Assembly: GCA_963768655.1 (NCBI GenBank)
Contig: CAVYIM010000006.1
Span: 96,001-160,000 of the forward strand
DNA length: 64,000 bases
Direction of reading: 5' to 3'
Source of the DNA: an uncultured Chloroflexia bacterium
GTDB taxonomy: Bacteria > Chloroflexota > Limnocylindria > Limnocylindrales > CSP1-4
In this document: piece after piece, positions 1 through 64,000 of the stretch
Numbering within the stretch: position 1 is the first letter of the stretch
How the letters are laid out: every line of letters starts with the position of its first letter
The notes under the pieces: model-generated
Told to the model about the DNA's origin: nothing
Databases searched by the model: none
What the model saw: the letters and a program-made list of their open reading frames with translations, nothing else
Translations under genes and position numbers: made by a program

Positions 1-77
1 CCACAACAAGCGTGGGAGGCCCCCGACGGCGGCAACGGCCAAGACGGCTCGGGCAACGTCCGAGGCGGGTTCGGGCA

Positions 78-2123
78 ATGTCTGAGCGGGCTGCGGCAAC
101 GGCTGAGACCGCTTCAGCGGTTGATCGCGACGCGTCGCTCTCGGCCCTCTTGGCCGCTGGCGAGACGCGGAGCGAGGCGATCGCGGAAGCGCTGGGAGTC
201 CCTGTCAGGACCGTTCGCTTCTGGCTCGGCGGGCTGCGTGATCAAGGTCTAGTCGAGATGCCGAGCCGGGGTACCTGGCGGATGACCGGAGCCGGAGCGA
301 GGGCCGCCCTGGCCGCTGCGATCCCTGAACCGGTTGCCTCGCTTGACGCCATCGTCGGGCTGCCGCCCGAGCATCGCGCGATGCTCCGTCTCGTTGAAGA
401 CGCGGTGGTCGCGCGGCGTGCCCTGGCCGAGTTCTATCCGGGGAACTGGCCCGGCTTCGTGCTCATGGGGCCCACCAAGACCGGCAAGACGTTGGTCGCG
501 AGCCTCGCGGCGCGCCGGGTCGGCGAAGATCCAGGCGACGTCGTCAGGTTGCTGATGCTGGAGACACCCGGCAGCCTCCTGGGCCGCCGTATCCAGACCG
601 GTGCCGAGACTTGGACGACGACGCCGAGTCCGCTTCTGCCGCTCTCGCTGGTCGTTCTCGACGAATATGACAAGTCATCGCCCGAGCTGCGTCAGGCCGC
701 CTTCGGCTATCTGGCCGGCGCGTCGCGCTACCGATCCGAGGACGCCGTCCTGACGGTGAACGCGACGACGATCATCACTTTGAACGCCGAAGACGACCCG
801 AGCCGGCTGCTCCCTGACTCATACCTGCGCCGTGCCGTCGTACTCGATACGACGCCTCTCGTTGGAGTCATGTTCGACATCGACGAGGTCGCGCGGGTGC
901 TCTCCCGCGCCTCGCTGCCGACCATCGACCCCAACCTCGTCCCGCCTGCCTCGGAACTGTCGGAAGAAGCCCGGCGAGGCCTTCGTCTCCTCCTCCAGCG
1001 CTGCCTTACCGCCCGTGGCTGGGGCCTTGTGGATGTGGAGGCGATCAGTCGTCTTGCGCTTGGACGCTGGGCGGTTATGCCGGACGACCCCGAGGCCGCT
1101 GTTCTCGGGGTGGCGGCCGACTACCTCCTTGTCAGCTCAACAAGACCCGGACTCGTTCAGGCGGACTGGCCGGCGAGGCTGGAGGCCGTGCTCGGACGGG
1201 CAGCCTCCCCGATCGCGGAGACGCTCGCTGTGGCTCGGGCACGGCAGGCCTCGGTCGGGGAGCGTGCGGAGGAGGCGGATCGGGCGCAGCTCGACGCATC
1301 GCTCGCCCTGGCCGGCACCCGGGAGCGCATCATCGATGCTCTCGATCATGGCTTGCGCTCGGTCGCTCGTGGCCACGAGCTGACCGACGCGGATCGCGCG
1401 ACGATCGCCACTGCCCGCGGCAAGGCTCGGCTGTTGCGGGACGCGATCGGCGCTGCCAGAAGTCTCGGCGCCCTCGAAGATCTGGACCGCCGTCTCGACC
1501 AGGAGGTCTTGGTCCCGCTGATGACGGTCGCGAACATCGTCGACGCCCGACGTGGGGCCGCCGCCGAACAGCGGCGCGCCGAGCTGGATCGGCACCGCCG
1601 AGAGGTCGATCGCCGAGCGGCGGAGCGGGTCCAGGCACGTGCGGCGGAACAGGCCGCCAAGCGGCGCCACGCCGAACTGCAGGCCCTCTACAGGCGCACC
1701 ACCACTCGTCCCGGCGAGGATGTGCTCGCCGATCTGGTCGCCGCCGGTTGCATCGTCCAACGTCGCGAGCAGTATCAGGAGGAGACGATCGTCTCCATGG
1801 TCAACCGCTCATGGGTCGGCCGGAAGCTGCGAACACTCGGCGGCAATGGCGCGGTGGCGAGTCTGCCTCCGCCGCAGCCGTGGAACCCGCGGCAGCCCTG
1901 GACCCACTTGCAGCCGGCACCTGCCAGTTCGGAGCCGGAGCCGCGCTACGTGACCCGGACCCGAACCTGGCATGAGGACCGCGACGGCCGTCGCCGTGAT
2001 CCGAGCGACCTCGTCGCCTGGGGCAGCGAGCCGGTCTGTGCGGTGCTCCAAGCGGCGGCCGCCGCCGAAGAGCTGCCTCCGCTCACCCGGCTCGCGTCTG
2101 GCCGATGCGGCAGCAAGGTGTGA
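78..2123 (+). CDS. N-terminal winged-HTH + P-loop (AAA-like) ATPase + coiled-coil protein, probably encoded by a mobile element
   Basis: HTH-like SEAIAEALGVPVRTVRFWL; Walker A GPTKTGKT; Walker B VVLDEYD; R/E/A-rich coiled coil. The ATG at 78 overlaps the end of an upstream frame entering from the window edge. Confidence 0.6.
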   Translation: MSERAAATAETASAVDRDASLSALLAAGETRSEAIAEALGVPVRTVRFWLGGLRDQGLVEMPSRGTWRMTGAGARAALAAAIPEPVASLDAIVGLPPEHRAMLRLVEDAVVARRALAEFYPGNWPGFVLMGPTKTGKTLVASLAARRVGEDPGDVVRLLMLETPGSLLGRRIQTGAETWTTTPSPLLPLSLVVLDEYDKSSPELRQAAFGYLAGASRYRSEDAVLTVNATTIITLNAEDDPSRLLPDSYLRRAVVLDTTPLVGVMFDIDEVARVLSRASLPTIDPNLVPPASELSEEARRGLRLLLQRCLTARGWGLVDVEAISRLALGRWAVMPDDPEAAVLGVAADYLLVSSTRPGLVQADWPARLEAVLGRAASPIAETLAVARARQASVGERAEEADRAQLDASLALAGTRERIIDALDHGLRSVARGHELTDADRATIATARGKARLLRDAIGAARSLGALEDLDRRLDQEVLVPLMTVANIVDARRGAAAEQRRAELDRHRREVDRRAAERVQARAAEQAAKRRHAELQALYRRTTTRPGEDVLADLVAAGCIVQRREQYQEETIVSMVNRSWVGRKLRTLGGNGAVASLPPPQPWNPRQPWTHLQPAPASSEPEPRYVTRTRTWHEDRDGRRRDPSDLVAWGSEPVCAVLQAAAAAEELPPLTRLASGRCGSKV

Positions 2124-2258
2124 TGCGGGTTGATGGAGAAGGCTTCCGCCTATGGAGCTATGACCATCACAGGATGACACGACACCCCGTCAGAGACTCA
2201 CAATCGCCGAGGGCGAGAGGGTGGCTGGAGTTTGCATACTCAGCACGGATAGAGGCAT

Positions 2259-3584
2259 GTGAGCACCTACGAGCGAGGTCTACGTCCACTCAGGGCCGTC
2301 TTGAGCCTTGGCTTGGTCGCAGGTGCGCTGTGGGGCTGCAGCAATCTGGCTACACCGTCGTCATCGCCGGTGGCATCGAGCACAGCTGCGCCGACGGCAA
2401 CGGCCGGGTCGCGAGTTCCGACACCCGCGCCATCCACCTCTCCCTCGCCGACACCTGTTCCGACCCTGCCGAGCGGCAACTGGACCGGGCTCCACTGGAC
2501 CCGTGTTCAGACGACCGCTGCGGTCTGGATGACGCCTGCCATCTTGGGTGGGTCTTCGAAAGGGAACGTCACCGAGTCGGGTTGGTCTGTCTTTGGCTGG
2601 GACGACGGCTACGTCGCTTTCGACGTCGTCACCACGAAGTCGAAGAACGGTTCGAAGGTCACCGTCATCGACACGGAGCACTCGACCGACGGCATTTCAT
2701 GGTCCGCTGGAGGCTCTTTCACCCCTCCCTCGTTTACCCCTGACGTGCCGGATCAGCAGTCGCCAAGCGTCGACGGTATCGAAGAAGGACCAGTTGGTCT
2801 TCTCGTATACGACGACTACGACTGCGTCTGCGCGTGTCATTTCCCGACCATCCATCCGCTCGGGGCCTCGACGGACGGCGTCACCTGGCAGACGGTCCAG
2901 GGCGTCGTGGTGGGCGATTGGCTCGACGCCGGGTCGGCCGGCTACATCGTCACCGAGGGGGACCAAGTCGAAATCTCACAAGACGGCATCTCGTGGACCA
3001 GGACCAGACTGAGCGGCAAGGCGTTCGCAACGGTCGACTCCATCGACAGTGGAGCCTCATCTGCAGGCGGCTTCGTCATCACGAGCGAAACCTACGGGCC
3101 TCCGACCCAAGGGGCCATGTGCGTCCAGTTTCCGATTCCGATGAACCCCACGGTCTGGTTCTCGGCGGACGGGAAGAACTGGGTCCGGCAGATCCTGCCA
3201 GGCGGCATCGCCAAGGGTTACGGCAGCGCGACTGTGTGTCACATCAACGCGCATATCCTCCTCGCTCAGGAATGGGACGGTTCCGAACTGGATTGGACCT
3301 CGACCGATGGAGAGGCCTGGACAAGCGCGTCGACCGGCTTCTCCTGTGAGGGCATGCCGCTCGCGGGCCACTACCTCCTCGACTCGTTTGATCCCTACGG
3401 CAACTGGACAGTCGAAGTCCTTGGGCCCGATCTGCACTACGAAGCCCTCGCCGAGACCGGCGATGAGCCGAATTGGCACGACGTCTGGGCGGACCACGGC
3501 TGGGTCGATGCCCTGGGTCCGGCGGGACTGATCGTCTCTGATGGCCAGGGCGGTCTTTGGGTCGGTGTTCCCTTCGCGGGTTGA
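2259..3584 (+). CDS. Lipoprotein with Asp-box/BNR-like (S-x-D-G-x-x-W) repeats, beta-propeller-like
   Basis: Lipobox-like ALWGC; Pro/Ser/Thr linker; repeated STDGISW, STDGVTW, SQDGISW, SADGKNW, STDGEAW. Confidence 0.7.
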   Translation: MSTYERGLRPLRAVLSLGLVAGALWGCSNLATPSSSPVASSTAAPTATAGSRVPTPAPSTSPSPTPVPTLPSGNWTGLHWTRVQTTAAVWMTPAILGGSSKGNVTESGWSVFGWDDGYVAFDVVTTKSKNGSKVTVIDTEHSTDGISWSAGGSFTPPSFTPDVPDQQSPSVDGIEEGPVGLLVYDDYDCVCACHFPTIHPLGASTDGVTWQTVQGVVVGDWLDAGSAGYIVTEGDQVEISQDGISWTRTRLSGKAFATVDSIDSGASSAGGFVITSETYGPPTQGAMCVQFPIPMNPTVWFSADGKNWVRQILPGGIAKGYGSATVCHINAHILLAQEWDGSELDWTSTDGEAWTSASTGFSCEGMPLAGHYLLDSFDPYGNWTVEVLGPDLHYEALAETGDEPNWHDVWADHGWVDALGPAGLIVSDGQGGLWVGVPFAG

Positions 3585-4342
3585 GGCGTGCAGGGCAATC
3601 GCGACGCGATTCAGGCGAACTACATCAGCCCTCCATCACACCTTGCTGCCGCGCCTGCCGTCTGGCTGTCGGGAACGGGCAAGTCCACGTCCCCAAGGTG
3701 CCCCGAAAGGGTGCCACCTCTGACTGCCAATTCCGTACTCAACTCCGGCCCGCCTGGGCGTGCACCGAAAAGGGGTCCTTGTGAGTGGGGGCGAGAAGAC
3801 TTGCGGCCGAGACAACAAGCTAGCCGGCGGAGGTCACGAGCGGCCGTCGCGAGACGAATGCCCAGCCGCTGATGGTGGTGCGCGAGACGAGGCGGGAGCT
3901 GATGGCAGAGCCGTCGCGGCCCGACCTAGTGAGTTGAGTTCAGGCACTGCCTATCAAGGGTTTGAACAGCTCGGCTGACGCGCTACTAGCTGTTCGAGCG
4001 ATCTCTTCCCAGTCAACGACGCGACTGACCGGCGGCTCACTCCCGAGAATGCGTCCTGCCTTGAGCACCCCCACTACAGAGCCTGCGGGCGGCGGTTGGC
4101 CCTGCGACCCTCCGGACGATGGGTGCAGCGTGGCCGGACCCCTTTCGCGGCATTCCAGGCTGGTTCAGGTCATCCCAATCACCCGTTCCGCTGCCTTCCA
4201 GCCTCTGTTAATCAAGAGGCTGGAAGGCAGCGTAGCATGTCGTCCTTGACCGTCCATCGTCTGACCATGTGGACCCGATCGACCACGGGCAATCGGTCAA
4301 TCTCTCGTCATCGGGGCGCGTAGCCCCTTACGCGAGGACTAG

Positions 4343-4870
4343 ATGAGGCCAACTATGCCGCAGGAGAGAGTACTCCTCGGCTCACCAGCCGAGCAGGTCC
4401 AATCCGATCTGGCGGCGACCATTGCTGCTGAGGCCCCTGTGCTACTCGCAGCTGCTCGACTGATCACGTCAAGCGAAGCCGAGGCGTGGGATGTCGTTCA
4501 GATTACGATTGAGATCGCCCTGCGCCGGAGAGGATCCCTTCGAGATCGTGGAGCTATTCGAGCCTGGCTGCTTACGATACTCACCCGTGAAGCCATGCGC
4601 TTCCGTCGGCGCGTCCGCGGGGTCATGTCAATTGAATTAGCCGAGGCACAAGCCCCCACCGTTCCGGGCCCAGGTGTCGAGCAGTTAGCGATCAGGCAGG
4701 CCTTGTCCCAGCTTCCACTCCGGACACGAACTGCTGTAGTCCTGCATCACATGGTAGGACTGTCAATAGCTGAGGTAGCCTCAGCTATGAACGTAAGTGA
4801 GAACACGGTGAAGTCTCAGATCAAGCAGGGGATATCTCGCCTGCGGGAGGCGCTTAGCGATGAATGGTGA
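4343..4870 (+). CDS. ECF-type RNA polymerase sigma-70 factor
   Basis: Region 2 (EAWDVVQ...RAWLLTI) and region 4 (LSQLPLRTRTAVVLHHMVGLSIAEVASAMNVSENTVKSQI); GAGGA RBS. Confidence 0.9.
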   Translation: MRPTMPQERVLLGSPAEQVQSDLAATIAAEAPVLLAAARLITSSEAEAWDVVQITIEIALRRRGSLRDRGAIRAWLLTILTREAMRFRRRVRGVMSIELAEAQAPTVPGPGVEQLAIRQALSQLPLRTRTAVVLHHMVGLSIAEVASAMNVSENTVKSQIKQGISRLREALSDEW

Positions 4871-5459
4871 TGTGCGCAAGCAGGCTGAAGGCAGCCTTGA
4901 TCAGACGACCCTGGACCGCATTCTGCGGTACCTTGAACTCGTGTTTCAGTACGAGTTGTCTGCAGCGAAGACAGACATGGGTGGCGCTCAATGGATTGAT
5001 GGCGTCCCAAGGCTGCCATCGACTGCTCACCATAGGCGCGACTCCTGGCGATCCCGTAGGCACCTAGGTCTTCCAACCCCGGTTCTTCAAGCGGCAACAG
5101 CCGTTGTGATAGCCGGAGTCCTTCTCGCTGGGTTTGTCGCTCCCGCCATCTTGATCCCAGGAGCGTCCAACACGACGATGCCCAGCCCTCAATCGGGCGT
5201 GGTTGGGAGTGTTGTAGTCGCCGGCGGACCAATACCAGGCGCTTCAGACGGGAACCAAGCGGCGGAACTCATCGTCTCGAACGCTACTGGGACCGTGACC
5301 ACTCGCATCGTGGATTCCGGCACGCCCGTGCGCCTCGATCTTCCGCCTGGGCAATATCAGCTATCCGGCGTCTACGGAAATGCCGGCTGTACAGGCGTCA
5401 CCGTTCAGGTCGTTGCAGGTCAGTTCACCCCATTTGCCGTCACCTGCAGCATCCGCTAG
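4860..5459 (+). CDS. Single-pass membrane protein, putative anti-sigma factor with extracytoplasmic beta-sandwich
   Basis: Overlaps the sigma stop codon; one TM helix (AVVIAGVLLAGFV); C-terminal LPPGQYQL beta domain with two Cys. Confidence 0.5.
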   Translation: MNGDVRKQAEGSLDQTTLDRILRYLELVFQYELSAAKTDMGGAQWIDGVPRLPSTAHHRRDSWRSRRHLGLPTPVLQAATAVVIAGVLLAGFVAPAILIPGASNTTMPSPQSGVVGSVVVAGGPIPGASDGNQAAELIVSNATGTVTTRIVDSGTPVRLDLPPGQYQLSGVYGNAGCTGVTVQVVAGQFTPFAVTCSIR

Positions 5460-5461
5460 AC

Positions 5462-6640
5462 CTACTGCAGGGGCAACGCTGTGACGGGCCCCAGCGTAGA
5501 GAGATCGATCGAACTGTCAGAAAGACCCCAGTCGAGCACGAATCCCGTACCGGCATCGATGACGACTGTCAGGAATGTACCGGTGGGAGACGCTTTCCCT
5601 GCGGGCATACGCGCGTTGATGCCAGTGAACTTGCCTTGAATCTGAACTAGATAGACTCCTTGGTTCGAGTTCACACCAGCCCCCGATGCGACCGTGTTTG
5701 CATCCTGGCGCGTTGAAACGACCGCGTTGGCCGTCGTCGCCGAGCTGTCACTAGCGGCGGCTGCCATACTCCCTGCTACTGCCGTGAGAGAGCTGATTGC
5801 CGAGGCAGGAACCGAGGCCGTCGTCTTGGTTATCCCGGCAGTGGCCATTGTCCTACCTTGCGTTGGTAGTATGGGTGCAGCTGAGGCGATAGGGACTGAG
5901 CCTTGGGAAGCACCGGTGTTACATGCCGAGGAGTAAACTACGGCATTGTACTTGCTTATCCAAACCGCGTTGGCCGGTGGATACATCGGGTACAAGTATG
6001 AGTCGCTGCTGCCGTACTGCCAGTTGGTGTGCAAGCTTCCCGTCGTGTCAAACCAATCGAGGGGGCTGGACTGGCCGACTATGTTGTAGGAATTGCTGGT
6101 GGTCTCTATTCCGGTCTCCATGGAAAGCGAATATGGCGGGTTGGAAGTCGAGGTCCCAACGTGTGATGTCCCCTGCCAGACCCACCAGCTATTGCTCCCT
6201 GCATATATGATCTCGGTCTCGTACGATGTGTTAAGTGATCGCGTCCCGACGTAGTGCTCGTGATATCCGCCTCCTGGTCGGTTGTCGGCCCAGAACCAGT
6301 ACGGCCCGCCTCTTGCCTGACCGTTGAGCTCGCCGTAGGACAATCCCGTCTCAACCCAGTAGCCCAGGTTGGAGGAGTTGTCCGTAGCCTCCCACATTTC
6401 CTCGTCGGCGAAATTGACCGTGTCGTTAGGCCCATTGAGACAGCTGGAGTAGATGTTGGTGTAGATGCCTTCATTCGCCGCGGAATTGACCCAAATGGCG
6501 AGGGCATAGCAGTGAGATGAGGATGAGGTTGAACACGTGTAGGCCAGCGCTGTCTGCGGGAGCGCCGCGGAAGCGCCCACCAGCGCGAGAGCAGCTAGGA
6601 GGATTTGGATCTGTCGTCCGAGCGCTCGACTCAGGTTCAT
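5462..6640 (-). CDS. Secreted hypothetical protein (signal peptide, aromatic-rich beta domain, second C-terminal domain)
   Basis: MNLSRALGRQ...LLAALALVGASAALPQTALA signal peptide; EEMW...WVETG segment is only weakly reminiscent of neprosin-like glutamic peptidases. Confidence 0.6.
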   Translation of the reverse strand: MNLSRALGRQIQILLAALALVGASAALPQTALAYTCSTSSSSHCYALAIWVNSAANEGIYTNIYSSCLNGPNDTVNFADEEMWEATDNSSNLGYWVETGLSYGELNGQARGGPYWFWADNRPGGGYHEHYVGTRSLNTSYETEIIYAGSNSWWVWQGTSHVGTSTSNPPYSLSMETGIETTSNSYNIVGQSSPLDWFDTTGSLHTNWQYGSSDSYLYPMYPPANAVWISKYNAVVYSSACNTGASQGSVPIASAAPILPTQGRTMATAGITKTTASVPASAISSLTAVAGSMAAAASDSSATTANAVVSTRQDANTVASGAGVNSNQGVYLVQIQGKFTGINARMPAGKASPTGTFLTVVIDAGTGFVLDWGLSDSSIDLSTLGPVTALPLQ

Positions 6641-6769
6641 TTGGGTTCGTCCCCCAGCGATCCTGCACGTAGGGCCCATTCGGGCGAGGGTGGATCGCTT
6701 GACAGATACCGCAGCGAAGCCGGGGACGACAATCGGAATGCTTCCGTATGCCCGGAGCAGCAAGGTTCC

Positions 6770-6985
6770 CAGAGACGCCGCCGGCAGACGAGGCTAGCCG
6801 AAACCTATCTGGCTGTGATCCGGCTGGTGCTGTCGGCGTCGGACTACGCCGAACGGACGCACCCGATGGGTACGCTGGGCGCGCCACCGGAAGCGCCACA
6901 GTTCCCTAGCGACGACGAGCAGCGCCTTTCGTCAGCCTGCGATCACATGACCAAGCGTGACGGTTACTCCACGACCGAGGCTTGA
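6770..6985 (+). pseudogene. Possible internal fragment of a hypothetical gene
   Basis: Protein-like stretch RRQTRLAETYLAVIRLVL...PQFPSDDEQR with no credible start or RBS. Confidence 0.25.
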
Positions 6986-7010
6986 CCTAGAACAAAGGTT
7001 CTCTTAGTAT
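6982..7010 (+). promoter_or_regulatory. sigma70 promoter with an embedded LexA (GAAC-N4-GTTC) box
   Basis: TTGACC 6982-6987, 17-bp spacer, TAGTAT 7005-7010; AGAAC-AAAG-GTTCT at 6989-7002 lies in the spacer. Confidence 0.7.
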
Positions 7011-7066
7011 TCCCACGTCGACTCTTCGGCCGCCTTTGCTGACGAGTAACGACGATACTCGAAGCT

Positions 7067-7924
7067 ATGACGATGGTTGAGACGAAACACAGGGCGGCCG
7101 CTGCTGCGCCCACGCCCTCGTCAGTCGCAGCGGCGCCTGCCGCTGAGGAGAAGAAGACCCGCACGCGACTGCTTCAAGAGGATGTGCCAGGTTACTCCCT
7201 GGATCAGGCATTGCGCGTCGCCAGGGCTATCGCTGAGAACTACGCTTACAAACCCACCCGCCCAATGAACGTCGCCCGAGCGATGGGTATGTCACCGACG
7301 TCGGGGCCGTTCCGGATGATCACGGGCGCTTCCGTCGCGTACGGTCTGACGGCCGGGGCCGCCCAGGCGCCTGAGATCGGGATTGCCCCGCTAGGCATGC
7401 GGATCGTTCACCCGCTCTCCGAAGGGGACGACTTAGTCGCGACGCGGGAGGCGCTCCTGAAGCCGAAGATCGTCGGCGACTTCCTCCGCGATTACGACGG
7501 GGCCGCGATCCCCGTTGACACCATCGCCAAGAACGTACTCCATCAGAAAGGCGTTCCGACCGAACGTGTTGATGACGTGCTCGATTTGATCGTGGAGGGC
7601 GGCAAGAGCGTCGGCTTCATCACTGAGTACGGCGGAAAGCGTTGGGTCGATCTGGCGGGGCCGGCGCCGACAGCCGCTCCAAACGGCTCAACTGCAGCGG
7701 AAGCATCGGGTCCAGCCGTACCCGCGTCGGTGATGCGTGCCGTCCAGACGCCGACGGCCGCGCCTGTCGCCGTATCGGTGGGGCCAGGAATTCACATCAA
7801 CATCGAGATCCATATCGCGGCGGACGCCTCCTCGGAGACCGTTGAGGAGATCTTCAAGAACATGCGCCGATACGTTCTGGGCGGTGAAGGTAAGGCCGAC
7901 GATGGCCGCGCCGAAGCGGAGTGA
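7067..7924 (+). CDS. Hypothetical protein, DUF5343-like (N-terminal wHTH-like domain, C-terminal IHINIEIHI motif)
   Basis: YSLDQALRVARAI...GASVAYGLT N-terminus and IHINIEIHIAADASSETVEEIF C-terminus, recalled from defence-island proteins. Confidence 0.5.
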   Translation: MTMVETKHRAAAAAPTPSSVAAAPAAEEKKTRTRLLQEDVPGYSLDQALRVARAIAENYAYKPTRPMNVARAMGMSPTSGPFRMITGASVAYGLTAGAAQAPEIGIAPLGMRIVHPLSEGDDLVATREALLKPKIVGDFLRDYDGAAIPVDTIAKNVLHQKGVPTERVDDVLDLIVEGGKSVGFITEYGGKRWVDLAGPAPTAAPNGSTAAEASGPAVPASVMRAVQTPTAAPVAVSVGPGIHINIEIHIAADASSETVEEIFKNMRRYVLGGEGKADDGRAEAE

Positions 7925-8480
7925 TGGCGTAGATCCGGACCTGCTCCGCCGTCTTAGGGAGTTCCAGGTACGGGTACGCCAGCCATCACGGCGGGTCGAA
8001 GCTGTCGTGCCCGCTCGAGGACCACTCTCTGGGCGCGACGCCAATGTCCTCGCCAGATTACGGAAGCACTCCGTCTCGCTCGGGGACTCGATGGAGCAAG
8101 CCCTCACGGACTTGAACGACAACGGCCGCTTGAGTTACGTAGGACCCGCGGGTGAGATCCGCGAGGTCATGCGAGCCACGGTCCAGCTCCTCGCGCCCGA
8201 CGATGAGGTCAAGAAGCAAGCGTGGTACGTCGGCGTCGAGCAGGGCGGTAAACGCAACCCCTCGCAGGCGGAGAGAACCCGGTACGCGGTTCAACACCGG
8301 GCGGGCGACGGCGATCAGATCAAAGGAGTGGAGACGCTCATCGATGAGCTGGTCGGTCAGATCAGCCGACAAACCTACACAACCGGGAGCGCGGCTTTTC
8401 ACGTCGGGACGCAGCAGGCGAAGGTTAGGAAACTCACGGGGTGGGTCTTTGCGGTGTTGGATGAGGTTCTTCCCGAATAG
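7902..8480 (+). CDS. Putative HEPN-superfamily protein (resembles the predicted pPIWI-associating nuclease family)
   Basis: QALTDL..GRLSYVGPAGEIREVMRATVQLLAPD and C-terminal SRQTYTTGSAAFH; overlaps the upstream gene. Confidence 0.5.
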   Translation: MAAPKRSDGVDPDLLRRLREFQVRVRQPSRRVEAVVPARGPLSGRDANVLARLRKHSVSLGDSMEQALTDLNDNGRLSYVGPAGEIREVMRATVQLLAPDDEVKKQAWYVGVEQGGKRNPSQAERTRYAVQHRAGDGDQIKGVETLIDELVGQISRQTYTTGSAAFHVGTQQAKVRKLTGWVFAVLDEVLPE

Positions 8481-8484
8481 CCAG

Positions 8485-8506
8485 TACGACTAATTGGCGC
8501 TTAGAC
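8485..8506. repeat. Site A, copy 1: putative recombination site GACTAA-TTGGCGC-TTAGAC abutting ssb codon 51
   Basis: Non-ssb sequence matching 15980-16001 with one mismatch; inverted CTAA/TTAG arms around a 7-bp spacer. Confidence 0.75.
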
Positions 8507-8659
8507 CCAGACGACCACGTTGTGGTATTCCGCGCGCTCTTTGCCGTTGCCGCGGAACTCGTTGGTCGCCACGGCAAATGTGGCGACGGATGACCCGCTG
8601 GCCAGCGATCGCAGCTCCGGATCGCGGGTCAGGCGGCCGGTCAGAAGGACCTTGTTCAC
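8501..8659 (-). pseudogene. ssb: ssb 5' fragment, codons 1-51 (copy 1), with ~110 bp of upstream DNA to 8769
   Basis: [51 protein letters not shown] then V-stop; near-identical to the copies starting at 10507 and 16154. Confidence 0.9.
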
Positions 8660-8825
8660 GGTCCTGGTCTCCTCTCGCGGCGCCGCTGTGTCGCGACGCC
8701 CTCTCTTGCGGCGGTACTCGAACCGTATCCCAGCCCTCTCTACCGACGCTCATCCGCGGCTTATCCGGGGCCGACGAAGCCTTCCACAGGCCGGAGCGGT
8801 TCGATCCCCCGCGGGACGCCACTCC

Positions 8826-9380
8826 TCAGTCGGGTTTGTCCGTCTGATCGGACCATATCGGCGAAGAGTCGCCAGCCAATCCGTGATGGTCCGCAACCTG
8901 ACCACGCGGGTCGGACCATCGAGCCGGCGATGAGCCCGCAGTCTGATCCGAGGGACGGCGGCGATTCTCCAAAACGAACCGATAGAACCACCTGAGCCAG
9001 AGCGCCTCGCATGCGAAGAACGCGACCGTGAAGAGCCGTAGCAACAAACCAGGGGTGTAATACGGGTTGCTGAAAGGCAGGTTCATGACTAACGCAAACC
9101 CATTTGCCACCGCGAAGAGGATGACGTTCTCCGCCCCAGCGTATAGGTGGTTGGGGTGCGGACCACCCGAGTGCCGGTTCCTCGTCAACAGCCATCCAAG
9201 CACGGTTCCTGGATGGTCGGGGTTGTTCCTCTCGGCCCAGAAACCGACTACGTGCGGCAGATAGTGCTCGTCCAGCAGGTGGAAGGACAGGGCGAACCCG
9301 ACCGAGGACCATGGAATCGTGAAGGCCCCGAACAGGAGCATGAACCCGCCGACGGGTAGGTCGTCCGAACCTACGATCAC
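8826..9380 (-). CDS. Multi-pass membrane hypothetical protein (array cargo)
   Basis: GAGGAGGAG RBS before GTG; three hydrophobic segments. Confidence 0.6.
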   Translation of the reverse strand: MIVGSDDLPVGGFMLLFGAFTIPWSSVGFALSFHLLDEHYLPHVVGFWAERNNPDHPGTVLGWLLTRNRHSGGPHPNHLYAGAENVILFAVANGFALVMNLPFSNPYYTPGLLLRLFTVAFFACEALWLRWFYRFVLENRRRPSDQTAGSSPARWSDPRGQVADHHGLAGDSSPIWSDQTDKPD

Positions 9381-9457
9381 CGCTCCTCCTCAGTGCGAAT
9401 GGCCGGTCCATGATAGTCCCGCCGGTTCTCGCAGAACCGTCCCGGTCCCCGCTCCGC

Positions 9458-9482
9458 ACACTGGCGCGTGCCGCGGTCGTCG
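9458..9482. repeat. Site B, degenerate copy (ACACTGGCGCGTGCCGCGGTCGTCG)
   Basis: Identical to 11465-11489; reverse complement is ssb coding sequence (DDRGTR). Confidence 0.85.
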
Positions 9483-9583
9483 CCGCCTGGGTCAACGTAC
9501 CTGTGGGGTATGGGGCGGTTCCAGGCACAGGGGGGCCCTTCCGGGTACTTGAAGCCGACGCGGCCGGGTCTCAAGATCCGGAT

Positions 9584-10084
9584 GTGGCACACGATCCGGC
9601 GACTCCATCCATCCCGCCCGAAGCCCGCGGTGCGCTGGTCCTCTTCGTCGATGACGAGCCCTTGCGTCGGGCCTTCGCCATGAAAGTGCTCGGACAGGCT
9701 GGGTTCGTCACGGAGACGTTAGGAGACGGCGCCCCAGCGGTCGAGCGCCGCTTCCAAGACCCCGTGCCCGCTGTCATCGTCATGAACTGGCAGATGTTCG
9801 GAATGCACGGAGACGTGCGAATGGACGGAGACGTGGCCATCAGGCTCATACGGGAGCGAGAGGCCGCCGAAGGGCTGCCGCGCATGCCCATTCTCTTCGA
9901 AAGCGGCGACATTCTGAGTTCCAAGGTCAGGTCGGCCGACGCAGACGGATTGCTGGCTATGCCCTGCAATGTCGATCAACTGGTCGAAGCCGTCCTCCAG
10001 GTGGGCTGGCCCTCGCGGGCTGAGTCGCCCTGTGAGGCGGAGGCGTCAGCCCCGTCGGAATTCCTTGGCGACAGCTCAGCCTGA
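9584..10084 (+). CDS. Stand-alone CheY-like receiver, atypical (array cargo)
   Basis: VLFVDDEP acidic pocket and receiver fold; phospho-Asp position reads N (VIVMNWQM) and the conserved KP reads MP. Start uncertain. Confidence 0.75.
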   Translation: MAHDPATPSIPPEARGALVLFVDDEPLRRAFAMKVLGQAGFVTETLGDGAPAVERRFQDPVPAVIVMNWQMFGMHGDVRMDGDVAIRLIREREAAEGLPRMPILFESGDILSSKVRSADADGLLAMPCNVDQLVEAVLQVGWPSRAESPCEAEASAPSEFLGDSSA

Positions 10085-10219
10085 CTCCTGAGGCGAGCGC
10101 CGAGCAGCAGTCTCGGAGGCGACACCTGGCCCGCCCCGTTGGTGGCCACCCGCGCGTACGTTGCCCGACGGGTGGCACGCGTTTCTGGGTACATTCGCCA
10201 TCGCTGGCGCACGACGGGA

Positions 10220-10507
10220 TTACTTGCTGATGGGTCTAACTTGACAGTGGCGCGTGCCGCGGTCGTCGTCCCACTGGCGAGTCTGCAGGCGACCCTCGAT
10301 GGCGACCTGCTGACCCTTGCCCAGATACTGGCCGCAGACCTGCGCCAGGCGGTCCCAGACGACCACGTTGTGGTATTCCGCGCGCTCTTTGCCGTTGCCG
10401 CGGAACTCGTTGGTCGCCACAGCAAATGTGGCGACGGATGACCCGCTGGCCAGCGATCGCAGCTCCGGATCGCGGGTCAGTCGGCCGGTCAGAAGGACCT
10501 TGTTCAC
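10220..10507 (-). pseudogene. ssb: ssb 5' fragment, codons 1-87 (copy 2), truncated at site B; upstream DNA shared with copy 1 to 10617
   Basis: OB-fold N-terminus to ...[18 protein letters not shown], then foreign CQVRPISK*; the last beta strand and any C-terminal tail are missing. Confidence 0.9.
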
Positions 10508-10847
10508 GGTCCTGGTCTCCTCTCGCGGCGCCGCTGTGTCGCGACGCCCTCTCTTGCGGCGGTACTCGAACCGTATCCCCGCTCTCTCTACCGGCGCTCA
10601 TCCGCGGCTTATCCGGGCGACGGCGAAACCCGACGCGGCCATTCGACCTAGCCCCTGCTCCGCTGGTCGCCGACGATGCCGGCCCCGCGCCAGCCAGTCG
10701 AGCGGCTGTGTCGGGGGCCATAGACCCCGGTGGCAAAATGTGCGCTGTGCACGGGGGGCTTGGACACGAGGCCCACACACTGGCCGCCGGGACCGCGCCG
10801 AGCTACTGGCGAGACCGACCCGCATGGTCAATCGCGGGAGGTTCCCG

Positions 10848-11213
10848 ATGCGCTTCATCGAGATCAACGGCTTCTGCATCCGGCCCGACAAGCAGACCGA
10901 GTTCCAGCAGTGGGTCATCGCCAACGAGGCGCGGCTCAAGCGTGCGTACCCGCAGGGGTCCGAGTTCGGTGGCATCTTCGGAGTGGTCTACAGCTCTGAC
11001 AAGAGCGGCGGCGGATGCTACTGGCTAGAAACTCACGACAGCTACGGGGCTATTGACCTGAGCGCCGCTGTCTCAAAGGATCCGACCAGCGAGATGGCCA
11101 ACGTGATGAAGGAGTTCGTGGCATTCCTCGATCCGGATCGGAACGCGGGCTGGAGCCACCACCTGCTCAAGTCCGTCGTTGACGCCACCGTGTTCGACAT
11201 GCCCGCGAGCTGA
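10848..11213 (+). CDS. Hypothetical protein, possibly ferredoxin-like dimeric alpha/beta barrel (array cargo)
   Basis: GGGAGG RBS; MRFIEINGFCIRPDKQTEFQQW pattern is like ABM/NIPSNAP-type proteins. Confidence 0.65.
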   Translation: MRFIEINGFCIRPDKQTEFQQWVIANEARLKRAYPQGSEFGGIFGVVYSSDKSGGGCYWLETHDSYGAIDLSAAVSKDPTSEMANVMKEFVAFLDPDRNAGWSHHLLKSVVDATVFDMPAS

Positions 11214-11457
11214 AGTCGTGCGTGTCTGAATGGTCGATTCTCTGAGGCGTGGAGGTCGGCCCTGAGTCGCGCACGCAGTGGTCGCGCCGACCAGTCCAGG
11301 CAATCCCACAGTCAGGCCGGGTGAGGATAAGCCGCGCCCGCTAAGCGGCCCTCGCTTCGCTCCTCCCGGCCCCGCTCCGCTGGTCGGCTGCGCCGTGGCA
11401 GCAAGACCGGCCACGTCGGGGGCCAGCTGGGCACGTGGGTCACTTCTAGCGGTGGTC

Positions 11458-11492
11458 AAACCTAACACTGGCGCGTGCCGCGGTCGTCGCCG
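11458..11492. repeat. Site B copy (AAACCTAACACTGGCGCGTGCCGCGGTCGTCGCCG)
   Basis: Direct repeat with 9458, 10244, 12649, 13248 and 15414. Confidence 0.9.
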
Positions 11493-11545
11493 ACGTTCCT
11501 GTCCGGCCGGTTCGAGCGGATACTTTGGAGGTTGAGCATCTCGGC

Positions 11546-12397
11546 CTAACCTCCCAGCAAACGCGGCTGCATCGGCACGGGGAACGGCCTGCTGAGCAGG
11601 TAGCCCTGCCCGAAGTCGACCTCTCGATCCTGCAGAGCCAGCAGGTCCTTGCGGTTCTCGATCCCCTCGGCGATGGTCTGGGCGCCGATTCGGCGGCTGA
11701 ACGAGACGAACGCCTCGACCAGGGCCTTCTTCGCCTCGGCGTCCTTGTTGCCGATGCCCTGGACGATCTCCTTGTCGATCTTGATGATCGAGGGCTCCAG
11801 CGCGGCGATGACGGTGAAGCTCGCGTAGCCGGCACCGGCGTTGTCGACGGCGAAACCGAAGCCCAGGTCACGAAGGGCGCGGACCTGCTTCTTCATGTGC
11901 GGGACATCGTGGATCGCCTGACGCTCGATGCACTCGATCACTATCTGATCCGGCGAGAGGCCGACTCCACGGACGCGCTCTGCCAGGGCGCTGGCCTCGA
12001 ACTGGGGCGCCAGGAGGCTCGCTGGCAGGACGTTGATGCCGAACCGCATTCGCTGTCCAGCCGAAGCCGGTTCCACGACCTGGGCAATCCGAGTCAGCGT
12101 GGCTTCGACGATGAAGGAGTCGAGATCCACCTCACGCTTGGCCGCGACGGCCGCCTCCACGACATCGGTGATGGACTGGGATCCCATGCCGTGGCTCAGG
12201 CGGAACAGGCACTCCCATTCATGCGCCTTCAGGGTCGCGAGGTCCACGATCGGCTGGAACTCCACGCGGTGCTCGTGCAAGGCGAAGAACTGCGAGAGCA
12301 AGTCGGAACCGGCCTCTTCTTGGGTCTCGCCTTGGCCGATGCGATCGCCCCCCGATGTCTGCTCCACCGCCCTGTGTGATGCCCTGAAGAAGCGCAC
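11546..12397 (-). CDS. Stand-alone EAL-domain protein (c-di-GMP phosphodiesterase family; array cargo)
   Basis: FQPIV, ECLFR, IECIE, AVDNAGAG, IKIDK, IAEGIE, GQGYLLSRP; GAGGAGG RBS. Confidence 0.9.
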   Translation of the reverse strand: MRFFRASHRAVEQTSGGDRIGQGETQEEAGSDLLSQFFALHEHRVEFQPIVDLATLKAHEWECLFRLSHGMGSQSITDVVEAAVAAKREVDLDSFIVEATLTRIAQVVEPASAGQRMRFGINVLPASLLAPQFEASALAERVRGVGLSPDQIVIECIERQAIHDVPHMKKQVRALRDLGFGFAVDNAGAGYASFTVIAALEPSIIKIDKEIVQGIGNKDAEAKKALVEAFVSFSRRIGAQTIAEGIENRKDLLALQDREVDFGQGYLLSRPFPVPMQPRLLGG

Positions 12398-12648
12398 GGT
12401 GCCTCCTCACCTACGACCCCCGCGGCGTGCACCCTCACCGGGAAGACGAGACCGGCCAATCTCAAGGGCCCGGAGGTCTCAGTTCGTGGCCGCCTCGTGC
12501 CGGTTCAGGCGTCTAGGGTACAAGATCGTCCGTGATGAGCCGACCCCGCCGGCACTGGAAGCGCCCAGTCTCGCCCCGGTCCGCTCCGCTGGTTGGCTAA
12601 GTCGTGACAGCTAGACCGGCTGCGTCGGGGGACTCCAAGCCATGGGTG

Positions 12649-12682
12649 AAACCTAACACTGGCGCGTGCCGTGGTCGTCGTC
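12649..12682. repeat. Site B copy (AAACCTAACACTGGCGCGTGCCGTGGTCGTCGTC)
   Basis: One mismatch to the 11458 copy over the first 32 bp. Confidence 0.9.
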
Positions 12683-12837
12683 TCCATGGGCTCCAGCTCG
12701 GATGGAGGCGGCAAGGAGTAACGCAGTAGCCGCTGGGGTTCTGCCTCGCGTACGGCACGGGTGGGCGGGTGCCGCGCAAGGGCAGCAGACTATCCTCTAG
12801 AGTGGATCGGGTCAGGCGAAGCAACGGAGGAACAAGT

Positions 12838-13104
12838 GTGAGCGGCGACGCGGTGATCGCAGTCGTGGCCGGGGCCTTCTTCTTCGTCCTCCAGTCTCCC
12901 ATGAGGTGGCTCCGCAACGATCCGCACGCCTTTCGGAACTCGGCAGCGGCAGCTGCTGCATTTGCCACCGCGTGGTTCGTCGCGACCGACCTTCTGCCAG
13001 GCAGCAACGCGCGGATCGTCCTGATCCTGATCCTGATCATGGCCGCGGTGCTGGCCGCGACCAGTCGCTACTGGTTGCCCCGCGTTCGGCGACTACGGAG
13101 CTGA
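12838..13104 (+). CDS. Small 3-TM membrane protein (array cargo)
   Basis: GGAGGA RBS before GTG; three hydrophobic helices. Confidence 0.6.
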   Translation: MSGDAVIAVVAGAFFFVLQSPMRWLRNDPHAFRNSAAAAAAFATAWFVATDLLPGSNARIVLILILIMAAVLAATSRYWLPRVRRLRS

Positions 13105-13247
13105 GGCGGTCGTTCTCTCGCTGCCAGTCTGTCAGCCCTCACTCGCCCGCTGCCTCAGCACCCCCACCGAGACGAAACCCGTGGCAATCCCTCAGTCTGG
13201 CCACGTGGCAAGCCGAGCGGCTGCGCGGGGCCTGACGGCGTGCGTCT

Positions 13248-13280
13248 AGCCAAACACTGGCGCGTGCCGCACTCGTCGCC
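13248..13280. repeat. Site B copy, diverged (AGCCAAACACTGGCGCGTGCCGCACTCGTCGCC)
   Basis: Shares AACACTGGCGCGTGCCGC and TCGTCG with the other copies. Confidence 0.8.
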
Positions 13281-13527
13281 CGCGATCCGGCGTGGTCCAG
13301 CAACTGCGTCGAGGCCTCGCGTTCAGCCGTTTGCAGGATGCGCGCGGGCACGGCGAGTGTCAGGTGGATGGCCGCATCGTTCGAGCGATGGAGCGTCGAG
13401 CCCGTTGAGGCGGCACCATTCGGCACTTTGAGGCTCGGCTTGGGTCCGGCACAGTACGGCCAGGATCCGACCTGGCGCGGCGACGTGCCGCTCGGACGGG
13501 GATGAAGCTTGCCAGAGGAGGCGTCCG

Positions 13528-15414
13528 GTGGCAGGTCAGGACATCGAGCCTACGTCGGCCTTCGAGACTCGTTGGACTGTCGTTCGCGTCGAGAGGGGGT
13601 TGCCCGGTGTCCGTGCGGGCGACACTCTATCGTTCGAGCGCTCGGACTCTGAGATCACCGTGCTGAAGGCCGGTGCAGGGGTAGTCACCCGGCTATCACC
13701 GCCTGCCTCATTCCAGGTGGCGAGGTCCGAGACTGACCCGGACCTCGGTGAATGGCAGGTCGTTCATGACGGCCAGCGACTTGCAGTTCTGAAGCCGCGC
13801 CCACGTCTCTCTGCACAGGTGCGAGGCCAGGCCCCCACCGGAGTGAGGAAGGATGCTGGCGCGCAGTGGGTTCGTGTGTGCCTGAACTGCCACTCGCTCA
13901 ACTACGCCTGGTCTACGTGGTGTTGGGGCTGCGGAGCTCCGTCCTCGTCGTTCGGACCCGCGTTTCAGGCTCGTGGGCACCCGACCCCACCCCCACCGGG
14001 AGCCTCCAAGACCGTCGCCCCGGGGTGGGATCTCCCGGCGAGTACGAAGCCGAACGCGCTGCGGGGGGCTGCGCGCCCCAACGAGCTGAGCACGGCCGCC
14101 GCTGCGCCTCTCTATGACCCCGAGCCCAGCCTGTTCGGTGTTGCTCCCCCCATTGTCACGCCTGCCAGCAGCGCAACGACCTGGGCCAAGTACCTCCGCG
14201 TGATCGTGGGCTTCGTGGTGCTGGCTGTTCTCGGGTTGTACCGGGTTGGGAGTAGCGCCCCTGAGCCCAGCTCCTTCCCCATAACCAGCCCCTTCCCCAT
14301 GAGCGCCATGTGGTCGTTTGGTGCCGACCATACCGCGACCCTGCTGTCCGACGGCCGCGTGCTCGTCGCCGGGGGATTGGACCAAGACGACAACACCCTC
14401 TACTCCGCCGATATCTACGACCCCGTGAGCGGCACATTCAGCCCGACCGGCTCGATGACCACGGCTCGGGACTACCACACTGCGACACTGCTGTCCGACG
14501 GTCGCGTGCTCATCACCGGGGGTTTGGACCAAGACGGCATCGCGCTCTCCACCGCCGATATCTACGACCCGACGAGCGGCACTTTCAGCCCGACCGGCTC
14601 CATGTCCACCGCGCGAACGTTCGACACCGCGACCCTGCTCCGCGATGGCCGCGTGCTCGTGGCCGGAGGTGAAGACCAGGACGGCAACCGTCTAGCCTCT
14701 GCCGAGATCTACGACCCCGTGAGCGGCACTTTCAGCCCGACCGGCTCGATGGCCACGGCTCTGGACGACCACACCGCGACGCTGCTCCGCGATGGCCGCG
14801 TGCTCATCGCCGGGGGTTTGGACCAAGACGGCGACGCGCTCTCCTCTGCCGAGATCTACGACCCGACGAGCGGCACTTTCAGCCTGACCGGCTCGATGAT
14901 CACGGCTCGGGACTGCCACACCGCGACCATGCTGTCCGACGGTCGCGTGCTCATTGCCGGAGGTTTCGACCAAGACCGCAACGCGCTCTCCTCTGCCGAG
15001 ATCTACGACCCGACGAGCGGCACTTTCAGCCCGACCGGCTCGATGGCCACGGCTCTGGACGACCACACCGCGACGCTGCTCCGCGATGGCCGCGTGCTCA
15101 TCGCCGGGGGTTTGGACCAAGACGGCGACGCGCTCTCCTCTGCCGAGATCTACGACCCGACGAGCGGCTTCTTCAGCCTGACCGGCTCGATGATCACGGC
15201 TCGGGACTGCCACGCCGCGACGCTGCTGTCCCACAGCATCGTGCTCATTACCGGGGGTTTGGACCAGGGCGGCAGCCCGCTCTCCTCTGCCGAGACCTAC
15301 GACCCGATTCCCGGCATGTTCAGCGCGACCGGCTCGATGACCTTCACTTACCACAGACACACTGCCACGGCGCTCTCCACGACTGCGTCAGGGGGCCCGT
15401 TGGGGCTGGGATGA
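13528..15414 (+). CDS. Membrane-anchored Kelch-repeat protein with N-terminal RanBP2-type zinc finger (array cargo)
   Basis: CLNC-HSL-N-YAWSTW-CWGC; TM helix; seven 49-aa HTATLLxDGRVLxxGG repeats; GAGGAGG RBS. Confidence 0.85.
   Translation: MAGQDIEPTSAFETRWTVVRVERGLPGVRAGDTLSFERSDSEITVLKAGAGVVTRLSPPASFQVARSETDPDLGEWQVVHDGQRLAVLKPRPRLSAQVRGQAPTGVRKDAGAQWVRVCLNCHSLNYAWSTWCWGCGAPSSSFGPAFQARGHPTPPPPGASKTVAPGWDLPASTKPNALRGAARPNELSTAAAAPLYDPEPSLFGVAPPIVTPASSATTWAKYLRVIVGFVVLAVLGLYRVGSSAPEPSSFPITSPFPMSAMWSFGADHTATLLSDGRVLVAGGLDQDDNTLYSADIYDPVSGTFSPTGSMTTARDYHTATLLSDGRVLITGGLDQDGIALSTADIYDPTSGTFSPTGSMSTARTFDTATLLRDGRVLVAGGEDQDGNRLASAEIYDPVSGTFSPTGSMATALDDHTATLLRDGRVLIAGGLDQDGDALSSAEIYDPTSGTFSLTGSMITARDCHTATMLSDGRVLIAGGFDQDRNALSSAEIYDPTSGTFSPTGSMATALDDHTATLLRDGRVLIAGGLDQDGDALSSAEIYDPTSGFFSLTGSMITARDCHAATLLSHSIVLITGGLDQGGSPLSSAETYDPIPGMFSATGSMTFTYHRHTATALSTTASGGPLGLG
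14329..15357 (+). repeat. Seven tandem 147-bp Kelch-coding repeats
   Basis: Fixed 147-bp period; units 4 and 6 are nearly identical in DNA. Confidence 0.9.
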
Positions 15415-15550
15415 ACCTAACACTGGCGCGTACCGCGGTCGTCGTCCCACTGGCGAGTCTGCAGGCGACCCTCGATGGCGACCTGCTGACCCTTGCCCAG
15501 ATACTGGCCGCAGACCTGCGCCAGGCGGTCCCAGGTGCCACGTTGTGGTA
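15414..15550 (-). pseudogene. ssb: ssb internal fragment (codons ~45-87) bounded by a site A duplication and site B
   Basis: [41 protein letters not shown] followed by GTTAGGT. Confidence 0.9.
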
Positions 15551-15668
15551 CCCGCCCGGAGCGCTGGTGACAGAAAGACATATGCTCCGGCCGAGGCGCC
15601 AGCGCTAGACTCTGGTCAGAGAGCGGCCCCTCCCAAGGCTCGCTCCGCGACGAAAGGGGTTCGATCCG

Positions 15669-15863
15669 ATGGCAGGTAAGTTCGTGCTGTCCAAGGCCAA
15701 GAACGGCAAGTTCCACTTCTCGCTCAAGGCTGGGAACGGCGATATCATCGCCACGTCCCAGATGTACGACAGCAAGGCCGGTGCCCTCAACGGCATCGAG
15801 TCTGTCAAGAAGAACGCGTCGGGGGCTACGGTCGACGATCAGAGCGACAAGCCTGCCGAGTAA
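15669..15863 (+). CDS. YegP/DUF1508 family protein (array cargo)
   Basis: [48 protein letters not shown]. Confidence 0.9.
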
Positions 15864-15979
15864 GCCCCGAGGCCCCGACCGCAGCCAGTCACCATCCCGT
15901 AGTCCTCTCTCGCGTCCTGCAGGCCCTCGCTGTGTTCGGCGGGGGCCTCTCTTATCCCACCCACCCGAGTGTGGCGAAA

Positions 15980-16001
15980 TACGACTAAGTGGCGCTTAGA
16001 C
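15980..16001. repeat. Site A, copy 2: GACTAA-GTGGCGC-TTAGAC abutting ssb codon 51
   Basis: Matches 8485-8506 with one mismatch. Confidence 0.75.
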
Positions 16002-16154
16002 CCAGACGACCACGTTGTGGTATTCCGCGCGCTCTTTGCCGTTGCCGCGGAACTCGTTGGTCGCCACAGCAAATGTGGCGACGGATGACCCGCTGGCCAG
16101 CGATCGCAGCTCCGGATCGCGGGTCAGTCGGCCGGTCAGAAGGACCTTGTTCAC
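15996..16154 (-). pseudogene. ssb: ssb 5' fragment, codons 1-51; probably the original chromosomal 5' end
   Basis: Same truncation as 8501-8659; its upstream DNA diverges from the other two copies after 16209; it borders non-array DNA. Confidence 0.9.
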
Positions 16155-16360
16155 GGTCCTGGTCTCCTCTCGCGGCGCCGCTGTGTCGCGACGCCCTCTC
16201 TTGCGGCGGGTGAGAGAACGGCATCGAATGGGCATTCATCCCGGCTTACCGGCGGCTCATCCGAATGCGCTCTGGCCGCCTTTGACGCGATATGCTGGAC
16301 CCGGAACGGAGTTGCCCGGGAGCGATGACCGGACCGGGCCGAGGGAAGGAGAGGGTGTCG

Positions 16361-17987
16361 ATGTCGACTTCGCACCGGCTGGCGACGGGTCGTCGACCTG
16401 CCGTGCTGGGCCGCATCGGACGAGTTGGGGCCGCCGTCTTGCTGGGAACGGGTTTCGTGGCCTCGGCCTGGGCCGGGCCGCTGGCCGGGCCCCTCGCCGC
16501 GGCGCCGGTCGGGGGCCGGGTCGTGGCCTGGGGCTACGACCACTCCGACCAGACCGACGTCCCGGATTCCGCCCAGGCGGGCGTGATCATGGTCGCGGGG
16601 GGCTGCAACCACAGCCTCGCCCTCAAGTCGAACGGAAGCGTGATCGCCTGGGGTGACGACACGTACCACCAGACCGATGTCCCTGCGGCAGCCCAATCGG
16701 GAGTCATCGCCATCTCGGCCGGGTGCAACCACAGCCTGGCCCTGCGATCGAACGGCCAGATCGTGGCCTGGGGCGACAACTAGTACGGCCAGTTGAACGT
16801 GCCTTCTCTGCCCGCCGGTCGGAGGTGGATCGCGATCGGCGCCGGCGAGCGACATAGCACGGGCGTGGCCAACGGCGGTGTAGCCAACCAGGTCTATGCC
16901 TGGGGCGACGACACGTATCTCCAGACGGAAGCCCCGATCTCCGTATACAAAGGGCAGTCGATCACGCTCCCGAACAGCCATGACGTCGACGCGGGCGAGT
17001 ACGACAGCATCGCCCTGAACAAGAACGGAACCGTGGCGGTCTGGGGTGGCCCGCCCGCAAGCCTCGGAGCCGTCCCGGCAGGGCTCTCACACGTGATCGC
17101 CATCGCCATCGGCCGGGAACACGCTCTGGTGCTCGAGTCGAACGGCACGGTCGTGACCTGGGGCGAGAACGACTACTCCCAGCTGGACGTTCCGTCCGGC
17201 CTTTTGGGGGTCAAGGCGATCGCGGCGGGTGGCTATCACAGCCTGGCGCTGAAGTCGAACGGCCAGATCGTGGCCTGGGGTCGCGACGACTTCGGCCAGA
17301 CGGACGTGCCGGCTCTTCCACCCGGGTCGCGCTACTCGGCGATCGCCGCCGGGGCGCTCCACAGCCTGGCCATCGTCCCGCCGAAATCCGCCCGGCGCTC
17401 CGACGGGCGTGGCGGCCTCGGCCTGGGATGGCTCCGCCGCCGTCTCGTGGGCGGCTCCCGGGAGCGACGGGGGCGGCCCAATTTCGGGCTACACCGTCAC
17501 ATCGGCGCCGGGCGGCAAGACCTGCGCGACCACCGGCGCGTTGAGCTGCACTCTCGGCGGGCTCACCGACGGGACGTCGTACACGTTCACGGTCAGGGCC
17601 AGGAACGGGGCCGGGTTCGGAGCTACCTCGGCGAAATCGAACGCCGTGACGCCTATCGCTGGAACCACGCCGGAACCGAGCGCGAAGCCGACGCCGGCCG
17701 TCACGGCCGCACCGCCCGTCCCCACGCCCGTCCCTACCAGCAGCCCCTCGACCGGCCATCCCACCGCGAGCCCGACCGCCTCGCTCGCGGGCGCGGTCGC
17801 GGGCTCGAGATCGAGCGGAGGCGGCGGGTTGCTGTTGGTTCTAATGGCGGTGATCGCCGCGCTGGCCATCTGCCTGGCGGGCCTGGTCGGATACCAGATC
17901 GCCAGCATGAGGCGGGCGCCGGCGTTCGTCGGGGAACCGCCGGAGACTGACGAGACGGCGACGGACAGCGGTCGGCAGCCTTCGTGA
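16361..17987 (+). pseudogene. RCC1/BLIP-II repeat + fibronectin type III surface protein, interrupted
   Basis: GxxHSLALKSNG.V.AWG repeats, fn3 and C-terminal TM; in-frame TAG at 16781-16783 and a frameshift near 17385. Confidence 0.75.
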
Positions 17988-18185
17988 GCTGCCGGCCCTG
18001 CGGCCCGGGACGGCCGCCGGGCGCACCGGCGGAGCGGCGCGAGCCCCCTGCGACCGCGGGCGCGCCGGCTCGGTGAACGAGCGGGAGGGTCCGACCGTCT
18101 GCCGCGAAATCGCGGCCCGGCTATGCTGCCGGAGGCGTCGCCGCGCAGCGACGCCTCTGCGTTCGGCTGCGGAGGAGGAATCTGG

Positions 18186-19283
18186 ATGATCGGGCACGGG
18201 GCGGTTCTTTCCAGGGTCATCAGGGCGGCTGTCGTCGGCGGGCTGGTGGCGTCAGTCGCGGCTTGCTCGTCGAGCGGCGGCACCACGCCGCCGACGACGC
18301 TACCGACGCCGGTGGGGAGCCAGACCGCGGCGCCGGTAGCGAGCCAGACCGCGACGCCGGTGGCGAGCTGCGCCTGCTCCACGCCCACCGCGGTCGCGCC
18401 GAGCGCAAGTGCGACCGCCAACCCGACGGCTGCGATTCGGAGCGGCACCGTCGTTGCCTGGGGCGACGACAGTCAGGGCCAGACGAAAGTCTCCGCGGGC
18501 CTCGCGGGCGTGGTGGCGATCGCGGCCGGTGACGAGTTCAGCCTGGCCTTGAAATCCGACGGCACCGTCGTTGCCTGGGGCGCGAACGACTCCGGCCAGG
18601 CCACTCCGCCGGCTGGACTGACGGGAGTGGTCGCGATTTCGGGCGGGAGCTCGCACGCTATCGCGCTGAAGTCCGACGGGACGGTCGTAGGTTGGGGCGA
18701 CAACTCCAGCGGCCAGGCCAAGCCTCCGGCCGGCCTCGCCTCGGTCGAGGCCATCTCGGCGGGCGGAGACCACAGCCTCGCCCTCAAGTCGGACGGAACC
18801 GTGGTCGCCTGGGGATCGGACGCGAACGGCGAAACCGATGTCCCAGCCGGCCTTCATGACGTCATCGCCATCTCGGCCGGTTACGACTACAGTCTGGCGC
18901 TGCTCAAGGGTGGGACCGTCGTCGCCTGGGGCGACAAGTATCCGACCGACTCGTCGATAAGCCTGGTCAAGGTGCCGAGCGGGCTCTCGGGCGTGACGGC
19001 CATCTCGGCCGGCTACTACCACAGCCTGGTTCTCAAGTCGGACGGAACCGTCACCGGCTGGGGCCAGGACGCGGACGGCGCGGTGACGGCCCCCAAGGGC
19101 CTCACGGGCGTCACGGCCGTGGCCGCCGGCGGCAACTTCAGCCTGGCGCTCAAGTCGGACGGGAGCGTTACAGGCTGGGGGTCGAACTCGGACGGCTGTC
19201 TGACGTTCCCGGCCACGCTCAAGAACGTCATTGCCATAGATGCCGGCGGAGCCTTTGCGCTGGCGATCGTTCAAACCTCGTGA
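18186..19283 (+). CDS. RCC1/BLIP-II repeat lipoprotein
   Basis: VAAC lipobox; repeated SLALKSDGTVVAWG; GGAGGAGG RBS. Confidence 0.85.
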   Translation: MIGHGAVLSRVIRAAVVGGLVASVAACSSSGGTTPPTTLPTPVGSQTAAPVASQTATPVASCACSTPTAVAPSASATANPTAAIRSGTVVAWGDDSQGQTKVSAGLAGVVAIAAGDEFSLALKSDGTVVAWGANDSGQATPPAGLTGVVAISGGSSHAIALKSDGTVVGWGDNSSGQAKPPAGLASVEAISAGGDHSLALKSDGTVVAWGSDANGETDVPAGLHDVIAISAGYDYSLALLKGGTVVAWGDKYPTDSSISLVKVPSGLSGVTAISAGYYHSLVLKSDGTVTGWGQDADGAVTAPKGLTGVTAVAAGGNFSLALKSDGSVTGWGSNSDGCLTFPATLKNVIAIDAGGAFALAIVQTS

Positions 19284-19302
19284 CGACGGAAGAAGGGTGA
19301 CA

Positions 19303-20100
19303 ATGCGCCAGATCAAGGCCCGTCTCGCAAATCGCGCGCCGCTCGACCTGTCCACGCTCGATGAGCGGGCCCTGATGGGGTGCATCGACCACTCGCTGCT
19401 TCGACCGGAGCTGACCCGGGCCGAGGTCGAGGCCGGCGTCGACCTGGCGATCGAATGGGAGACGGCCACGGTCTGCTGCCGGCCGGCCGACCTGCCGCTG
19501 GTGGTGTCGCGGCTGCGGCGGACGGTCGTCGGCCCGACCACGGTGATCGGTTTCCCGCACGGCGCGCACATGCCCAACATCAAGGAGCGTGAGGCGCTCG
19601 TGGCGGTCGACCAGGGCGCCGTCGAGCTGGACGTGGTGATCAACATCGGAGCGCTCCGATCCGGCGATCTCGGGTACGTGCGTGACGAGCTGGCCGGCCT
19701 CGTCTACGCAGTGGCACCGACGCCGGTGAAGGTGATCCTCGAGACCGCGTATCTCACTCCCGATCAGGTCGAGGCCGGCTGTCGCGTGGCGATCGAGGCG
19801 CGCGCCGCGTTCGTCAAGAACGGGACGGGCTACTCGCCACGGGGCGCCGATGCCGGTGAGATCGCCCTCATGCGCCGCGTCGTCGGCGACCGCGTCGGAG
19901 TCAAGGCCGCGGGTGGCGTGCGGACGCTGGACGCGATGCTGCTGATGCTGGCCGCCGGCGCGTGCCGTGTCGGGGCCACCGCTACGGCCGCGATCGGAAC
20001 GGAGTGGCGCGCCCGCGGTCCTGAGGCGGTCAAGGCCATTCTCGCAGCCGGTCCCACCGCGAAGATTGCGGCTGGGCCGTCCGCGGGCGACGAGGAGTAG
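19303..20100 (+). CDS. deoC: Deoxyribose-phosphate aldolase
   Basis: IDHSLLRP, VIGFPHG, ELDVVINIG, KVILET, FVKNGTG, VKAAGGVR. Confidence 0.92.
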   Translation: MRQIKARLANRAPLDLSTLDERALMGCIDHSLLRPELTRAEVEAGVDLAIEWETATVCCRPADLPLVVSRLRRTVVGPTTVIGFPHGAHMPNIKEREALVAVDQGAVELDVVINIGALRSGDLGYVRDELAGLVYAVAPTPVKVILETAYLTPDQVEAGCRVAIEARAAFVKNGTGYSPRGADAGEIALMRRVVGDRVGVKAAGGVRTLDAMLLMLAAGACRVGATATAAIGTEWRARGPEAVKAILAAGPTAKIAAGPSAGDEE

Positions 20101-20308
20101 GAGTCGGGGCGACGACCCTGGACCCACGGGGCAGGTGCTCCGCCGGACTGTGCTCCTGAAGAAAGGTACTTTCGAGTGCGGGGAGGGAACCAAAGGACCT
20201 GCGGGGAGGGCACTCACATAGGCCCATGCGGCCAACTACACTGCAGCGGGCGTCCCGCCCAATAGAGTCGGGTTTCACTGTGCTCAAGCAGGGGTCGGGA
20301 GACGGCAA

Positions 20309-23300
20309 ATGCGTGACCGGATGTTGCGCCTCGGGTTCGCCGCGGCGTTTGTTGCTTCGCTGCTGATCGTGCAGGCGGGCCAGGCGCTGGCCACCGCCCC
20401 GAGCTCGGCGCCAACAATCAAGAGCCCGGCCAATGGCTCGAACGTAGGTAACGCCAACCCCACGCTGTCCTGGGGGGCCGTCGGCAACGCCGTCTACTAT
20501 CACGTCCAGATCTCGACGTCCGCCACCTACTCCTCGCCGATCTACGACGTGGAGACGTCCGCCCTGCAGGCCACGCCGCCGAGCCTCCTGCCGTTCTCGA
20601 CCCTGTACTGGCGCGTGGCCGGCGAGGACTCCTCCCACGCCCTCGGCCCCTACGCCACCGCCTCGTTCACCAAGAGCCTCTCATCGGCGCCGGTGACGCT
20701 GACTCCGACCAACGGCCAGACGCTCGTATTCCCGACGAACCCCATCCTCTTTTCGTGGCAACCCGTGCCTGGCGCTATTTCTTACACGCTCCAGATAGGC
20801 AACTCCTCCGACTTCACCAGCAACCCCGTTCAATACCAGACCTCCAACACCTCCTACACGCTGACCGACACGCAATCGTTCACGGAGAGTGACGGGGTCA
20901 CGCCCCAGTCGTGGTGGTGGGAAGTCCAGGCCAACTACGCGAACGCTTCGGTCACGCAGTGGTCCACTCCCCAGAGCTACCAGATCTCATGGCCGGCTAC
21001 GCCGCAGCTGGAGAGCCCGAGCAACGGGGCGGTGGGCGTCACGGATACGGTCTTCTCCTGGGATCCGGTCCTCGGGGCTGCCAGCTACGACATCCAGGTC
21101 AGCTCAAACGGCGACTGGCAAAACGGTCTGGTCATCTATCAGACGTCGGTGTTCGGCACGCGTTTCGCGCCGGACCAGACCCTGAACAACGCCTCGTATT
21201 ACTGGCGAGTCCGGGCCCGCGCAGCCGGTAGCGCCACGAACTACGGTCAGTGGTCCACGCCCTTCACCTTCACCCGATCGTGGTCATCGCGACCCGTCCC
21301 GCTCAGGCCTCTTTGGGCGGGCGGTTCGGCCGATCCGCCCATTGTCGGCACGCTGGAATTGAGCTGGACTCCCGCCGCGGCCGGCGGCCCCGGTTGGGTC
21401 GATCATGCCTCGCACTACGACGTGGAGATCGGCACCGATCTCAACTTCTCCCCCGGCACGTACACGTCGTGCATGACCGATCAGACGACCTTCACGCCCT
21501 ACAACCCCGTGATCGGAGGGAACGAACCGGGCTCGTGCAATGGAGGTCCATCGCTCACTATCGGTACCATCTACTACTGGCGCGTTCAGGGCATCGATGG
21601 TCCGGCCGGAGTCCTCGGCCTCTGGGACAGCACTGACTCGTCCAACACCCAGCGGTTCATCTACCAGCCATCTCTGCCCGACCTCTCATGCGGACCGGCG
21701 AATGGGTCGACCGTCCAGACACCTGTGCTCTGCTGGTCGGCGGTCTCCGGGGCAGAGACATACCGCGTCACCATCCTCAACCACAACGGCACGCAAGCAG
21801 ATGCGGCTACGACCTACGGCCTGACGTATACGCCGCTGCAGACTCTCAATCCCGCCAGCGGTCCGTTCACGTGGCACGTCGAGACGATCGACAGCCAGGG
21901 CGACGTGGGGTTGACTCAGGCGAGCTCGACCTGGCCATCCTTCAGTCTCACGACGCCGACGACCGACACTTCACTTTCGTTGCTGACCCCGGCCGACGGG
22001 GCGAGCGCCCTGCGTATGCCGTCGATGACCTGGACACCCTATACCGGAGCCTCCTACTACGAGGTCCTGGTCGGAGTGACCTCGGGGATCTTCGACGCAA
22101 CTCCCCTCAGCGGCGGCACCCATCTCCCGTATGCGGGCTTCACGTACACGCAGGTGCCAAAGGCGGCGGCGAAGTACTACTGGGAGGTCGAGGCATTCGA
22201 CGCCGGGAACAACCTCCTGGGGACCAGTTCGGAGCGTTCGTTCTACGTGGGCACGACGCCCTCCTACGGCGACTGGATAATCCCCTGGAACGACTACCTC
22301 ACGCCGGAATGCCAGGCCCAGACCGATCCCAGCATCGCCCGGTGCACACCACTGCTGGGCCAGACCCAAGAGATGACCTGGACACCCGAACCCAATGCCG
22401 GCGCGTACCTCGTGTACGTCGCCAAGGACGTCAACTTCACCAACATCTATCGGGAATACGAGACGGGGCAGACATCCCTGACGCCGCGGGAATCGTGGCT
22501 GGACAGCCAGGCCGGCGAGTCCTACTACTGGTTCGTCCGTCCGTGTGTGGATTGGCAGGCCCAGCACTGCGGACCGGGGCCGGACACGAACGCCGGCCTC
22601 GACGACTCCAGCGCCTACCGGAAGTCGTCGCCGGCGGAGAACGGCCTGACAACGACAACGGCGGCCAATCCTCCGGTCGCGGCCACCACGATCCCAAATC
22701 AGGTGACCTTCAACTGGGCCGACTACATGACCACCAGTCAGGCGTCGCCATACCCGGTCACGGGCATGAACTCGACGCGTGTCACCCAGGAGGCAAAGCA
22801 GTACACGATCCAGGTCTCCACCGCCTCTGACTTCAGCAACATCATCGACACGCGGACGGTGGATCAGACCCAGTACACGCCCTGGACGGAGACGTATCCG
22901 GAGGGTCCGCTCTACTGGCGAGTGCAGGCTCTGGACGGCAGCGGGAACCCGCTGACGATGAGTGCCACCGGGACGGTGGTCAAAGCCTCGCCGCCTATCG
23001 CATTGACTTCGCCGGCCAACGCGGCCACCGTGACTGGCGTGCCCTACTTCACCTGGGCGCCCCAGACCTGGGCCGCCAAGTACACCATTGAGGTTTACAA
23101 GAACGGCGACCTGAATTTCTCCGCCAGCAATCTCATCTTCAGCGTCACGACCTTCATCGCAGCATGGTCGCCCACGGCGAACATGCCGGCCGGCGTCTAT
23201 GCCTGGCGCGTTCAGCGACTCGACGCCAGCAATCGCCCGGGTCCCTGGTCGACCGGACGTACGTTCACGCTCAAGCCGTCTGCGCCGACTCTCAACACGC

Positions 23301-25052
23301 CAGCTGATCAGGCCTTTCTCGATGGGATCAACATGGACTTCACCTGGTTGGGCGTTCAAGGCGCCGTGGCCTACCAGTTCCAATCGAGCACGGCGGCCGA
23401 CTTCAGCACTGGCATCGTCGAGAACCAGACGACCGTCATGACGGCCTGGTCACCGACAAGGCAGTACAGCGCAGGCGTCTACTACTGGCGCGTCAATCTC
23501 CTTGACGCCTCCAACAACGTCCTCAGCACCTCGAGCTCGCGCAAGTTCACAGTGGGCACGTTGCCGGGCGCGCCGACTGGCCCGACGGCAATCGCAGGGA
23601 ACACCGCGGCCACAGTATCGTGGACCGCCCCGAGCTCGAGCGGCAGTTCCACGATCACCGGGTACATCGTGACCAGCACGCCCGGCGGCAAGACCTGCAC
23701 CACCACCGGCGCGACCCACTGCACGGTGAGCGGCCTCACCAACGGCACCGCCTACACGTTCCACGTGCAGGCGATCACCAGCGTCGGTACCGGGCCGGCG
23801 TCGGCAGAGTCGAATTCTGTTGTCCCTTCGGCAGTGCCCGCCTCCACGTACCACGCCACGAGCCCCGCGCGGGTCCTGGACTCCCGACCCACAGGCTCGG
23901 GTCACACCAACATCGGACTATCCGGTAAGTTCACCGCAGGTACGGTCCGGACCTTCGCCGTGGCCGGCGTCATCGGCGTAGGGGCGAGCAGCGCCGCCGT
24001 ACCGACCGACGCCACCGCGGTCACGGGCAACCTCACCATCGTGAACGAGACCGCCCCCGGAGTAGTCGCCCTGGGACCGACCATGACCGCCAGCGGTGCC
24101 ACTACCACGATCAACTTCGTCAAGGGCGACATCCGGGCCAACAACGTGACTCTCGCTCTTGGAGCCGGAGGCAAGCTCTCGGCGGTCTATCGCTCGGCTA
24201 CCGGCGGAGCCACGATCGATCTCATCTTCGATGTCACAGGCTTCTTCACCCCCGATACGAGCGGCGCCACCTATCACGTCCTGACACCGGGCCGGATCCT
24301 CGATACCAGACCGACCGGCTCGGGTCACACCAACATCGGTCTTGCGGGTAAGTTCGCCAACAAGAGTGTCCGGACCTTCGCGATCGCAGGCGTCAAGGCC
24401 CTGGGCTGGACGTCCGCCCTGGTACCGTCGGCTGCCACCGCTGTCACCGGCAACCTGACCGTGACCGATGCCAGCTCTATCGGCTATGTCTCGGTCGGTC
24501 CCACGATCGCGGCCGTACCCTCGACCTCGACTCTCAACGTCGCCGCCGGAGCCACCGTCGCCAACGGTGTCACCGTGGCCCTCAAGAGCGGCAAGCTAGA
24601 GGCCGTCTGGGATGGCACGGCCGGATCATCGGCCGATGTCATCTTCGATGTCACCGGCTACTTCACCGCAGGGACCGGTGGTCTGTCCTACTACCCGATC
24701 ACACCGGTCCGGGTTCTCGACTCCTCGGTCAGTCTCGGCCTGTCGGGTACCTTCGCGAGCCGGAGCGCGAGACTCTTCACCATCGGCGGTACTGGCGGTG
24801 TCCCAACTGGCGCCGCCGGCATCAGCGGCAACCTGACCGTGCTCAACCCATCATCGGCGGGCTGGGCTCTGGTATCACCCGAGATCGTCGCCACTCCGAC
24901 CACCTCTACCCTCAACGTCGCGTCCGGACACAGTGAGGCCAACGGCTTCGATGTCGCTCTGGGGCTCATCGGGTCACGTCGCTCTCGAATGGGCCGGCAC
25001 CACCGGCTCCAGCGCCAACATCGCTCTCGACGTCACCGGGTATTGGAAGTAG
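20309..25052 (+). CDS. Large secreted protein with many fn3-like repeats and the shared C-terminal triple-repeat module; +1 frameshift at ~24962
   Basis: Signal peptide; YYWRV repeats; the paralog-matching end ...DVTGYWK* at 25050-25052 is out of frame by one extra G. Confidence 0.8.
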
Positions 25053-25477
25053 GGCAGGGGGCGGCGGCCGTTTGGAGGCTCGTCCACTCTCCGGCGCCGG
25101 AGCTGGTTTCACGCGCGGCAAACAGAAGTCTCCTGAGCCTGCCTGACACGTGGGGCCTCGCGGACCGCGATGGCCGCGGCGTGGCGGCCCGGCCGACGGC
25201 GATCGGCCGCCAGATCGGGCCGTTTCCTCTCAGAACGGTGGCGCCATCGCGTACCAAGGCCCAACCCCGGGAGTCGGCGTCCCGGCTGCCTGGGCCGGGA
25301 CCGGTCGGGGTATGGTTGAGTCGAGTGGTACTATCCGATGGTCGTGCCTGTGTCGCGACAGCGAGGTGTTTCCGCGGCAGGCTCGATGTGTCGGGCCACG
25401 ATGGGGCCAGCTGGGGTTTGTTGTCCGGGCCGTGGCGTGCGCGAGCGCTTCTGCACACCCGGAGGAGGGAGAGGTAA

Positions 25478-28400
25478 ATGCGAGCGTCGCGCGTGGCGCG
25501 TTTGTGCGCGTCTGTCGTGCTCGGCCTGGTCGTCACAGCTTGTCTTGGCACCGCGGCGATGGGGGCTTCGTCGACCGCTGCAGGTCCTGGCCGCAGCCCT
25601 GCCCCCGCCGTAGCCGTAGCCCAGACTCCGACGATGACTCCGACGTTGTCCGCGACTCCGGGCCCCACGATCGCGCCCCCGTCGCGGGTGCCGGCCGCGA
25701 ACCCAAAATCGACGTCCGCTCGGCGGGCCGTTTGTCTTCCGCCCGGATGGAACCCGCCCCCGGCGTGGCCCGGTTGCCGGTCGAAAGCCAGGTCAGCAGC
25801 GACCGCTCCGTCGACCGTGACGAGTCCAGTCGCCGCGACCGTGGGCACCGCGATCCAGGGCACGGTCACCGGGACCGGCGGGACGCCGCTCGCGGACATC
25901 GAAGTCGACGTGACGGGAGCCGGCGACTGGGGCTACGAGGGCGCAACGGGTACCGCCGCTGACGGAACCTACCTGGTGCATGTCCCTCCCGGCTCCTACA
26001 CGCTGTACTTCTTCGACGGGAGCAGCGCGTACCTCAGCGGCTACTACTACAGCAGCGGCAGCGGCCATTTCTCCGTCAATGAGGCGTCGCCTGTAAAGGT
26101 GACAACCACGGATGTGACCGGGATCAACGTACAGCTCGGGATCGGCCATTTCGTCAAGGGCACGGTCACCGGGACTGGCGGAACGCCGCTCGCGGACGTC
26201 GAAGTCGATGTGAGCTCGGTGAGCGACTCCGGCTACGACGGCTCGACGTGGACCGCCTCGGACGGAACCTACTCGGTGGACGTCCCTCGCGGCTCCTACA
26301 CCGTGTACTTCTATGACTGGATGGACACGTACCTCAATGGGTACTACAGCAGCGGCGGGTTCACCCTCGACGAGGACTCGGCCACGCCCGTAAAGGTGAC
26401 AACCTCGGATGTTACCGGCATCGACGTGCAGCTCGAGACCGGCCAGTTCATCACGGGCACGGTCACAGGGACCGGTGGAACGCCCCTCGAGGACGTTGAC
26501 GTCGAAGCGGACTCGATGAGCTACCTCGCCTCGGGCGAGACTGACTCGGACGGCTCCTACTGGCTCCTCGTCCCTCCCGACACCTACGAGCTCTACTTCT
26601 CCGACGGGAGCGGCCTGTACCTCAGCGGGTACTACAGCAGCAGCGCCAGCGGCCACTTCACCGTCGATGAAGGGTCGGCCACGCCGGTGACCGTGACAAC
26701 CTCAGACGTGACCGGGATCAACGTCCGGCTTGGGACAGCCCACTTCATCATGGGCACGGTCACTGGGACCGACGGGACGCCGCTGTCGGACTTCGAAGTC
26801 GATGCGTACACGGCCGGTTACGCCTACGACGGCTCGACGACGACGGCCTCGGATGGGACCTACTCGATCGACGTCCCTGCCGGCTCCTACACCGTGTACT
26901 TCTACGACGGGAGCGGCACGTATTTCAGCGGCTACTACAGTAGCAGCGGATTTACCCTCGACGAGGACTCGGCCACGCCGGTGAAAGTGACAACCTCGGA
27001 TGTGAGCGGGATCGACGTCCAAATAGGCGAGCAGTACGGCCTCGCGCAACTGATTCTCACCCCCGTGAACGCGACCATGACCGCCAGTGGGAGCCAGAGC
27101 TACACGGCTGAAGGCTACGACGTGTATGGGGACGACCTGGGCGACATGACCCCGGACACGACCTTCAGCATCAGCGGTGATGGCTCCTGCACCGGTGCCT
27201 ACAAAGAGACTGCGGTTTGGGTAGTCTCATGCACGTCGACAGTGGCAGGCGTCCACACGATCACCGGCACTGATGGCGCTGCCCAGGGAAAGGCCACGCT
27301 GCACGTCAGCTCGGCCCCGGCGACGAACCTCGTGGTCGCCGGTCTTCCGAGTCCGTGCTCGGGCGGTGTCGCCCGCAGCCTGACGGTCACCGCGAAAGAC
27401 CCATACGGAAACTCAGCCACCTCCTATCGCGGCACGGTCCACCTCTCCAGCACCGACCCGGCAGCCGTCCTGCCCGCGGACTACACCTTCACCGCCGCCG
27501 ACAAGGGAGTCCACACCTTCGGCGTCACTCTCAAGACCAATGGCCCGCAGTCGGTGACCGCGACCGACATTGCAGTGACCAGCATCACAGGCTCCCAGAC
27601 GAATGTCCTCGTGACGGGGTCGGCCTCCTCATATACCCCCATCAGCCCGCGTCGGGTTCTCGACTCCCGGCCCACCGGGTCGGGTCACACCAACATCGGC
27701 CTGGCGGGTAAGTTCACCGCCGGCACGGTCCGTAAGTTCACCGTCGCCGGAGCGGAGTATGTCGGGGGTGGGAGCGCTGCAGCCATCCCGACCAATGCCG
27801 TGGCGGTGACAGGCAACCTCACGGTCGTGGGTGAGACCGCGCCAGGCGTCATCGATCTGGGACCGACCGTGACCGCGACCGGGTCCACTGCCACTCTGGA
27901 CTTTGCCAAGGGCGACATCCGGGCCAACAACGTGACGATCGGTCTGGCCCCCGATGGCTCACTGGAGGCCGTCTATCGCAGCAGCACCGCCGCTGCGACG
28001 AGCGATCTCATCTTCGATGTCACAGGCTACTTTGTCCCCGGCAGCGGTGGTGCTACCTATCACTCCCTGGCTCCGGGTCGAGTCCTCGATACCAGACCGT
28101 CCGGTGGTGGAGTGACCCACATCGGCGGCCTGTCCAAGCTGTCCAACCGGACCGTCAAGAGCTTCCCGGTGGCCGGCGTAAAGGCCCTGGGCTGGTCATC
28201 CGCCCTCGTACCCTCGAGCGCCACCGGCGTGACCGGCAACCTGACCGTGACCGGGGCCACGAGTGCCGGCTTTGTCTCACTTGGTCCGACCATGACCGCC
28301 TCACCCTCGACCTCCAGCGTCAACGTCACGGCCGGCTCGACCGTTGCCAATGGCGTGACCGTAGCCCTGAAGTGCGGGAAGCTAGCGGTGGTCTGGTGCG

Positions 28401-28837
28401 GCACCGCAGGCTCATCGGCCAATGTCATCTTCGATGTCACGGGCTACTTCACGGCTGGCTCGGGTGGTCTGTCCTACTACGCGATCGCACCGGTCCGCAT
28501 CCTCGATTCCTCCAAGTCCATCGGTCTGTCCGGTACCTTCGCCAGCGGCACGGCAAGACTCTTCACCATCGGTGGTACTGCGGGTGTCCCAACTGGCGCC
28601 GCCGGTATCAGCGGCAACCTGACCGTGCTATCTCCCTCCTCCGCTGGCTGGGCTCTGGTATCACCTGAGATCGTCGCCACTCCGACCACCTCGACCCTCA
28701 ACGTCGCCTCCGGACACAGTGAGGCCAACGGCTTCGACGTCGCTCTGGGAGCCTCCGGTCACGTCGCTCTCGAGTGGGCCGGCACCACCGGCTCCAGCGC
28801 CAACATCGCTCTCGACGTCACCGGGTATTGGAAGTAG
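25478..28837 (+). CDS. Secreted protein with four ~100-aa carboxypeptidase-regulatory-like repeats and the shared C-terminal module
   Basis: Repeated GTVTGTGGTPL.D.EVD...DGTY...P.GSYT; PxRxLDxR / DVTGYF tail. Confidence 0.8.
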   Translation: MRASRVARLCASVVLGLVVTACLGTAAMGASSTAAGPGRSPAPAVAVAQTPTMTPTLSATPGPTIAPPSRVPAANPKSTSARRAVCLPPGWNPPPAWPGCRSKARSAATAPSTVTSPVAATVGTAIQGTVTGTGGTPLADIEVDVTGAGDWGYEGATGTAADGTYLVHVPPGSYTLYFFDGSSAYLSGYYYSSGSGHFSVNEASPVKVTTTDVTGINVQLGIGHFVKGTVTGTGGTPLADVEVDVSSVSDSGYDGSTWTASDGTYSVDVPRGSYTVYFYDWMDTYLNGYYSSGGFTLDEDSATPVKVTTSDVTGIDVQLETGQFITGTVTGTGGTPLEDVDVEADSMSYLASGETDSDGSYWLLVPPDTYELYFSDGSGLYLSGYYSSSASGHFTVDEGSATPVTVTTSDVTGINVRLGTAHFIMGTVTGTDGTPLSDFEVDAYTAGYAYDGSTTTASDGTYSIDVPAGSYTVYFYDGSGTYFSGYYSSSGFTLDEDSATPVKVTTSDVSGIDVQIGEQYGLAQLILTPVNATMTASGSQSYTAEGYDVYGDDLGDMTPDTTFSISGDGSCTGAYKETAVWVVSCTSTVAGVHTITGTDGAAQGKATLHVSSAPATNLVVAGLPSPCSGGVARSLTVTAKDPYGNSATSYRGTVHLSSTDPAAVLPADYTFTAADKGVHTFGVTLKTNGPQSVTATDIAVTSITGSQTNVLVTGSASSYTPISPRRVLDSRPTGSGHTNIGLAGKFTAGTVRKFTVAGAEYVGGGSAAAIPTNAVAVTGNLTVVGETAPGVIDLGPTVTATGSTATLDFAKGDIRANNVTIGLAPDGSLEAVYRSSTAAATSDLIFDVTGYFVPGSGGATYHSLAPGRVLDTRPSGGGVTHIGGLSKLSNRTVKSFPVAGVKALGWSSALVPSSATGVTGNLTVTGATSAGFVSLGPTMTASPSTSSVNVTAGSTVANGVTVALKCGKLAVVWCGTAGSSANVIFDVTGYFTAGSGGLSYYAIAPVRILDSSKSIGLSGTFASGTARLFTIGGTAGVPTGAAGISGNLTVLSPSSAGWALVSPEIVATPTTSTLNVASGHSEANGFDVALGASGHVALEWAGTTGSSANIALDVTGYWK

Positions 28838-31800
28838 GGCAGGGGGCGGGGGAGAAGCAAACATGAGTGCCGGCACAAGGGGCGCAGGAGAAGCAGCAGC
28901 ACGCCGTGCGAAATCGCACGCAGTGGCGGGCGCCGACTGGGGCCGGTCCGAGGGAGCGAGTTCAATGAAGACATGGCTTCGCGGGGAGATGTTCCACCGC
29001 CTGCTTCTGGTAACGGCCGTCGCCGTCCTTGCTGGTCTGACGGCCCCGGCGCAGGCCCACGCCTCCACCGGCAGCGGTGGTAGAGCGAGGACAGCTCTCA
29101 CCGCTGCAACCGGGGATACCGAGCCAATATGTGGCCCAGCCCCGGCAGGGAGCGTGCGCTGTTTGGCGATCCGCCGGACTGATGTAACCGAGCTATCTGC
29201 CGGCCAGGTCACACCTTCGGTGGCGGTTGAGGGATACGGACCATCAGATCTGCGGAGCGCCTATGCGCTGCCGAGCACGGGTGGCGTGGGAGTCACGGTT
29301 GCCCTGGTCGAAGCGTACGGCGCTCCGAATGCGGAATCGGATCTGGCGGTGTATCGCAGTCACTTTGGACTTCCACCGTGCACCACGGCCAACGGCTGTT
29401 TCCGGAGGGTCGACCAGACCGGCGGAGTGTCCTATCCGGCGTACGACGAGGGCTGGGCCGGAGAGACAGACCTCGACATCGAGATGGTCTCGGCGATCTG
29501 CCCTGGTTGCAAGATCCTCCTGGTCGAGGCCAACACCGGCCGGCTCTCGGATCTGATGACGGCGGTGGATACTGCCGTAGCGCTCGGCGCCAACGTGGTG
29601 TCGCAGAGCTACGGTGGCGAGGAAACTTCCGGCGACATTGTCGACGCAGATCCACATCTTGATCATCCCGGAGTGGCGATCGTTGCCGGTACAGGAGACT
29701 TTGGCACGGGCGACTGGGCGACGCCGGGCTACATGACCTTCTTCCCGGCCTCCTCTCCGTACGTGACGGCCGTTGGGGGAACGAGTCTCGTACCGGCCTC
29801 GAATGCTCGCGGCTGGACCGAAACCGTGTGGAACCACCCCGACGGCAGCGGCTACTACGCGCCGAACGCTGGATGCTCCGAGTATGAGCCGAAGCCGGCG
29901 TGGCAGACGGACCGGGGGTGTCTCAAACGAACCACTGCCGACGTCTCGGCCGTCGCGGATCCGTACACGGGCGTCGCTGGGTTCGATCCGGACTGGGGCG
30001 GTTGGGGAGTCATCGGGGGGACGAGCGTTTCCGCGCCGGTCATCGCCGGGGTCTTTGCCCTGGCAGGAGTGCCGCTGGCGGGCACCTATCCAACTCAGTA
30101 TCTCTATGCTCGCGCCTCCGACCTGAACGACGTGACAAGTGGCGATATCGGCGGCGAGAACGGAAGCTGCAACGGCTCGTACCTGTGCGCGGCGAAGGTT
30201 GGCTATGACGGGCCCACGGGTCTCGGCACGCCGGACGGCCTGAACGCCTTCAGGGCGGCGCCCAGCCTCGAGGTGACAGGTCTCCCGAGCCCCACAGTCG
30301 CGGGTACCGCCCACGACCTTACGGTTACCGCGAGAGACGCCTACGGCAATGTCGCGACCGGCTACACCGGGACCGTCCACTTCAGCAGCTCCGATCCCGC
30401 AGCCACCCTGCCAACGGACTACGCCTTCACCGCCCGTGACGCCGGGGTGCACGTGTTCAGCGTGACGCTCAAGACAGCCGGTACCTGCTCGGTGACAGCC
30501 ACCGATACAGTCACGCCATTGAACTCCGGCTGGCAGGACGGCATCGTGGTGAACCCGGGACCGGTCACGAACCTCGCGGTCTCCGGTCTTTCGACGCCGC
30601 GGACGGCCGGCACGGCCGGCACCGTCACCGTCAAGGCCGTCGACACCTCCGGCAACGGTGAGACCAGCTATCGCGGCACGGTCCGCTTCACCAGCACCGA
30701 CCCGGCAGCCGTCCTGCCCGCGGACTACACCTTCACCGCCGCCGACAAGGGAGTCCACACCTTCAGCGTCACTCTCAAGACCAATGGCCCGCAGTCGGTG
30801 ACCGCGACCGACATTGCAGTGACCAGCATCACAGGCTCCCAGACGAATGTCCTCGTGACGGGGTCGGCCTCCTCATATACCCCCATCAGCCCGCGTCGGG
30901 TTCTCGACTCCCGGCCCACCGGGTCGGGTCACACCAACATCGGCCTGGCGGGTAAGTTCACCGCCGGCACGGTCCGTAAGTTCACCGTCGCCGGAGCGGA
31001 GTATGTCGGGGGCGGGAGCGCTGCAGCCATCCCGACCAATGCCGTGGCGGTGACAGGCAACCTCACGGTCGTGGGTGAGACCGCGCCAGGCGTCATCGAT
31101 CTGGGACCGACCGTGACCGCGACCGGGTCCACTGCCACTCTGGACTTCGCCAAGGGCGACATCCGGGCCAACAACGTGACGATCGGTCTGGCCCCCGATG
31201 GCTCACTGGAGGCCGTCTATCGCAGCAGCACCGCCGCTGCGACGAGCGATCTCATCTTCGATGTCACAGGCTACTTTGTCCCCGGCAGCGGTGGTGCTAC
31301 CTATCACTCCCTGGCTCCGGGTCGAGTCCTCGATACCAGACCGTCCGGTGGTGGAGTGACCCACATCGGCGGCCTGTCCAAGCTGTCCAACCGGACCGTC
31401 AAGAGCTTCCCGGTGGCCGGTGTCAAGGCCCTGGGCTGGTCATCCGCTCTCGTACCCTCGAGCGCCACCGGCGTGACCGGCAACCTGACCGTGACCGGGG
31501 CCACGAGTGCCGGCTTTGTCTCTCTAGGTCCGACCATGACCGCCTCACCCTCCACCTCCAGCGTCAACGTCACGGCCGGCACCACCGTCGCCAACGGCGT
31601 GACCGTGGCCCTAAAGAGCGGCAAGCTAGCGGTGGTCTGGTGCGGCACCGCAGGATCATCGGCCAATGTCATCTTCGATGTCACGGGCTACTTCACGGCT
31701 GGCTCGGGTGGTCTGTCCTACTACGCGATCGCACCGGTCCGGGTCCTCGATTCCTCCAAGTCCATCGGTCTGTCCGGTACCTTCGCCAGCGGCACGGCAA

Positions 31801-32081
31801 GACTCTTCACCATCGGCGGTACTGCGGGTGTCCCAACTGGCGCTGCCGGTATCAGCGGCAACCTGACGGTGCTATCTCCCTCATCGGCGGGCTGGGCCCT
31901 GGTATCCCCTGAGATCGTCGCCACTCCGACCACCTCTACCCTCAACGTCGCCTCCGGCCACAGTGAGGCCAACGGCTTCGATGTCGCTCTGGGAGCCTCG
32001 GGTCACGTCGCTCTCGAGTGGGCCGGCACTACCGGCTCCAGCGCCAACATCGCTCTCGATATCACCGGCTACTGGAAGTAG
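27424..32081 (+). repeat. ~1.4-kb near-identical direct repeat (27424-28837 and 30668-32081); third, more diverged copy at ~23840-25052
   Basis: Constant offset of 3244 bp at both ends; long stretches identical by eye. Confidence 0.95.
28965..32081 (+). CDS. Secreted S53 (sedolisin/kumamolisin-like) serine peptidase with the shared C-terminal module
   Basis: ETDLDIE (E-x3-D), SQSYGG, GTGDFG, ADVSAVADP, GGTSVSAP catalytic Ser. Confidence 0.85.
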   Translation: MKTWLRGEMFHRLLLVTAVAVLAGLTAPAQAHASTGSGGRARTALTAATGDTEPICGPAPAGSVRCLAIRRTDVTELSAGQVTPSVAVEGYGPSDLRSAYALPSTGGVGVTVALVEAYGAPNAESDLAVYRSHFGLPPCTTANGCFRRVDQTGGVSYPAYDEGWAGETDLDIEMVSAICPGCKILLVEANTGRLSDLMTAVDTAVALGANVVSQSYGGEETSGDIVDADPHLDHPGVAIVAGTGDFGTGDWATPGYMTFFPASSPYVTAVGGTSLVPASNARGWTETVWNHPDGSGYYAPNAGCSEYEPKPAWQTDRGCLKRTTADVSAVADPYTGVAGFDPDWGGWGVIGGTSVSAPVIAGVFALAGVPLAGTYPTQYLYARASDLNDVTSGDIGGENGSCNGSYLCAAKVGYDGPTGLGTPDGLNAFRAAPSLEVTGLPSPTVAGTAHDLTVTARDAYGNVATGYTGTVHFSSSDPAATLPTDYAFTARDAGVHVFSVTLKTAGTCSVTATDTVTPLNSGWQDGIVVNPGPVTNLAVSGLSTPRTAGTAGTVTVKAVDTSGNGETSYRGTVRFTSTDPAAVLPADYTFTAADKGVHTFSVTLKTNGPQSVTATDIAVTSITGSQTNVLVTGSASSYTPISPRRVLDSRPTGSGHTNIGLAGKFTAGTVRKFTVAGAEYVGGGSAAAIPTNAVAVTGNLTVVGETAPGVIDLGPTVTATGSTATLDFAKGDIRANNVTIGLAPDGSLEAVYRSSTAAATSDLIFDVTGYFVPGSGGATYHSLAPGRVLDTRPSGGGVTHIGGLSKLSNRTVKSFPVAGVKALGWSSALVPSSATGVTGNLTVTGATSAGFVSLGPTMTASPSTSSVNVTAGTTVANGVTVALKSGKLAVVWCGTAGSSANVIFDVTGYFTAGSGGLSYYAIAPVRVLDSSKSIGLSGTFASGTARLFTIGGTAGVPTGAAGISGNLTVLSPSSAGWALVSPEIVATPTTSTLNVASGHSEANGFDVALGASGHVALEWAGTTGSSANIALDITGYWK

Positions 32082-32231
32082 GGAGCGGGGGGAGGCGCGC
32101 TCCTCGGCTCGTTGGACCCTCGCAGACGCTCGGAGGCCCCGGCCCGCGCCGGGGCCTCGGACCACGTGGCGGCGGGCGAAGGGACGCCCGGCTCGGGGCT
32201 CGGCCAGGGGCTCGGTCCGGGTCCTCGCGCC

Positions 32232-32240
32232 TGCTATACT
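32232..32240 (+). promoter_or_regulatory. Extended -10 promoter TGcTATACT
   Basis: TGCTATACT immediately before the structured RNA candidate. Confidence 0.6.
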
Positions 32241-32245
32241 TCGGC

Positions 32246-32428
32246 CGGCCTGGGGACCGAGGAACCCCGGGCTGCCAATGCCAATCGCCAAGGAGTGCAC
32301 GTTGCCGCACGAAGGCGTGCCGTTCGCCCCGTGAGACGAACCACCACCTTCACGCCCCAGGGAGCCGCGGCGGCTCCTACGGAGGGGCAGTCTACCCAGG
32401 TCCCCGGCCGCTCGGTCGAGGGCCTTTT
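32246..32428 (+). ncRNA. 6S RNA-like rod-shaped RNA (alternatively a purA leader/attenuator)
   Basis: Nested pairings GGGGACC/GGTCCCC, GGGCTGCC/GGCAGTCT, GGAG/CTCC, GTTGCCGC/GCGGCGGC, GGCGTG/CACGCC and GTTCG/CGAAC, with an internal A/C-rich bubble; terminator-like hairpin plus TTTT at 32399-32428. Confidence 0.5.
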
Positions 32429-32486
32429 GGTTTCCCGGGGTTGGCACAGGGACGACCGCCGGGGCGAGCACCGCAGGGAGGACTAG

Positions 32487-33851
32487 ATGCCCGCCACCGT
32501 GATCGTCGGCCTGCAGTGGGGCGACGAGGGCAAAGGCAAGACGACCGACTTCCTGGCCGAGGGCGTTTCGGCCGTCGTCCGCTATCAAGGCGGCGACAAC
32601 GCCGGTCACACGATCATGCTCGGCGAGGAAGTCTTCAAGCTCCACCTCGTCCCCTCGGGCGTGCTCTACCCGCACATCACGCCGATCATCGGCAACGGCG
32701 TGGTCGTCAACCCGGCAACCCTCCTGACCGAGTTCGAGATGCTCACCAGCCGCGGCATCGAGGTCGATCGCGTCCGGGTCAGCAAGCACGCCCACGTGAT
32801 CATGCCCTACCACATCGCTCTCGACGGAGCGATGGAGGCCCGCCTCGCGAAGGCCGCGGTCGGGACCACGCGGCGGGGAATCGGGCCCGCATACGCGGAC
32901 CGCGCCTGGCGGATCGGCATCCGGATGGAGGACCTGCTCGACGCCGTGGCCCTTCGGGGCAAGCTGGCTCGAATCCTGCCCGAGAAGAACGCCACACTCC
33001 AGCGGCAGCATCGGGTCGAGGGTTTCGACCTCGACGAGCTGGTCGAGCAGGCGGCCGAATGGGGCCGGCGCCTCGAGCCCCGCCTGGCCGACACGACCCA
33101 GCTGGTCCAGGAACGCCTGGCGCGCGGCGAGCACGTCCTGTTCGAAGGGGCGCAGGGAGCGCTGCTCGACCTCGACCACGGCAGCTACCCGTTCGTCACC
33201 TCGTCCAACCCGATCGCCGGCGGCGCCTGCACAGGTGGCGGCATCGGGCCGCTGCAGGTCGACGAGGTCATCGGCGTGATGAAGGCCTACGCCACCCGCG
33301 TCGGATCCGGCCCGTTCCCGACGGAGCTGACCGACGCGATCGGCGACGGGATCACCGACCGGGGCCGGGAGTTCGGAACCACTACCGGGCGGCGCCGCCG
33401 GGTCGGCTGGTTCGACGCCGTGCCGCTGCGCTATGCCGTGGCTGTGAACAGCGTCAGCTCGATCATGCTGAACAAGATCGACATCCTCTCGGGTCTGGAC
33501 GAGATCCTGATCTGCATGGCCTACGAGGTCGACGGCAGGCGGGTCGACTGGTGGCCCTCGGACGCCGACGTCCTGGCCCGGGCGACGCCGATCTACGAGC
33601 GCTTCCCCGGCTGGGCCGAGCCGATCCACGCTTGCCGCTCCATGGCGGACCTGCCGGAGAACGCCCGGCGCTACGTGGACGCGGTCGAGCGACTCTCCGG
33701 GGCCCCGATCGCGCTCGTCTCGGTTGGGCCGGAGCGTCACCAGACCATCGAACGAATGGCTCGCCAGCAGCGGCCCAGGCCTTCTGCCGGTCCGGCCGCG
33801 GCGCCCGCGACTTCCATGCGCGCCGCCTCCGGCGCAGCGGTCGAGCGATGA
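32487..33851 (+). CDS. purA: Adenylosuccinate synthetase
   Basis: QWGDEGKGK, GGDNAGHT, GIGPAYAD, EFGTTTGRRRRVGWFD. Confidence 0.98.
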   Translation: MPATVIVGLQWGDEGKGKTTDFLAEGVSAVVRYQGGDNAGHTIMLGEEVFKLHLVPSGVLYPHITPIIGNGVVVNPATLLTEFEMLTSRGIEVDRVRVSKHAHVIMPYHIALDGAMEARLAKAAVGTTRRGIGPAYADRAWRIGIRMEDLLDAVALRGKLARILPEKNATLQRQHRVEGFDLDELVEQAAEWGRRLEPRLADTTQLVQERLARGEHVLFEGAQGALLDLDHGSYPFVTSSNPIAGGACTGGGIGPLQVDEVIGVMKAYATRVGSGPFPTELTDAIGDGITDRGREFGTTTGRRRRVGWFDAVPLRYAVAVNSVSSIMLNKIDILSGLDEILICMAYEVDGRRVDWWPSDADVLARATPIYERFPGWAEPIHACRSMADLPENARRYVDAVERLSGAPIALVSVGPERHQTIERMARQQRPRPSAGPAAAPATSMRAASGAAVER

Positions 33852-35307
33852 GCTCGCCCGCCGGATCCAGCCAGCAGGCCGCCGGCCCGGCGCGAGTGCT
33901 GGTGCTCGGCGGCGGCGGCCGCGAACACGCCCTGGTCTGGAGCCTGGCGCGCGAGGCCGACGTCGAGGCCGTGATCGTGGCCCCGGGCAGCGACGCCATA
34001 GGCGAGGAGCCCAAGGTTCGCTGCATGCCGTGCGTTTCCGCCACGGACCCCGCCGCGGTCCTGGAGCTGGCCACCGCGGATAACGTGGATCTGGTCGTCG
34101 TCGGCCCCGAGGCGCCGCTGGCCGCCGGTGTCGTGGACGTGCTCGAGGAAGCGGGCGTGCCGACCTTCGGGCCGATCCGCTCGGCCGCGCGGATCGAATG
34201 GAGCAAGGCATTCTGCCGCGAGGTCGCCGCCGCCGCCGGTGTCCGGATGGCGCGCGGCGAGCCATTCTGGGCCCTCGAGCCGGCGCTCACGTACGCCCGC
34301 GAACTGGCCGCAGAGCCGGGGTCGCGCGGCGTGGTGGTCAAGGCCGACGGCCTGATGGCCGGCAAGGGCGTCACCGTCTGCGACGACCTCGCGCCGGCGG
34401 AGACGGCCCTGCGGGCGCTCTTTGCCGGCGCCCCGGCCGCGGCGGAGGCCGAGGCGGCTCGTCTCGCCGGCCGGCCCCCGGTGGTCGTGATCGAGGAGCG
34501 CCTCTTCGGGGCGGAGGCGAGCCTGATCGCCCTGTGCGACGACCACGGCGCGCTGGCCCTGCCCCCGGCCCGCGACCACAAGCGCCTGCTGGACGGCGAC
34601 CGCGGCCCGAACACAGGGGGGATGGGAGCCTACAGCCCCGTCCCAGACCTGCCCGAGAGCCTCTGCGCCACGCTCGTCGACATGATCCACGTGCCGATCC
34701 TGGCGGAGCTCACTCGCCGCGGTGCGCCGTTCCGCGGCGCGCTGTATGCGGGCCTGATGCTCACGCCCGAGGGTCCGGTCCTGATCGAGTGCAACGCCCG
34801 ATTCGGCGATCCCGAGGTCCAGGCGCTGCTGCCACGGCTCGCCGTGCCGCTGGGGCCGCTCCTCCTCGGCGCCGCGCGGGGCGATCTCGCCGGGGCAGCG
34901 GCTGAGCTCGGCCTGGTGAGCCGGCTGCTGCCCACGACCGGGGATGCGGCGGTCGCGATCGTCCTGGCGGCGGAGAACTATCCCGAAACGCCGCGCAGGG
35001 GCGACCCGATCGGCGGCCTCGCCGAGGCTGCGCGGGCCGGGGCCACCGTCTTCCATGCCGGTACGGTCCGCGGCGCCGACGGTGGGTACCGCACCAACGG
35101 TGGTCGCGTCCTCTCCGTCGTGGGCCTGGGGAACACGCTCGCCGCGGCGCGTGCCAGCGCCGAGAAGGCCGCGGAGAAAGTGACCTGGCAGGGGATGCAG
35201 CGCCGCCACGACATCGCTGCGAGACCGCCCGTCGCTGCTGACGCGAAGGCCGCGGCCGCCTCGCCGGCTCCAATCTCGGCCGCGGGATGGGAGGAGGGAA
35301 CGCCGCC

Positions 35308-35311
<4 letters not shown>
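33848..35311 (+). CDS. purD: Phosphoribosylamine--glycine ligase
   Basis: LGGGGREHAL, KADGLMAGKGV, DHKRLLDGDRGPNTGGMGAYSP, NARFGDPE. Confidence 0.97.
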
Positions 35312-36628
<1,317 letters not shown>

Positions 36629-36642
<14 letters not shown>

Positions 36643-37591
36643 AACGACGAACCCCGGGGATCCGCGCGCCTCCGGGCCCAGCCTCGCCGCCTCGAGCGGA
36701 TTCGTCCGGTCGGGCAAGGTGCGCGACCTGTTCGAAGTCGGCGATCGACTGCTGCTCGTGGCCAGCGACCGCCTCTCTGCGTTCGACGTCGTGCTGCCGA
36801 CACCGATTCCCGACAAGGGCCGCGTCCTGACCGGGCTGTCGCGCTTCTGGTTCGGCCAGACCGGCGACGTCATCGCCAACCATCTTCTCGCGACCGACCC
36901 GGCGGAGCTGCCGGCGGGCTTCACCGACGAGGCCGGCCGGCGCGAGCTGCGCGGCCGGATGATGATCTGCCGCCGCGCCAGGGTGCTGCCGGTGGAGGTC
37001 ATCGTCCGCGGCTACGTGTCGGGCTCCGGCTGGAAGGACTACCGCCGTACCGGGGCGATCTGCGGCATCGCGCTACCGGCGGGCCTGCGCGAGTCCGATC
37101 GCCTGCCCGAACCCATCTTCACTCCGTCGACGAAGGCCGAAGTCGGGCACGACGAAAACATCGGCTTCGACGCCATGGTCGAGCTCGTGGGCGGGCCGCT
37201 GGCCGAGCGTGTCCGCGCCGTCGCCCTGGCGCTGTATTCGCGCGGCGCCGCGATCGCCGAGAAGGCCGGAATCCTCCTTGCCGACACCAAGTTCGAGCTC
37301 GGCACCGCCGTCGATACGGGCGAGCTGATCCTGATCGACGAGGTCATGACGCCCGACTCGAGCCGCTTCTGGGACGCCTCCACCTACGAGCCGGGACACG
37401 CCCAGGCCAGTTTCGACAAGCAACCCGTGCGCGACTGGCTGGAAGCCCAGCCGTGGGACAAGACCTATCCAGGACCCGAGCTGCCGGCCGAGATCGTGGC
37501 CGGGACGCGCGAACGCTACGTGGCGGCGTTCGAGCGGATCACCGGGGCCGGCTTCGATCGCTACCTGCAGGAGGACACGATCGCCCGATGA
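36629..37591 (+). CDS. purC: SAICAR synthetase
   Basis: GKVRDLF, SDRLSAFD, ADTKFELG, DEVMTPDSSRFW, DKQPVRDWL. Confidence 0.97.
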
Positions 37592-37911
37592 GCGAGTTCC
37601 GGTATGCCGTCAACGTGCTGCCCAAGCAGGGCATCCTGGACCCGCAAGGGCGGGCCGTGGAGCGGAGCCTGCCGCATCTCAAAGTCACGAACGTGTCGCG
37701 AGTCCGCGTCGGGCGGCGGGCCGAGTTGACGGTCACCGCCGACTCCGAGGCGGAGGCCCGTGCCCTCGTCGACGACCTCGCCAAAGAGCTGCTCAGCAAC
37801 CCGCTCATCGAGGCTTACACCATCGAGCTGCTGGAGGGCACCTCGTCGGCCGTGTCGTCCCCGGGCGCCGGCTCAGCCGCCGGTTCGGGCGCAGGGGTGT
37901 CGCGATCGTGA
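37588..37911 (+). CDS. purS: FGAM synthase subunit PurS
   Basis: [17 protein letters not shown]. Confidence 0.95.
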
Positions 37912-38621
37912 GGATCGGCGTCGTCACCTTCCCGGGCTCCAACTCAGACGTGGACGCGCTCAACGCCCTGGCCGTCGCCGGCGTGGAGCCGGTTTCTCTG
38001 TGGCACGAGTCGCCCGACCTGCAGGGCGTGGCCGGGGTGATCCTGCCGGGCGGCTTTGCCTACGGCGACTACCTTCGAGCGGGCGTCATCGCGCGCTTCA
38101 GCCCGGTGATGCGCGGCGTCTCCGACTTCGCGGCCAGAGGCGGCTACGTCCTGGGGATCTGCAACGGCTTCCAGGTGCTGGCCGAATCACGGCTCGTGCC
38201 CGGCGCGCTGCTGCGCAACCGCTCGTTGCGTTTCGCCAGCAAGATCGTCGCCATCAGGCCCCAGCGCCTCGACTCGCCGTTCACCCACAAGGCGACCGGC
38301 GCGCCGCTGCACATCCCGATCGCTCACGGCGAAGGCTGCTACTACGCGGACGACGCCACGCTCGACGAGCTCGAGCGCAACGGCCAGGTGCTGTGGCGCT
38401 ACGTCCGAGCGGACGGCACGCCCGCCCTCGACCCGGACGATCCGGCCAACCCCAACGGCTCGCTCCGCGCCATCGCCGGCGTATGCAACGCGACGGGCAA
38501 CGTCGCCGGCCTGATGCCGCATCCGGAGCGGATGTCCGAGCCGATCCTGGGCAGCGACGACGGAATGCAAGTGATCCGGTCGTTCGTCGAGAGCGCCAGG
38601 GCCTGGGAGGCAGCGCGATGA
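37908..38621 (+). CDS. purQ: FGAM synthase glutaminase subunit
   Basis: [31 protein letters not shown]. Confidence 0.97.
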
Positions 38622-41155
38622 GCGAGCCGACGACGAACCCGACCGCGCCGGCCACGCCGGCCCAGCCCGAGCCGCTCCATCGCCAGCTCGGGGTCACGGA
38701 TCAGGAGCTGGACGTAATCCGCCAGAAGCTCGGCCGCGACCCCAACCACACCGAGCTGGCCATGTTCAGCGTGATGTGGAGCGAGCACTGCTCGTACAAG
38801 AGTTCCAAGCCGCTGCTCAAGACGCTCCCGACGCGGGGCCACGGCATGATGGCCGGCGTCGGCGACAACGCCGGCGTGCTCCGGATCGGCGATGGGCTGG
38901 CCGTCGCGTTCAAGATCGAGAGCCACAACCACCCCTCCGCCGTGGAGCCGTACCAGGGCGCCGCGACGGGCGTCGGCGGGATCCTGCGCGACATCTTCAC
39001 CATGGGCGCCCGGCCGATCGCGGTCCTGGACGCGCTCCGCTTCGGCGACCCGACGGATCCGCGAACCCGCCATCTCGTGGACGGAGTCGTCCGCGGCGTC
39101 GGCGGCTACGGCAACTGCGTCGGCGTGCCCACCGTCGGCGGCGAGTTGGTATTCGACCCGAGCTACCAGGGCAACCCGCTGGTCAACGTCATGGCCATCG
39201 GCCTGCTCGAGGAGCGGATGCTGATCCTGGCCGAGGCTCCCGGGCCGGGCAACTACGTCGTGCTGTTCGGCTCAACCACCGGCCGCGACGGCATCGGCGG
39301 CGCGAGCGTCCTGGCCTCGGCGACCTTCGCCGACTCCGACCCGAACAAGCGCCCGACGGTCCAGGTCGGCGACCCGTTCGCCGAGAAGCTGCTGATCGAG
39401 GCCAGCCTGGAGCTGATCGATCGCCGCCTGGTCGAAGGCATCCAGGATCTCGGCGCTGGCGGCATCAGCTGCGCCAGCTCCGAATCTGCCGACAAGGCCG
39501 GGACCGGCATCCTGCTCGACCTGGACGCGATCCCGCGGCGCGAGCCCGGCATGGCGCCCTGGGAAGTGATGATCTCCGAGTCCCAGGAGCGGATGCTGGC
39601 CACCTGCCGGCCGGAGAACTATCCGGCCGTGCGCGAGGTGTGCGAGCGGTGGGGCATCCCGATCGCTCTCGTCGGCCGGGTGACCACCGATGGCGACATC
39701 GCCATCGTGGAGGGCGGTATCGGCATCGACGGCCTGCCCAACCCCGGGGCGAAGGAGATCGCCCGTATCCCCGCGAAGGCGCTCACCAGCGAGGCCATCG
39801 TCCACTACCGCCTCGCCTCGCCCCCCGCGCGACGCCGCCAGGCGCCCGCGCCGGGCATCCCGCTGACGGCCCAGGACGGGCTTCCGGAGCGGGGCATGGA
39901 TCCTGCCGCCGTCCTGGCTGCGCTCCTGGGCAGCCCGAACCTCTCCAGCCGGCGCTGGGTCTACGAGCAGTACGACGCCTGCGTCCAGAGCAACACCGTC
40001 GAGTGGCCCGGCCACGGGGCGGCGGTCCTGCGCGTCAAGGGCACGAAAAAGGCCCTCGTCGCCACCACCGACGGCAACCAGACCGTCAGCGCGCTCGACC
40101 CGTACCTGGGCGCCCAACTCTCGGTGGCCGAGGCGACGCGCAACGTCAGCATCACCGGCGCCCGCCCGATCGGGCTCACGAACTGCCTCAACTACGGCAA
40201 CCCGGAACGGCCGGAGGCCTTCTGGCAGCTGCAGGAGGCCGTTCGTGGCATGGGCGACGCCTGCCGCGCGCTCGGCATCCCGGTCACCGGCGGCAACGTC
40301 TCGCTCTACAACGAATATCCGGGCGGGGCGATCTCGCCGACGCCCGAGATCGGCATCGTCGGCCTGCTGGACGACGTCTCGCTGCTGGTCAGGCCACCGT
40401 TCACGACCGAAGGCGACAGCGTCGTCCTCGTGGGCTCCAGCGCGCCCGGCCTGGCCGGCTCGGCCTACGCCGCCCTGGCAGGTCTCGCGTCGGAGGATGC
40501 GCCGCCCAGCCTGGACCTGGATCGCGAGGCGGCTTTGCAGTCGTTCATCCGCGAAGCCATCGGGCGCGGTCTCGTGGCCTCGGCCCAGGACGTCTCCGGT
40601 GGCGGCCTTGCCGTCGCCCTGGCCGAGTGCGCCATGTGGGGCGGGCTCGGCGCCCGCCTCCGGCTCGGCGTGCTCGGCTCGCCGGCAATCGAACTATTCG
40701 GCGAGAGTCCCTCGCGAGTCGTGCTGTCGTGCCGGCCGCGCCACGCCCCCGCCATCGAGCTGCTGGCCCGCCAGTTCGGCCTGCCGGCCGCGACCCTCGG
40801 CACTGTCGGCGGGGATCGGCTCCGCATCGAGCTGACCGGGCAGGGAGCGACGGGCGCGGCGGAAGAGCGCGGCTCGCGCGTGGCGGACGCCCTGGACGTG
40901 GCCATCGTGGATCTCTGTCACGCCTGGGACCACGGCCTGGCCCGGGCCCTCGGCGTGGAGCCGTCCGCGGCCGAGAGCAACCCCGACCCGCACGCGCCGG
41001 ATAAGCCCGCACCCGCTCCCGGCGGCGCGCCAGCGCCCGGCGACGAGCCCGCGCCCGGAGACGCACCCGCGCCCGGCGGCGCGCCAGCGCGCGGCGGCGA
41101 GCCCGCGCCCGGAGACGCGCCCGCACCCGGCGGCGCAAGCGGCGGGGCCGCCTAG
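38618..41155 (+). CDS. purL: FGAM synthase subunit PurL, with low-complexity PAPG tail
   Basis: [35 protein letters not shown]; PAPG(G/D)(A/E) repeats at ~41010-41135. Confidence 0.97.
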
Positions 41156-41157
41156 CC

Positions 41158-42633
41158 ATGTGCGGCATCTTCGGCGCGGTGACCCCGGGCATGGATGCGG
41201 CGGCCGTCGCCGCGCTTGGCGTGTTCTCGCTGCAGCACCGCGGCCAGGAGTCCGCCGGGATCGCCGTCAGCGACGGCGAGCAAGTGATGCTCTACAAGGA
41301 TCTGGGCCTGATCGCCCAGGTCCTCGACGAGCGGCGCCTGCCGAGCCTGCGCGGCCCCCTGGCGATCTCCCACTGCCGCTACTCGACGACCGGCTCCACG
41401 GTCTGGGAGAACGCCCAGCCGACCTTCCGCCTGGGACGCGGCCGCTCGATCGCCATCGGCCACAACGGCAACCTGGTCAACACCCGGGAGTTGCTGGCGC
41501 ACCTCGAGGGCGGCAAGTCCAGGCTGTCCGCGACCACCGACACGGAGCTGCTGACCACTCTCCTGGCGGACGACCCCTCCGGGGACACGGTCGAAGCGCT
41601 GAAGCACGTCCTGCCGCTCGTTCAGGGCGCCTACTCGCTGGCCATCCTGGACGAAAGGCGAGTCATCGGCGTGCGCGACCCGTTCGGCTTCCGGCCTCTC
41701 GTCCTGGGGCGGCTTGAAGTGGCAGAGGGCGACCCGGAGGGGCGCCATTCGGGCGGCTGGCTGATCAGCTCGGAATCGGCCGCCATCGAGGTCGCCGGCG
41801 GCATCGTCGTTCGCGACGTGGAGCCGGGCGAGATCGTCATTCTCGAGGAGGGTGCCGAGCCGGTCTCGGTCCGCTTCGCCGAGGGCCACGAGCAACTGTG
41901 CGTCTTCGAGCTGATCTACTTCGGCCGGCCGGACTCGTACATGCTTGGCCGCAACCTCTACGAATCGCGGCGCCGGATGGGCGTGGCCCTCGCGGCCGAG
42001 GCGCCAGCCGCCGCGGACCTCGTCATGCCCGTGCCGGACACCGGAGCACCCGCGGCGGCCGGCTATGCCGAGGGTTCGGGGCTGCCATATCGCGAGGGCA
42101 TGGTCAGAAACCGCTATTCGGGCCGCACCTTCATCCAGCCGTCCCAGGGCATGCGCCAGCGCGGCGTCACCGTCAAGCTGAGCCCGTTGCGCGAGGTCGT
42201 GGCCGGCAAACGGCTCATCGTCGTCGACGACTCGATCGTGCGTGGCACGACCACCCGCCAGATAGTGGCTCTGCTGCGCAAGGCCGGGGCGACCGAAGTC
42301 CATCTCCGCGTCAGCTCGCCGCCGATCCATCATCCCTGCTTCTACGGCATCGACACGCAGATCGAGACCGAACTGATCGCGTCTACCCATTCGGTCGAGG
42401 AGATCCGCGAATTCCTCGGCGCCGACTCGCTCAGCTACCTCTCGATCGGCGGAGTCCTGGCCGCGCTGGACCTGCCATACGACCGCTTCTGCTTCGCCTG
42501 CTTCGACGGGCGCTACCCGGTCCCGGTGCCGTACGACACGACCCGCCACAAGTTCGTCCTCGAAGATGCGGTCGGCGAACCGGTGTCGCAGGGCGAGGCC
42601 GAGGCGCTCGCCAGGACGGCGCCGCATGGATGA
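41158..42633 (+). CDS. purF: Amidophosphoribosyltransferase
   Basis: MCGIFG, LQHRGQESAG, HNGNLVN, VDDSIVRGTT. Confidence 0.98.
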   Translation: MCGIFGAVTPGMDAAAVAALGVFSLQHRGQESAGIAVSDGEQVMLYKDLGLIAQVLDERRLPSLRGPLAISHCRYSTTGSTVWENAQPTFRLGRGRSIAIGHNGNLVNTRELLAHLEGGKSRLSATTDTELLTTLLADDPSGDTVEALKHVLPLVQGAYSLAILDERRVIGVRDPFGFRPLVLGRLEVAEGDPEGRHSGGWLISSESAAIEVAGGIVVRDVEPGEIVILEEGAEPVSVRFAEGHEQLCVFELIYFGRPDSYMLGRNLYESRRRMGVALAAEAPAAADLVMPVPDTGAPAAAGYAEGSGLPYREGMVRNRYSGRTFIQPSQGMRQRGVTVKLSPLREVVAGKRLIVVDDSIVRGTTTRQIVALLRKAGATEVHLRVSSPPIHHPCFYGIDTQIETELIASTHSVEEIREFLGADSLSYLSIGGVLAALDLPYDRFCFACFDGRYPVPVPYDTTRHKFVLEDAVGEPVSQGEAEALARTAPHG

Positions 42634-43768
42634 GGTGCGCGGCGGCGCGGCGAGCGGCGCCAAGTCCGGCGGCGCCTGGGACGCGTACCGCCGCGCCGGC
42701 GTGGACATCGACGCGGGCGAACGGGCCGTGGACCTGATGCGGGCCTCCGTCGACGCCACGCGCCGGCCGGAGGTCATCGGCGGGCTGGGCGGCTTCGCTT
42801 CGGCGATGGCCCTGCCGGCAGGCATGCGCGAGCCGATCCTGGTCGGCTCCACGGATGGCGTCGGAACCAAGACGGCGATCGCGATGGCGCTGGGCCGATA
42901 CGACACGGTCGGCCACGACCTCGTGGCGATGTGCGCCGACGACCTGGTCTGCGCCGGGGCGGAGCCGCTCTTCTTCCTCGACTACGTGGCCGTGGGCCGA
43001 GTCTTCCCGGAGCGCGTGGCGGCGATCGTCGGCTCCGTGGCCGACGGCTGTCGCCTGGCCGGCTGCGCGCTGATCGGCGGCGAGACGGCCGAGCACCCGG
43101 GCCTGATGGAGCCCGACGAGTTCGACCTGGCCGGCTTCTGCGTCGGCGTCGTCGAGCGCGACCGGCTGCTCGACGGGACGGCGGCGCGGGCCGGCGACGC
43201 CCTGATCGGAATCGCCGCCTCCGGGCTGCACAGCAACGGCTTCTCGCTGGTGCGCCGGATCGTGGCCGACGCGGGCGTGGACCTGGGCGAGGGCTACGCG
43301 GATGTCGTGTGCCGGATCCTGGGCCCGGAGACGGCGCCGGAGCCGGAGACGGCCGACCTGACTCTCGGCGAGGTGCTGCTGACGCCGACCCGGATCTATT
43401 CGAAGGCGATCCTGGCGCTGCGGCGGCGCCTGGACGAGGCGGGCGCCTCTCTGGCGGGCGCGGCCCACATCACCGGCGGCGGCCTGCCCGGCAACGTGCC
43501 GCGGGTTCTGCCCGACGGTCTCGGGGCGCGCCTCCATCCGGGCGTCTGGCCGATGCCTTCGGTCATGAGGCTGATGGGAGCGCTCGGCGGGCTTTCTGGG
43601 GCCGAGCTGCGCTCGACCTTCAACGGCGGCCTGGGGATGGTCTGCGTCGTCCCGACCGGGGCCGAGAGGACGGCGGTTTCGAGCCTGGACGAAGACGGCC
43701 TGGCAGCCTGGCAGGTCGGCGAGGTGGTGACAATCGACGCGCAGGCGGCGCGCTATTCGGAGTCCTAG
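42626..43768 (+). CDS. purM: AIR synthetase (phosphoribosylformylglycinamidine cyclo-ligase)
   Basis: YRRAGVDID, TDGVGTK, GGETAEHPG, GLHSNGFSL, HITGGG. Confidence 0.97.
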   Translation: MDEVRGGAASGAKSGGAWDAYRRAGVDIDAGERAVDLMRASVDATRRPEVIGGLGGFASAMALPAGMREPILVGSTDGVGTKTAIAMALGRYDTVGHDLVAMCADDLVCAGAEPLFFLDYVAVGRVFPERVAAIVGSVADGCRLAGCALIGGETAEHPGLMEPDEFDLAGFCVGVVERDRLLDGTAARAGDALIGIAASGLHSNGFSLVRRIVADAGVDLGEGYADVVCRILGPETAPEPETADLTLGEVLLTPTRIYSKAILALRRRLDEAGASLAGAAHITGGGLPGNVPRVLPDGLGARLHPGVWPMPSVMRLMGALGGLSGAELRSTFNGGLGMVCVVPTGAERTAVSSLDEDGLAAWQVGEVVTIDAQAARYSES

Positions 43769-43804
43769 CGGAACCTGACGGAGTCGACACGGAGGAGGAG
43801 CAGC

Positions 43805-46072
43805 GTGGCGCATCGGATCGCGGTTGGCGTTTCTGGAACCGGCAGCAACCTGCGTGCCCTGCACGCCCTGGCGTCGCGCTGCGCGCTCGACGCGGAGATA
43901 GCCCTGGTCTTCGCCGATCGCCCCTGCGCCGCCCTGGATTGGGCCGTGGAGCAGGGGCTCGAGACGCTGCTCGTGCCGGCAGCGCCACGGGGCGACGCCG
44001 CCGCCCGGGCCGCCGAAGACGCCATCCTCGCCGAGTCGGTCGGGGCCGTCTCGCCCGAGCTGGTGGTGCTGGCGGGCTACATGCGGCTCGCGGGTCCGGC
44101 GATGCTGGCCGCGTTTGCGGGCCGGATGATCAATCTCCACCCGGCCCTGTTGCCGGCGTTCCCCGGTGCGCACGGCGTGCGTGACGCGCTCACCGCCGGG
44201 GTCAAGGTGACGGGCGTGACCGTCCATTTCGTCGACGACTCGCTCGACGGCGGCCCGATCATCGTCCAGGAGGCCGTCCCGGTCCTGCCCAACGACACCG
44301 AGGAAACGCTGTTCGAGCGCATCCACGCGGTCGAGCACCGGCTGCTCCCGCGCGCGGTCGGCCTGTTCCTGGCCGGCGCGCTCTCGATCGAGCCGGAGGG
44401 TCGAACCGTCTGCATCGACGCCTCGAAGGCTGCCGCGAAGATGCCGGTCCCGCGCCGGGCCCTGCTCTCGGTCTCCGACAAGACCGGCCTGCCCGAATTC
44501 GGGGCCGGCCTGGTTCGCCTGGGCTTCGAGCTGGTCTCCACCGGCGGCACGGCTCGGGCGCTTCGCGCCGCGGGCCTGCCCGTCACCGACGTGGCGGCGG
44601 TCACCGGCTTCCCGGAGATGCTCGACGGGCGGGTCAAGACGCTCCACCCGCGGGTCCACGCGGGGATCCTGGCCGATCGCCGCGTGACCGCCCACCGCGA
44701 GCAGCTGGCCGCCGCCGCAATCGACCCGTTCGAGCTCGTCGTCGTCAACCTCTATCCGTTCGCCGCAGCGGCCGAACGGCCCGGCATCTCCTTCGAAGAC
44801 CTGGTCGAGGAGATCGACATCGGTGGGCCCTCGATGGTCCGCGCGGCCGCGAAGAACCACGCCTCCGTGGCGATCGTGACCTCGCCGGCTCGCTACGAGT
44901 CGGTTCTCGCCGCGATCGAGCGCGACGGTCGAGTGGGGGAGGGGCTCCGCTCCGCGCTGGCAGTCGAGGCGTTCCGCCATACCGGCGCCTACGACGCCCG
45001 CATCGCCGCGGAGCTGCCCGGCCGGATGGCCGAGGAGGGTTGCGGCCTGCCGGACGAGCCGGGCCTCCCCGGCGCCACCGACCCGTACCCGCCGGTCCTG
45101 GTCATCGGCCTGGAGAAGGTCGAGACGCTGCGGTACGGCGAGAACCCGCACCAGCAGGCCGCCCGGTACCGCCGCCCCGGCACGAAGAAGTGGGCCGGGC
45201 CGTTCGCCCTGGGCGGCTCGATCCTGCAGGGCAAGGCCCTGAGCTACAACAACGTGCTCGACGCCTCGGGCGCGTACAACATCGCCCGCCAGCTGCGCGG
45301 TCCGGCGGTCGTGATCGTCAAGCACACCAACCCGTGCGGCGCCGCGGAGCGCGCCACCCTCGAGGAGGCGTGGCTGGACGCTCTGGCCGGCGACCCGGTC
45401 TCGGCCTACGGCGGCGTCGTGGCCCTGACCCGCGAAGTCGACGCCGCCACGGCCGCAGGCCTGGCGTCGATCTTCCTGGAAGTGATCGTGGCGCCGTCCT
45501 ACTCGGCGGCCGCCCTGCAGATCCTCTCGAAGAAGGCGAACCTGCGGCTGTTGGAGGATTCGGTCCTCGGATCGGACGAGCTCGCGCCCCCGCCCGATCC
45601 GACGGGCTCTCTGCGCGTCGCCGGCGGCGCGGTGCTGGTCACCGCCCCGGACGTCCTGCCCGACGACCCGAAGACGTGGAAGATGGTCACGTCGCGGGCG
45701 CCGTCAGCCGGGGAGCTGCGCGACCTGGATCTGGCCTGGCGGCTGTGCCGCAGCGTCGTCTCGAACGCGATCGTGCTGGTCAAGGATGGCATGGAGATCG
45801 GCCTCGGGTCGGGCCAGACGAGCCGGGTCGACGCCGCCCGCCAGGCCGTCGCCAAGGCCGTCGCCTTCCACGGCGCCGACGCGCTGAAGGGCGCCGCCTG
45901 CGGCTCGGACGCGTTCTACCCGTTCCCCGACGCGTTGGAGGTCTGTCTCGAGGCGGGCGTCACCGCCTACGCCCAGCCCGGCGGCTCCATGCGGGACGCC
46001 GAAGTCATCGCCGTCGCCGAGGCCGCCGGCGCCGCGATGATGGTCACGGGAGTGCGCCACTTCCGGCACTAG
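43805..46072 (+). CDS. purH: PurN-PurH fusion (GAR formyltransferase + IMP cyclohydrolase/AICAR transformylase)
   Basis: SGTGSNL and NLHPALLP (PurN), then in frame RALLSVSDK, GRVKTLHP, LRYGENPHQ, SDAFYPF, GVRHFRH (PurH). Confidence 0.95.
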   Translation: MAHRIAVGVSGTGSNLRALHALASRCALDAEIALVFADRPCAALDWAVEQGLETLLVPAAPRGDAAARAAEDAILAESVGAVSPELVVLAGYMRLAGPAMLAAFAGRMINLHPALLPAFPGAHGVRDALTAGVKVTGVTVHFVDDSLDGGPIIVQEAVPVLPNDTEETLFERIHAVEHRLLPRAVGLFLAGALSIEPEGRTVCIDASKAAAKMPVPRRALLSVSDKTGLPEFGAGLVRLGFELVSTGGTARALRAAGLPVTDVAAVTGFPEMLDGRVKTLHPRVHAGILADRRVTAHREQLAAAAIDPFELVVVNLYPFAAAAERPGISFEDLVEEIDIGGPSMVRAAAKNHASVAIVTSPARYESVLAAIERDGRVGEGLRSALAVEAFRHTGAYDARIAAELPGRMAEEGCGLPDEPGLPGATDPYPPVLVIGLEKVETLRYGENPHQQAARYRRPGTKKWAGPFALGGSILQGKALSYNNVLDASGAYNIARQLRGPAVVIVKHTNPCGAAERATLEEAWLDALAGDPVSAYGGVVALTREVDAATAAGLASIFLEVIVAPSYSAAALQILSKKANLRLLEDSVLGSDELAPPPDPTGSLRVAGGAVLVTAPDVLPDDPKTWKMVTSRAPSAGELRDLDLAWRLCRSVVSNAIVLVKDGMEIGLGSGQTSRVDAARQAVAKAVAFHGADALKGAACGSDAFYPFPDALEVCLEAGVTAYAQPGGSMRDAEVIAVAEAAGAAMMVTGVRHFRH

Positions 46073-46104
46073 GAGGGGCGGCGAGTGCGAGGTCGTCGGT
46101 CGTG

Positions 46105-47388
46105 ATGATGTGGAAGGCCGGGCGAGGGCTCAGCTCGGCCGCGACCAATTCGGCGAGGCTGTGTTCGCGGACCCGACGGGGAACCGCCGGCGTCGTCGCC
46201 CTGGCCACGACGTTCCTGGCGGTGGCCGTGGCGGGTTGCGGCTCGCCGGCGGCGAGCGTCTCCCCGTACGTCAGCCCTGCCCCTGCCCTCACGCCTGGAG
46301 CGAGCGCCAGCCCGACCACGGTGGCCACATCCGGTGCGTCCGCCTCGCCGCCCCAGGAGGGTGGCACCTTCAGGGACGGCGGGAGCCCGGCGGCCAATCT
46401 CGATTTCAGTCTCGCAACTCTTCTTCTCGACGGACGGGTCCTGTTCGCCGGCGGGCTCGAAGGTACTTCGGAGTTGTACGACCCGACGACCGGGACATTC
46501 CACCCAAGCGGATCGGGCCTTGGACGGTCCAATGACACGGCCACGCTTCTGCGCGATGGTCGGGTGCTCATCGTCGGGGGCGTCGACGCCGCGAGCCCGT
46601 ACGGAGACTACACGGCGTCAGCGGAGCTGTACGACCCCACAACCGGGACGTTCAGCCCGACCGGCAACATGGCAACCGCCCGGGAGAACCAGACCGCGAC
46701 GCTGCTCGGGGATGGTCGCGTACTCATCGTCGGGGGCGATCAGGAAGCTGGCGCCGACGACAACGCTCTGGCCTCGGCCGAGCTGTTCGACCCGGCCACC
46801 GGCAAGTTCAGCCCGACGGGGTCACTCAGGACCGCCCAGACCGGTCAGACTGCCACTCTCCTCAATGACGGCAGGGTCCTCATCGCCGGCGGCCTGGATA
46901 ACTCGAGCAATGTCGCTCAATCGGAGCTGTACGACCCGGCCACCGGCAAGTTCGGCCTGACCGGCTCGATGATGACCCCGCGTAGCGGCCAGACCGCCAC
47001 GCTCCTGTCAGACGGCCGCGTTCTCATGGCGGGAGGTTCAGACAACGCCAATCAGTCCCTCTCGTCGGCAGAGATCTACGACCCCGCGACGGGCAGGTTC
47101 ACCCGTACCGGCTCGATGACTGAGACCCGTGATAACTTCCTCGCCACGCGACTCCTGGATGGTCGAGTTCTCCTGGCGGGTTGCGGTAACGCTTGCACCG
47201 ACGATTCGGCCGAGCTGTACGACCCTGGCACCGGAACCTTCACGGCTACCGGCTCCCTGCCGCCTGGGCTTGCGGCACAGACCGCCACGCTGCTGCCCGA
47301 CGGACGAGTTCTGCTCCTACTGGAGGACCACTCCCCCGAAACGAGCGGCAAACCACCTGTGGCCACGGCCGAGCTGTACCAACCCTGA
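46105..47388 (+). CDS. Kelch-repeat lipoprotein
   Basis: VAGC lipobox; repeats TATLLxDGRVLxxGG...AELYDP. Start uncertain. Confidence 0.85.
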   Translation: MMWKAGRGLSSAATNSARLCSRTRRGTAGVVALATTFLAVAVAGCGSPAASVSPYVSPAPALTPGASASPTTVATSGASASPPQEGGTFRDGGSPAANLDFSLATLLLDGRVLFAGGLEGTSELYDPTTGTFHPSGSGLGRSNDTATLLRDGRVLIVGGVDAASPYGDYTASAELYDPTTGTFSPTGNMATARENQTATLLGDGRVLIVGGDQEAGADDNALASAELFDPATGKFSPTGSLRTAQTGQTATLLNDGRVLIAGGLDNSSNVAQSELYDPATGKFGLTGSMMTPRSGQTATLLSDGRVLMAGGSDNANQSLSSAEIYDPATGRFTRTGSMTETRDNFLATRLLDGRVLLAGCGNACTDDSAELYDPGTGTFTATGSLPPGLAAQTATLLPDGRVLLLLEDHSPETSGKPPVATAELYQP

Positions 47389-47674
47389 TAGCCTCGAACG
47401 CCCTGCCGTCTCGGGTGCGATCAGGAGTCTCACTGGCCGGGCTTCGCGGGCCGCGGTAGGAATATCGGGCCCTTTCCCGCGCCACTCGCCGGGGTAGACT
47501 GCGCCAGTCGCCGTTGTGGTCGAGTGGAGGTCGTGTTCTGTGGCGCTGTCGACTCGCGGCAAAGTTGCGGCCGGACGCCCTTCGGGCGGTCACGGACAGG
47601 CCGCCAGTTCGATCGCCGCCGGCAACCTGACGACCGCGGCGGGCTCAGGGCTGCCCGTGCCGAGGTCCGAGTTG

Positions 47675-48691
47675 ATGTCTGCCGGACGAAGCATCGTCCG
47701 CTGCATGAGACGCGTCACGGCCGGGACCGATCCGAGCCGCTACGCCGCCGGCGACGTCACCCAGCTGCTCGGCGACGCGGCCCGCATCGGTGCGCTGGCC
47801 AGCATCCTCGACCCGGCCGCCGGCTTGGTCTCGCTCGCCGCCGTGGGTTCGGGCGCCGGCGCCGAAGGCGATTCGCCCGACGAAGTGGTAGAGCGGCTCC
47901 GCCGCAACTTCGGCCAGCTCGGATACCTGCAGGGTGTGCTCGACGAGAACCTCAGCCAGCTCGACGGGCAGCTCGCCGGGCTGGACGGACTCCCGGACGG
48001 CCCGGCGGCCGCTGAGCTGCCCGAGCTGCCGGCCGACCTGGCGGCACTTTCGGACGGGGAGCTTCGCGCGGCCCGGTCTGCCTGGGCCGTCCGCGCGGAC
48101 GCCGATTTCGACGCCCTCATTCGGGCGCAGGAAGAGATGAACGACCTCGACGATCGCCGGCGCAACCTCGACCATCAGGTCGACGCGATGAGCGATCTCC
48201 TGGCCCGCCTCGACGAGGCCGGCACCACTCTCGTGCCCGCCCACCTCGGAGACACGCTCTGTTACGGCCTCGGCTGGCACCTCGCCGGCGACTCGACGCG
48301 AATGTGCGGGTCGCTGCGAGAAAGTCGAGCGCAGGCCAGGGCTTCCGCGAGACCAACCGTGGCCGCGGCTCAGATGCCCGCGGCGGCGCCGGCTTCCTCG
48401 GCGGCTGGCCCGGCTGCGACGACGCCCTCTCCCGCCAGGTCCAGGGGCACGCCCTTCGCCGAATGGGCGGCGGCCAACAAGTTCGAAGGCGGCCGGCTCG
48501 CGATCCTGCAGTCCCTGGCCGGGTTGCAGCGCTGGTGCGGCTTTTACGACGCGCTGACCGGCACGATCCAGCGTCAGCTGGTCCAGCTCCGGGCGCACGC
48601 CGACGCGGCCAGCGCGGCACGGCGCCTTCTCTCGGCGGAGCTGCAGCGCCGCGCCCTCGAGGCGAGCGACAAGCCGGCGTCCGCCAGCTGA
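47675..48691 (+). CDS. Hypothetical alpha-helical/coiled-coil protein
   Basis: Long ORF with host-like codon pattern and heptad-like L/E/R content; start uncertain. Confidence 0.55.
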   Translation: MSAGRSIVRCMRRVTAGTDPSRYAAGDVTQLLGDAARIGALASILDPAAGLVSLAAVGSGAGAEGDSPDEVVERLRRNFGQLGYLQGVLDENLSQLDGQLAGLDGLPDGPAAAELPELPADLAALSDGELRAARSAWAVRADADFDALIRAQEEMNDLDDRRRNLDHQVDAMSDLLARLDEAGTTLVPAHLGDTLCYGLGWHLAGDSTRMCGSLRESRAQARASARPTVAAAQMPAAAPASSAAGPAATTPSPARSRGTPFAEWAAANKFEGGRLAILQSLAGLQRWCGFYDALTGTIQRQLVQLRAHADAASAARRLLSAELQRRALEASDKPASAS

Positions 48692-48831
48692 TTCCGGGTC
48701 GAAGCACGGTCGATCGCTCGGCGGCCAGGGACCGTCGAGCCGAAGCGCCGCGCCTGGGGGCAGTGCATGGCCCGCCGCGGCCGACCAGCGCGGCTAACCG
48801 TGGCGTGTCGGCCCTGATACCATCGGGCTCC

Positions 48832-50472
48832 ATGAGCCCACAAGATCGCTACTACATCACCACGTCCATCGCGTATGCCAACAACCGCCCCGGCCTCCAC
48901 ACCCTGTACGAGGTCATCGGGGCTGATGTCCTGGCGCGATGGCACCGCATGAAGGGCGATCGGACGCGATTCCTGACCGGCATCGACGAGCATTCGGTCA
49001 ACATCGCCCAGCGCGCGGCGGAGCTGGGCATGACGCCCAAGGCCTTCGTCGACGAAAACGTGGCGCTCTTCAAGGCGGCCGAGGACGCGCTGCTCATCAG
49101 CCCCGACCGCTTCATCCGGACGACGGATCCGGACCACATCCGGGCTGCCCAGGAGATGGTCCGCCGGGCCCATGCCAACGGCGACATCTACGTCGGCGAC
49201 TACGAGGGCTGGTACTGCCCGGCGGAAGGGTTCAAGACGCCTTCCGACGTGATCGAGACGGCCCAGGGAACCCGCTGCCCGAACCATCCGACGGTCGAGC
49301 TGCAGTGGCTGTCCGAGCATAACTGGTTCCTGCGCCTGTCGGCCTACCAGGCGCGCCTGGAGAAATTCTTCGAGGACCATCCCGACTTCGTCCAGCCCGA
49401 CTTCAGGCGCAACGAGATGCTGGGGTTCATCCGCGGTGGTCTCGAGGACTTCTCGATCAGCCGGTCGGGGACCGCCTGGGGCATCCCGTTCCCGATCATG
49501 CCCGACGGCTCGTCCGCCCAGCTTCCCGACGGCAGCTGGAATCCCGATGCCGGCACTATCTACGTCTGGTATGACGCCCTGATCAACTACGTCACCGGCG
49601 CCGGCTTCCCCGACGACCGCGAGGCCTTCGAGAGCTGGTGGCCGGCCGACCTGCACGTCATCGGCAAGGACATCGCTCGTTTCCACTCGATCTACTGGCC
49701 GGCGATGCTCTGGAGCGCCGGGCTGGAGGCACCGCGCCGGGTCTGGGTTCACGGCTGGTTGCTGGCCCAGGGCGAGCGCATGAGCAAGAGCCTGGGCAAC
49801 TTCCTCGACCCGCTGGACGTCGTCCACACCCTCGGATCCGACGGCGCCCGATACGTGACGCTGCGCGAGGTCGCCTTCGACCGCGACACGGACGTGTCGT
49901 GGGAATCGTTCGTGCGTCGCTACAACGCCGACCTGGCGAACGACTTCGGCAACCTGCTGAACCGGACCGTTTCGATGGCGAACCGCTACTTCGAAGGCGA
50001 GCGCCCGGCGGTGGGGCCGGCGGCCGGCCTGGCCGCGGCCTGGACCGGGACGCTGGCGACCTACATCGATCGCCTCGAGGGCTGCCTGCTGCACGATGCC
50101 CTCGCGGCCCTGTGGGAGTTCGTCGGGGCGGCGAATCGGCTCGTGGACGCGGAGCAGCCGTGGGCGCTGGCGAAGGCCGCCAGGGCGGGCGACGCGGAAG
50201 CCGGAACGCGGCTCCGGGCGGTGCTGGGCGACCTGGTCGAGGCCTGCCGCCTCGTATCGCTGGCGGCGGCCCCGTTCATTCCGCGGGCCGCTGCGCGGGC
50301 GCTGGCCCAGCTCGGCTACGAATACGGCTACGCCGCCGACGGCACTGGCGGGCCGGCGATCCTCGAGGAACTGCACTGGGGCGCTCGGGCCGCCGAAACG
50401 GGCCACCTCGGCGCCGCCGAGCCGCTCTTCCCGCGCCTCGAGACCGAGGCCGCGACCCCGGCCGCAGGCTAG
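48832..50472 (+). CDS. metG: Methionine--tRNA ligase (short form)
   Basis: YYITTSIAYAN, FLTGIDEH, FIRTTD, YVWYDAL, IGKDIARFH, RMSKSLGN, YNADLANDFGNL. Confidence 0.95.
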   Translation: MSPQDRYYITTSIAYANNRPGLHTLYEVIGADVLARWHRMKGDRTRFLTGIDEHSVNIAQRAAELGMTPKAFVDENVALFKAAEDALLISPDRFIRTTDPDHIRAAQEMVRRAHANGDIYVGDYEGWYCPAEGFKTPSDVIETAQGTRCPNHPTVELQWLSEHNWFLRLSAYQARLEKFFEDHPDFVQPDFRRNEMLGFIRGGLEDFSISRSGTAWGIPFPIMPDGSSAQLPDGSWNPDAGTIYVWYDALINYVTGAGFPDDREAFESWWPADLHVIGKDIARFHSIYWPAMLWSAGLEAPRRVWVHGWLLAQGERMSKSLGNFLDPLDVVHTLGSDGARYVTLREVAFDRDTDVSWESFVRRYNADLANDFGNLLNRTVSMANRYFEGERPAVGPAAGLAAAWTGTLATYIDRLEGCLLHDALAALWEFVGAANRLVDAEQPWALAKAARAGDAEAGTRLRAVLGDLVEACRLVSLAAAPFIPRAAARALAQLGYEYGYAADGTGGPAILEELHWGARAAETGHLGAAEPLFPRLETEAATPAAG

Positions 50473-50487
50473 CTCGGGCGGGCGGCC

Positions 50488-51339
50488 GTGCGCCTGATCG
50501 ACAGCCACGCCCATCTGCAGTCCGAGCCGTTCGAGACCGATCGGGCGGCAGTCATCGAAGCCTCCTTCGATGCCGGGGTCGAGCGTCTGCTCGTGCCCGC
50601 CTGGGACGCCGGGTCGTCCGCTCGGGCGCTGGCCCTGGCGCAGGCCGATCCTCACATCGACGCGGCGGTGGGCGTCCACCCGCACGACGCCTCGGCCTGT
50701 TCCGAAGCCGATTGGTCGGAGGTCGTCCGCCTGGCTGCCGATCCGAGCGTCGTGGCGATAGGCGAAACCGGCCTGGACTTCGACCGCATGTATTCCCCGC
50801 CGGAGGCGCAGCTCGCCAACCTCCGACGCCACCTGCGCCTGGCCCTGGACACGGGCAAGCCGGCGATCCTGCATTGCCGTTCCGCGGAGGGGCGCCGAGA
50901 TGCCCAGGACGCGCTCCTCGCCGAGCTCCGGGCCGCCGGCTGCGGGGGAGAGGCGGCGCGCGCCGTCTTCGGAGATCGTCCGCCCGCGGTGCTCCACTCC
51001 TTCTCCGGACCTGTCGACTACGCCGAGGCCGCGCTGGAGCTCGGGCTCGCCATCTCGTTCAGTGGCCTGGTGTTCCGTCGAGGCGAAGAGGCGTCCGCCC
51101 AGGTCGCGCGGCTCGTCCCCGTTGAGCGGCTGCTGATCGAGACCGACTCCCCGTACCTCGCGCCTCCGGGCGTCCCGCGGGGCTCCGTGCCCGGTTTCGG
51201 CGGCCGGCGCAACTCGCCGCCGTGGGTCCGCGTCACCGGGGAGTGGCTCGCGCGGCAGCGCGGCGTGAGCCCCGATAGCATTGGCACAGGCCTCGTCGCC
51301 GCGTACGACGCCACTTTCCGGAGCCACTCCCCGGGCTGA
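50488..51339 (+). CDS. tatD: TatD family DNase
   Basis: IDSHAHL, GVHPH, IGETGLD, LHCR, LHSFSG, IETDSPY; follows metG. Confidence 0.95.
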   Translation: MRLIDSHAHLQSEPFETDRAAVIEASFDAGVERLLVPAWDAGSSARALALAQADPHIDAAVGVHPHDASACSEADWSEVVRLAADPSVVAIGETGLDFDRMYSPPEAQLANLRRHLRLALDTGKPAILHCRSAEGRRDAQDALLAELRAAGCGGEAARAVFGDRPPAVLHSFSGPVDYAEAALELGLAISFSGLVFRRGEEASAQVARLVPVERLLIETDSPYLAPPGVPRGSVPGFGGRRNSPPWVRVTGEWLARQRGVSPDSIGTGLVAAYDATFRSHSPG

Positions 51340-51391
51340 AGGCACGCCGGGCTCGTGGACCGCCGGAATGCCAGCCATCGAGGAGACGACC

Positions 51392-52811
51392 ATGACGGAC
51401 CGGAGCTTCCAGTGCGCCAACGACGAATCGCGAGCGCGGCTCGCGCGACTCATCGCGACGCTCACTCCGGCCCGGGTGGGGGTCGATGCGGGCGGTGGCT
51501 GGACGGTGGCGTCGGCACTCGCCCACATGGCGTTCTGGGACCGCTGGCAGGCGGCTCGCTGGCGCGAGACGCTGTCCGGTGAGGGCATGGCCCCCACGCA
51601 GGACACCCGCGCGTCCGAGACCCTGGCCAACATCGCTCTTGAGTCGCTCCTGGCCGGGATCGCCCCCGCGGATCTCCCGGCGATGGCCCTTGCGTCGGCG
51701 GAGGAAGTGGACGGCCTCATCGCGAGCGCCCCGGACGTCACAGTCGAGGCGATCGAGGGAGGCGTGACCGACTATCTCCTGCACCGCCACCGCCACCGGA
51801 ACGAGCACATCGACCAGATGGAGCGGGCGCTCGAAGCCGCCTCCCCAAGGGTCGCAGACCGCAGTTTCGTCGCTCGAAACGCCGCCAGCCGGCAGCGCCT
51901 CGCTTCAATCGTGGAACGCCTGCGCGAGTCGGACATGACGCTGATCACCGAGGAGGGCGGCTGGACCGTGGCCCAGGCTCTCGCCCATGTCGCGTTCTGG
52001 GATCGGTCGACCGCAGCCCGCTGGAAGGTCGCTCGGGCGAGCTGCCGCCGAAGGCAAGCCCCTCGATCCGTTCCAGATCTCATATGCCCTGCTCGACGGC
52101 CTCAACCCGCCGCTGGCGGAAATGGTGGATGCCTGGACCGGCCGATTGGGCGTAGCCATTGGCCGCGAGACGCTGGACTCGGCGGCCGCGGTCGATGCGA
52201 TCATCGAGTCGCTGGCTGACAGCCTGCCGGATTCGCTCATCGCCGAGAAGCCCAACCTCGTGGGGCGCTGGGTTCATCGCGAGGCGCACATCGAACAGCT
52301 GGAGCGAGCGCTGGCAGCAGGACGTCCTGCGGCGGCTCCGGTCGATCGCTCGTACGACGCCCGCAATGAGGCGAGTCTGGCTCGGCTGCGCGATCTCCTG
52401 GGCCAACTTTCGGCCGCCGACCTTGCTCTTTCCCCCGGAGAGGGCTCCTGGACGGTCGGCCAGACGCTCGGGCATCTGACGTTCTGGGACCGCTTTCTCG
52501 CGTCCCGATGGCGAGCGGCGGTTGCGGCCGGGCCTGGTGAACAGCCGTCATTCCTGCCGCACGAGCTGGCCGATCTCATCAACGACGGGCTTCCGCCCAC
52601 CTGGTTGGCGTTCGCGTCGAGCTCGCCGGAGGCGGCCATCGCCGAGACGCTGGCGGCGGCCGAGGCGGTCGATAACCTGATCTCAGGCCTGCCGGAGACG
52701 GCGCCGATCGAGGCTGTCCTGGCCGGCCGACCGGCGCTCCTCGACCGCTCGATCCACCGTCTGGAGCATCTCGAGGGGCTGGAGAAGGCCATCGCCGCAC
52801 GCCGCGGATGA
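51392..52811 (+). pseudogene. Protein with three tandem DinB/MDMPI-like domains, split by a +1 frameshift at ~52036
   Basis: Three repeats of WTVxxxLxHxxFWDR...HRxxHxxxxE; the frame changes within repeat 2. Confidence 0.75.
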
Positions 52812-52997
52812 CCTGGCGGGGCGGGTCAGCCCCGCCAGACCGGCCGGTTCGAGCTTCGATCCGGGCCGTCGATGTGTGGACAGCGCGCACCGCGGTGGGG
52901 CTTTTGGCCTACCCGTTCTAGTACATATGGCGTACCATATCCCGGCAATCGTCCGCCCTCCGTCCCCAGGGGTAGCTGTCAGTTGGAGGTAGAGAAC

Positions 52998-53138
52998 ATG
53001 CGCCTTACGTCTCGCGGCCAGGGCCTCGCGGAATATGCCCTCATCCTGGCGCTCATCGCCATCCTCGCGATTACCGCTCTGCTCTTCCTGAGCGGCCAGA
53101 TCGACTCGATCCTGAGCGCCATCGGCAACGCGCTCTAG
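52998..53138 (+). CDS. Flp/Fap type IVb pilin
   Basis: G|QGLAEYALIL prepilin motif with hydrophobic helix; GGAGG RBS. Confidence 0.9.
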   Translation: MRLTSRGQGLAEYALILALIAILAITALLFLSGQIDSILSAIGNAL

Positions 53139-53253
53139 GCGCAGGACCAACACATCGAAACGGGCGGCACGAGCCGCCCGTTTCGCGATTCCTGCGGGTC
53201 GCGCCCTTTTGGCCTGCGGCGCGGGCGAGACGGACCGGTCCCCCTGGCGGCCC

Positions 53254-54024
53254 CTAAGTCCGCTTCCTCGCCTTCCAGACCTCTTCGCAGGGCCAGCGGC
53301 GGGCCCAGTCGGCAGTCACATACTTGGCGGGGGCGGCTGAGCCTTCCGGAGCCTGGATCTCGATCAGATCCTGGATCTCGAAGCCGCTCTCGCGCAGCAG
53401 CCTGACCATCTCGCCGTGGGGGATGTTGAACTCCACGGAGTCGTCGTCCGACCATTCGAAGCGATGCATTCCGAACTGGGCGCGAAGAAGCGACTCGACG
53501 GCCGCTGCATCCTCGGCGTCAGGGCTGCAGAGCATGAAGAGCGGGCTGGACTTCAGGAAGTGAAGCCGCCCGCGCGGACGCAGCAGCCGTGCCGCCTCGG
53601 GAATCCAGCGAAATGGATCGGCCCAGGTCGCAGCGCCGTACTCGGAGACGGCGAAGTCGAAGCTGGCGTCGGGCAGGGGCACGGACTCCGCGTTGCCCAG
53701 CAGCAGCGGGAACTCCAGGGCGTGCTCGGCCTGAAGCCGCCGAGCCGTCTCCAGCTGCCCGGGCGAGTTGTCGATCCCGACCGGCCTGGCACCCCGGCGC
53801 GCCAGCCAGGCCGAGACGTACGCGGTGCCACAGCCCAGCTCGATGGCGTCCAGGCCGGCCACGTCCTCGAGCATCCCGAGATCGGCTTCCGGGACGCCCC
53901 AGATGCCCCAGGTCGGTTCATGCAAGGCCCAGTGGCGCTCGCCCGAGGCAGCCCAGTCGGGCGCCCAGCTATCCCACACGGCCCGGTTGCGTTGCGCGTA
54001 GTCGGGCAGCTCGAGGTCGCTCAT
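53254..54024 (-). CDS. Class I SAM-dependent methyltransferase
   Basis: IELGCGTAY, GIDNS, SFDFAVSEYGA, RLLRPRG. Confidence 0.9.
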   Translation of the reverse strand: MSDLELPDYAQRNRAVWDSWAPDWAASGERHWALHEPTWGIWGVPEADLGMLEDVAGLDAIELGCGTAYVSAWLARRGARPVGIDNSPGQLETARRLQAEHALEFPLLLGNAESVPLPDASFDFAVSEYGAATWADPFRWIPEAARLLRPRGRLHFLKSSPLFMLCSPDAEDAAAVESLLRAQFGMHRFEWSDDDSVEFNIPHGEMVRLLRESGFEIQDLIEIQAPEGSAAPAKYVTADWARRWPCEEVWKARKRT

Positions 54025-54053
54025 CGCCCAAGCATCGCACGTGGAGGCGGCGC

Positions 54054-54110
54054 TTGACAGTCCAAGCGGCCCTGGTTAGGCTGTTAGCACTCTCATTGGT
54101 AGAGTGCTAA
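54054..54110 (+). promoter_or_regulatory. sigma70 promoter and CIRCE (HrcA operator) of groES-groEL
   Basis: TTGACA 54054-54059, 17 bp, TAGGCT 54077-54082; perfect TTAGCACTC-N9-GAGTGCTAA at 54084-54110. Confidence 0.97.
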
Positions 54111-54290
54111 TGAGTCGGTGAGGTTTCGGAGCGACGTGGCGCTGCCGTGATAGCAGGCCGCCGGCCCGAAGGCCCCGCCGACGGAGCATTCAGTAGGAGC
54201 GGCGGCGTCGACCAATCGGCGCCCCATCAGATCCACATCCAGGAGTCGCGACGGCTGGTACGAGCCGGTCGTCTACAGGAGGATTGCGCG

Positions 54291-54605
54291 TTGGCAACGG
54301 CCACTGCGACCAGCAAGAAGCTTCGGCCCCTCGGCGATCGCGTCGTCATCAAGCCGACCCCTCGCGAAGACATGACCAAGAGCGGCATCGTCCTGCCGGA
54401 CACGGCCAAGGAGAAGCCGCAGGAGGGTCTCATCCTCGCCGCCGGCCCCGGGAAGATTCTCGATGACGGCACGCGAGAAAAGATGGACGTCAAGGAAGGC
54501 GATCGGGTCCTGTACTCGAAGTACGCCGGCACCGAGTTCAAGGTGGACGGCGAGGAGCTCCTCATCGTCAGCCAGAAGGACATCCTGGCCATCGTCGAGC
54601 CGTAG
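54291..54605 (+). CDS. groES: Co-chaperonin GroES
   Basis: LRPLGDRVVIK, SGIVLPDTAKEKPQEG, YSKYAGTE; AGGAGG RBS, TTG start. Confidence 0.97.
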   Translation: MATATATSKKLRPLGDRVVIKPTPREDMTKSGIVLPDTAKEKPQEGLILAAGPGKILDDGTREKMDVKEGDRVLYSKYAGTEFKVDGEELLIVSQKDILAIVEP

Positions 54606-54632
54606 CGTCCGTCAGGCGCACGTCGACACTGA

Positions 54633-56315
<1,683 letters not shown>

Positions 56316-56333
56316 CCACTCAGACGGACAGGT

Positions 56334-56368
56334 AAGAGGGCCCCGGGCGTGTAGCCCGGGGCCCTCTT
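56334..56368. terminator. Strong hairpin after groEL
   Basis: AAGAGGGCCCCGGGC-GTGTA-GCCCGGGGCCCTCTT perfect inverted repeat. Confidence 0.8.
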
Positions 56369-56472
56369 CCTACAGGGTGAGACAACCGCTCACCAGGCAG
56401 CCGTTCGTTTGACACTTACCTGGGACCCGCTCAGTGTGGCTCCACAAGTCAGGCCCCAGAGGAGGACACATA

Positions 56473-57447
56473 GTGTTCCGCGCCCCCAGACCAGCTCTCT
56501 CCCTGTTGCTCGGTCTCGTAGTCGTCGTTGCCAGCGCGTGTAGCGCCGCCGCCACCACCGCGCCCGGTGGGGGAGGCGGTACTTCCGGCGCACCGACTTC
56601 CGCAGCTTCCGGCGCCCCGACCGCGATGGCATCCGGCGCGCCAACGGCGGCGGCCTCGGCCGCCAACCCTAATGACCCCAATTCGATCATCACGGCCGCC
56701 ATCTCGGGCGGAGAGAAGATCAAGTCGTTCCACATCGACATCGAGGTCAGCGGGACGATCAAGGCGGCGGCCCTCAAGGCCGAGGCTGGCAGCGCAGGCG
56801 CCGGCATCACCAGCGACATCAAGCTCGACGGCACGTCCCTCACGGGCGACGTCGACGTGGCCAACCAGGCTGCCCATCTCACGTTCACGGTGCCGCCGAT
56901 GGCGATGCTTGGCAACGTGCCGCTGACCGGCGACCTGATCCTCAAGAACTCAATCCTCTATTACAAGGTCAGCCTCCTGGGCACCAAGTACACCAAGATG
57001 GACCTTGCTTCCCTGGGCGGCAGCCTCGGGGCCCTGAGCAGCAGTCTCCCGGTCGCAGTCCCGACCGCCGCCGCCTCGACGTTGAACATCACCGATGAGA
57101 TCAATCAGCTCCGGGCGGAGATGAACCAGGCCGGCGTCAAGGTGACGCTGGTCGGCGTGGAGCAGATCGGCGGCCAGGACGCCAACCACCTCAACATATC
57201 GTTCCCGCTTGCAACGCTCAACGCCGAGATCGCCGCCGCGGCGCCGAGCACCGGCCCGGTCCCGACGATCGACTCCGCGTCTCTCGATGTGTGGATCTAC
57301 AAGGCCAACGCTCAGCTGGCCAAGATCGAGCTAAAGGGCGCCTCGTCCACGCTCGGCAACCTCGACGTCGTCGTGACGATCACCAACTACGATGCCCCCG
57401 TCACGATCAAGGCTCCGGCGGCGAGCGAGATCAGCCCCGCCTCGTAA
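56473..57447 (+). CDS. LppX/LprAFG-like lipoprotein
   Basis: ASAC lipobox; KSFHIDIEVSG, GDVDVANQA, DVWIY, TNYDAPVTIKAP. Confidence 0.7.
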   Translation: MFRAPRPALSLLLGLVVVVASACSAAATTAPGGGGGTSGAPTSAASGAPTAMASGAPTAAASAANPNDPNSIITAAISGGEKIKSFHIDIEVSGTIKAAALKAEAGSAGAGITSDIKLDGTSLTGDVDVANQAAHLTFTVPPMAMLGNVPLTGDLILKNSILYYKVSLLGTKYTKMDLASLGGSLGALSSSLPVAVPTAAASTLNITDEINQLRAEMNQAGVKVTLVGVEQIGGQDANHLNISFPLATLNAEIAAAAPSTGPVPTIDSASLDVWIYKANAQLAKIELKGASSTLGNLDVVVTITNYDAPVTIKAPAASEISPAS

Positions 57448-57658
57448 CCGACCACGCCCGGGGCGCGCCCGGGCCGATGATGGCCACCGGGCCTGACAGC
57501 TTACCGAAACCCCGGGTCACACCGGGGTTTCGGCGTTCCTGGACTTCGGCCGGTGGCAGGCGCCGGCCGGCCGCTCGCCGACGCGGGCCGGGGTCATTTG
57601 ACACGACTCCCTCGGGCCAGCAGTCTCTCCCTGCACACGCACACAGGGAGGGTGAGTC

Positions 57659-58486
57659 GTGATCCGTGTTCCAAGGCCGGGGCTGGTCTTCGTCGCGCTC
57701 GCAGGCGCCGTCATCGCCGGCGGCTGCGGCGGCAGCTCCGGCACTCCAGCGGCCCCGCCGATCAGCGATCCGAACGTCGTCATCACCAGGTCCGTTGGCG
57801 CGGTGCCGGCGGTCACGTCGGTCCACGTCAAGGTCGAGGTCGGCGGCAAGGTGAACGCCGGCGCTCTGTCGGGCTCGGGCTCCGGCGGATTCGGTCTGAG
57901 TGGCAACTTGGATCTCACCGGGACGACGGCCGAGGGCGATGTTGACGTAGTCAATCAGGCCACCGACCTCAAGATCACGCTACCCAGCCCGCTCGGTAGC
58001 GGCGAGGTCATCGTCGTTGAGGGCAACCTGTACTACGAGTTCAGCCTGTATGGCGGCAAGTTCAGCGAAACCAAGCTCAGCGACGCCGTGCCGATGAGCA
58101 TCCCGAGCCCGGGTGCCGTGGCCAGCGTTGACCCGTCCGCGGCGATGGCCGCGCTGACCAAGGCCCTGGACGACGCGGGTGCCAGGGCGACTCTCATGGC
58201 CGACGACAAAGTCGCCGGCAAAGACGTGTACCACGTCTCGGTGTCGATCCCGGTCGACAAGATCAACGCCCTGCTCGCCGCCGAGGGCGGTTCTGCCACG
58301 GCAGGCATGAAGCTCGACAGCGCGTCCTTCGACTACTGGGTGTACAAGGACAGCGTGCTGCCTGCCAAATTCGAGATCAAGGGCGACGCCGGGACGTTGG
58401 GCAGCCTCGACGTCGTCGTGACTTTGACCGGTTACAACGAGGCTGTGAACATCAAGGCCCCCGCGGCGAGCGACATCGGGGCCTGA
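57659..58486 (+). CDS. LppX/LprAFG-like lipoprotein
   Basis: AGGC lipobox; SVHVKVEVGG, GDVDVVNQA, DYWVY, GYNEAVNIKAP. Confidence 0.7.
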   Translation: MIRVPRPGLVFVALAGAVIAGGCGGSSGTPAAPPISDPNVVITRSVGAVPAVTSVHVKVEVGGKVNAGALSGSGSGGFGLSGNLDLTGTTAEGDVDVVNQATDLKITLPSPLGSGEVIVVEGNLYYEFSLYGGKFSETKLSDAVPMSIPSPGAVASVDPSAAMAALTKALDDAGARATLMADDKVAGKDVYHVSVSIPVDKINALLAAEGGSATAGMKLDSASFDYWVYKDSVLPAKFEIKGDAGTLGSLDVVVTLTGYNEAVNIKAPAASDIGA

Positions 58487-58663
58487 AGACGGCGGGCGCG
58501 CCCGCCCCAGTCGGCCTGGATCCCTGGGCCGGCCCGGGGTCTCGTCCTCGGATGCTCAGTGGCGCGATTTCGATCGGTTCCGGGGCGCTTCAGCGAGTCC
58601 ATCCTGCGCGACTTGCGGGGAGGCGATAGAGTCATGCGTCGGCGCCCCGACAGGAGGATTTAC

Positions 58664-59710
58664 GTGTTTCTTCGCAGGTCTATCGCAACCGCGGCCAGCG
58701 GCCTGGTCGTGATTGTCGCGCTCGTTGCCGGCTGCAGCTCCAGCACGCCGTCGCTGTCTGACCCGCACAAGATCCTGGACAACATGGTCAACGCGATGGC
58801 GGGCGTCAAGTCCGTTCATTTCGAGCTGACGGCCCTTGGGCAGATGCAACTCGGCGTTACGCCCACGGCAGGCCCCACGGACACGAGCTCGCCCACGGAC
58901 ACGAGCTCGCCCACGGACACGAGCTCGCCGGCTGCGTCCGAAAGCCCAAGCGCCGTCGCTTCGGCAACGGCTTCGGCCAGCGTTACGGCTTCGGCCAGCG
59001 GGTCCGCGGCGGCAAGCGGTTCGCCCGCGGCGAGCCTCACGCCGGTTCCGACCGCGACGCCCGCGCCCACTCCGACGCCGGTGCCCACTCCGACGCCGGT
59101 GCCCACTCCGACGCCGGTGCCCACTCCGACGCCGGGGCCCTTTACGATTCCGCTCGATGGCACGACGGCCAGCGGCGACATCGATCAGGCCAATGCCGCC
59201 GCCCACATCACGGGCACGGTGCCGGGGATTCCGGACTTCGCCGGAGAGATCATCGTGGTCGGCGGCAACGCGTACCTGCGGGCTCCGGGCCAGAACATCT
59301 ACTCGACTGAGGCCGCCAGCAGCCTCCCTCTCGATCCCTCGAGCGGCCTCCTGTCGGAGTTCCAGACGATCCTGACCACCGCCGACAACAAGGACCTGAA
59401 TCCCAAGCTGATCGGGATCGAAGCGAGGCCGGGAGGCTCGTGCTATCACATCCAGGTCCAGGCCACGCCCGATCTCGTCTACAACGTGATGGACCTCACC
59501 GGCCAGGGTGTCGGGTACGCCATCGCGGACATATGGATCTATCAGAGCAGCTTCCTCGTCGAGCACATCGAGCTGCACACGAGCGACCCCGTGGCCGGCT
59601 CGGCGGCGATCCGCCTGGTCCTGTCCGAGTACAACAGCGTCGCCCCGATCGAGGCCCCGGCCGCGGGCCAGTTCGACCCGTCCGGGCTCTCCGCTCCGGC
59701 TGCCACGTAA
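58664..59710 (+). CDS. LppX/LprAFG-like lipoprotein with internal Pro/Thr/Ser repeat insert
   Basis: VAGC lipobox; SVHFELT, GDIDQANAA, DIWIY, EYNSVAPIEAP; 18-bp tandem repeats (PTDTSS, PTPTPV). Confidence 0.7.
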   Translation: MFLRRSIATAASGLVVIVALVAGCSSSTPSLSDPHKILDNMVNAMAGVKSVHFELTALGQMQLGVTPTAGPTDTSSPTDTSSPTDTSSPAASESPSAVASATASASVTASASGSAAASGSPAASLTPVPTATPAPTPTPVPTPTPVPTPTPVPTPTPGPFTIPLDGTTASGDIDQANAAAHITGTVPGIPDFAGEIIVVGGNAYLRAPGQNIYSTEAASSLPLDPSSGLLSEFQTILTTADNKDLNPKLIGIEARPGGSCYHIQVQATPDLVYNVMDLTGQGVGYAIADIWIYQSSFLVEHIELHTSDPVAGSAAIRLVLSEYNSVAPIEAPAAGQFDPSGLSAPAAT

Positions 59711-59788
59711 CCCCGCCGGACGATCGGGCCCCGGCGCTTTCCGGGCGCCGGTAAGCCGGCGCCATTCGGCCGCTTCTACAATCTCGGA

Positions 59789-62566
<2,778 letters not shown>

Positions 62567-62688
62567 CCGGCGCCAGTGGCCGAAATCGCAAGACCCATCG
62601 CCCGGCGGGCCGGTACCATGGGTCGGCCATCGGCCGGGACGCTTCAGTCGGCCTCAAGCAATCGAATCCAGGTAGGACACACACGAAG

Positions 62689-63249
62689 ATGACAAAGTCG
62701 AACGTATCGCGATCCAGCCGCGTCAAGGTTGGCGGCAAGAACTCCGTTGAGCCGTGCGCCTGCTGCGGCATCGCCCCGGACCCGCGCGGCCGCCCGCTTT
62801 CGATCACCTTCGAGCAGCCGGATGTGTTCGACCAGATTCACCCCGCGCTTCTTGAAACCTGGGGCGGCGACCCCTTCCTTGCGATCAAGAACGTCGGCTT
62901 CTTCCTTCGGGTCATCCTGCCGGTGAAGCTGGACGGCGGCTTCGCGATCGATTTCGGGACCTGGCTGGAGATCGACAACGAGGATTTCCGGACGGCCTGG
63001 CAGACCTGGAACTTCCCAGAGTACAAGGATCTCGAGATCGAAGGCTACGTGGCCAACCAGATCGCGCCGTTCGACAGGTTCGCGCACGCGCTGGCCAAGG
63101 TGACCGTTCGAGAGCCGGAACAGGTCCCGTACCTGACGAGCAGCGAAGACGAGGCCTTCACGAAGCTGCTGACCGATACCTGGCCGCACGCGAAGGTGCT
63201 CGCGCCCTACGCGGATCTGCTGAAGTCGGAGCTCCCGCTCGAGGGCTGA
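62689..63249 (+). CDS. DUF2199-like protein
   Basis: CACCG, FFLRVILPV, FGTWLEI, EGYVANQI. Confidence 0.65.
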   Translation: MTKSNVSRSSRVKVGGKNSVEPCACCGIAPDPRGRPLSITFEQPDVFDQIHPALLETWGGDPFLAIKNVGFFLRVILPVKLDGGFAIDFGTWLEIDNEDFRTAWQTWNFPEYKDLEIEGYVANQIAPFDRFAHALAKVTVREPEQVPYLTSSEDEAFTKLLTDTWPHAKVLAPYADLLKSELPLEG

Positions 63250-63310
63250 CCTCGACGTCGGTCGCCGTTCCGAGGCCGGCCGCGCCCGCGGCGCGCGATA
63301 CGATCACATC

Positions 63311-64000
63311 ATGCCCACGGCCACGGTGCGGTTCCACGGATCGCTGAACGACTTCCTGCCGGCGACGCGGCGCGGCCTGGTTATCGAGTACGGATTCGAG
63401 GGCGGGCCGGCCATCAAGGACGCGATCGAAGCTCTGGGCGTCCCGCATCCCGAGGTCGACTCGATCGTCGCGAACGGCCGGCGCGTCGGCTTCGGATACC
63501 GGCTTCGGCCGGGCGACCGGATCGAGGTCCGCGGGCTCGAACCGGCGGCCGAAACCGCGGCCGAACCGGCGGCCGAAACCGCGGCCGAACCGGCGGTTCC
63601 CGGCCTGATCCCGGCCGCGCCCATTCCGCCGCGCTTCGTCCTCGATGGGCATCTGGGCCGGCTGGCCCGCTACCTGCGCATGCTCGGCTTCGATGCCTGG
63701 TACCAGAACCTGGTCGCCGATGAGGCACTGGCGCACCTGTCGGCGGCCGGGGACCGGATCCTCCTGACCCGCGACCGGGGCCTGCTGAAGCGGTCGGCCG
63801 TACGCCTCGGCTACCTCGTCCGGGACGACGCTCCGCGCCGTCAGCTCGACGAGGTCGTGTCCCGCTTCGGGCTGGCGCCTCTGGCGAAGCCGTTCAGTCG
63901 CTGTGTCCGTTGCAACGGCCTGCTCGAACAGGTGGATCGGTCGGCGGTGGCCGAGCGGCTTGCCGGGGAGCCGCGGACACTTCGGTTCTTCGACACCTTC
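63311..64000 (+). CDS. Mut7-C ubiquitin-like + PIN-like RNase domain protein (runs off the window)
   Basis: VRFHGSLNDFLP, KDAIEALGVPHPEV, FVLDGHLGRLARYLRMLGFD, LLTRDRGL, RCVRCNG. Confidence 0.9.
   Translation, partial: MPTATVRFHGSLNDFLPATRRGLVIEYGFEGGPAIKDAIEALGVPHPEVDSIVANGRRVGFGYRLRPGDRIEVRGLEPAAETAAEPAAETAAEPAVPGLIPAAPIPPRFVLDGHLGRLARYLRMLGFDAWYQNLVADEALAHLSAAGDRILLTRDRGLLKRSAVRLGYLVRDDAPRRQLDEVVSRFGLAPLAKPFSRCVRCNGLLEQVDRSAVAERLAGEPRTLRFFDTF

Follow-up and report, generated by a model that had tools for sequence, protein, structure and literature searches.

Gene-cassette capture is, to our knowledge, known almost only from integrons, in which tyrosine recombinases act on folded attC sites. 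Tandem elements of large serine recombinases (LSRs) are known mainly from the staphylococcal (SCC) and enterococcal cassette chromosomes, and SCC units are multi-gene elements. LSR elements also split genes, as with SPbeta in spsM and skin in sigK, and replacement gene ends are found with phage 21 and e14 in icd. These are single large elements, and we know of no arrays of minimal cassettes described for them. Published accounts describe SCC composite islands as tandem LSR cassettes, recombinase-less units included, bounded by att repeats (PMC13739063), in which the oldest unit is read as that furthest from the retained end of the gene (PMC13739063; PMC6222049). CIME arrays grow via integration into a resident unit's att site (PMC5704250), and LSR sites measure about 40-50 bp (PMC12286644).

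The locus described here lies in a window of 64,000 nt, the whole stretch of DNA analysed, which corresponds to positions 96,001-160,000 of the forward strand of contig CAVYIM010000006.1 (C6 below) in assembly GCA_963768655.1. It is a tandem array of small single-gene units whose boundaries are a repeated site within a protein-coding gene, as had been proposed from the sequence alone, and the enzyme tied to its junctions is an LSR.

Anatomy of the split ssb gene

The split gene is a second ssb paralogue, conserved across the genus, while the housekeeping ssb is located elsewhere in an S6-SSB-S18 operon. The original prediction had placed eight ssb pieces and seven one-gene intervals in the window with breaks at two positions only, and all were recovered where it had put them, by direct-repeat search and by genome-wide blastn. 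Codon 51/52 (site A) and codon 87 (site B) are the break points. Three copies of the ssb 5' part (8506-8769, 10354-10617 and 16001-16264), each with about 110 nt of upstream DNA, show identities of 98% and 84% in the direct-repeat search, the third copy reaching 100% over 209 nt by blastn. The internal piece at 15424-15550 is 96.9% identical over 128 nt (blastn), and the SSB Pfam match covers 10220-10507 (E 2.6e-31). A cassette-borne ssb-like site-A arm (TACCACAACGTGGCACC then TGGG) at 15530-15550 precedes the resident codons 52-87. Copy a sits within the LSR element, with its site-A junction present and codons 52-87 absent; simple stacking does not account for this position, which counts against the best explanation given below.

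Each interval holds one plausible gene, the seven products being a membrane protein, a REC protein, a hypothetical protein, an EAL protein, a small TM protein, a Kelch protein and a DUF1508 protein (Table 1). Cargo lies in either orientation, with 4-5 genes on the plus strand and 2-3 on the minus strand, and domain searches found no recombinase among it, both as first claimed. The listed start of the REC gene overlaps site-B repeat 1, so the true start is probably downstream. Several cassettes possess their own riboswitch leader.

Table 1. Features of the ssb array and of the adjoining LSR element (window positions unless preceded by C6)
Feature	Position	Strand	Remark
LSR gene	C6:93096-94323		frameshifted; Resolvase domain
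Right-hand body of LSR-bearing element	1-8482	.	extends ~2.9 kb left of window to LSR gene
Site-A element-type arm TCTAAGCGCCAATTAGTCGTA	8485-8505	-	fused to ssb codon 51 of copy a
ssb 5' copy a	8501-8769	-	~110 nt upstream DNA and codons 1-51; terminates at site A
Cargo, 184-aa membrane protein	8826-9380	-	no Pfam match
Cargo, receiver (REC) domain protein	9410-10084	+	PF00072, 31.2 bits
Site-B repeat 1	9452-9481	-	ssb-like arm and core kept; right arm degenerate
Site-B repeat 2	10238-10267	-	ssb codon 87 of copy b joined to variant element arm CTGTCAAGTTAGACCCA
ssb 5' copy b	10244-10617	-	upstream DNA and codons 1-87; site A intact, break at site B
c-di-GMP-II riboswitch aptamer	10745-10827	+	RF03169, 63.8 bits, E 3.4e-11; leads 128-aa gene
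Cargo, 128-aa hypothetical protein	10827-11213	+	ORF behind riboswitch
Site-B repeat 3 (consensus)	11459-11488	-	motif search
Cargo, EAL-domain protein	11546-12397	-	PF00563, E 4.2e-44
Site-B repeat 4	12650-12679	-	motif search
Cargo, 111-aa putative membrane protein	12769-13104	+	ORF list
Site-B repeat 5	13248-13277	-	2 mismatches in 21-mer
Cargo, Kelch-repeat protein	13528-15414	+	six 147-nt repeats; stop codon abuts site-B repeat 6
Site-B repeat 6	15414-15443	-	resident ssb codon 87 joined to element-type arm
Resident ssb codons 52-87	15424-15550	-	internal piece
Cargo of 445-bp site-A cassette, DUF1508 (YegP-like)	15669-15863	+	PF07411, E 7.1e-25
Site-A element-type arm, copy c	15980-16000	-	arm comparison
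Resident ssb 5' part, codons 1-51	15996-16264	-	own upstream region; continuous with conserved RCC1-repeat flank

A large serine recombinase and the junction sites

Leftward extension, which had been expected to yield the ssb 3' half and a recombinase, yields both on the same contig. The 3' half (71 codons) is located at C6:92836-93048, which is 11.4 kb to the left of the array and some 3 kb beyond the window, and its break and core (C6:93047-93057, an attR-type junction) lie 38 nt from the ATG of the LSR gene. The local gene carries the catalytic serine domain (Resolvase, PF00239, E 6.7e-26), and S10, R8, C241, C244, C263 and H271 are invariant in 11 relatives. Compared with relatives of 398 and 407 amino acids, the local gene changes from frame 2 to frame 3 near residue 291, so that the reading frame is broken in this genome; an assembly indel may be the cause. 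The zinc ribbon and the serine-integrase fold were tested on an intact orthologue of 77% identity, in which Zn_ribbon_recom (PF13408) reaches 25.5 bits (cut-off 25.3), and whose AF2 model (pLDDT 81.9, pTM 0.39) gives full-length Foldseek matches to Bxb1 (E 3.9e-14) and phiC31 integrase complexes. With its gene beside an att junction, inverted-repeat arms at sites A and B and a conserved span of 12+11+17 nt, in line with the 40-50 bp of LSR sites, the enzyme physically tied to the junctions is a compact LSR (about 400 amino acids). Besides a 703-aa HTH/P-loop protein, the element encodes an ECF sigma factor; a further cargo gene contains a pPIWI-associated nuclease domain. GC content in 1-kb windows of 2001-10000 is 0.60-0.64, against 0.67-0.69 for the contigs. 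PADLOC returned weak matches only on the island proteins (Aga_Nuclease 7.1e-07, Csa3 7.8e-04).

Site B belongs to a family of 47-nt repeats found by direct-repeat search at 9445, 10231, 11452, 12643, 13241 and 15407, all six copies on the minus strand. The 21-nt core motif GGCACGCGCCASTGTYARGTT, at up to 2 mismatches, has 5 matches in the window and none in 100 shuffles (0 expected). Genome-wide, a 30-mer at up to 7 mismatches finds the six array sites and one other place, C7:81962, so the motif is not scattered, an outcome on which the original reading had been made to depend. The site consists of an ssb-like arm of 12 nt, the core GGCACGCGCCA of 11 nt and an element-type arm of 17 nt. Among 30 repeats not adjoining ssb, conservation is limited to exactly this span, which is the size of a recombinase site and not of a decaying gene fragment. 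The piece at 9458 retains its ssb-like arm and core but has a degenerate right arm, a correction to the original account. In G019:C11 the variant arm type of repeat 2 is again found, beside the LSR element of 77% identity. Imperfect inverted repeats (TGGG...CAC) are formed by the LSR-side arm with the right arm of the repeat in reverse complement, and at site A the two arms have AGTACGACTAA in common; this relation at both sites is attP-type anatomy. The repeated motif itself, with its short ssb-like arm, core and long element-type arm, appears to act like an attL-type site of an LSR. A hairpin module was considered as a genome-wide REP and rejected, as the genome contains only 3-4 good copies, 2 of them within the array.

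Recurrence in the genus

The ssb paralogue is a repeated target. Contiguous ssb 1-86 is found in 19 of 24 sister genomes, and among 13 LSR loci of the genus the LSR start adjoins ssb in four, at codon 87 (this genome), 51 (G001), 45 (G016) and about 59 (G041); it does so likewise at codon 51 in G021. Insertions by no fewer than four lineages of LSR occupy four positions of this paralogue in sister genomes. Site A has the same architecture as site B but belongs to a different LSR lineage. A search with the N-terminal part of ssb retrieved 80 loci in Chloroflexota and Candidatus Limnocylindrales MAGs, with 44 attB-type and 2 element-type junctions; 6 further fits to the loose element-type pattern are attB sequences and fall outside those 2.

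Comparison of the ssb locus in relatives, which had been proposed as a check, shows recurring junctions with differing contents. The motif has 71 matches in 31 of 51 genus genomes at up to 3 mismatches, against 13 for a reversed control, and 42 matches in 17 of the 51 at up to 2. No fewer than 8 contigs besides this one hold arrays with a spacing of 0.45-1.5 kb, and the cassettes of sister genomes (0.45-2.1 kb) are bounded by the same site, with one dominant ORF in all 16 examined and unrelated cargo. In G042:C112 an ssb that is otherwise intact is interrupted, exactly at the core, by a single 1.42-kb cassette without recombinase, and the site is repeated on either side of it. The 60-nt left end of this cassette is nearly identical to one in G005, where the right neighbour is different, and a G042 cassette is 82% identical to units adjoining ssb in two other genomes. 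The unit of riboswitch and hypothetical gene is 93% identical over 775 nt to a copy in G005:C35; the site is absent at the flanks of that copy, which counts against the best explanation. LSRs with 58% or more identity to the local enzyme are present in only 5 of the 51 genomes (G000, G019, G065, G061 and G011), of which G065 has the enzyme and lacks the motif. Co-occurrence of LSR and motif across the genus is weak, which also counts against the best explanation. A search of genome contigs for related loci, with the LSR as query, gave 161 pattern matches, none of them confirmed.

Only one sequencing run, containing 6% of the sampled words, could be used; it was aligned at 88% likeness, and the parts that it leaves uncovered are uninformative. 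Some of its short contigs match parts of the island without a difference. One contig joins L139 347 to 18725, making ssb continuous across site B; with 3 nearby differences and a side of 36 nt, it most likely represents another strain and not excision. No circular or excised form was seen, a further point against the best explanation.

Origin of the array and relation to known systems

On balance, the probable account is that a spare ssb gene was split by an LSR element and by one-gene cassettes with a common 40-base site. The dispensable second ssb would serve as the chromosomal attachment gene for LSR elements in this Candidatus Limnocylindrales genus. A 445-bp one-gene cassette would have split it at codon 51, followed by successive one-gene cassettes at codon 87 and last, also at codon 87, by the LSR-bearing element of at least 13 kb, whose recombinase gene today borders on the 3' half of ssb. 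Each cassette would bring one site of about 40 bp, in which the core separates a short ssb-like (B-type) arm from a long element-type (P'-type) arm. If a circular cassette and the ssb site recombined at the core, the site would end up repeated on both sides, and an attB-like target would be regenerated on the ssb 3' side. Cassettes would then accumulate in tandem, the most recent lying closest to the 3' half, as is seen in SCC composite islands. Two of the cassettes or elements may have arrived with an ssb promoter and a 5' coding part of their own, which would explain the extra 5' copies with foreign upstream sequence. The anatomy, the link of the LSR to the junctions and the recurrence in other genomes are observed; this order of events, the movement of the cassettes as circles and the action of an LSR in trans are inferred. 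Canonical LSRs leave attL inert in the absence of a directionality factor, and the PDB title 'Autoinhibited PhiC31 integrase-attL complex' is among the structure matches; as the cassette site is apparently of attL type, the proposed reaction with attB would be non-canonical. The identical core of 11 nt, which exceeds what a serine recombinase needs, and the frameshift of the local LSR also count against this account.

A further reading, possible though rather doubtful, is that of a serine-recombinase counterpart of the integron, in which cassettes with attL-type sites would be captured, stacked and reshuffled in ssb by LSRs acting in trans, with at least two parallel site and recombinase systems (codons 51 and 87). 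Many cassettes would carry their own c-di-GMP riboswitch leader and a terminator-like hairpin, and the ssb paralogue would be sacrificial. This requires an LSR reaction between attL-type and attB-type sites, which is forbidden by the canonical directionality rules.

The small units may instead be scars that were never mobile, left by full LSR elements that integrated repeatedly and decayed in the manner of CIMEs, with deletions and homologous recombination between ssb copies. We consider this history unlikely. The frameshifted local LSR, the absence of a close LSR from most motif-bearing genomes and the odd position of copy a are in its favour, as are the ssb 5' copies (264-378 nt, 98-100% identical), between which homologous recombination can take place; the published route to such tandems is moreover that of decay and subsequent accretion (PMC5704250). 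However, tblastn found no remnants of LSR genes inside any array, and internal junctions have ssb-like left arms where tandem accretion of attP by attR type would leave the LSR-side P arm. Conservation among the 30 sites ends sharply 12 nt and 17 nt from the core, the lone 1.4-kb cassette of G042:C112 has clean junctions in an otherwise intact ssb, and codon 51 repeats the architecture with a different LSR lineage.

That a tyrosine recombinase acts on the repeats, the LSR element only sharing their target, is very unlikely. An identical imperfect palindrome of at least 11 nt, common to all partner sites, suits enzymes that depend on overlap homology. A tyrosine recombinase gene in G044:C103, 87% identical to one at 39k of C7 in this genome, starts about 250 nt from a repeat, and relatives lie within 10 kb of repeats in C7 and in G019:C11. 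But no such gene lies within 70 kb of the array, that of G019:C11 is outside the LSR element on the target side, and of the 39 loci searched, only 3 have the motif together with this enzyme. The right arm of the repeat is linked to the LSR-side arm by the lengths of the arms and by their relation as inverted repeats.

Strain-chimeric or repeat-induced misassembly is highly improbable: the assembly is of metagenome type with repeats of 200-260 nt that are 98-100% identical, and many motif matches in sister genomes lie at contig ends, but assemblies made independently show the same junction types within long contigs (G001:C8, 1.16 Mb; G016:C10, 0.97 Mb; G064:C5, 1.36 Mb), the junctions are precise at the core, and the element arms differ from copy to copy. 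A true integron or CALIN, with attC-bounded cassettes handled by IntI, is scarcely credible: the one-gene units, the repeated site between them and a GTTAGGT that fits GTTRRRY speak for it, but no IntI-type recombinase or other Phage_integrase match was found beside the array (10 PF00589 matches genome-wide, the nearest at C6:182422, about 70 kb off), 146-nt stretches at six sites fold no better than shuffles (z -0.39 to +1.20), Rfam at permissive thresholds finds only the c-di-GMP-II riboswitch in 7500-17000 and gives no match to the repeats, the 40-nt site is asymmetric and no hairpin, and several cassettes have their own riboswitch leader. The lack of attC-like hairpins had been predicted; GTTRRRY had been cited as the integron core, and GTTAGGT, which falls within the element-type arm of a site of serine-recombinase type, is read as a coincidence. 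The original interpretation is retained for the array, the in-gene site and the recurrence, and its integron and tyrosine-recombinase framing is replaced by the LSR at the junctions.

The locus suggests that in an uncultured Chloroflexota lineage from soil and peat, a serine recombinase and a short double-stranded site serve to build arrays of single, self-regulated genes inside a spare gene. If the cassettes are mobile, cassette platforms would extend to a second recombinase superfamily, LSR biochemistry would gain a natural case of recombination involving attL-type sites, and compact LSRs (about 400 amino acids) with defined 40-bp sites would be possible tools. Even as a fossil, the locus presents one conserved gene as a landing pad at four positions for four LSR lineages.

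No such system is described in a limited collection of literature, taken without supplements, on cassette arrays of serine recombinases, LSR units mobilised in trans, ssb as the target of a serine integrase and mobile elements of Limnocylindria. The original statement that nothing described resembles the locus was nevertheless too strong, for SCC composite islands (PMC13739063) and CIME accretion (PMC5704250) are analogues. These appear to be the closest known systems, and the locus may be likened to SCC in miniature more than to an integron. SCC/SCCmec and the Enterococcus cassette chromosome have in common with it LSR insertion at one conserved chromosomal gene, an att core at every unit boundary, tandem or composite arrays and recombinase-less units. 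SCC, however, inserts without disruption at the 3' end of rlmH, whereas here the coding region of an ssb paralogue is split at codons 87 and 51. The units here are of 0.45-2.1 kb with one gene instead of multi-gene, the left arm of the cassette site is target-like, the recombinase, at about 400 amino acids, is a compact LSR that may lie outside the Ccr clade of SCC, and at least two independent sites in one gene are used by different LSR lineages. CIMEs, the ICESt1 family and IME tandems likewise contain att-keeping non-autonomous units in tandem with a recombinase-encoding element (PMC5704250), but are mostly tyrosine-recombinase elements at gene 3' ends and decayed multi-gene islands, in contrast to the minimal and uniform units tied to a serine recombinase here. 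With integrons and CALINs the locus shares an array of single-ORF cassettes, each ending in one recombination site, on a fixed platform with diverse cargo; it differs in having no IntI, attI or folded attC, in the possible leader or riboswitch of each cassette, in both orientations of cargo and in a protein-coding gene as platform. Finally, the locus shares with SPbeta and skin the interruption of a gene by an LSR element at a defined position within it, and as in phage 21 and e14, the insert supplies a substitute gene end, in this case ssb copy b with its promoter and codons 1-87.

The split ssb gene and its one-gene cassettes

The shattered ssb gene, whose match to the SSB family was confirmed with Pfam, is a paralogue, since the only other SSB gene in the genome (42% identical) is located between the genes for ribosomal proteins S6 and S18. 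Its array spans 8485-16264 on the minus strand. Three copies of the 5' region, termed a, b and c (the last being the resident 5' part), each carry about 110 nt of upstream DNA, and the third shows 100% identity over 209 nt. By repeats, translation and Pfam, the copies and break points lie where the original prediction had placed them: two copies end at codon 51 (site A), and codon 87 (site B) is the end point of the long copy as well as of the internal piece. The leftward extension that it had proposed revealed both the 3' half and a recombinase on the same contig (C6), about 3 kb outside the window. The 3' half is broken at a core sequence identical to that of the array repeats, and 18.4 kb of DNA in total separates the two halves. 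The GC content of this island is 0.60-0.68, with a minimum of 0.60-0.64 in the part occupied by the recombinase element, and that of the contigs is 0.67-0.69. Copies a and b share an upstream sequence unlike that of the resident copy and closer to other genomes, and on this resemblance both are probably imports.

Features of the ssb locus (window coordinates unless prefixed by a contig)
Feature	Position	Strand	Remarks
ssb 5' region, three copies	8506-8769, 10354-10617, 16001-16264	minus	identity 98% and 84%
Internal ssb piece	15424-15550	minus	
ssb 3' half	C6:92836-93048		71 codons; ~3 kb left of the window
47-nt repeat, six copies	9445, 10231, 11452, 12643, 13241, 15407	minus	all in one orientation
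c-di-GMP-II riboswitch aptamer	10745-10827	plus	before hypothetical gene (RF03169)
Hairpin module	11368-11423, 12574-12631, 10651-10725		GGCCCC...GGGGCC ends

Seven intervals of 445-2136 bp each contain one plausible gene, and the seven genes differ, as the first reading of the array had held: Pfam and ORF analysis give a membrane protein, REC, a hypothetical protein, EAL, a small transmembrane (TM) protein, Kelch and DUF1508. The 21-nt motif GGCACGCGCCASTGTYARGTT (up to 2 mismatches) gives 5 matches, and 0 in 100 shuffles. Rather than being scattered, the 30-mer (up to 7 mismatches) is confined in the whole 3.37-Mb genome to the six array sites and one site on contig C7. This seventh copy lies with two small ORFs (G000:C7:79301-83604 in the own genome; L001 7302-11605) between two inverted identical copies of an IS256-like transposase (441 aa), an element of which the genome has 12 or more near-identical copies.

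Aptamers of the c-di-GMP-II type (RF03169/RF03170) lead many cassette genes. Eleven were found in the 11 loci searched (137.6 kb), six of them no more than about 150 nt from the core of a repeat, on the side of the cassette that bears the ssb-like arm; loci with such aptamers also include L023, L033, L035, L036, L037 and L042. For the whole genome, 3 aptamers occur among the 150 of 5020 candidates scored. Many element-type right arms are followed by an imperfect hairpin-like module of about 56-75 nt, which is rare in the rest of the genome. In its 3' half it is similar to the ssb-like arm with the core, and two large serine recombinase genes (G019:C10, G011:C130) adjoin it. Its role may be that of a terminator, of an accessory site or of a further att site. 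With riboswitch leaders and this module, many cassettes are self-contained expression units, whereas integron cassettes are promoterless. The EAL phosphodiesterase cassette neighbours the riboswitch unit in the window.

Two further features were observed around the gene. The RCC1-repeat gene upstream of ssb (16292-17950) has an in-frame TAG at 16781-16783, where sister repeats have a sense codon. The ssb stop codon is 7.6-8.3 kb from the conserved NAD-synthase/methyltransferase flank in 7 sister genomes (L015, L016, L017, L020, L022, L024, L028) and adjacent to it in the own genome (C6:92600-92835) and G004; this gap is a second stretch in which the locus varies.

The recombinase and its putative sites

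A Resolvase-domain gene starts 38 nt beyond the break of the ssb 3' half and is divergently oriented. Its relatives, of 398-440 aa, have retained the catalytic serine together with a zinc ribbon of the Cys3-His type; an intact 77%-identical orthologue, the 398-aa protein of G019:C11, matches Zn_ribbon_recom, and its AlphaFold model matches the full-length Bxb1 and phiC31 integrases. By domain content and modelled fold, the enzyme is a compact large serine recombinase (LSR). The reading frame of the local copy changes near residue 291, either by decay or by an assembly indel.

The LSR-side junction consists of element arm GTGGGAGTATCTTACCATCAC, core GGCACGCGCCA and ssb sequence CTGGAAGACC, and the array repeat of ssb-like arm GACGACGACCGC, core and element arm GTGTTAGGTTnnACCCA or CTGTCAAGTTAnnCCCA. 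Together with the LSR-side arm, the reverse-complemented right arm of the repeat makes up a pair of imperfect inverted repeats, as in attP. The 77%-identical LSR of G019:C11, which is inserted in another target, is adjoined by an identical LSR-side arm; on the opposite side of its element are two repeats carrying the variant right arm. Among 30 repeats not next to ssb, conservation around the core covers only 12 nt to the left and 17 nt to the right. Between the two kinds of arm the TGGG box is shifted by 5 nt, lying closer to the core in the ssb arm and further from it in the LSR-side arm; by this offset the attB and attP half-sites of serine integrases are told apart. Read in LSR terms, the array repeat is a site of the attL type. 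An LSR would be expected to make a 2-nt staggered cut within GGCACGCGCCA. The repeat sites do not fold in the fold test, in agreement with the absence of attC hairpins noted originally.

Site A follows the same logic. In G001 and G021, LSRs with 43-54% identity over the aligned parts adjoin ssb codon 51, and their arm, with AGTACGACTAA, is the inverted partner of arm TCTAAGCGCCAMTTAGTCGTA, present at both site-A junctions in the window. The 445-bp DUF1508 cassette bears an ssb-like arm of its own, TACCACAACGTGGCACC and then TGGG, at its right end; this arm variant is also present in a G005 cassette.

Other genes were noted nearby. A pPIWI-associated nuclease domain (PF18165, E 7.1e-11) occurs in the gene pair 7737-8480 / 7067-7924; its gene has a weak PADLOC match to Aga_Nuclease and overlaps a 285-aa ORF without family, and no Argonaute was seen near it. 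Within the LSR element, an ECF sigma factor and its likely anti-sigma partner (4343-5459) adjoin secreted proteins of no known family (2259-3584, 5462-6763).

Distribution across the genus

The ssb paralogue is found in all 24 sister genomes searched, 19 with a contiguous match to codons 1-86 at 90-99% identity and five (G001, G003, G005, G011, G016) with pieces only. LSR relatives occupy 13 loci in 11 of 51 genomes, and in 4 of these loci the gene start adjoins ssb, at codon 87, 51, 45 or about 59. The site-B motif has 71 matches in 31 of 51 genomes with up to 3 mismatches (13 for the reversed pattern), and 42 in 17 of 51 with up to 2. Same-strand arrays with a spacing of 0.45-1.5 kb occur in G042:C75, G019:C11, G019:C28, G006:C39, G001:C9, G064:C5, G014:C132 and G011:C148. 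Arrays are located at the ssb locus (G012:C2, G019:C28, G005:C35) and away from it (G064:C5 and the own C7).

The cleanest case of a single cassette at the ssb core is G042:C112, where the ssb gene, intact in all other respects, is interrupted exactly at its core by a 1.42-kb, recombinase-free unit with a single ORF. Both sides show a copy of the site, the right-hand one having the cassette's own ssb-like arm, and the final 60 nt ahead of the core recur almost unchanged in a G005 cassette, which has another right neighbour. Units next to ssb in two further genomes share 82% identity with a G042 cassette, and the riboswitch-hypothetical unit of the window has a 93%-identical counterpart (over 775 nt) in the array that G005 carries at this locus. 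The comparison of relatives that had been suggested shows repeats flanking differing cassettes in G042, G005 and others. Misassembly as the source of the array carries little weight. One ORF dominates each of 16 cassettes examined from relatives. Confident Pfam matches were obtained for 5 of 10 scanned (Kelch, SnoaL-like, Imm5-like, GYD, DUF4082), and the remainder encode mostly signal-peptide proteins without match.

Riboswitch-gene units cluster beside ssb in G005:C35 (L042), and their closest counterparts in the own genome lie in three separate places, C4:318475 and C3:684355 among them. In G001, another contig (C9; L023 10010-10264) has an ssb 5' fragment that ends in the variant repeat and shows only 73% identity with the gene of the genus; it appears to be imported from a more distant donor.

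Formation of the array and comparison with known systems

The most likely history, which is inferred, begins with a resident gene made up of upstream DNA and codons 1-51 (15996-16264) and codons 52-87 (15424-15550). The DUF1508 cassette would have been inserted first, at codon 51. Codon 87 would then have received the Kelch, TM and EAL cassettes, each such insertion regenerating an attB-like site beside the ssb 3' half. The riboswitch cassette would have arrived with a promoter of its own plus codons 1-87 (copy b), restoring a whole gene into which the LSR element then inserted, leaving an attR-type junction that would block further stacking. The variant right arm at 10238 fits this last insertion; the scheme leaves copy a, inside the LSR element, without explanation.

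An array of cassettes driven by the LSR is the reading we favour, with somewhat more belief than doubt. Against it, a canonical LSR should not act on the attL-type site of a cassette, the local copy of the enzyme is broken, close LSRs occur in 5 of 51 genomes versus 17 for the motif, no cassette circles were seen, and in G044 a tyrosine recombinase adjoins one repeat. These points hold our confidence in the LSR-driven array at that level and leave fossil accretion as the next, but unlikely, competitor. Handling of the repeats by a tyrosine recombinase, for which the G044 gene speaks, is given small weight. A true integron is likewise improbable: the integron-like framing of the original prediction does not hold beyond outline, as the ssb-side enzyme is an LSR and the sites do not fold.

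No description of such a system was found in the literature searched. The earlier claim that nothing like it has been described nevertheless goes too far. In its working the locus is closest to the composite islands of the staphylococcal cassette chromosome (SCC; PMC13739063) and to the accretion of non-autonomous integrative elements (CIMEs; PMC5704250). Several features set it apart from SCC, CIMEs and integrons: an intragenic target, hit at various positions by a number of LSR lineages; minimal units of one gene each; a target-like arm in the site that the cassette carries; and riboswitch leaders on many of the cassettes.

Follow-up and report, generated by a model that had tools for sequence, protein, structure and literature searches.

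The window analysed here, i.e. the whole stretch of 64,000 nucleotides, comes from an uncultured Chloroflexota bacterium and contains a row of small single-gene cassettes inside a copy of the ssb gene. The units are delimited by short cores (site B), and the DNA on the left of these cores is alike in units whose cargo is unrelated. What this conserved cassette end is, and what it may do, is the question that the locus raises. On balance, it is probably the part of a site-specific recombination site that is carried by the cassette, to be served by a recombinase encoded elsewhere.

The core (ACACTGGCGCGTGCCGCGGTCGTCG, 25 nt) is present in six plus-strand copies in the window when at most 3 mismatches are allowed, none of 100 shuffles giving any. 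The copies lie at 9458..9482 (B1), 10244..10268 (B2, an ACAGTGG variant), 11465..11489 (B3), 12656..12680 (B4), 13254..13278 (B5) and 15420..15444 (B6). Read antisense, the core corresponds to ssb codons 80-87, DDDRGTR(Q/H). Two of the cores run on rightwards into ssb itself: B2 into codons 87 to 1 (10244-10507, minus strand), in a region where the minus-strand ORF at 10220-10507 matches Pfam SSB with 108 bits, and B6 into codons 87 to 50 (15420-15536, minus strand), codons 1-51 of this same copy being found at 16002..16154 (minus strand), on the other side of a 466-bp insert. A further ssb 5' copy is at 8507-8659, and approximately 110 bp of upstream sequence are retained with each of the three 5' copies, while a tblastn search of the window for the ssb 3' part returned none (best E-value 0.56). 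The insertions break ssb, the reading frame being cut after codon 87. Taking the window together with four related loci (i.e. 5 contigs), 15 cores are known, all in one orientation within each contig, and 21-23 bp are common to these 15 cores and ssb. The first four bases of the core track the left flank (ACAC when a cassette end precedes, CCAG when the ssb 3' part does), and the bases beyond GTCGTCGYC track the right flank. Thus, strand exchange would have to fall within the shared TGGCGCGTGCCGCGGTCGTCGYC. As for the proteins, SSB that is intact (157-165 aa) and shares the N-terminal 87 residues is common in Limnocylindrales; four clusters of 88-aa forms, with 20, 4, 2 and 34 members, end exactly in ...DDDRGTRHC, and thus interruption at this very point recurs in nature, other interrupted forms reading through into junk.

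The units between cores measure 0.6-2.2 kb and usually hold one gene each. From left to right, ORF annotation gives a receiver-domain protein in the response-regulator cassette (9410-10084, plus strand); the unit at 10244-11464 starts with the ssb 5' part and its upstream region, followed by a c-di-GMP-II-GAG riboswitch aptamer (10745..10827, plus strand; 63.8 bits against a gathering score of 40) and by an ORF of 121 aa (10848-11213); then come an EAL phosphodiesterase (11546-12397, minus strand, also from ORF annotation), a small ORF (12769-13104) and a Kelch-repeat protein (13528-15414), the ORF of which extends into the cassette end, with its stop codon at 15412-15414. A degenerate core considered at 10773 was discarded, this position falling inside the riboswitch. 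Reversal of the cargo gene, as in the EAL unit, leaves the orientation of the cassette end unchanged, which ties the end to the site and not to the 3' end of the gene.

The resemblance of the ends was quantified by pairwise local alignment of the 140 nt left of 13 cores (six in the window and seven in the related loci), with 200 dinucleotide shuffles for each comparison. The homology between units with unrelated cargo, as claimed in an earlier note on this DNA, was confirmed: the left flanks of B3 and B4 align with z = 18.9, and 0 of 200 shuffles scored as high. The collinear stretches that the note had picked out (11372-11422 and 12581-12631) are identical at 43 of 51 bases and form part of a 58-nt match of 81% (11365-11422 and 12574-12631) returned by the repeat search; the short word said to precede both is indeed present as GATAAGCCG at 11326 and GATGAGCCG at 12534, collinear, 46 and 47 nt ahead. 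Over the whole ends (11326-11464 and 12534-12655), 90 of 116 ungapped columns are identical (approx. 78%), with 29 gap columns. The likeness extends across genomes, as for the pairs B3-L006c (z = 6.7), B4-L006c (5.9), B6-L004a (5.9) and B5-L003 (5.1), the labels beginning with L denoting related loci. With 11 of 78 pairs above z = 3 and a median of 0.14, the ends are a mosaic family and not one uniform repeat. Conservation is patchy, and in the window weaker versions of the end are found left of the four other cores. Beside B1, the start of the motif (22 nt, CCCGGYCCCCGCTCCGC, 9436-9457, plus strand) is fused directly to the core, as had been proposed for 9441-9457 (B1-B3, z = 4.7). Among the diverged versions listed earlier, those at 13204-13230 (70%; B5-L003, z = 5.1) and 15383-15397 (B6-L004a, z = 5.9) hold; that at 10128-10146 is weak, with 3 mismatches to the 17-mer, a level also seen at unrelated places and, taken alone, chance-like.

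The anatomy of the end, derived from 11 core-anchored ends and from a separate alignment of cassette heads and tails, is that of a mosaic of three blocks, i.e. a core-like block, a 17-nt block and a block abutting the core. The cassette ends are GC-rich, and the direct repeats are 21-25 nt long. The abutting block reads GGTGGG..RAAC followed by CTAAC (with the variants CTTGAC and CAAAC), and its junction with the core is fixed to the base in nine cassettes from four contigs with unrelated cargo. The 17-nt block (GAGCGGCYGCGTCGGGG) is placed 24-43 nt to the left of the core. When no more than 1 mismatch is allowed, it matches at five places in approximately 170 kb, each of them no further than 50 nt from a core or core-like block and each core-oriented; the gaps are 24 and 25 nt where it is on the left, and 28, 31 and 32 nt where it is on the right. 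The core-like block (CCGCTCCGCTGGTYGSC) is present in the ends at B3, B4 and L006c and in an extra copy of the motif at 10655. This block can be aligned with the core and the flank to its right (10648-10684 and 11468-11504, 70% over 37 nt), and the spacing from it to the 17-nt block mirrors that from true core to 17-nt block in the head/tail alignment, where core, spacer and 17-nt block are in register in L002 and L004, in the window's extra copy and in the B3, B4 and L006c ends. From these alignments, the block furthest to the left resembles a core that has decayed, and the end in its long form would be made up of an old core and its right arm, then the abutting block and the live core.

In the window, all five mapped ends are on the plus strand. 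The two best are that of the unit 10244-11464 (11326..11464), with GATAAGCCG at 11326, and that of the EAL unit (12534..12655), with GATGAGCCG at 12534. In the former, the core-like, 17-nt and abutting blocks occupy 11372-11388, 11405-11421 and 11450-11464, and in the latter 12581-12597, 12614-12630 and 12641-12655, respectively. The end of the response-regulator cassette (10128..10243) has the weak match at 10131-10147 (3 mismatches) and a core-side variant, GGGTCTAACTTGAC. That of the small-ORF unit (13183..13253) is shortened, with a 17-nt block at 13215-13231 (3 mismatches), and its part at 13183-13207 matches 11299-11323 at 84%; that of the Kelch unit (15381..15419) consists of a stretch like the 17-nt block (15381-15397) and the abutting block (15405-15419). 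The extra copy of the motif (10645..10744, plus strand) is of the head type: 10655-10671 is its decayed core-like block and 10700-10716 its 17-nt block, and GGTGGCAAAAT follows with a -10-like hexamer at 10734-10739; the full motif, spanning 10655-10720, stands here with no adjoining core, a copy absent from the earlier note. That note likewise has no mention of the related blocks that some cores have on their right-hand side. In L002 and L004 the 17-nt block occurs in direct orientation 31-32 nt right of cores, and the idea of a shared left-hand end stands as regards the homology on the left, though not as a feature of the left alone.

A genome scan with the pattern ACTGGCGCGTRCCGYGGTCGTCG, which requires ACTGG and leaves the native ssb reading AGTGG outside its reach, returned seven loci, namely three Sorangium chromosomes and four MAG contigs of Candidatus Limnocylindrales or 'Chloroflexi bacterium'. 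The Sorangium matches were set aside: they code for a GHTDDRGTRQ stretch, by eye OmpA-like, and have no cassette features. A core profile run on the four MAG contigs found nine more cores, the next best match having E = 1.1. The cargo of these four contigs is again unrelated and includes DUF4082-like, Imm5-like and PNPOx-like proteins and three more ORFs led by a riboswitch. In three other Limnocylindrales/Chloroflexi genomes, all related sequences being MAG contigs, the same end stands in the same position and orientation beside the same core, next to unrelated cargo, and no match to end plus core was found in plasmid and phage collections. The locus L004 is the simplest case. Here, in window orientation, the ssb 3' part is followed by a core of the CCAGTGG form, a 1.44-kb cassette, the cassette end, a core of the ACACTGG form and the ssb 5' part, the 3' part being open for 80 codons to its stop (DDERGTRHWKTEVVAT...EDEQVLVLA*). 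Thus, one cassette cleanly splits an otherwise intact ssb between an attL/attR-like pair, and matches at ssb junctions, which the earlier note had named as a check, are seen with both halves of the gene around a single cassette. The same end and core in four contigs, the unrelated cargo and the confinement of the motif to the array also bear out its view of the units as related elements rather than random target duplications.

A rival reading accounts for the conserved end by descent. It may be a decayed cassette head (an old core plus promoter) left behind after loss of cargo, the ends being alike by descent and acting, if at all, as a rightward promoter with an extended, TGGGATAAT-like -10 element; this reading is possible but rather doubtful. 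The alignment of the leftmost block with core plus right flank and the register of the blocks with those of cassette heads speak for it. Furthermore, copies of the head type, which have GGTGGGATAAT, GGTGGGACAAT or GGTGGCAAAAT as their last part, look like extended -10 promoters; a hexamer CAAAAT, GATAAT or GACAAT ends 4-8 nt before the aptamer in the three of three head-type riboswitch cassettes (window, L002, L006), and the L003 copy of the blocks (GGTGGGTAAT) lies ahead of a ribosome-binding site and start codon. However, the junction between abutting block and core, exact to the base in the nine cassettes, is not what random loss of cargo would yield, a scan of 8400-16400 with the sigma-70 consensus gave 0 promoter-like sites (and 1 terminator-like site, below the shuffle mean), the core-side ends have GAAC or AAAC where the heads have ATAAT, and the end of the EAL unit faces away from its gene. 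The ends may also be decayed heads in part, or recombination arm and promoter could be combined in one sequence, which would then serve both roles. An origin of the head region from a decayed ssb fragment was considered as well and dropped, alignments of the right flanks of the heads with ssb being not significant.

Two further explanations concern the array as a whole. One is that it is of the integron type but has no integrase (CALIN), the end being an attC site that recombines in folded, single-stranded form. The single-gene, mostly co-oriented units with a conserved site on the 3' side and with no integrase nearby fit this description, and ACCTAAC agrees with the integron inverse core RYYYAAC, which in integrons is paired with GTTRRRY at the other end of the site; of the 15 sites here, 6 have RYYYAAC directly beside the core. 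This explanation is nevertheless very unlikely, since GTTRRRY lies within 160 nt at only 2 of 15 sites and in inconsistent places, no local inverted repeat is common to the units, and none of 18 single-strand DNA folds (ends with and without core, both strands; 200 shuffles each) beats its shuffles, z ranging from -0.55 to +1.90; a second round of folding was widened to an upstream inverted copy of the 17-nt block. Moreover, 21-23 bp in common with a protein-coding target are a trait of neither attC nor attI, and the 128 ORFs of the window and 91 of the related loci contain no Phage_integrase match, though array heads may lie beyond these sequences. The other explanation takes the motif for a generic REP-like dispersed repeat, a chance likeness of GC-rich sequences or an artefact of metagenome-bin assembly. 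The sequence is GC-rich, 3-mismatch matches to the short blocks occur elsewhere at chance level, and the contigs are MAG assemblies. Against this, the z of 18.9 for B3-B4 speaks against chance and the same architecture in four separately assembled contigs against an artefact, and a REP-like repeat, which would be palindromic and scattered between genes in many copies, disagrees with the distribution of the motif, a sequence that the other 53 kb of the window lack: 3 of 3 matches to a 16-mer with at most 2 mismatches lie in the array (0.48 expected), there is no fold signal, and a search with a profile built on nine ends turned up no other significant copy outside the junctions in the window and the four related loci (best non-training E = 0.45, 0.84 and 8.1). 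Thus, neither of the outcomes that the earlier note had regarded as refuting it, i.e. a REP-like repeat or lack of significance against shuffles, was encountered, and this last explanation is extremely improbable.

The fixed junction, the orientation independent of the gene, the restriction to the site and the presence of the 17-nt block on two arms together point to the reading favoured here, namely that the end is the mobile partner's half of a recombination site. Successive cassettes would enter a target of 21-23 bp, TGGCGCGTGCCGCGGTCGTCGYC, the antisense of the ssb DDDRGTR codons, each bringing in the same core together with the abutting and 17-nt blocks on the side away from the ssb 5' part. 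In some cassettes the 17-nt block stands on both sides of the core, as arm-type sites or sites for accessory proteins would, and the end may have such a cis-acting role. A recombinase from elsewhere in the genome, possibly of the tyrosine type or a CcrB-like serine recombinase, would bind core and arms, and strand exchange inside the shared 21-23 bp would allow cassettes to be inserted or excised as circles.

Neither the window nor the four loci yielded the integrase that the earlier note expected to accompany a full-length element. No integrase, resolvase or related recombinase is encoded by the 128 ORFs of the window, and the 91 ORFs of the four related loci include no recombinase besides two transposases of the IS110 family, a family of bridge-RNA recombinases. 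These two (in L002 and L003) were rejected as the cassette recombinase, being 4-5 kb from cores, sharing 25% identity with each other and having no counterpart in the window; no DEDD transposase ORF lies within any cassette. Unannotated ORFs left of the array gave only HTH/AAA-like traces in NCBIfam, PHROGs and PDB sequence searches, and no related autonomous element with a matching recombinase was found in the 64 kb of the window and approximately 46 kb of related loci. Nor did these sequences show a circular junction, empty-site DNA or an array head with a recombinase.

More tentatively, and perhaps with less than even chances, the locus may belong to an integron-like gene-capture system of Limnocylindrales that has escaped description. 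Cassettes, some with a promoter block and a c-di-GMP-II riboswitch, would be stockpiled in a copy of ssb; a recombinase encoded elsewhere would read a double-stranded core of approximately 22 bp and a cassette arm of 40-130 bp instead of a folded attC; and a second, unrelated cassette family would use a site 120 bp away in ssb. No account was found in the literature of cassettes or integration like these in ssb, or of such arrays or integrons in Limnocylindria. If this is true, gene-cassette stockpiling is not confined to integrons, and a little-known soil and freshwater lineage has a cassette platform of its own, in which the recombination sites are designed differently and the cassettes carry their own regulation (c-di-GMP riboswitches, the EAL phosphodiesterase, the receiver domain). 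The profile of end plus core also offers a handle for finding such arrays in metagenomes, and their recombinase by co-occurrence.

The layout of the end recalls well-known recombination sites, such as the arm-type sites of lambda-type attP and the one-sided accessory sequences of the Xer sites cer and psi. In these as here, the core is flanked by repeated short sites tens of bases away, and a site of at least 100 bp is carried by the mobile partner alone. Spacing and number of the blocks are not known from any described attP, and the blocks are best regarded as candidate binding sites. Integrons, in turn, consist of arrays of small, mostly single-gene and mostly co-oriented cassettes, the recombinase of which need not be in the cassette, and the recombination element of an integron cassette is likewise found on one side of the unit and almost wholly on one side of the crossover. 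An attC site folds, by its bottom strand, into an imperfect hairpin in which the R''-L'' and L'-R' sites are paired, and the integrase IntI and attI stand at the head of an integron array. Unlike in integrons, no hairpin-forming imperfect palindrome or R''/R' pair is found here, the core is identical to a coding target over more than 20 bp, and some cassettes have a promoter-like block and a riboswitch of their own.

As for the target, GInts are the sole element type found reported to go into ssb (PMC5385486). Several unrelated GInts insert at the end, and one at the beginning, of an ssb gene; they have imperfect direct repeats at their flanks and are excised as circles (PMC5385486). They are defined by a ginABCD operon at one end (three integrases and a small protein), 2.5-70 kb of cargo, a short AT-rich 3' end and repeats of 10-17 nt (PMC5385486). 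In contrast, no integrase domains are found in the scanned ORFs here, the ends are GC-rich and the repeats are 21-25 nt long; furthermore, GInts are described as leaving the ssb product unchanged (PMC5385486), whereas here ssb is cut after codon 87. Why unrelated mobile elements go to ssb, also favoured by GInt islands (PMC5385486), is a question raised by the comparison. The array resembles integron cassettes in scale and layout, yet has the defining features of neither integrons nor GInts.

A further parallel is with tandem site-specific islands that have integrase-less members, i.e. the cis-mobilisable elements (CIMEs) and accretion of the ICESt1 family and the ssrA islands of Dehalococcoides, likewise a member of the Chloroflexota (PMC3146451). 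The ssrA islands differ, being on a 10-kb scale, at the 3' end of ssrA, with the gene left intact and, in many cases, with a CcrB-like serine recombinase module beside attL (PMC3146451), whereas the units here are of 0.6-2.2 kb, lie in the middle of ssb, break its frame and show no recombinase. Direct repeats of approximately 20 bp arise from tyrosine integrases and CcrB-like serine recombinases alike (PMC3146451). What is shared are tandem units, a direct repeat of approximately 20 bp copied from a single-copy essential gene, and many units with no integration module of their own, thought to be moved in cis or in trans (PMC3146451). In the present arrays, too, the units are bounded by direct repeats of the target gene, as seen in the 15 cores and, in L004, with both ssb halves. 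By analogy, the system may work like the tandem accretion of integrase-less elements at a target-derived repeat.

The 5′ part of ssb is present with approximately 110 bp of its upstream sequence in three copies in the window (8507-8769, 10244-10617 and 16002-16264), with identities of 98% and 84%, and the ssb 3′ part was found nowhere in the same window. The gene also holds a second type of junction, at codons ~40-48 (window 8486-8527, 15526-15548 and 15981-16022). Its end, ACGACTAAKTGGCGCTTAGAC, directly adjoins CCAGACGACCACGTTGTGGTA in two instances with unrelated cargo, namely a pPIWI-nuclease-like ORF (7737-8480) and a DUF1508 gene of 64 aa (15669-15863). On either side of the 466-bp DUF1508 unit lies a stretch of ssb sequence, ~24 nt long and imperfectly repeated. 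ACGACTAAKTGGCGCTTAGAC is absent from all four related loci (L002, L003, L004 and L006), which lie on contigs of other Limnocylindrales/Chloroflexi MAGs.

In L004, ~1.5 kb past the ssb 3′ part, an additional, decayed ssb fragment (codons ~63-83, with a partial core; 3357-3419) and an orphan cassette end, which lacks a core and consists of the 17-nt block and GGTGGCTAAC (3640-3690), look like leftovers of older junctions. Two cores from different MAGs (L002 9776-9815 and L006 1020-1059) have in common a different left flank, ...CTTGGGATGACC (z = 11.5), which is distinct from the usual cassette end as well as from the ssb 3′ part. IS110-family DEDD transposase genes are found 4-5 kb from the arrays in L002 (3417-4496, minus strand) and L003 (4132-4932, plus strand); the two share 25% identity, and none is present in the window.

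Within the window array, the conserved cassette end is read through by a Kelch-repeat ORF (13528-15414), which contains seven tandem repeats of 147 nt and whose stop falls inside the block abutting the core; a second, related Kelch gene lies away from the array, at 45040-47388. At 16781-16783, an in-frame TAG breaks the RCC1-repeat gene adjoining the array (16292-17950) into ORFs 16292-16783 and 16793-17950, which may point to a pseudogene or a sequencing error.

Four different small cassette genes are each preceded by a c-di-GMP-II-GAG riboswitch aptamer (window 10745-10827, L002 9591-9672, L003 11261-11345 and L006 2106-2190), with scores of 61-70 bits against a gathering score of 40. Since, in the window, the riboswitch-led cassette is neighboured by one cassette with an EAL phosphodiesterase gene and another encoding a receiver domain, the cassette cargo leans towards c-di-GMP signalling.
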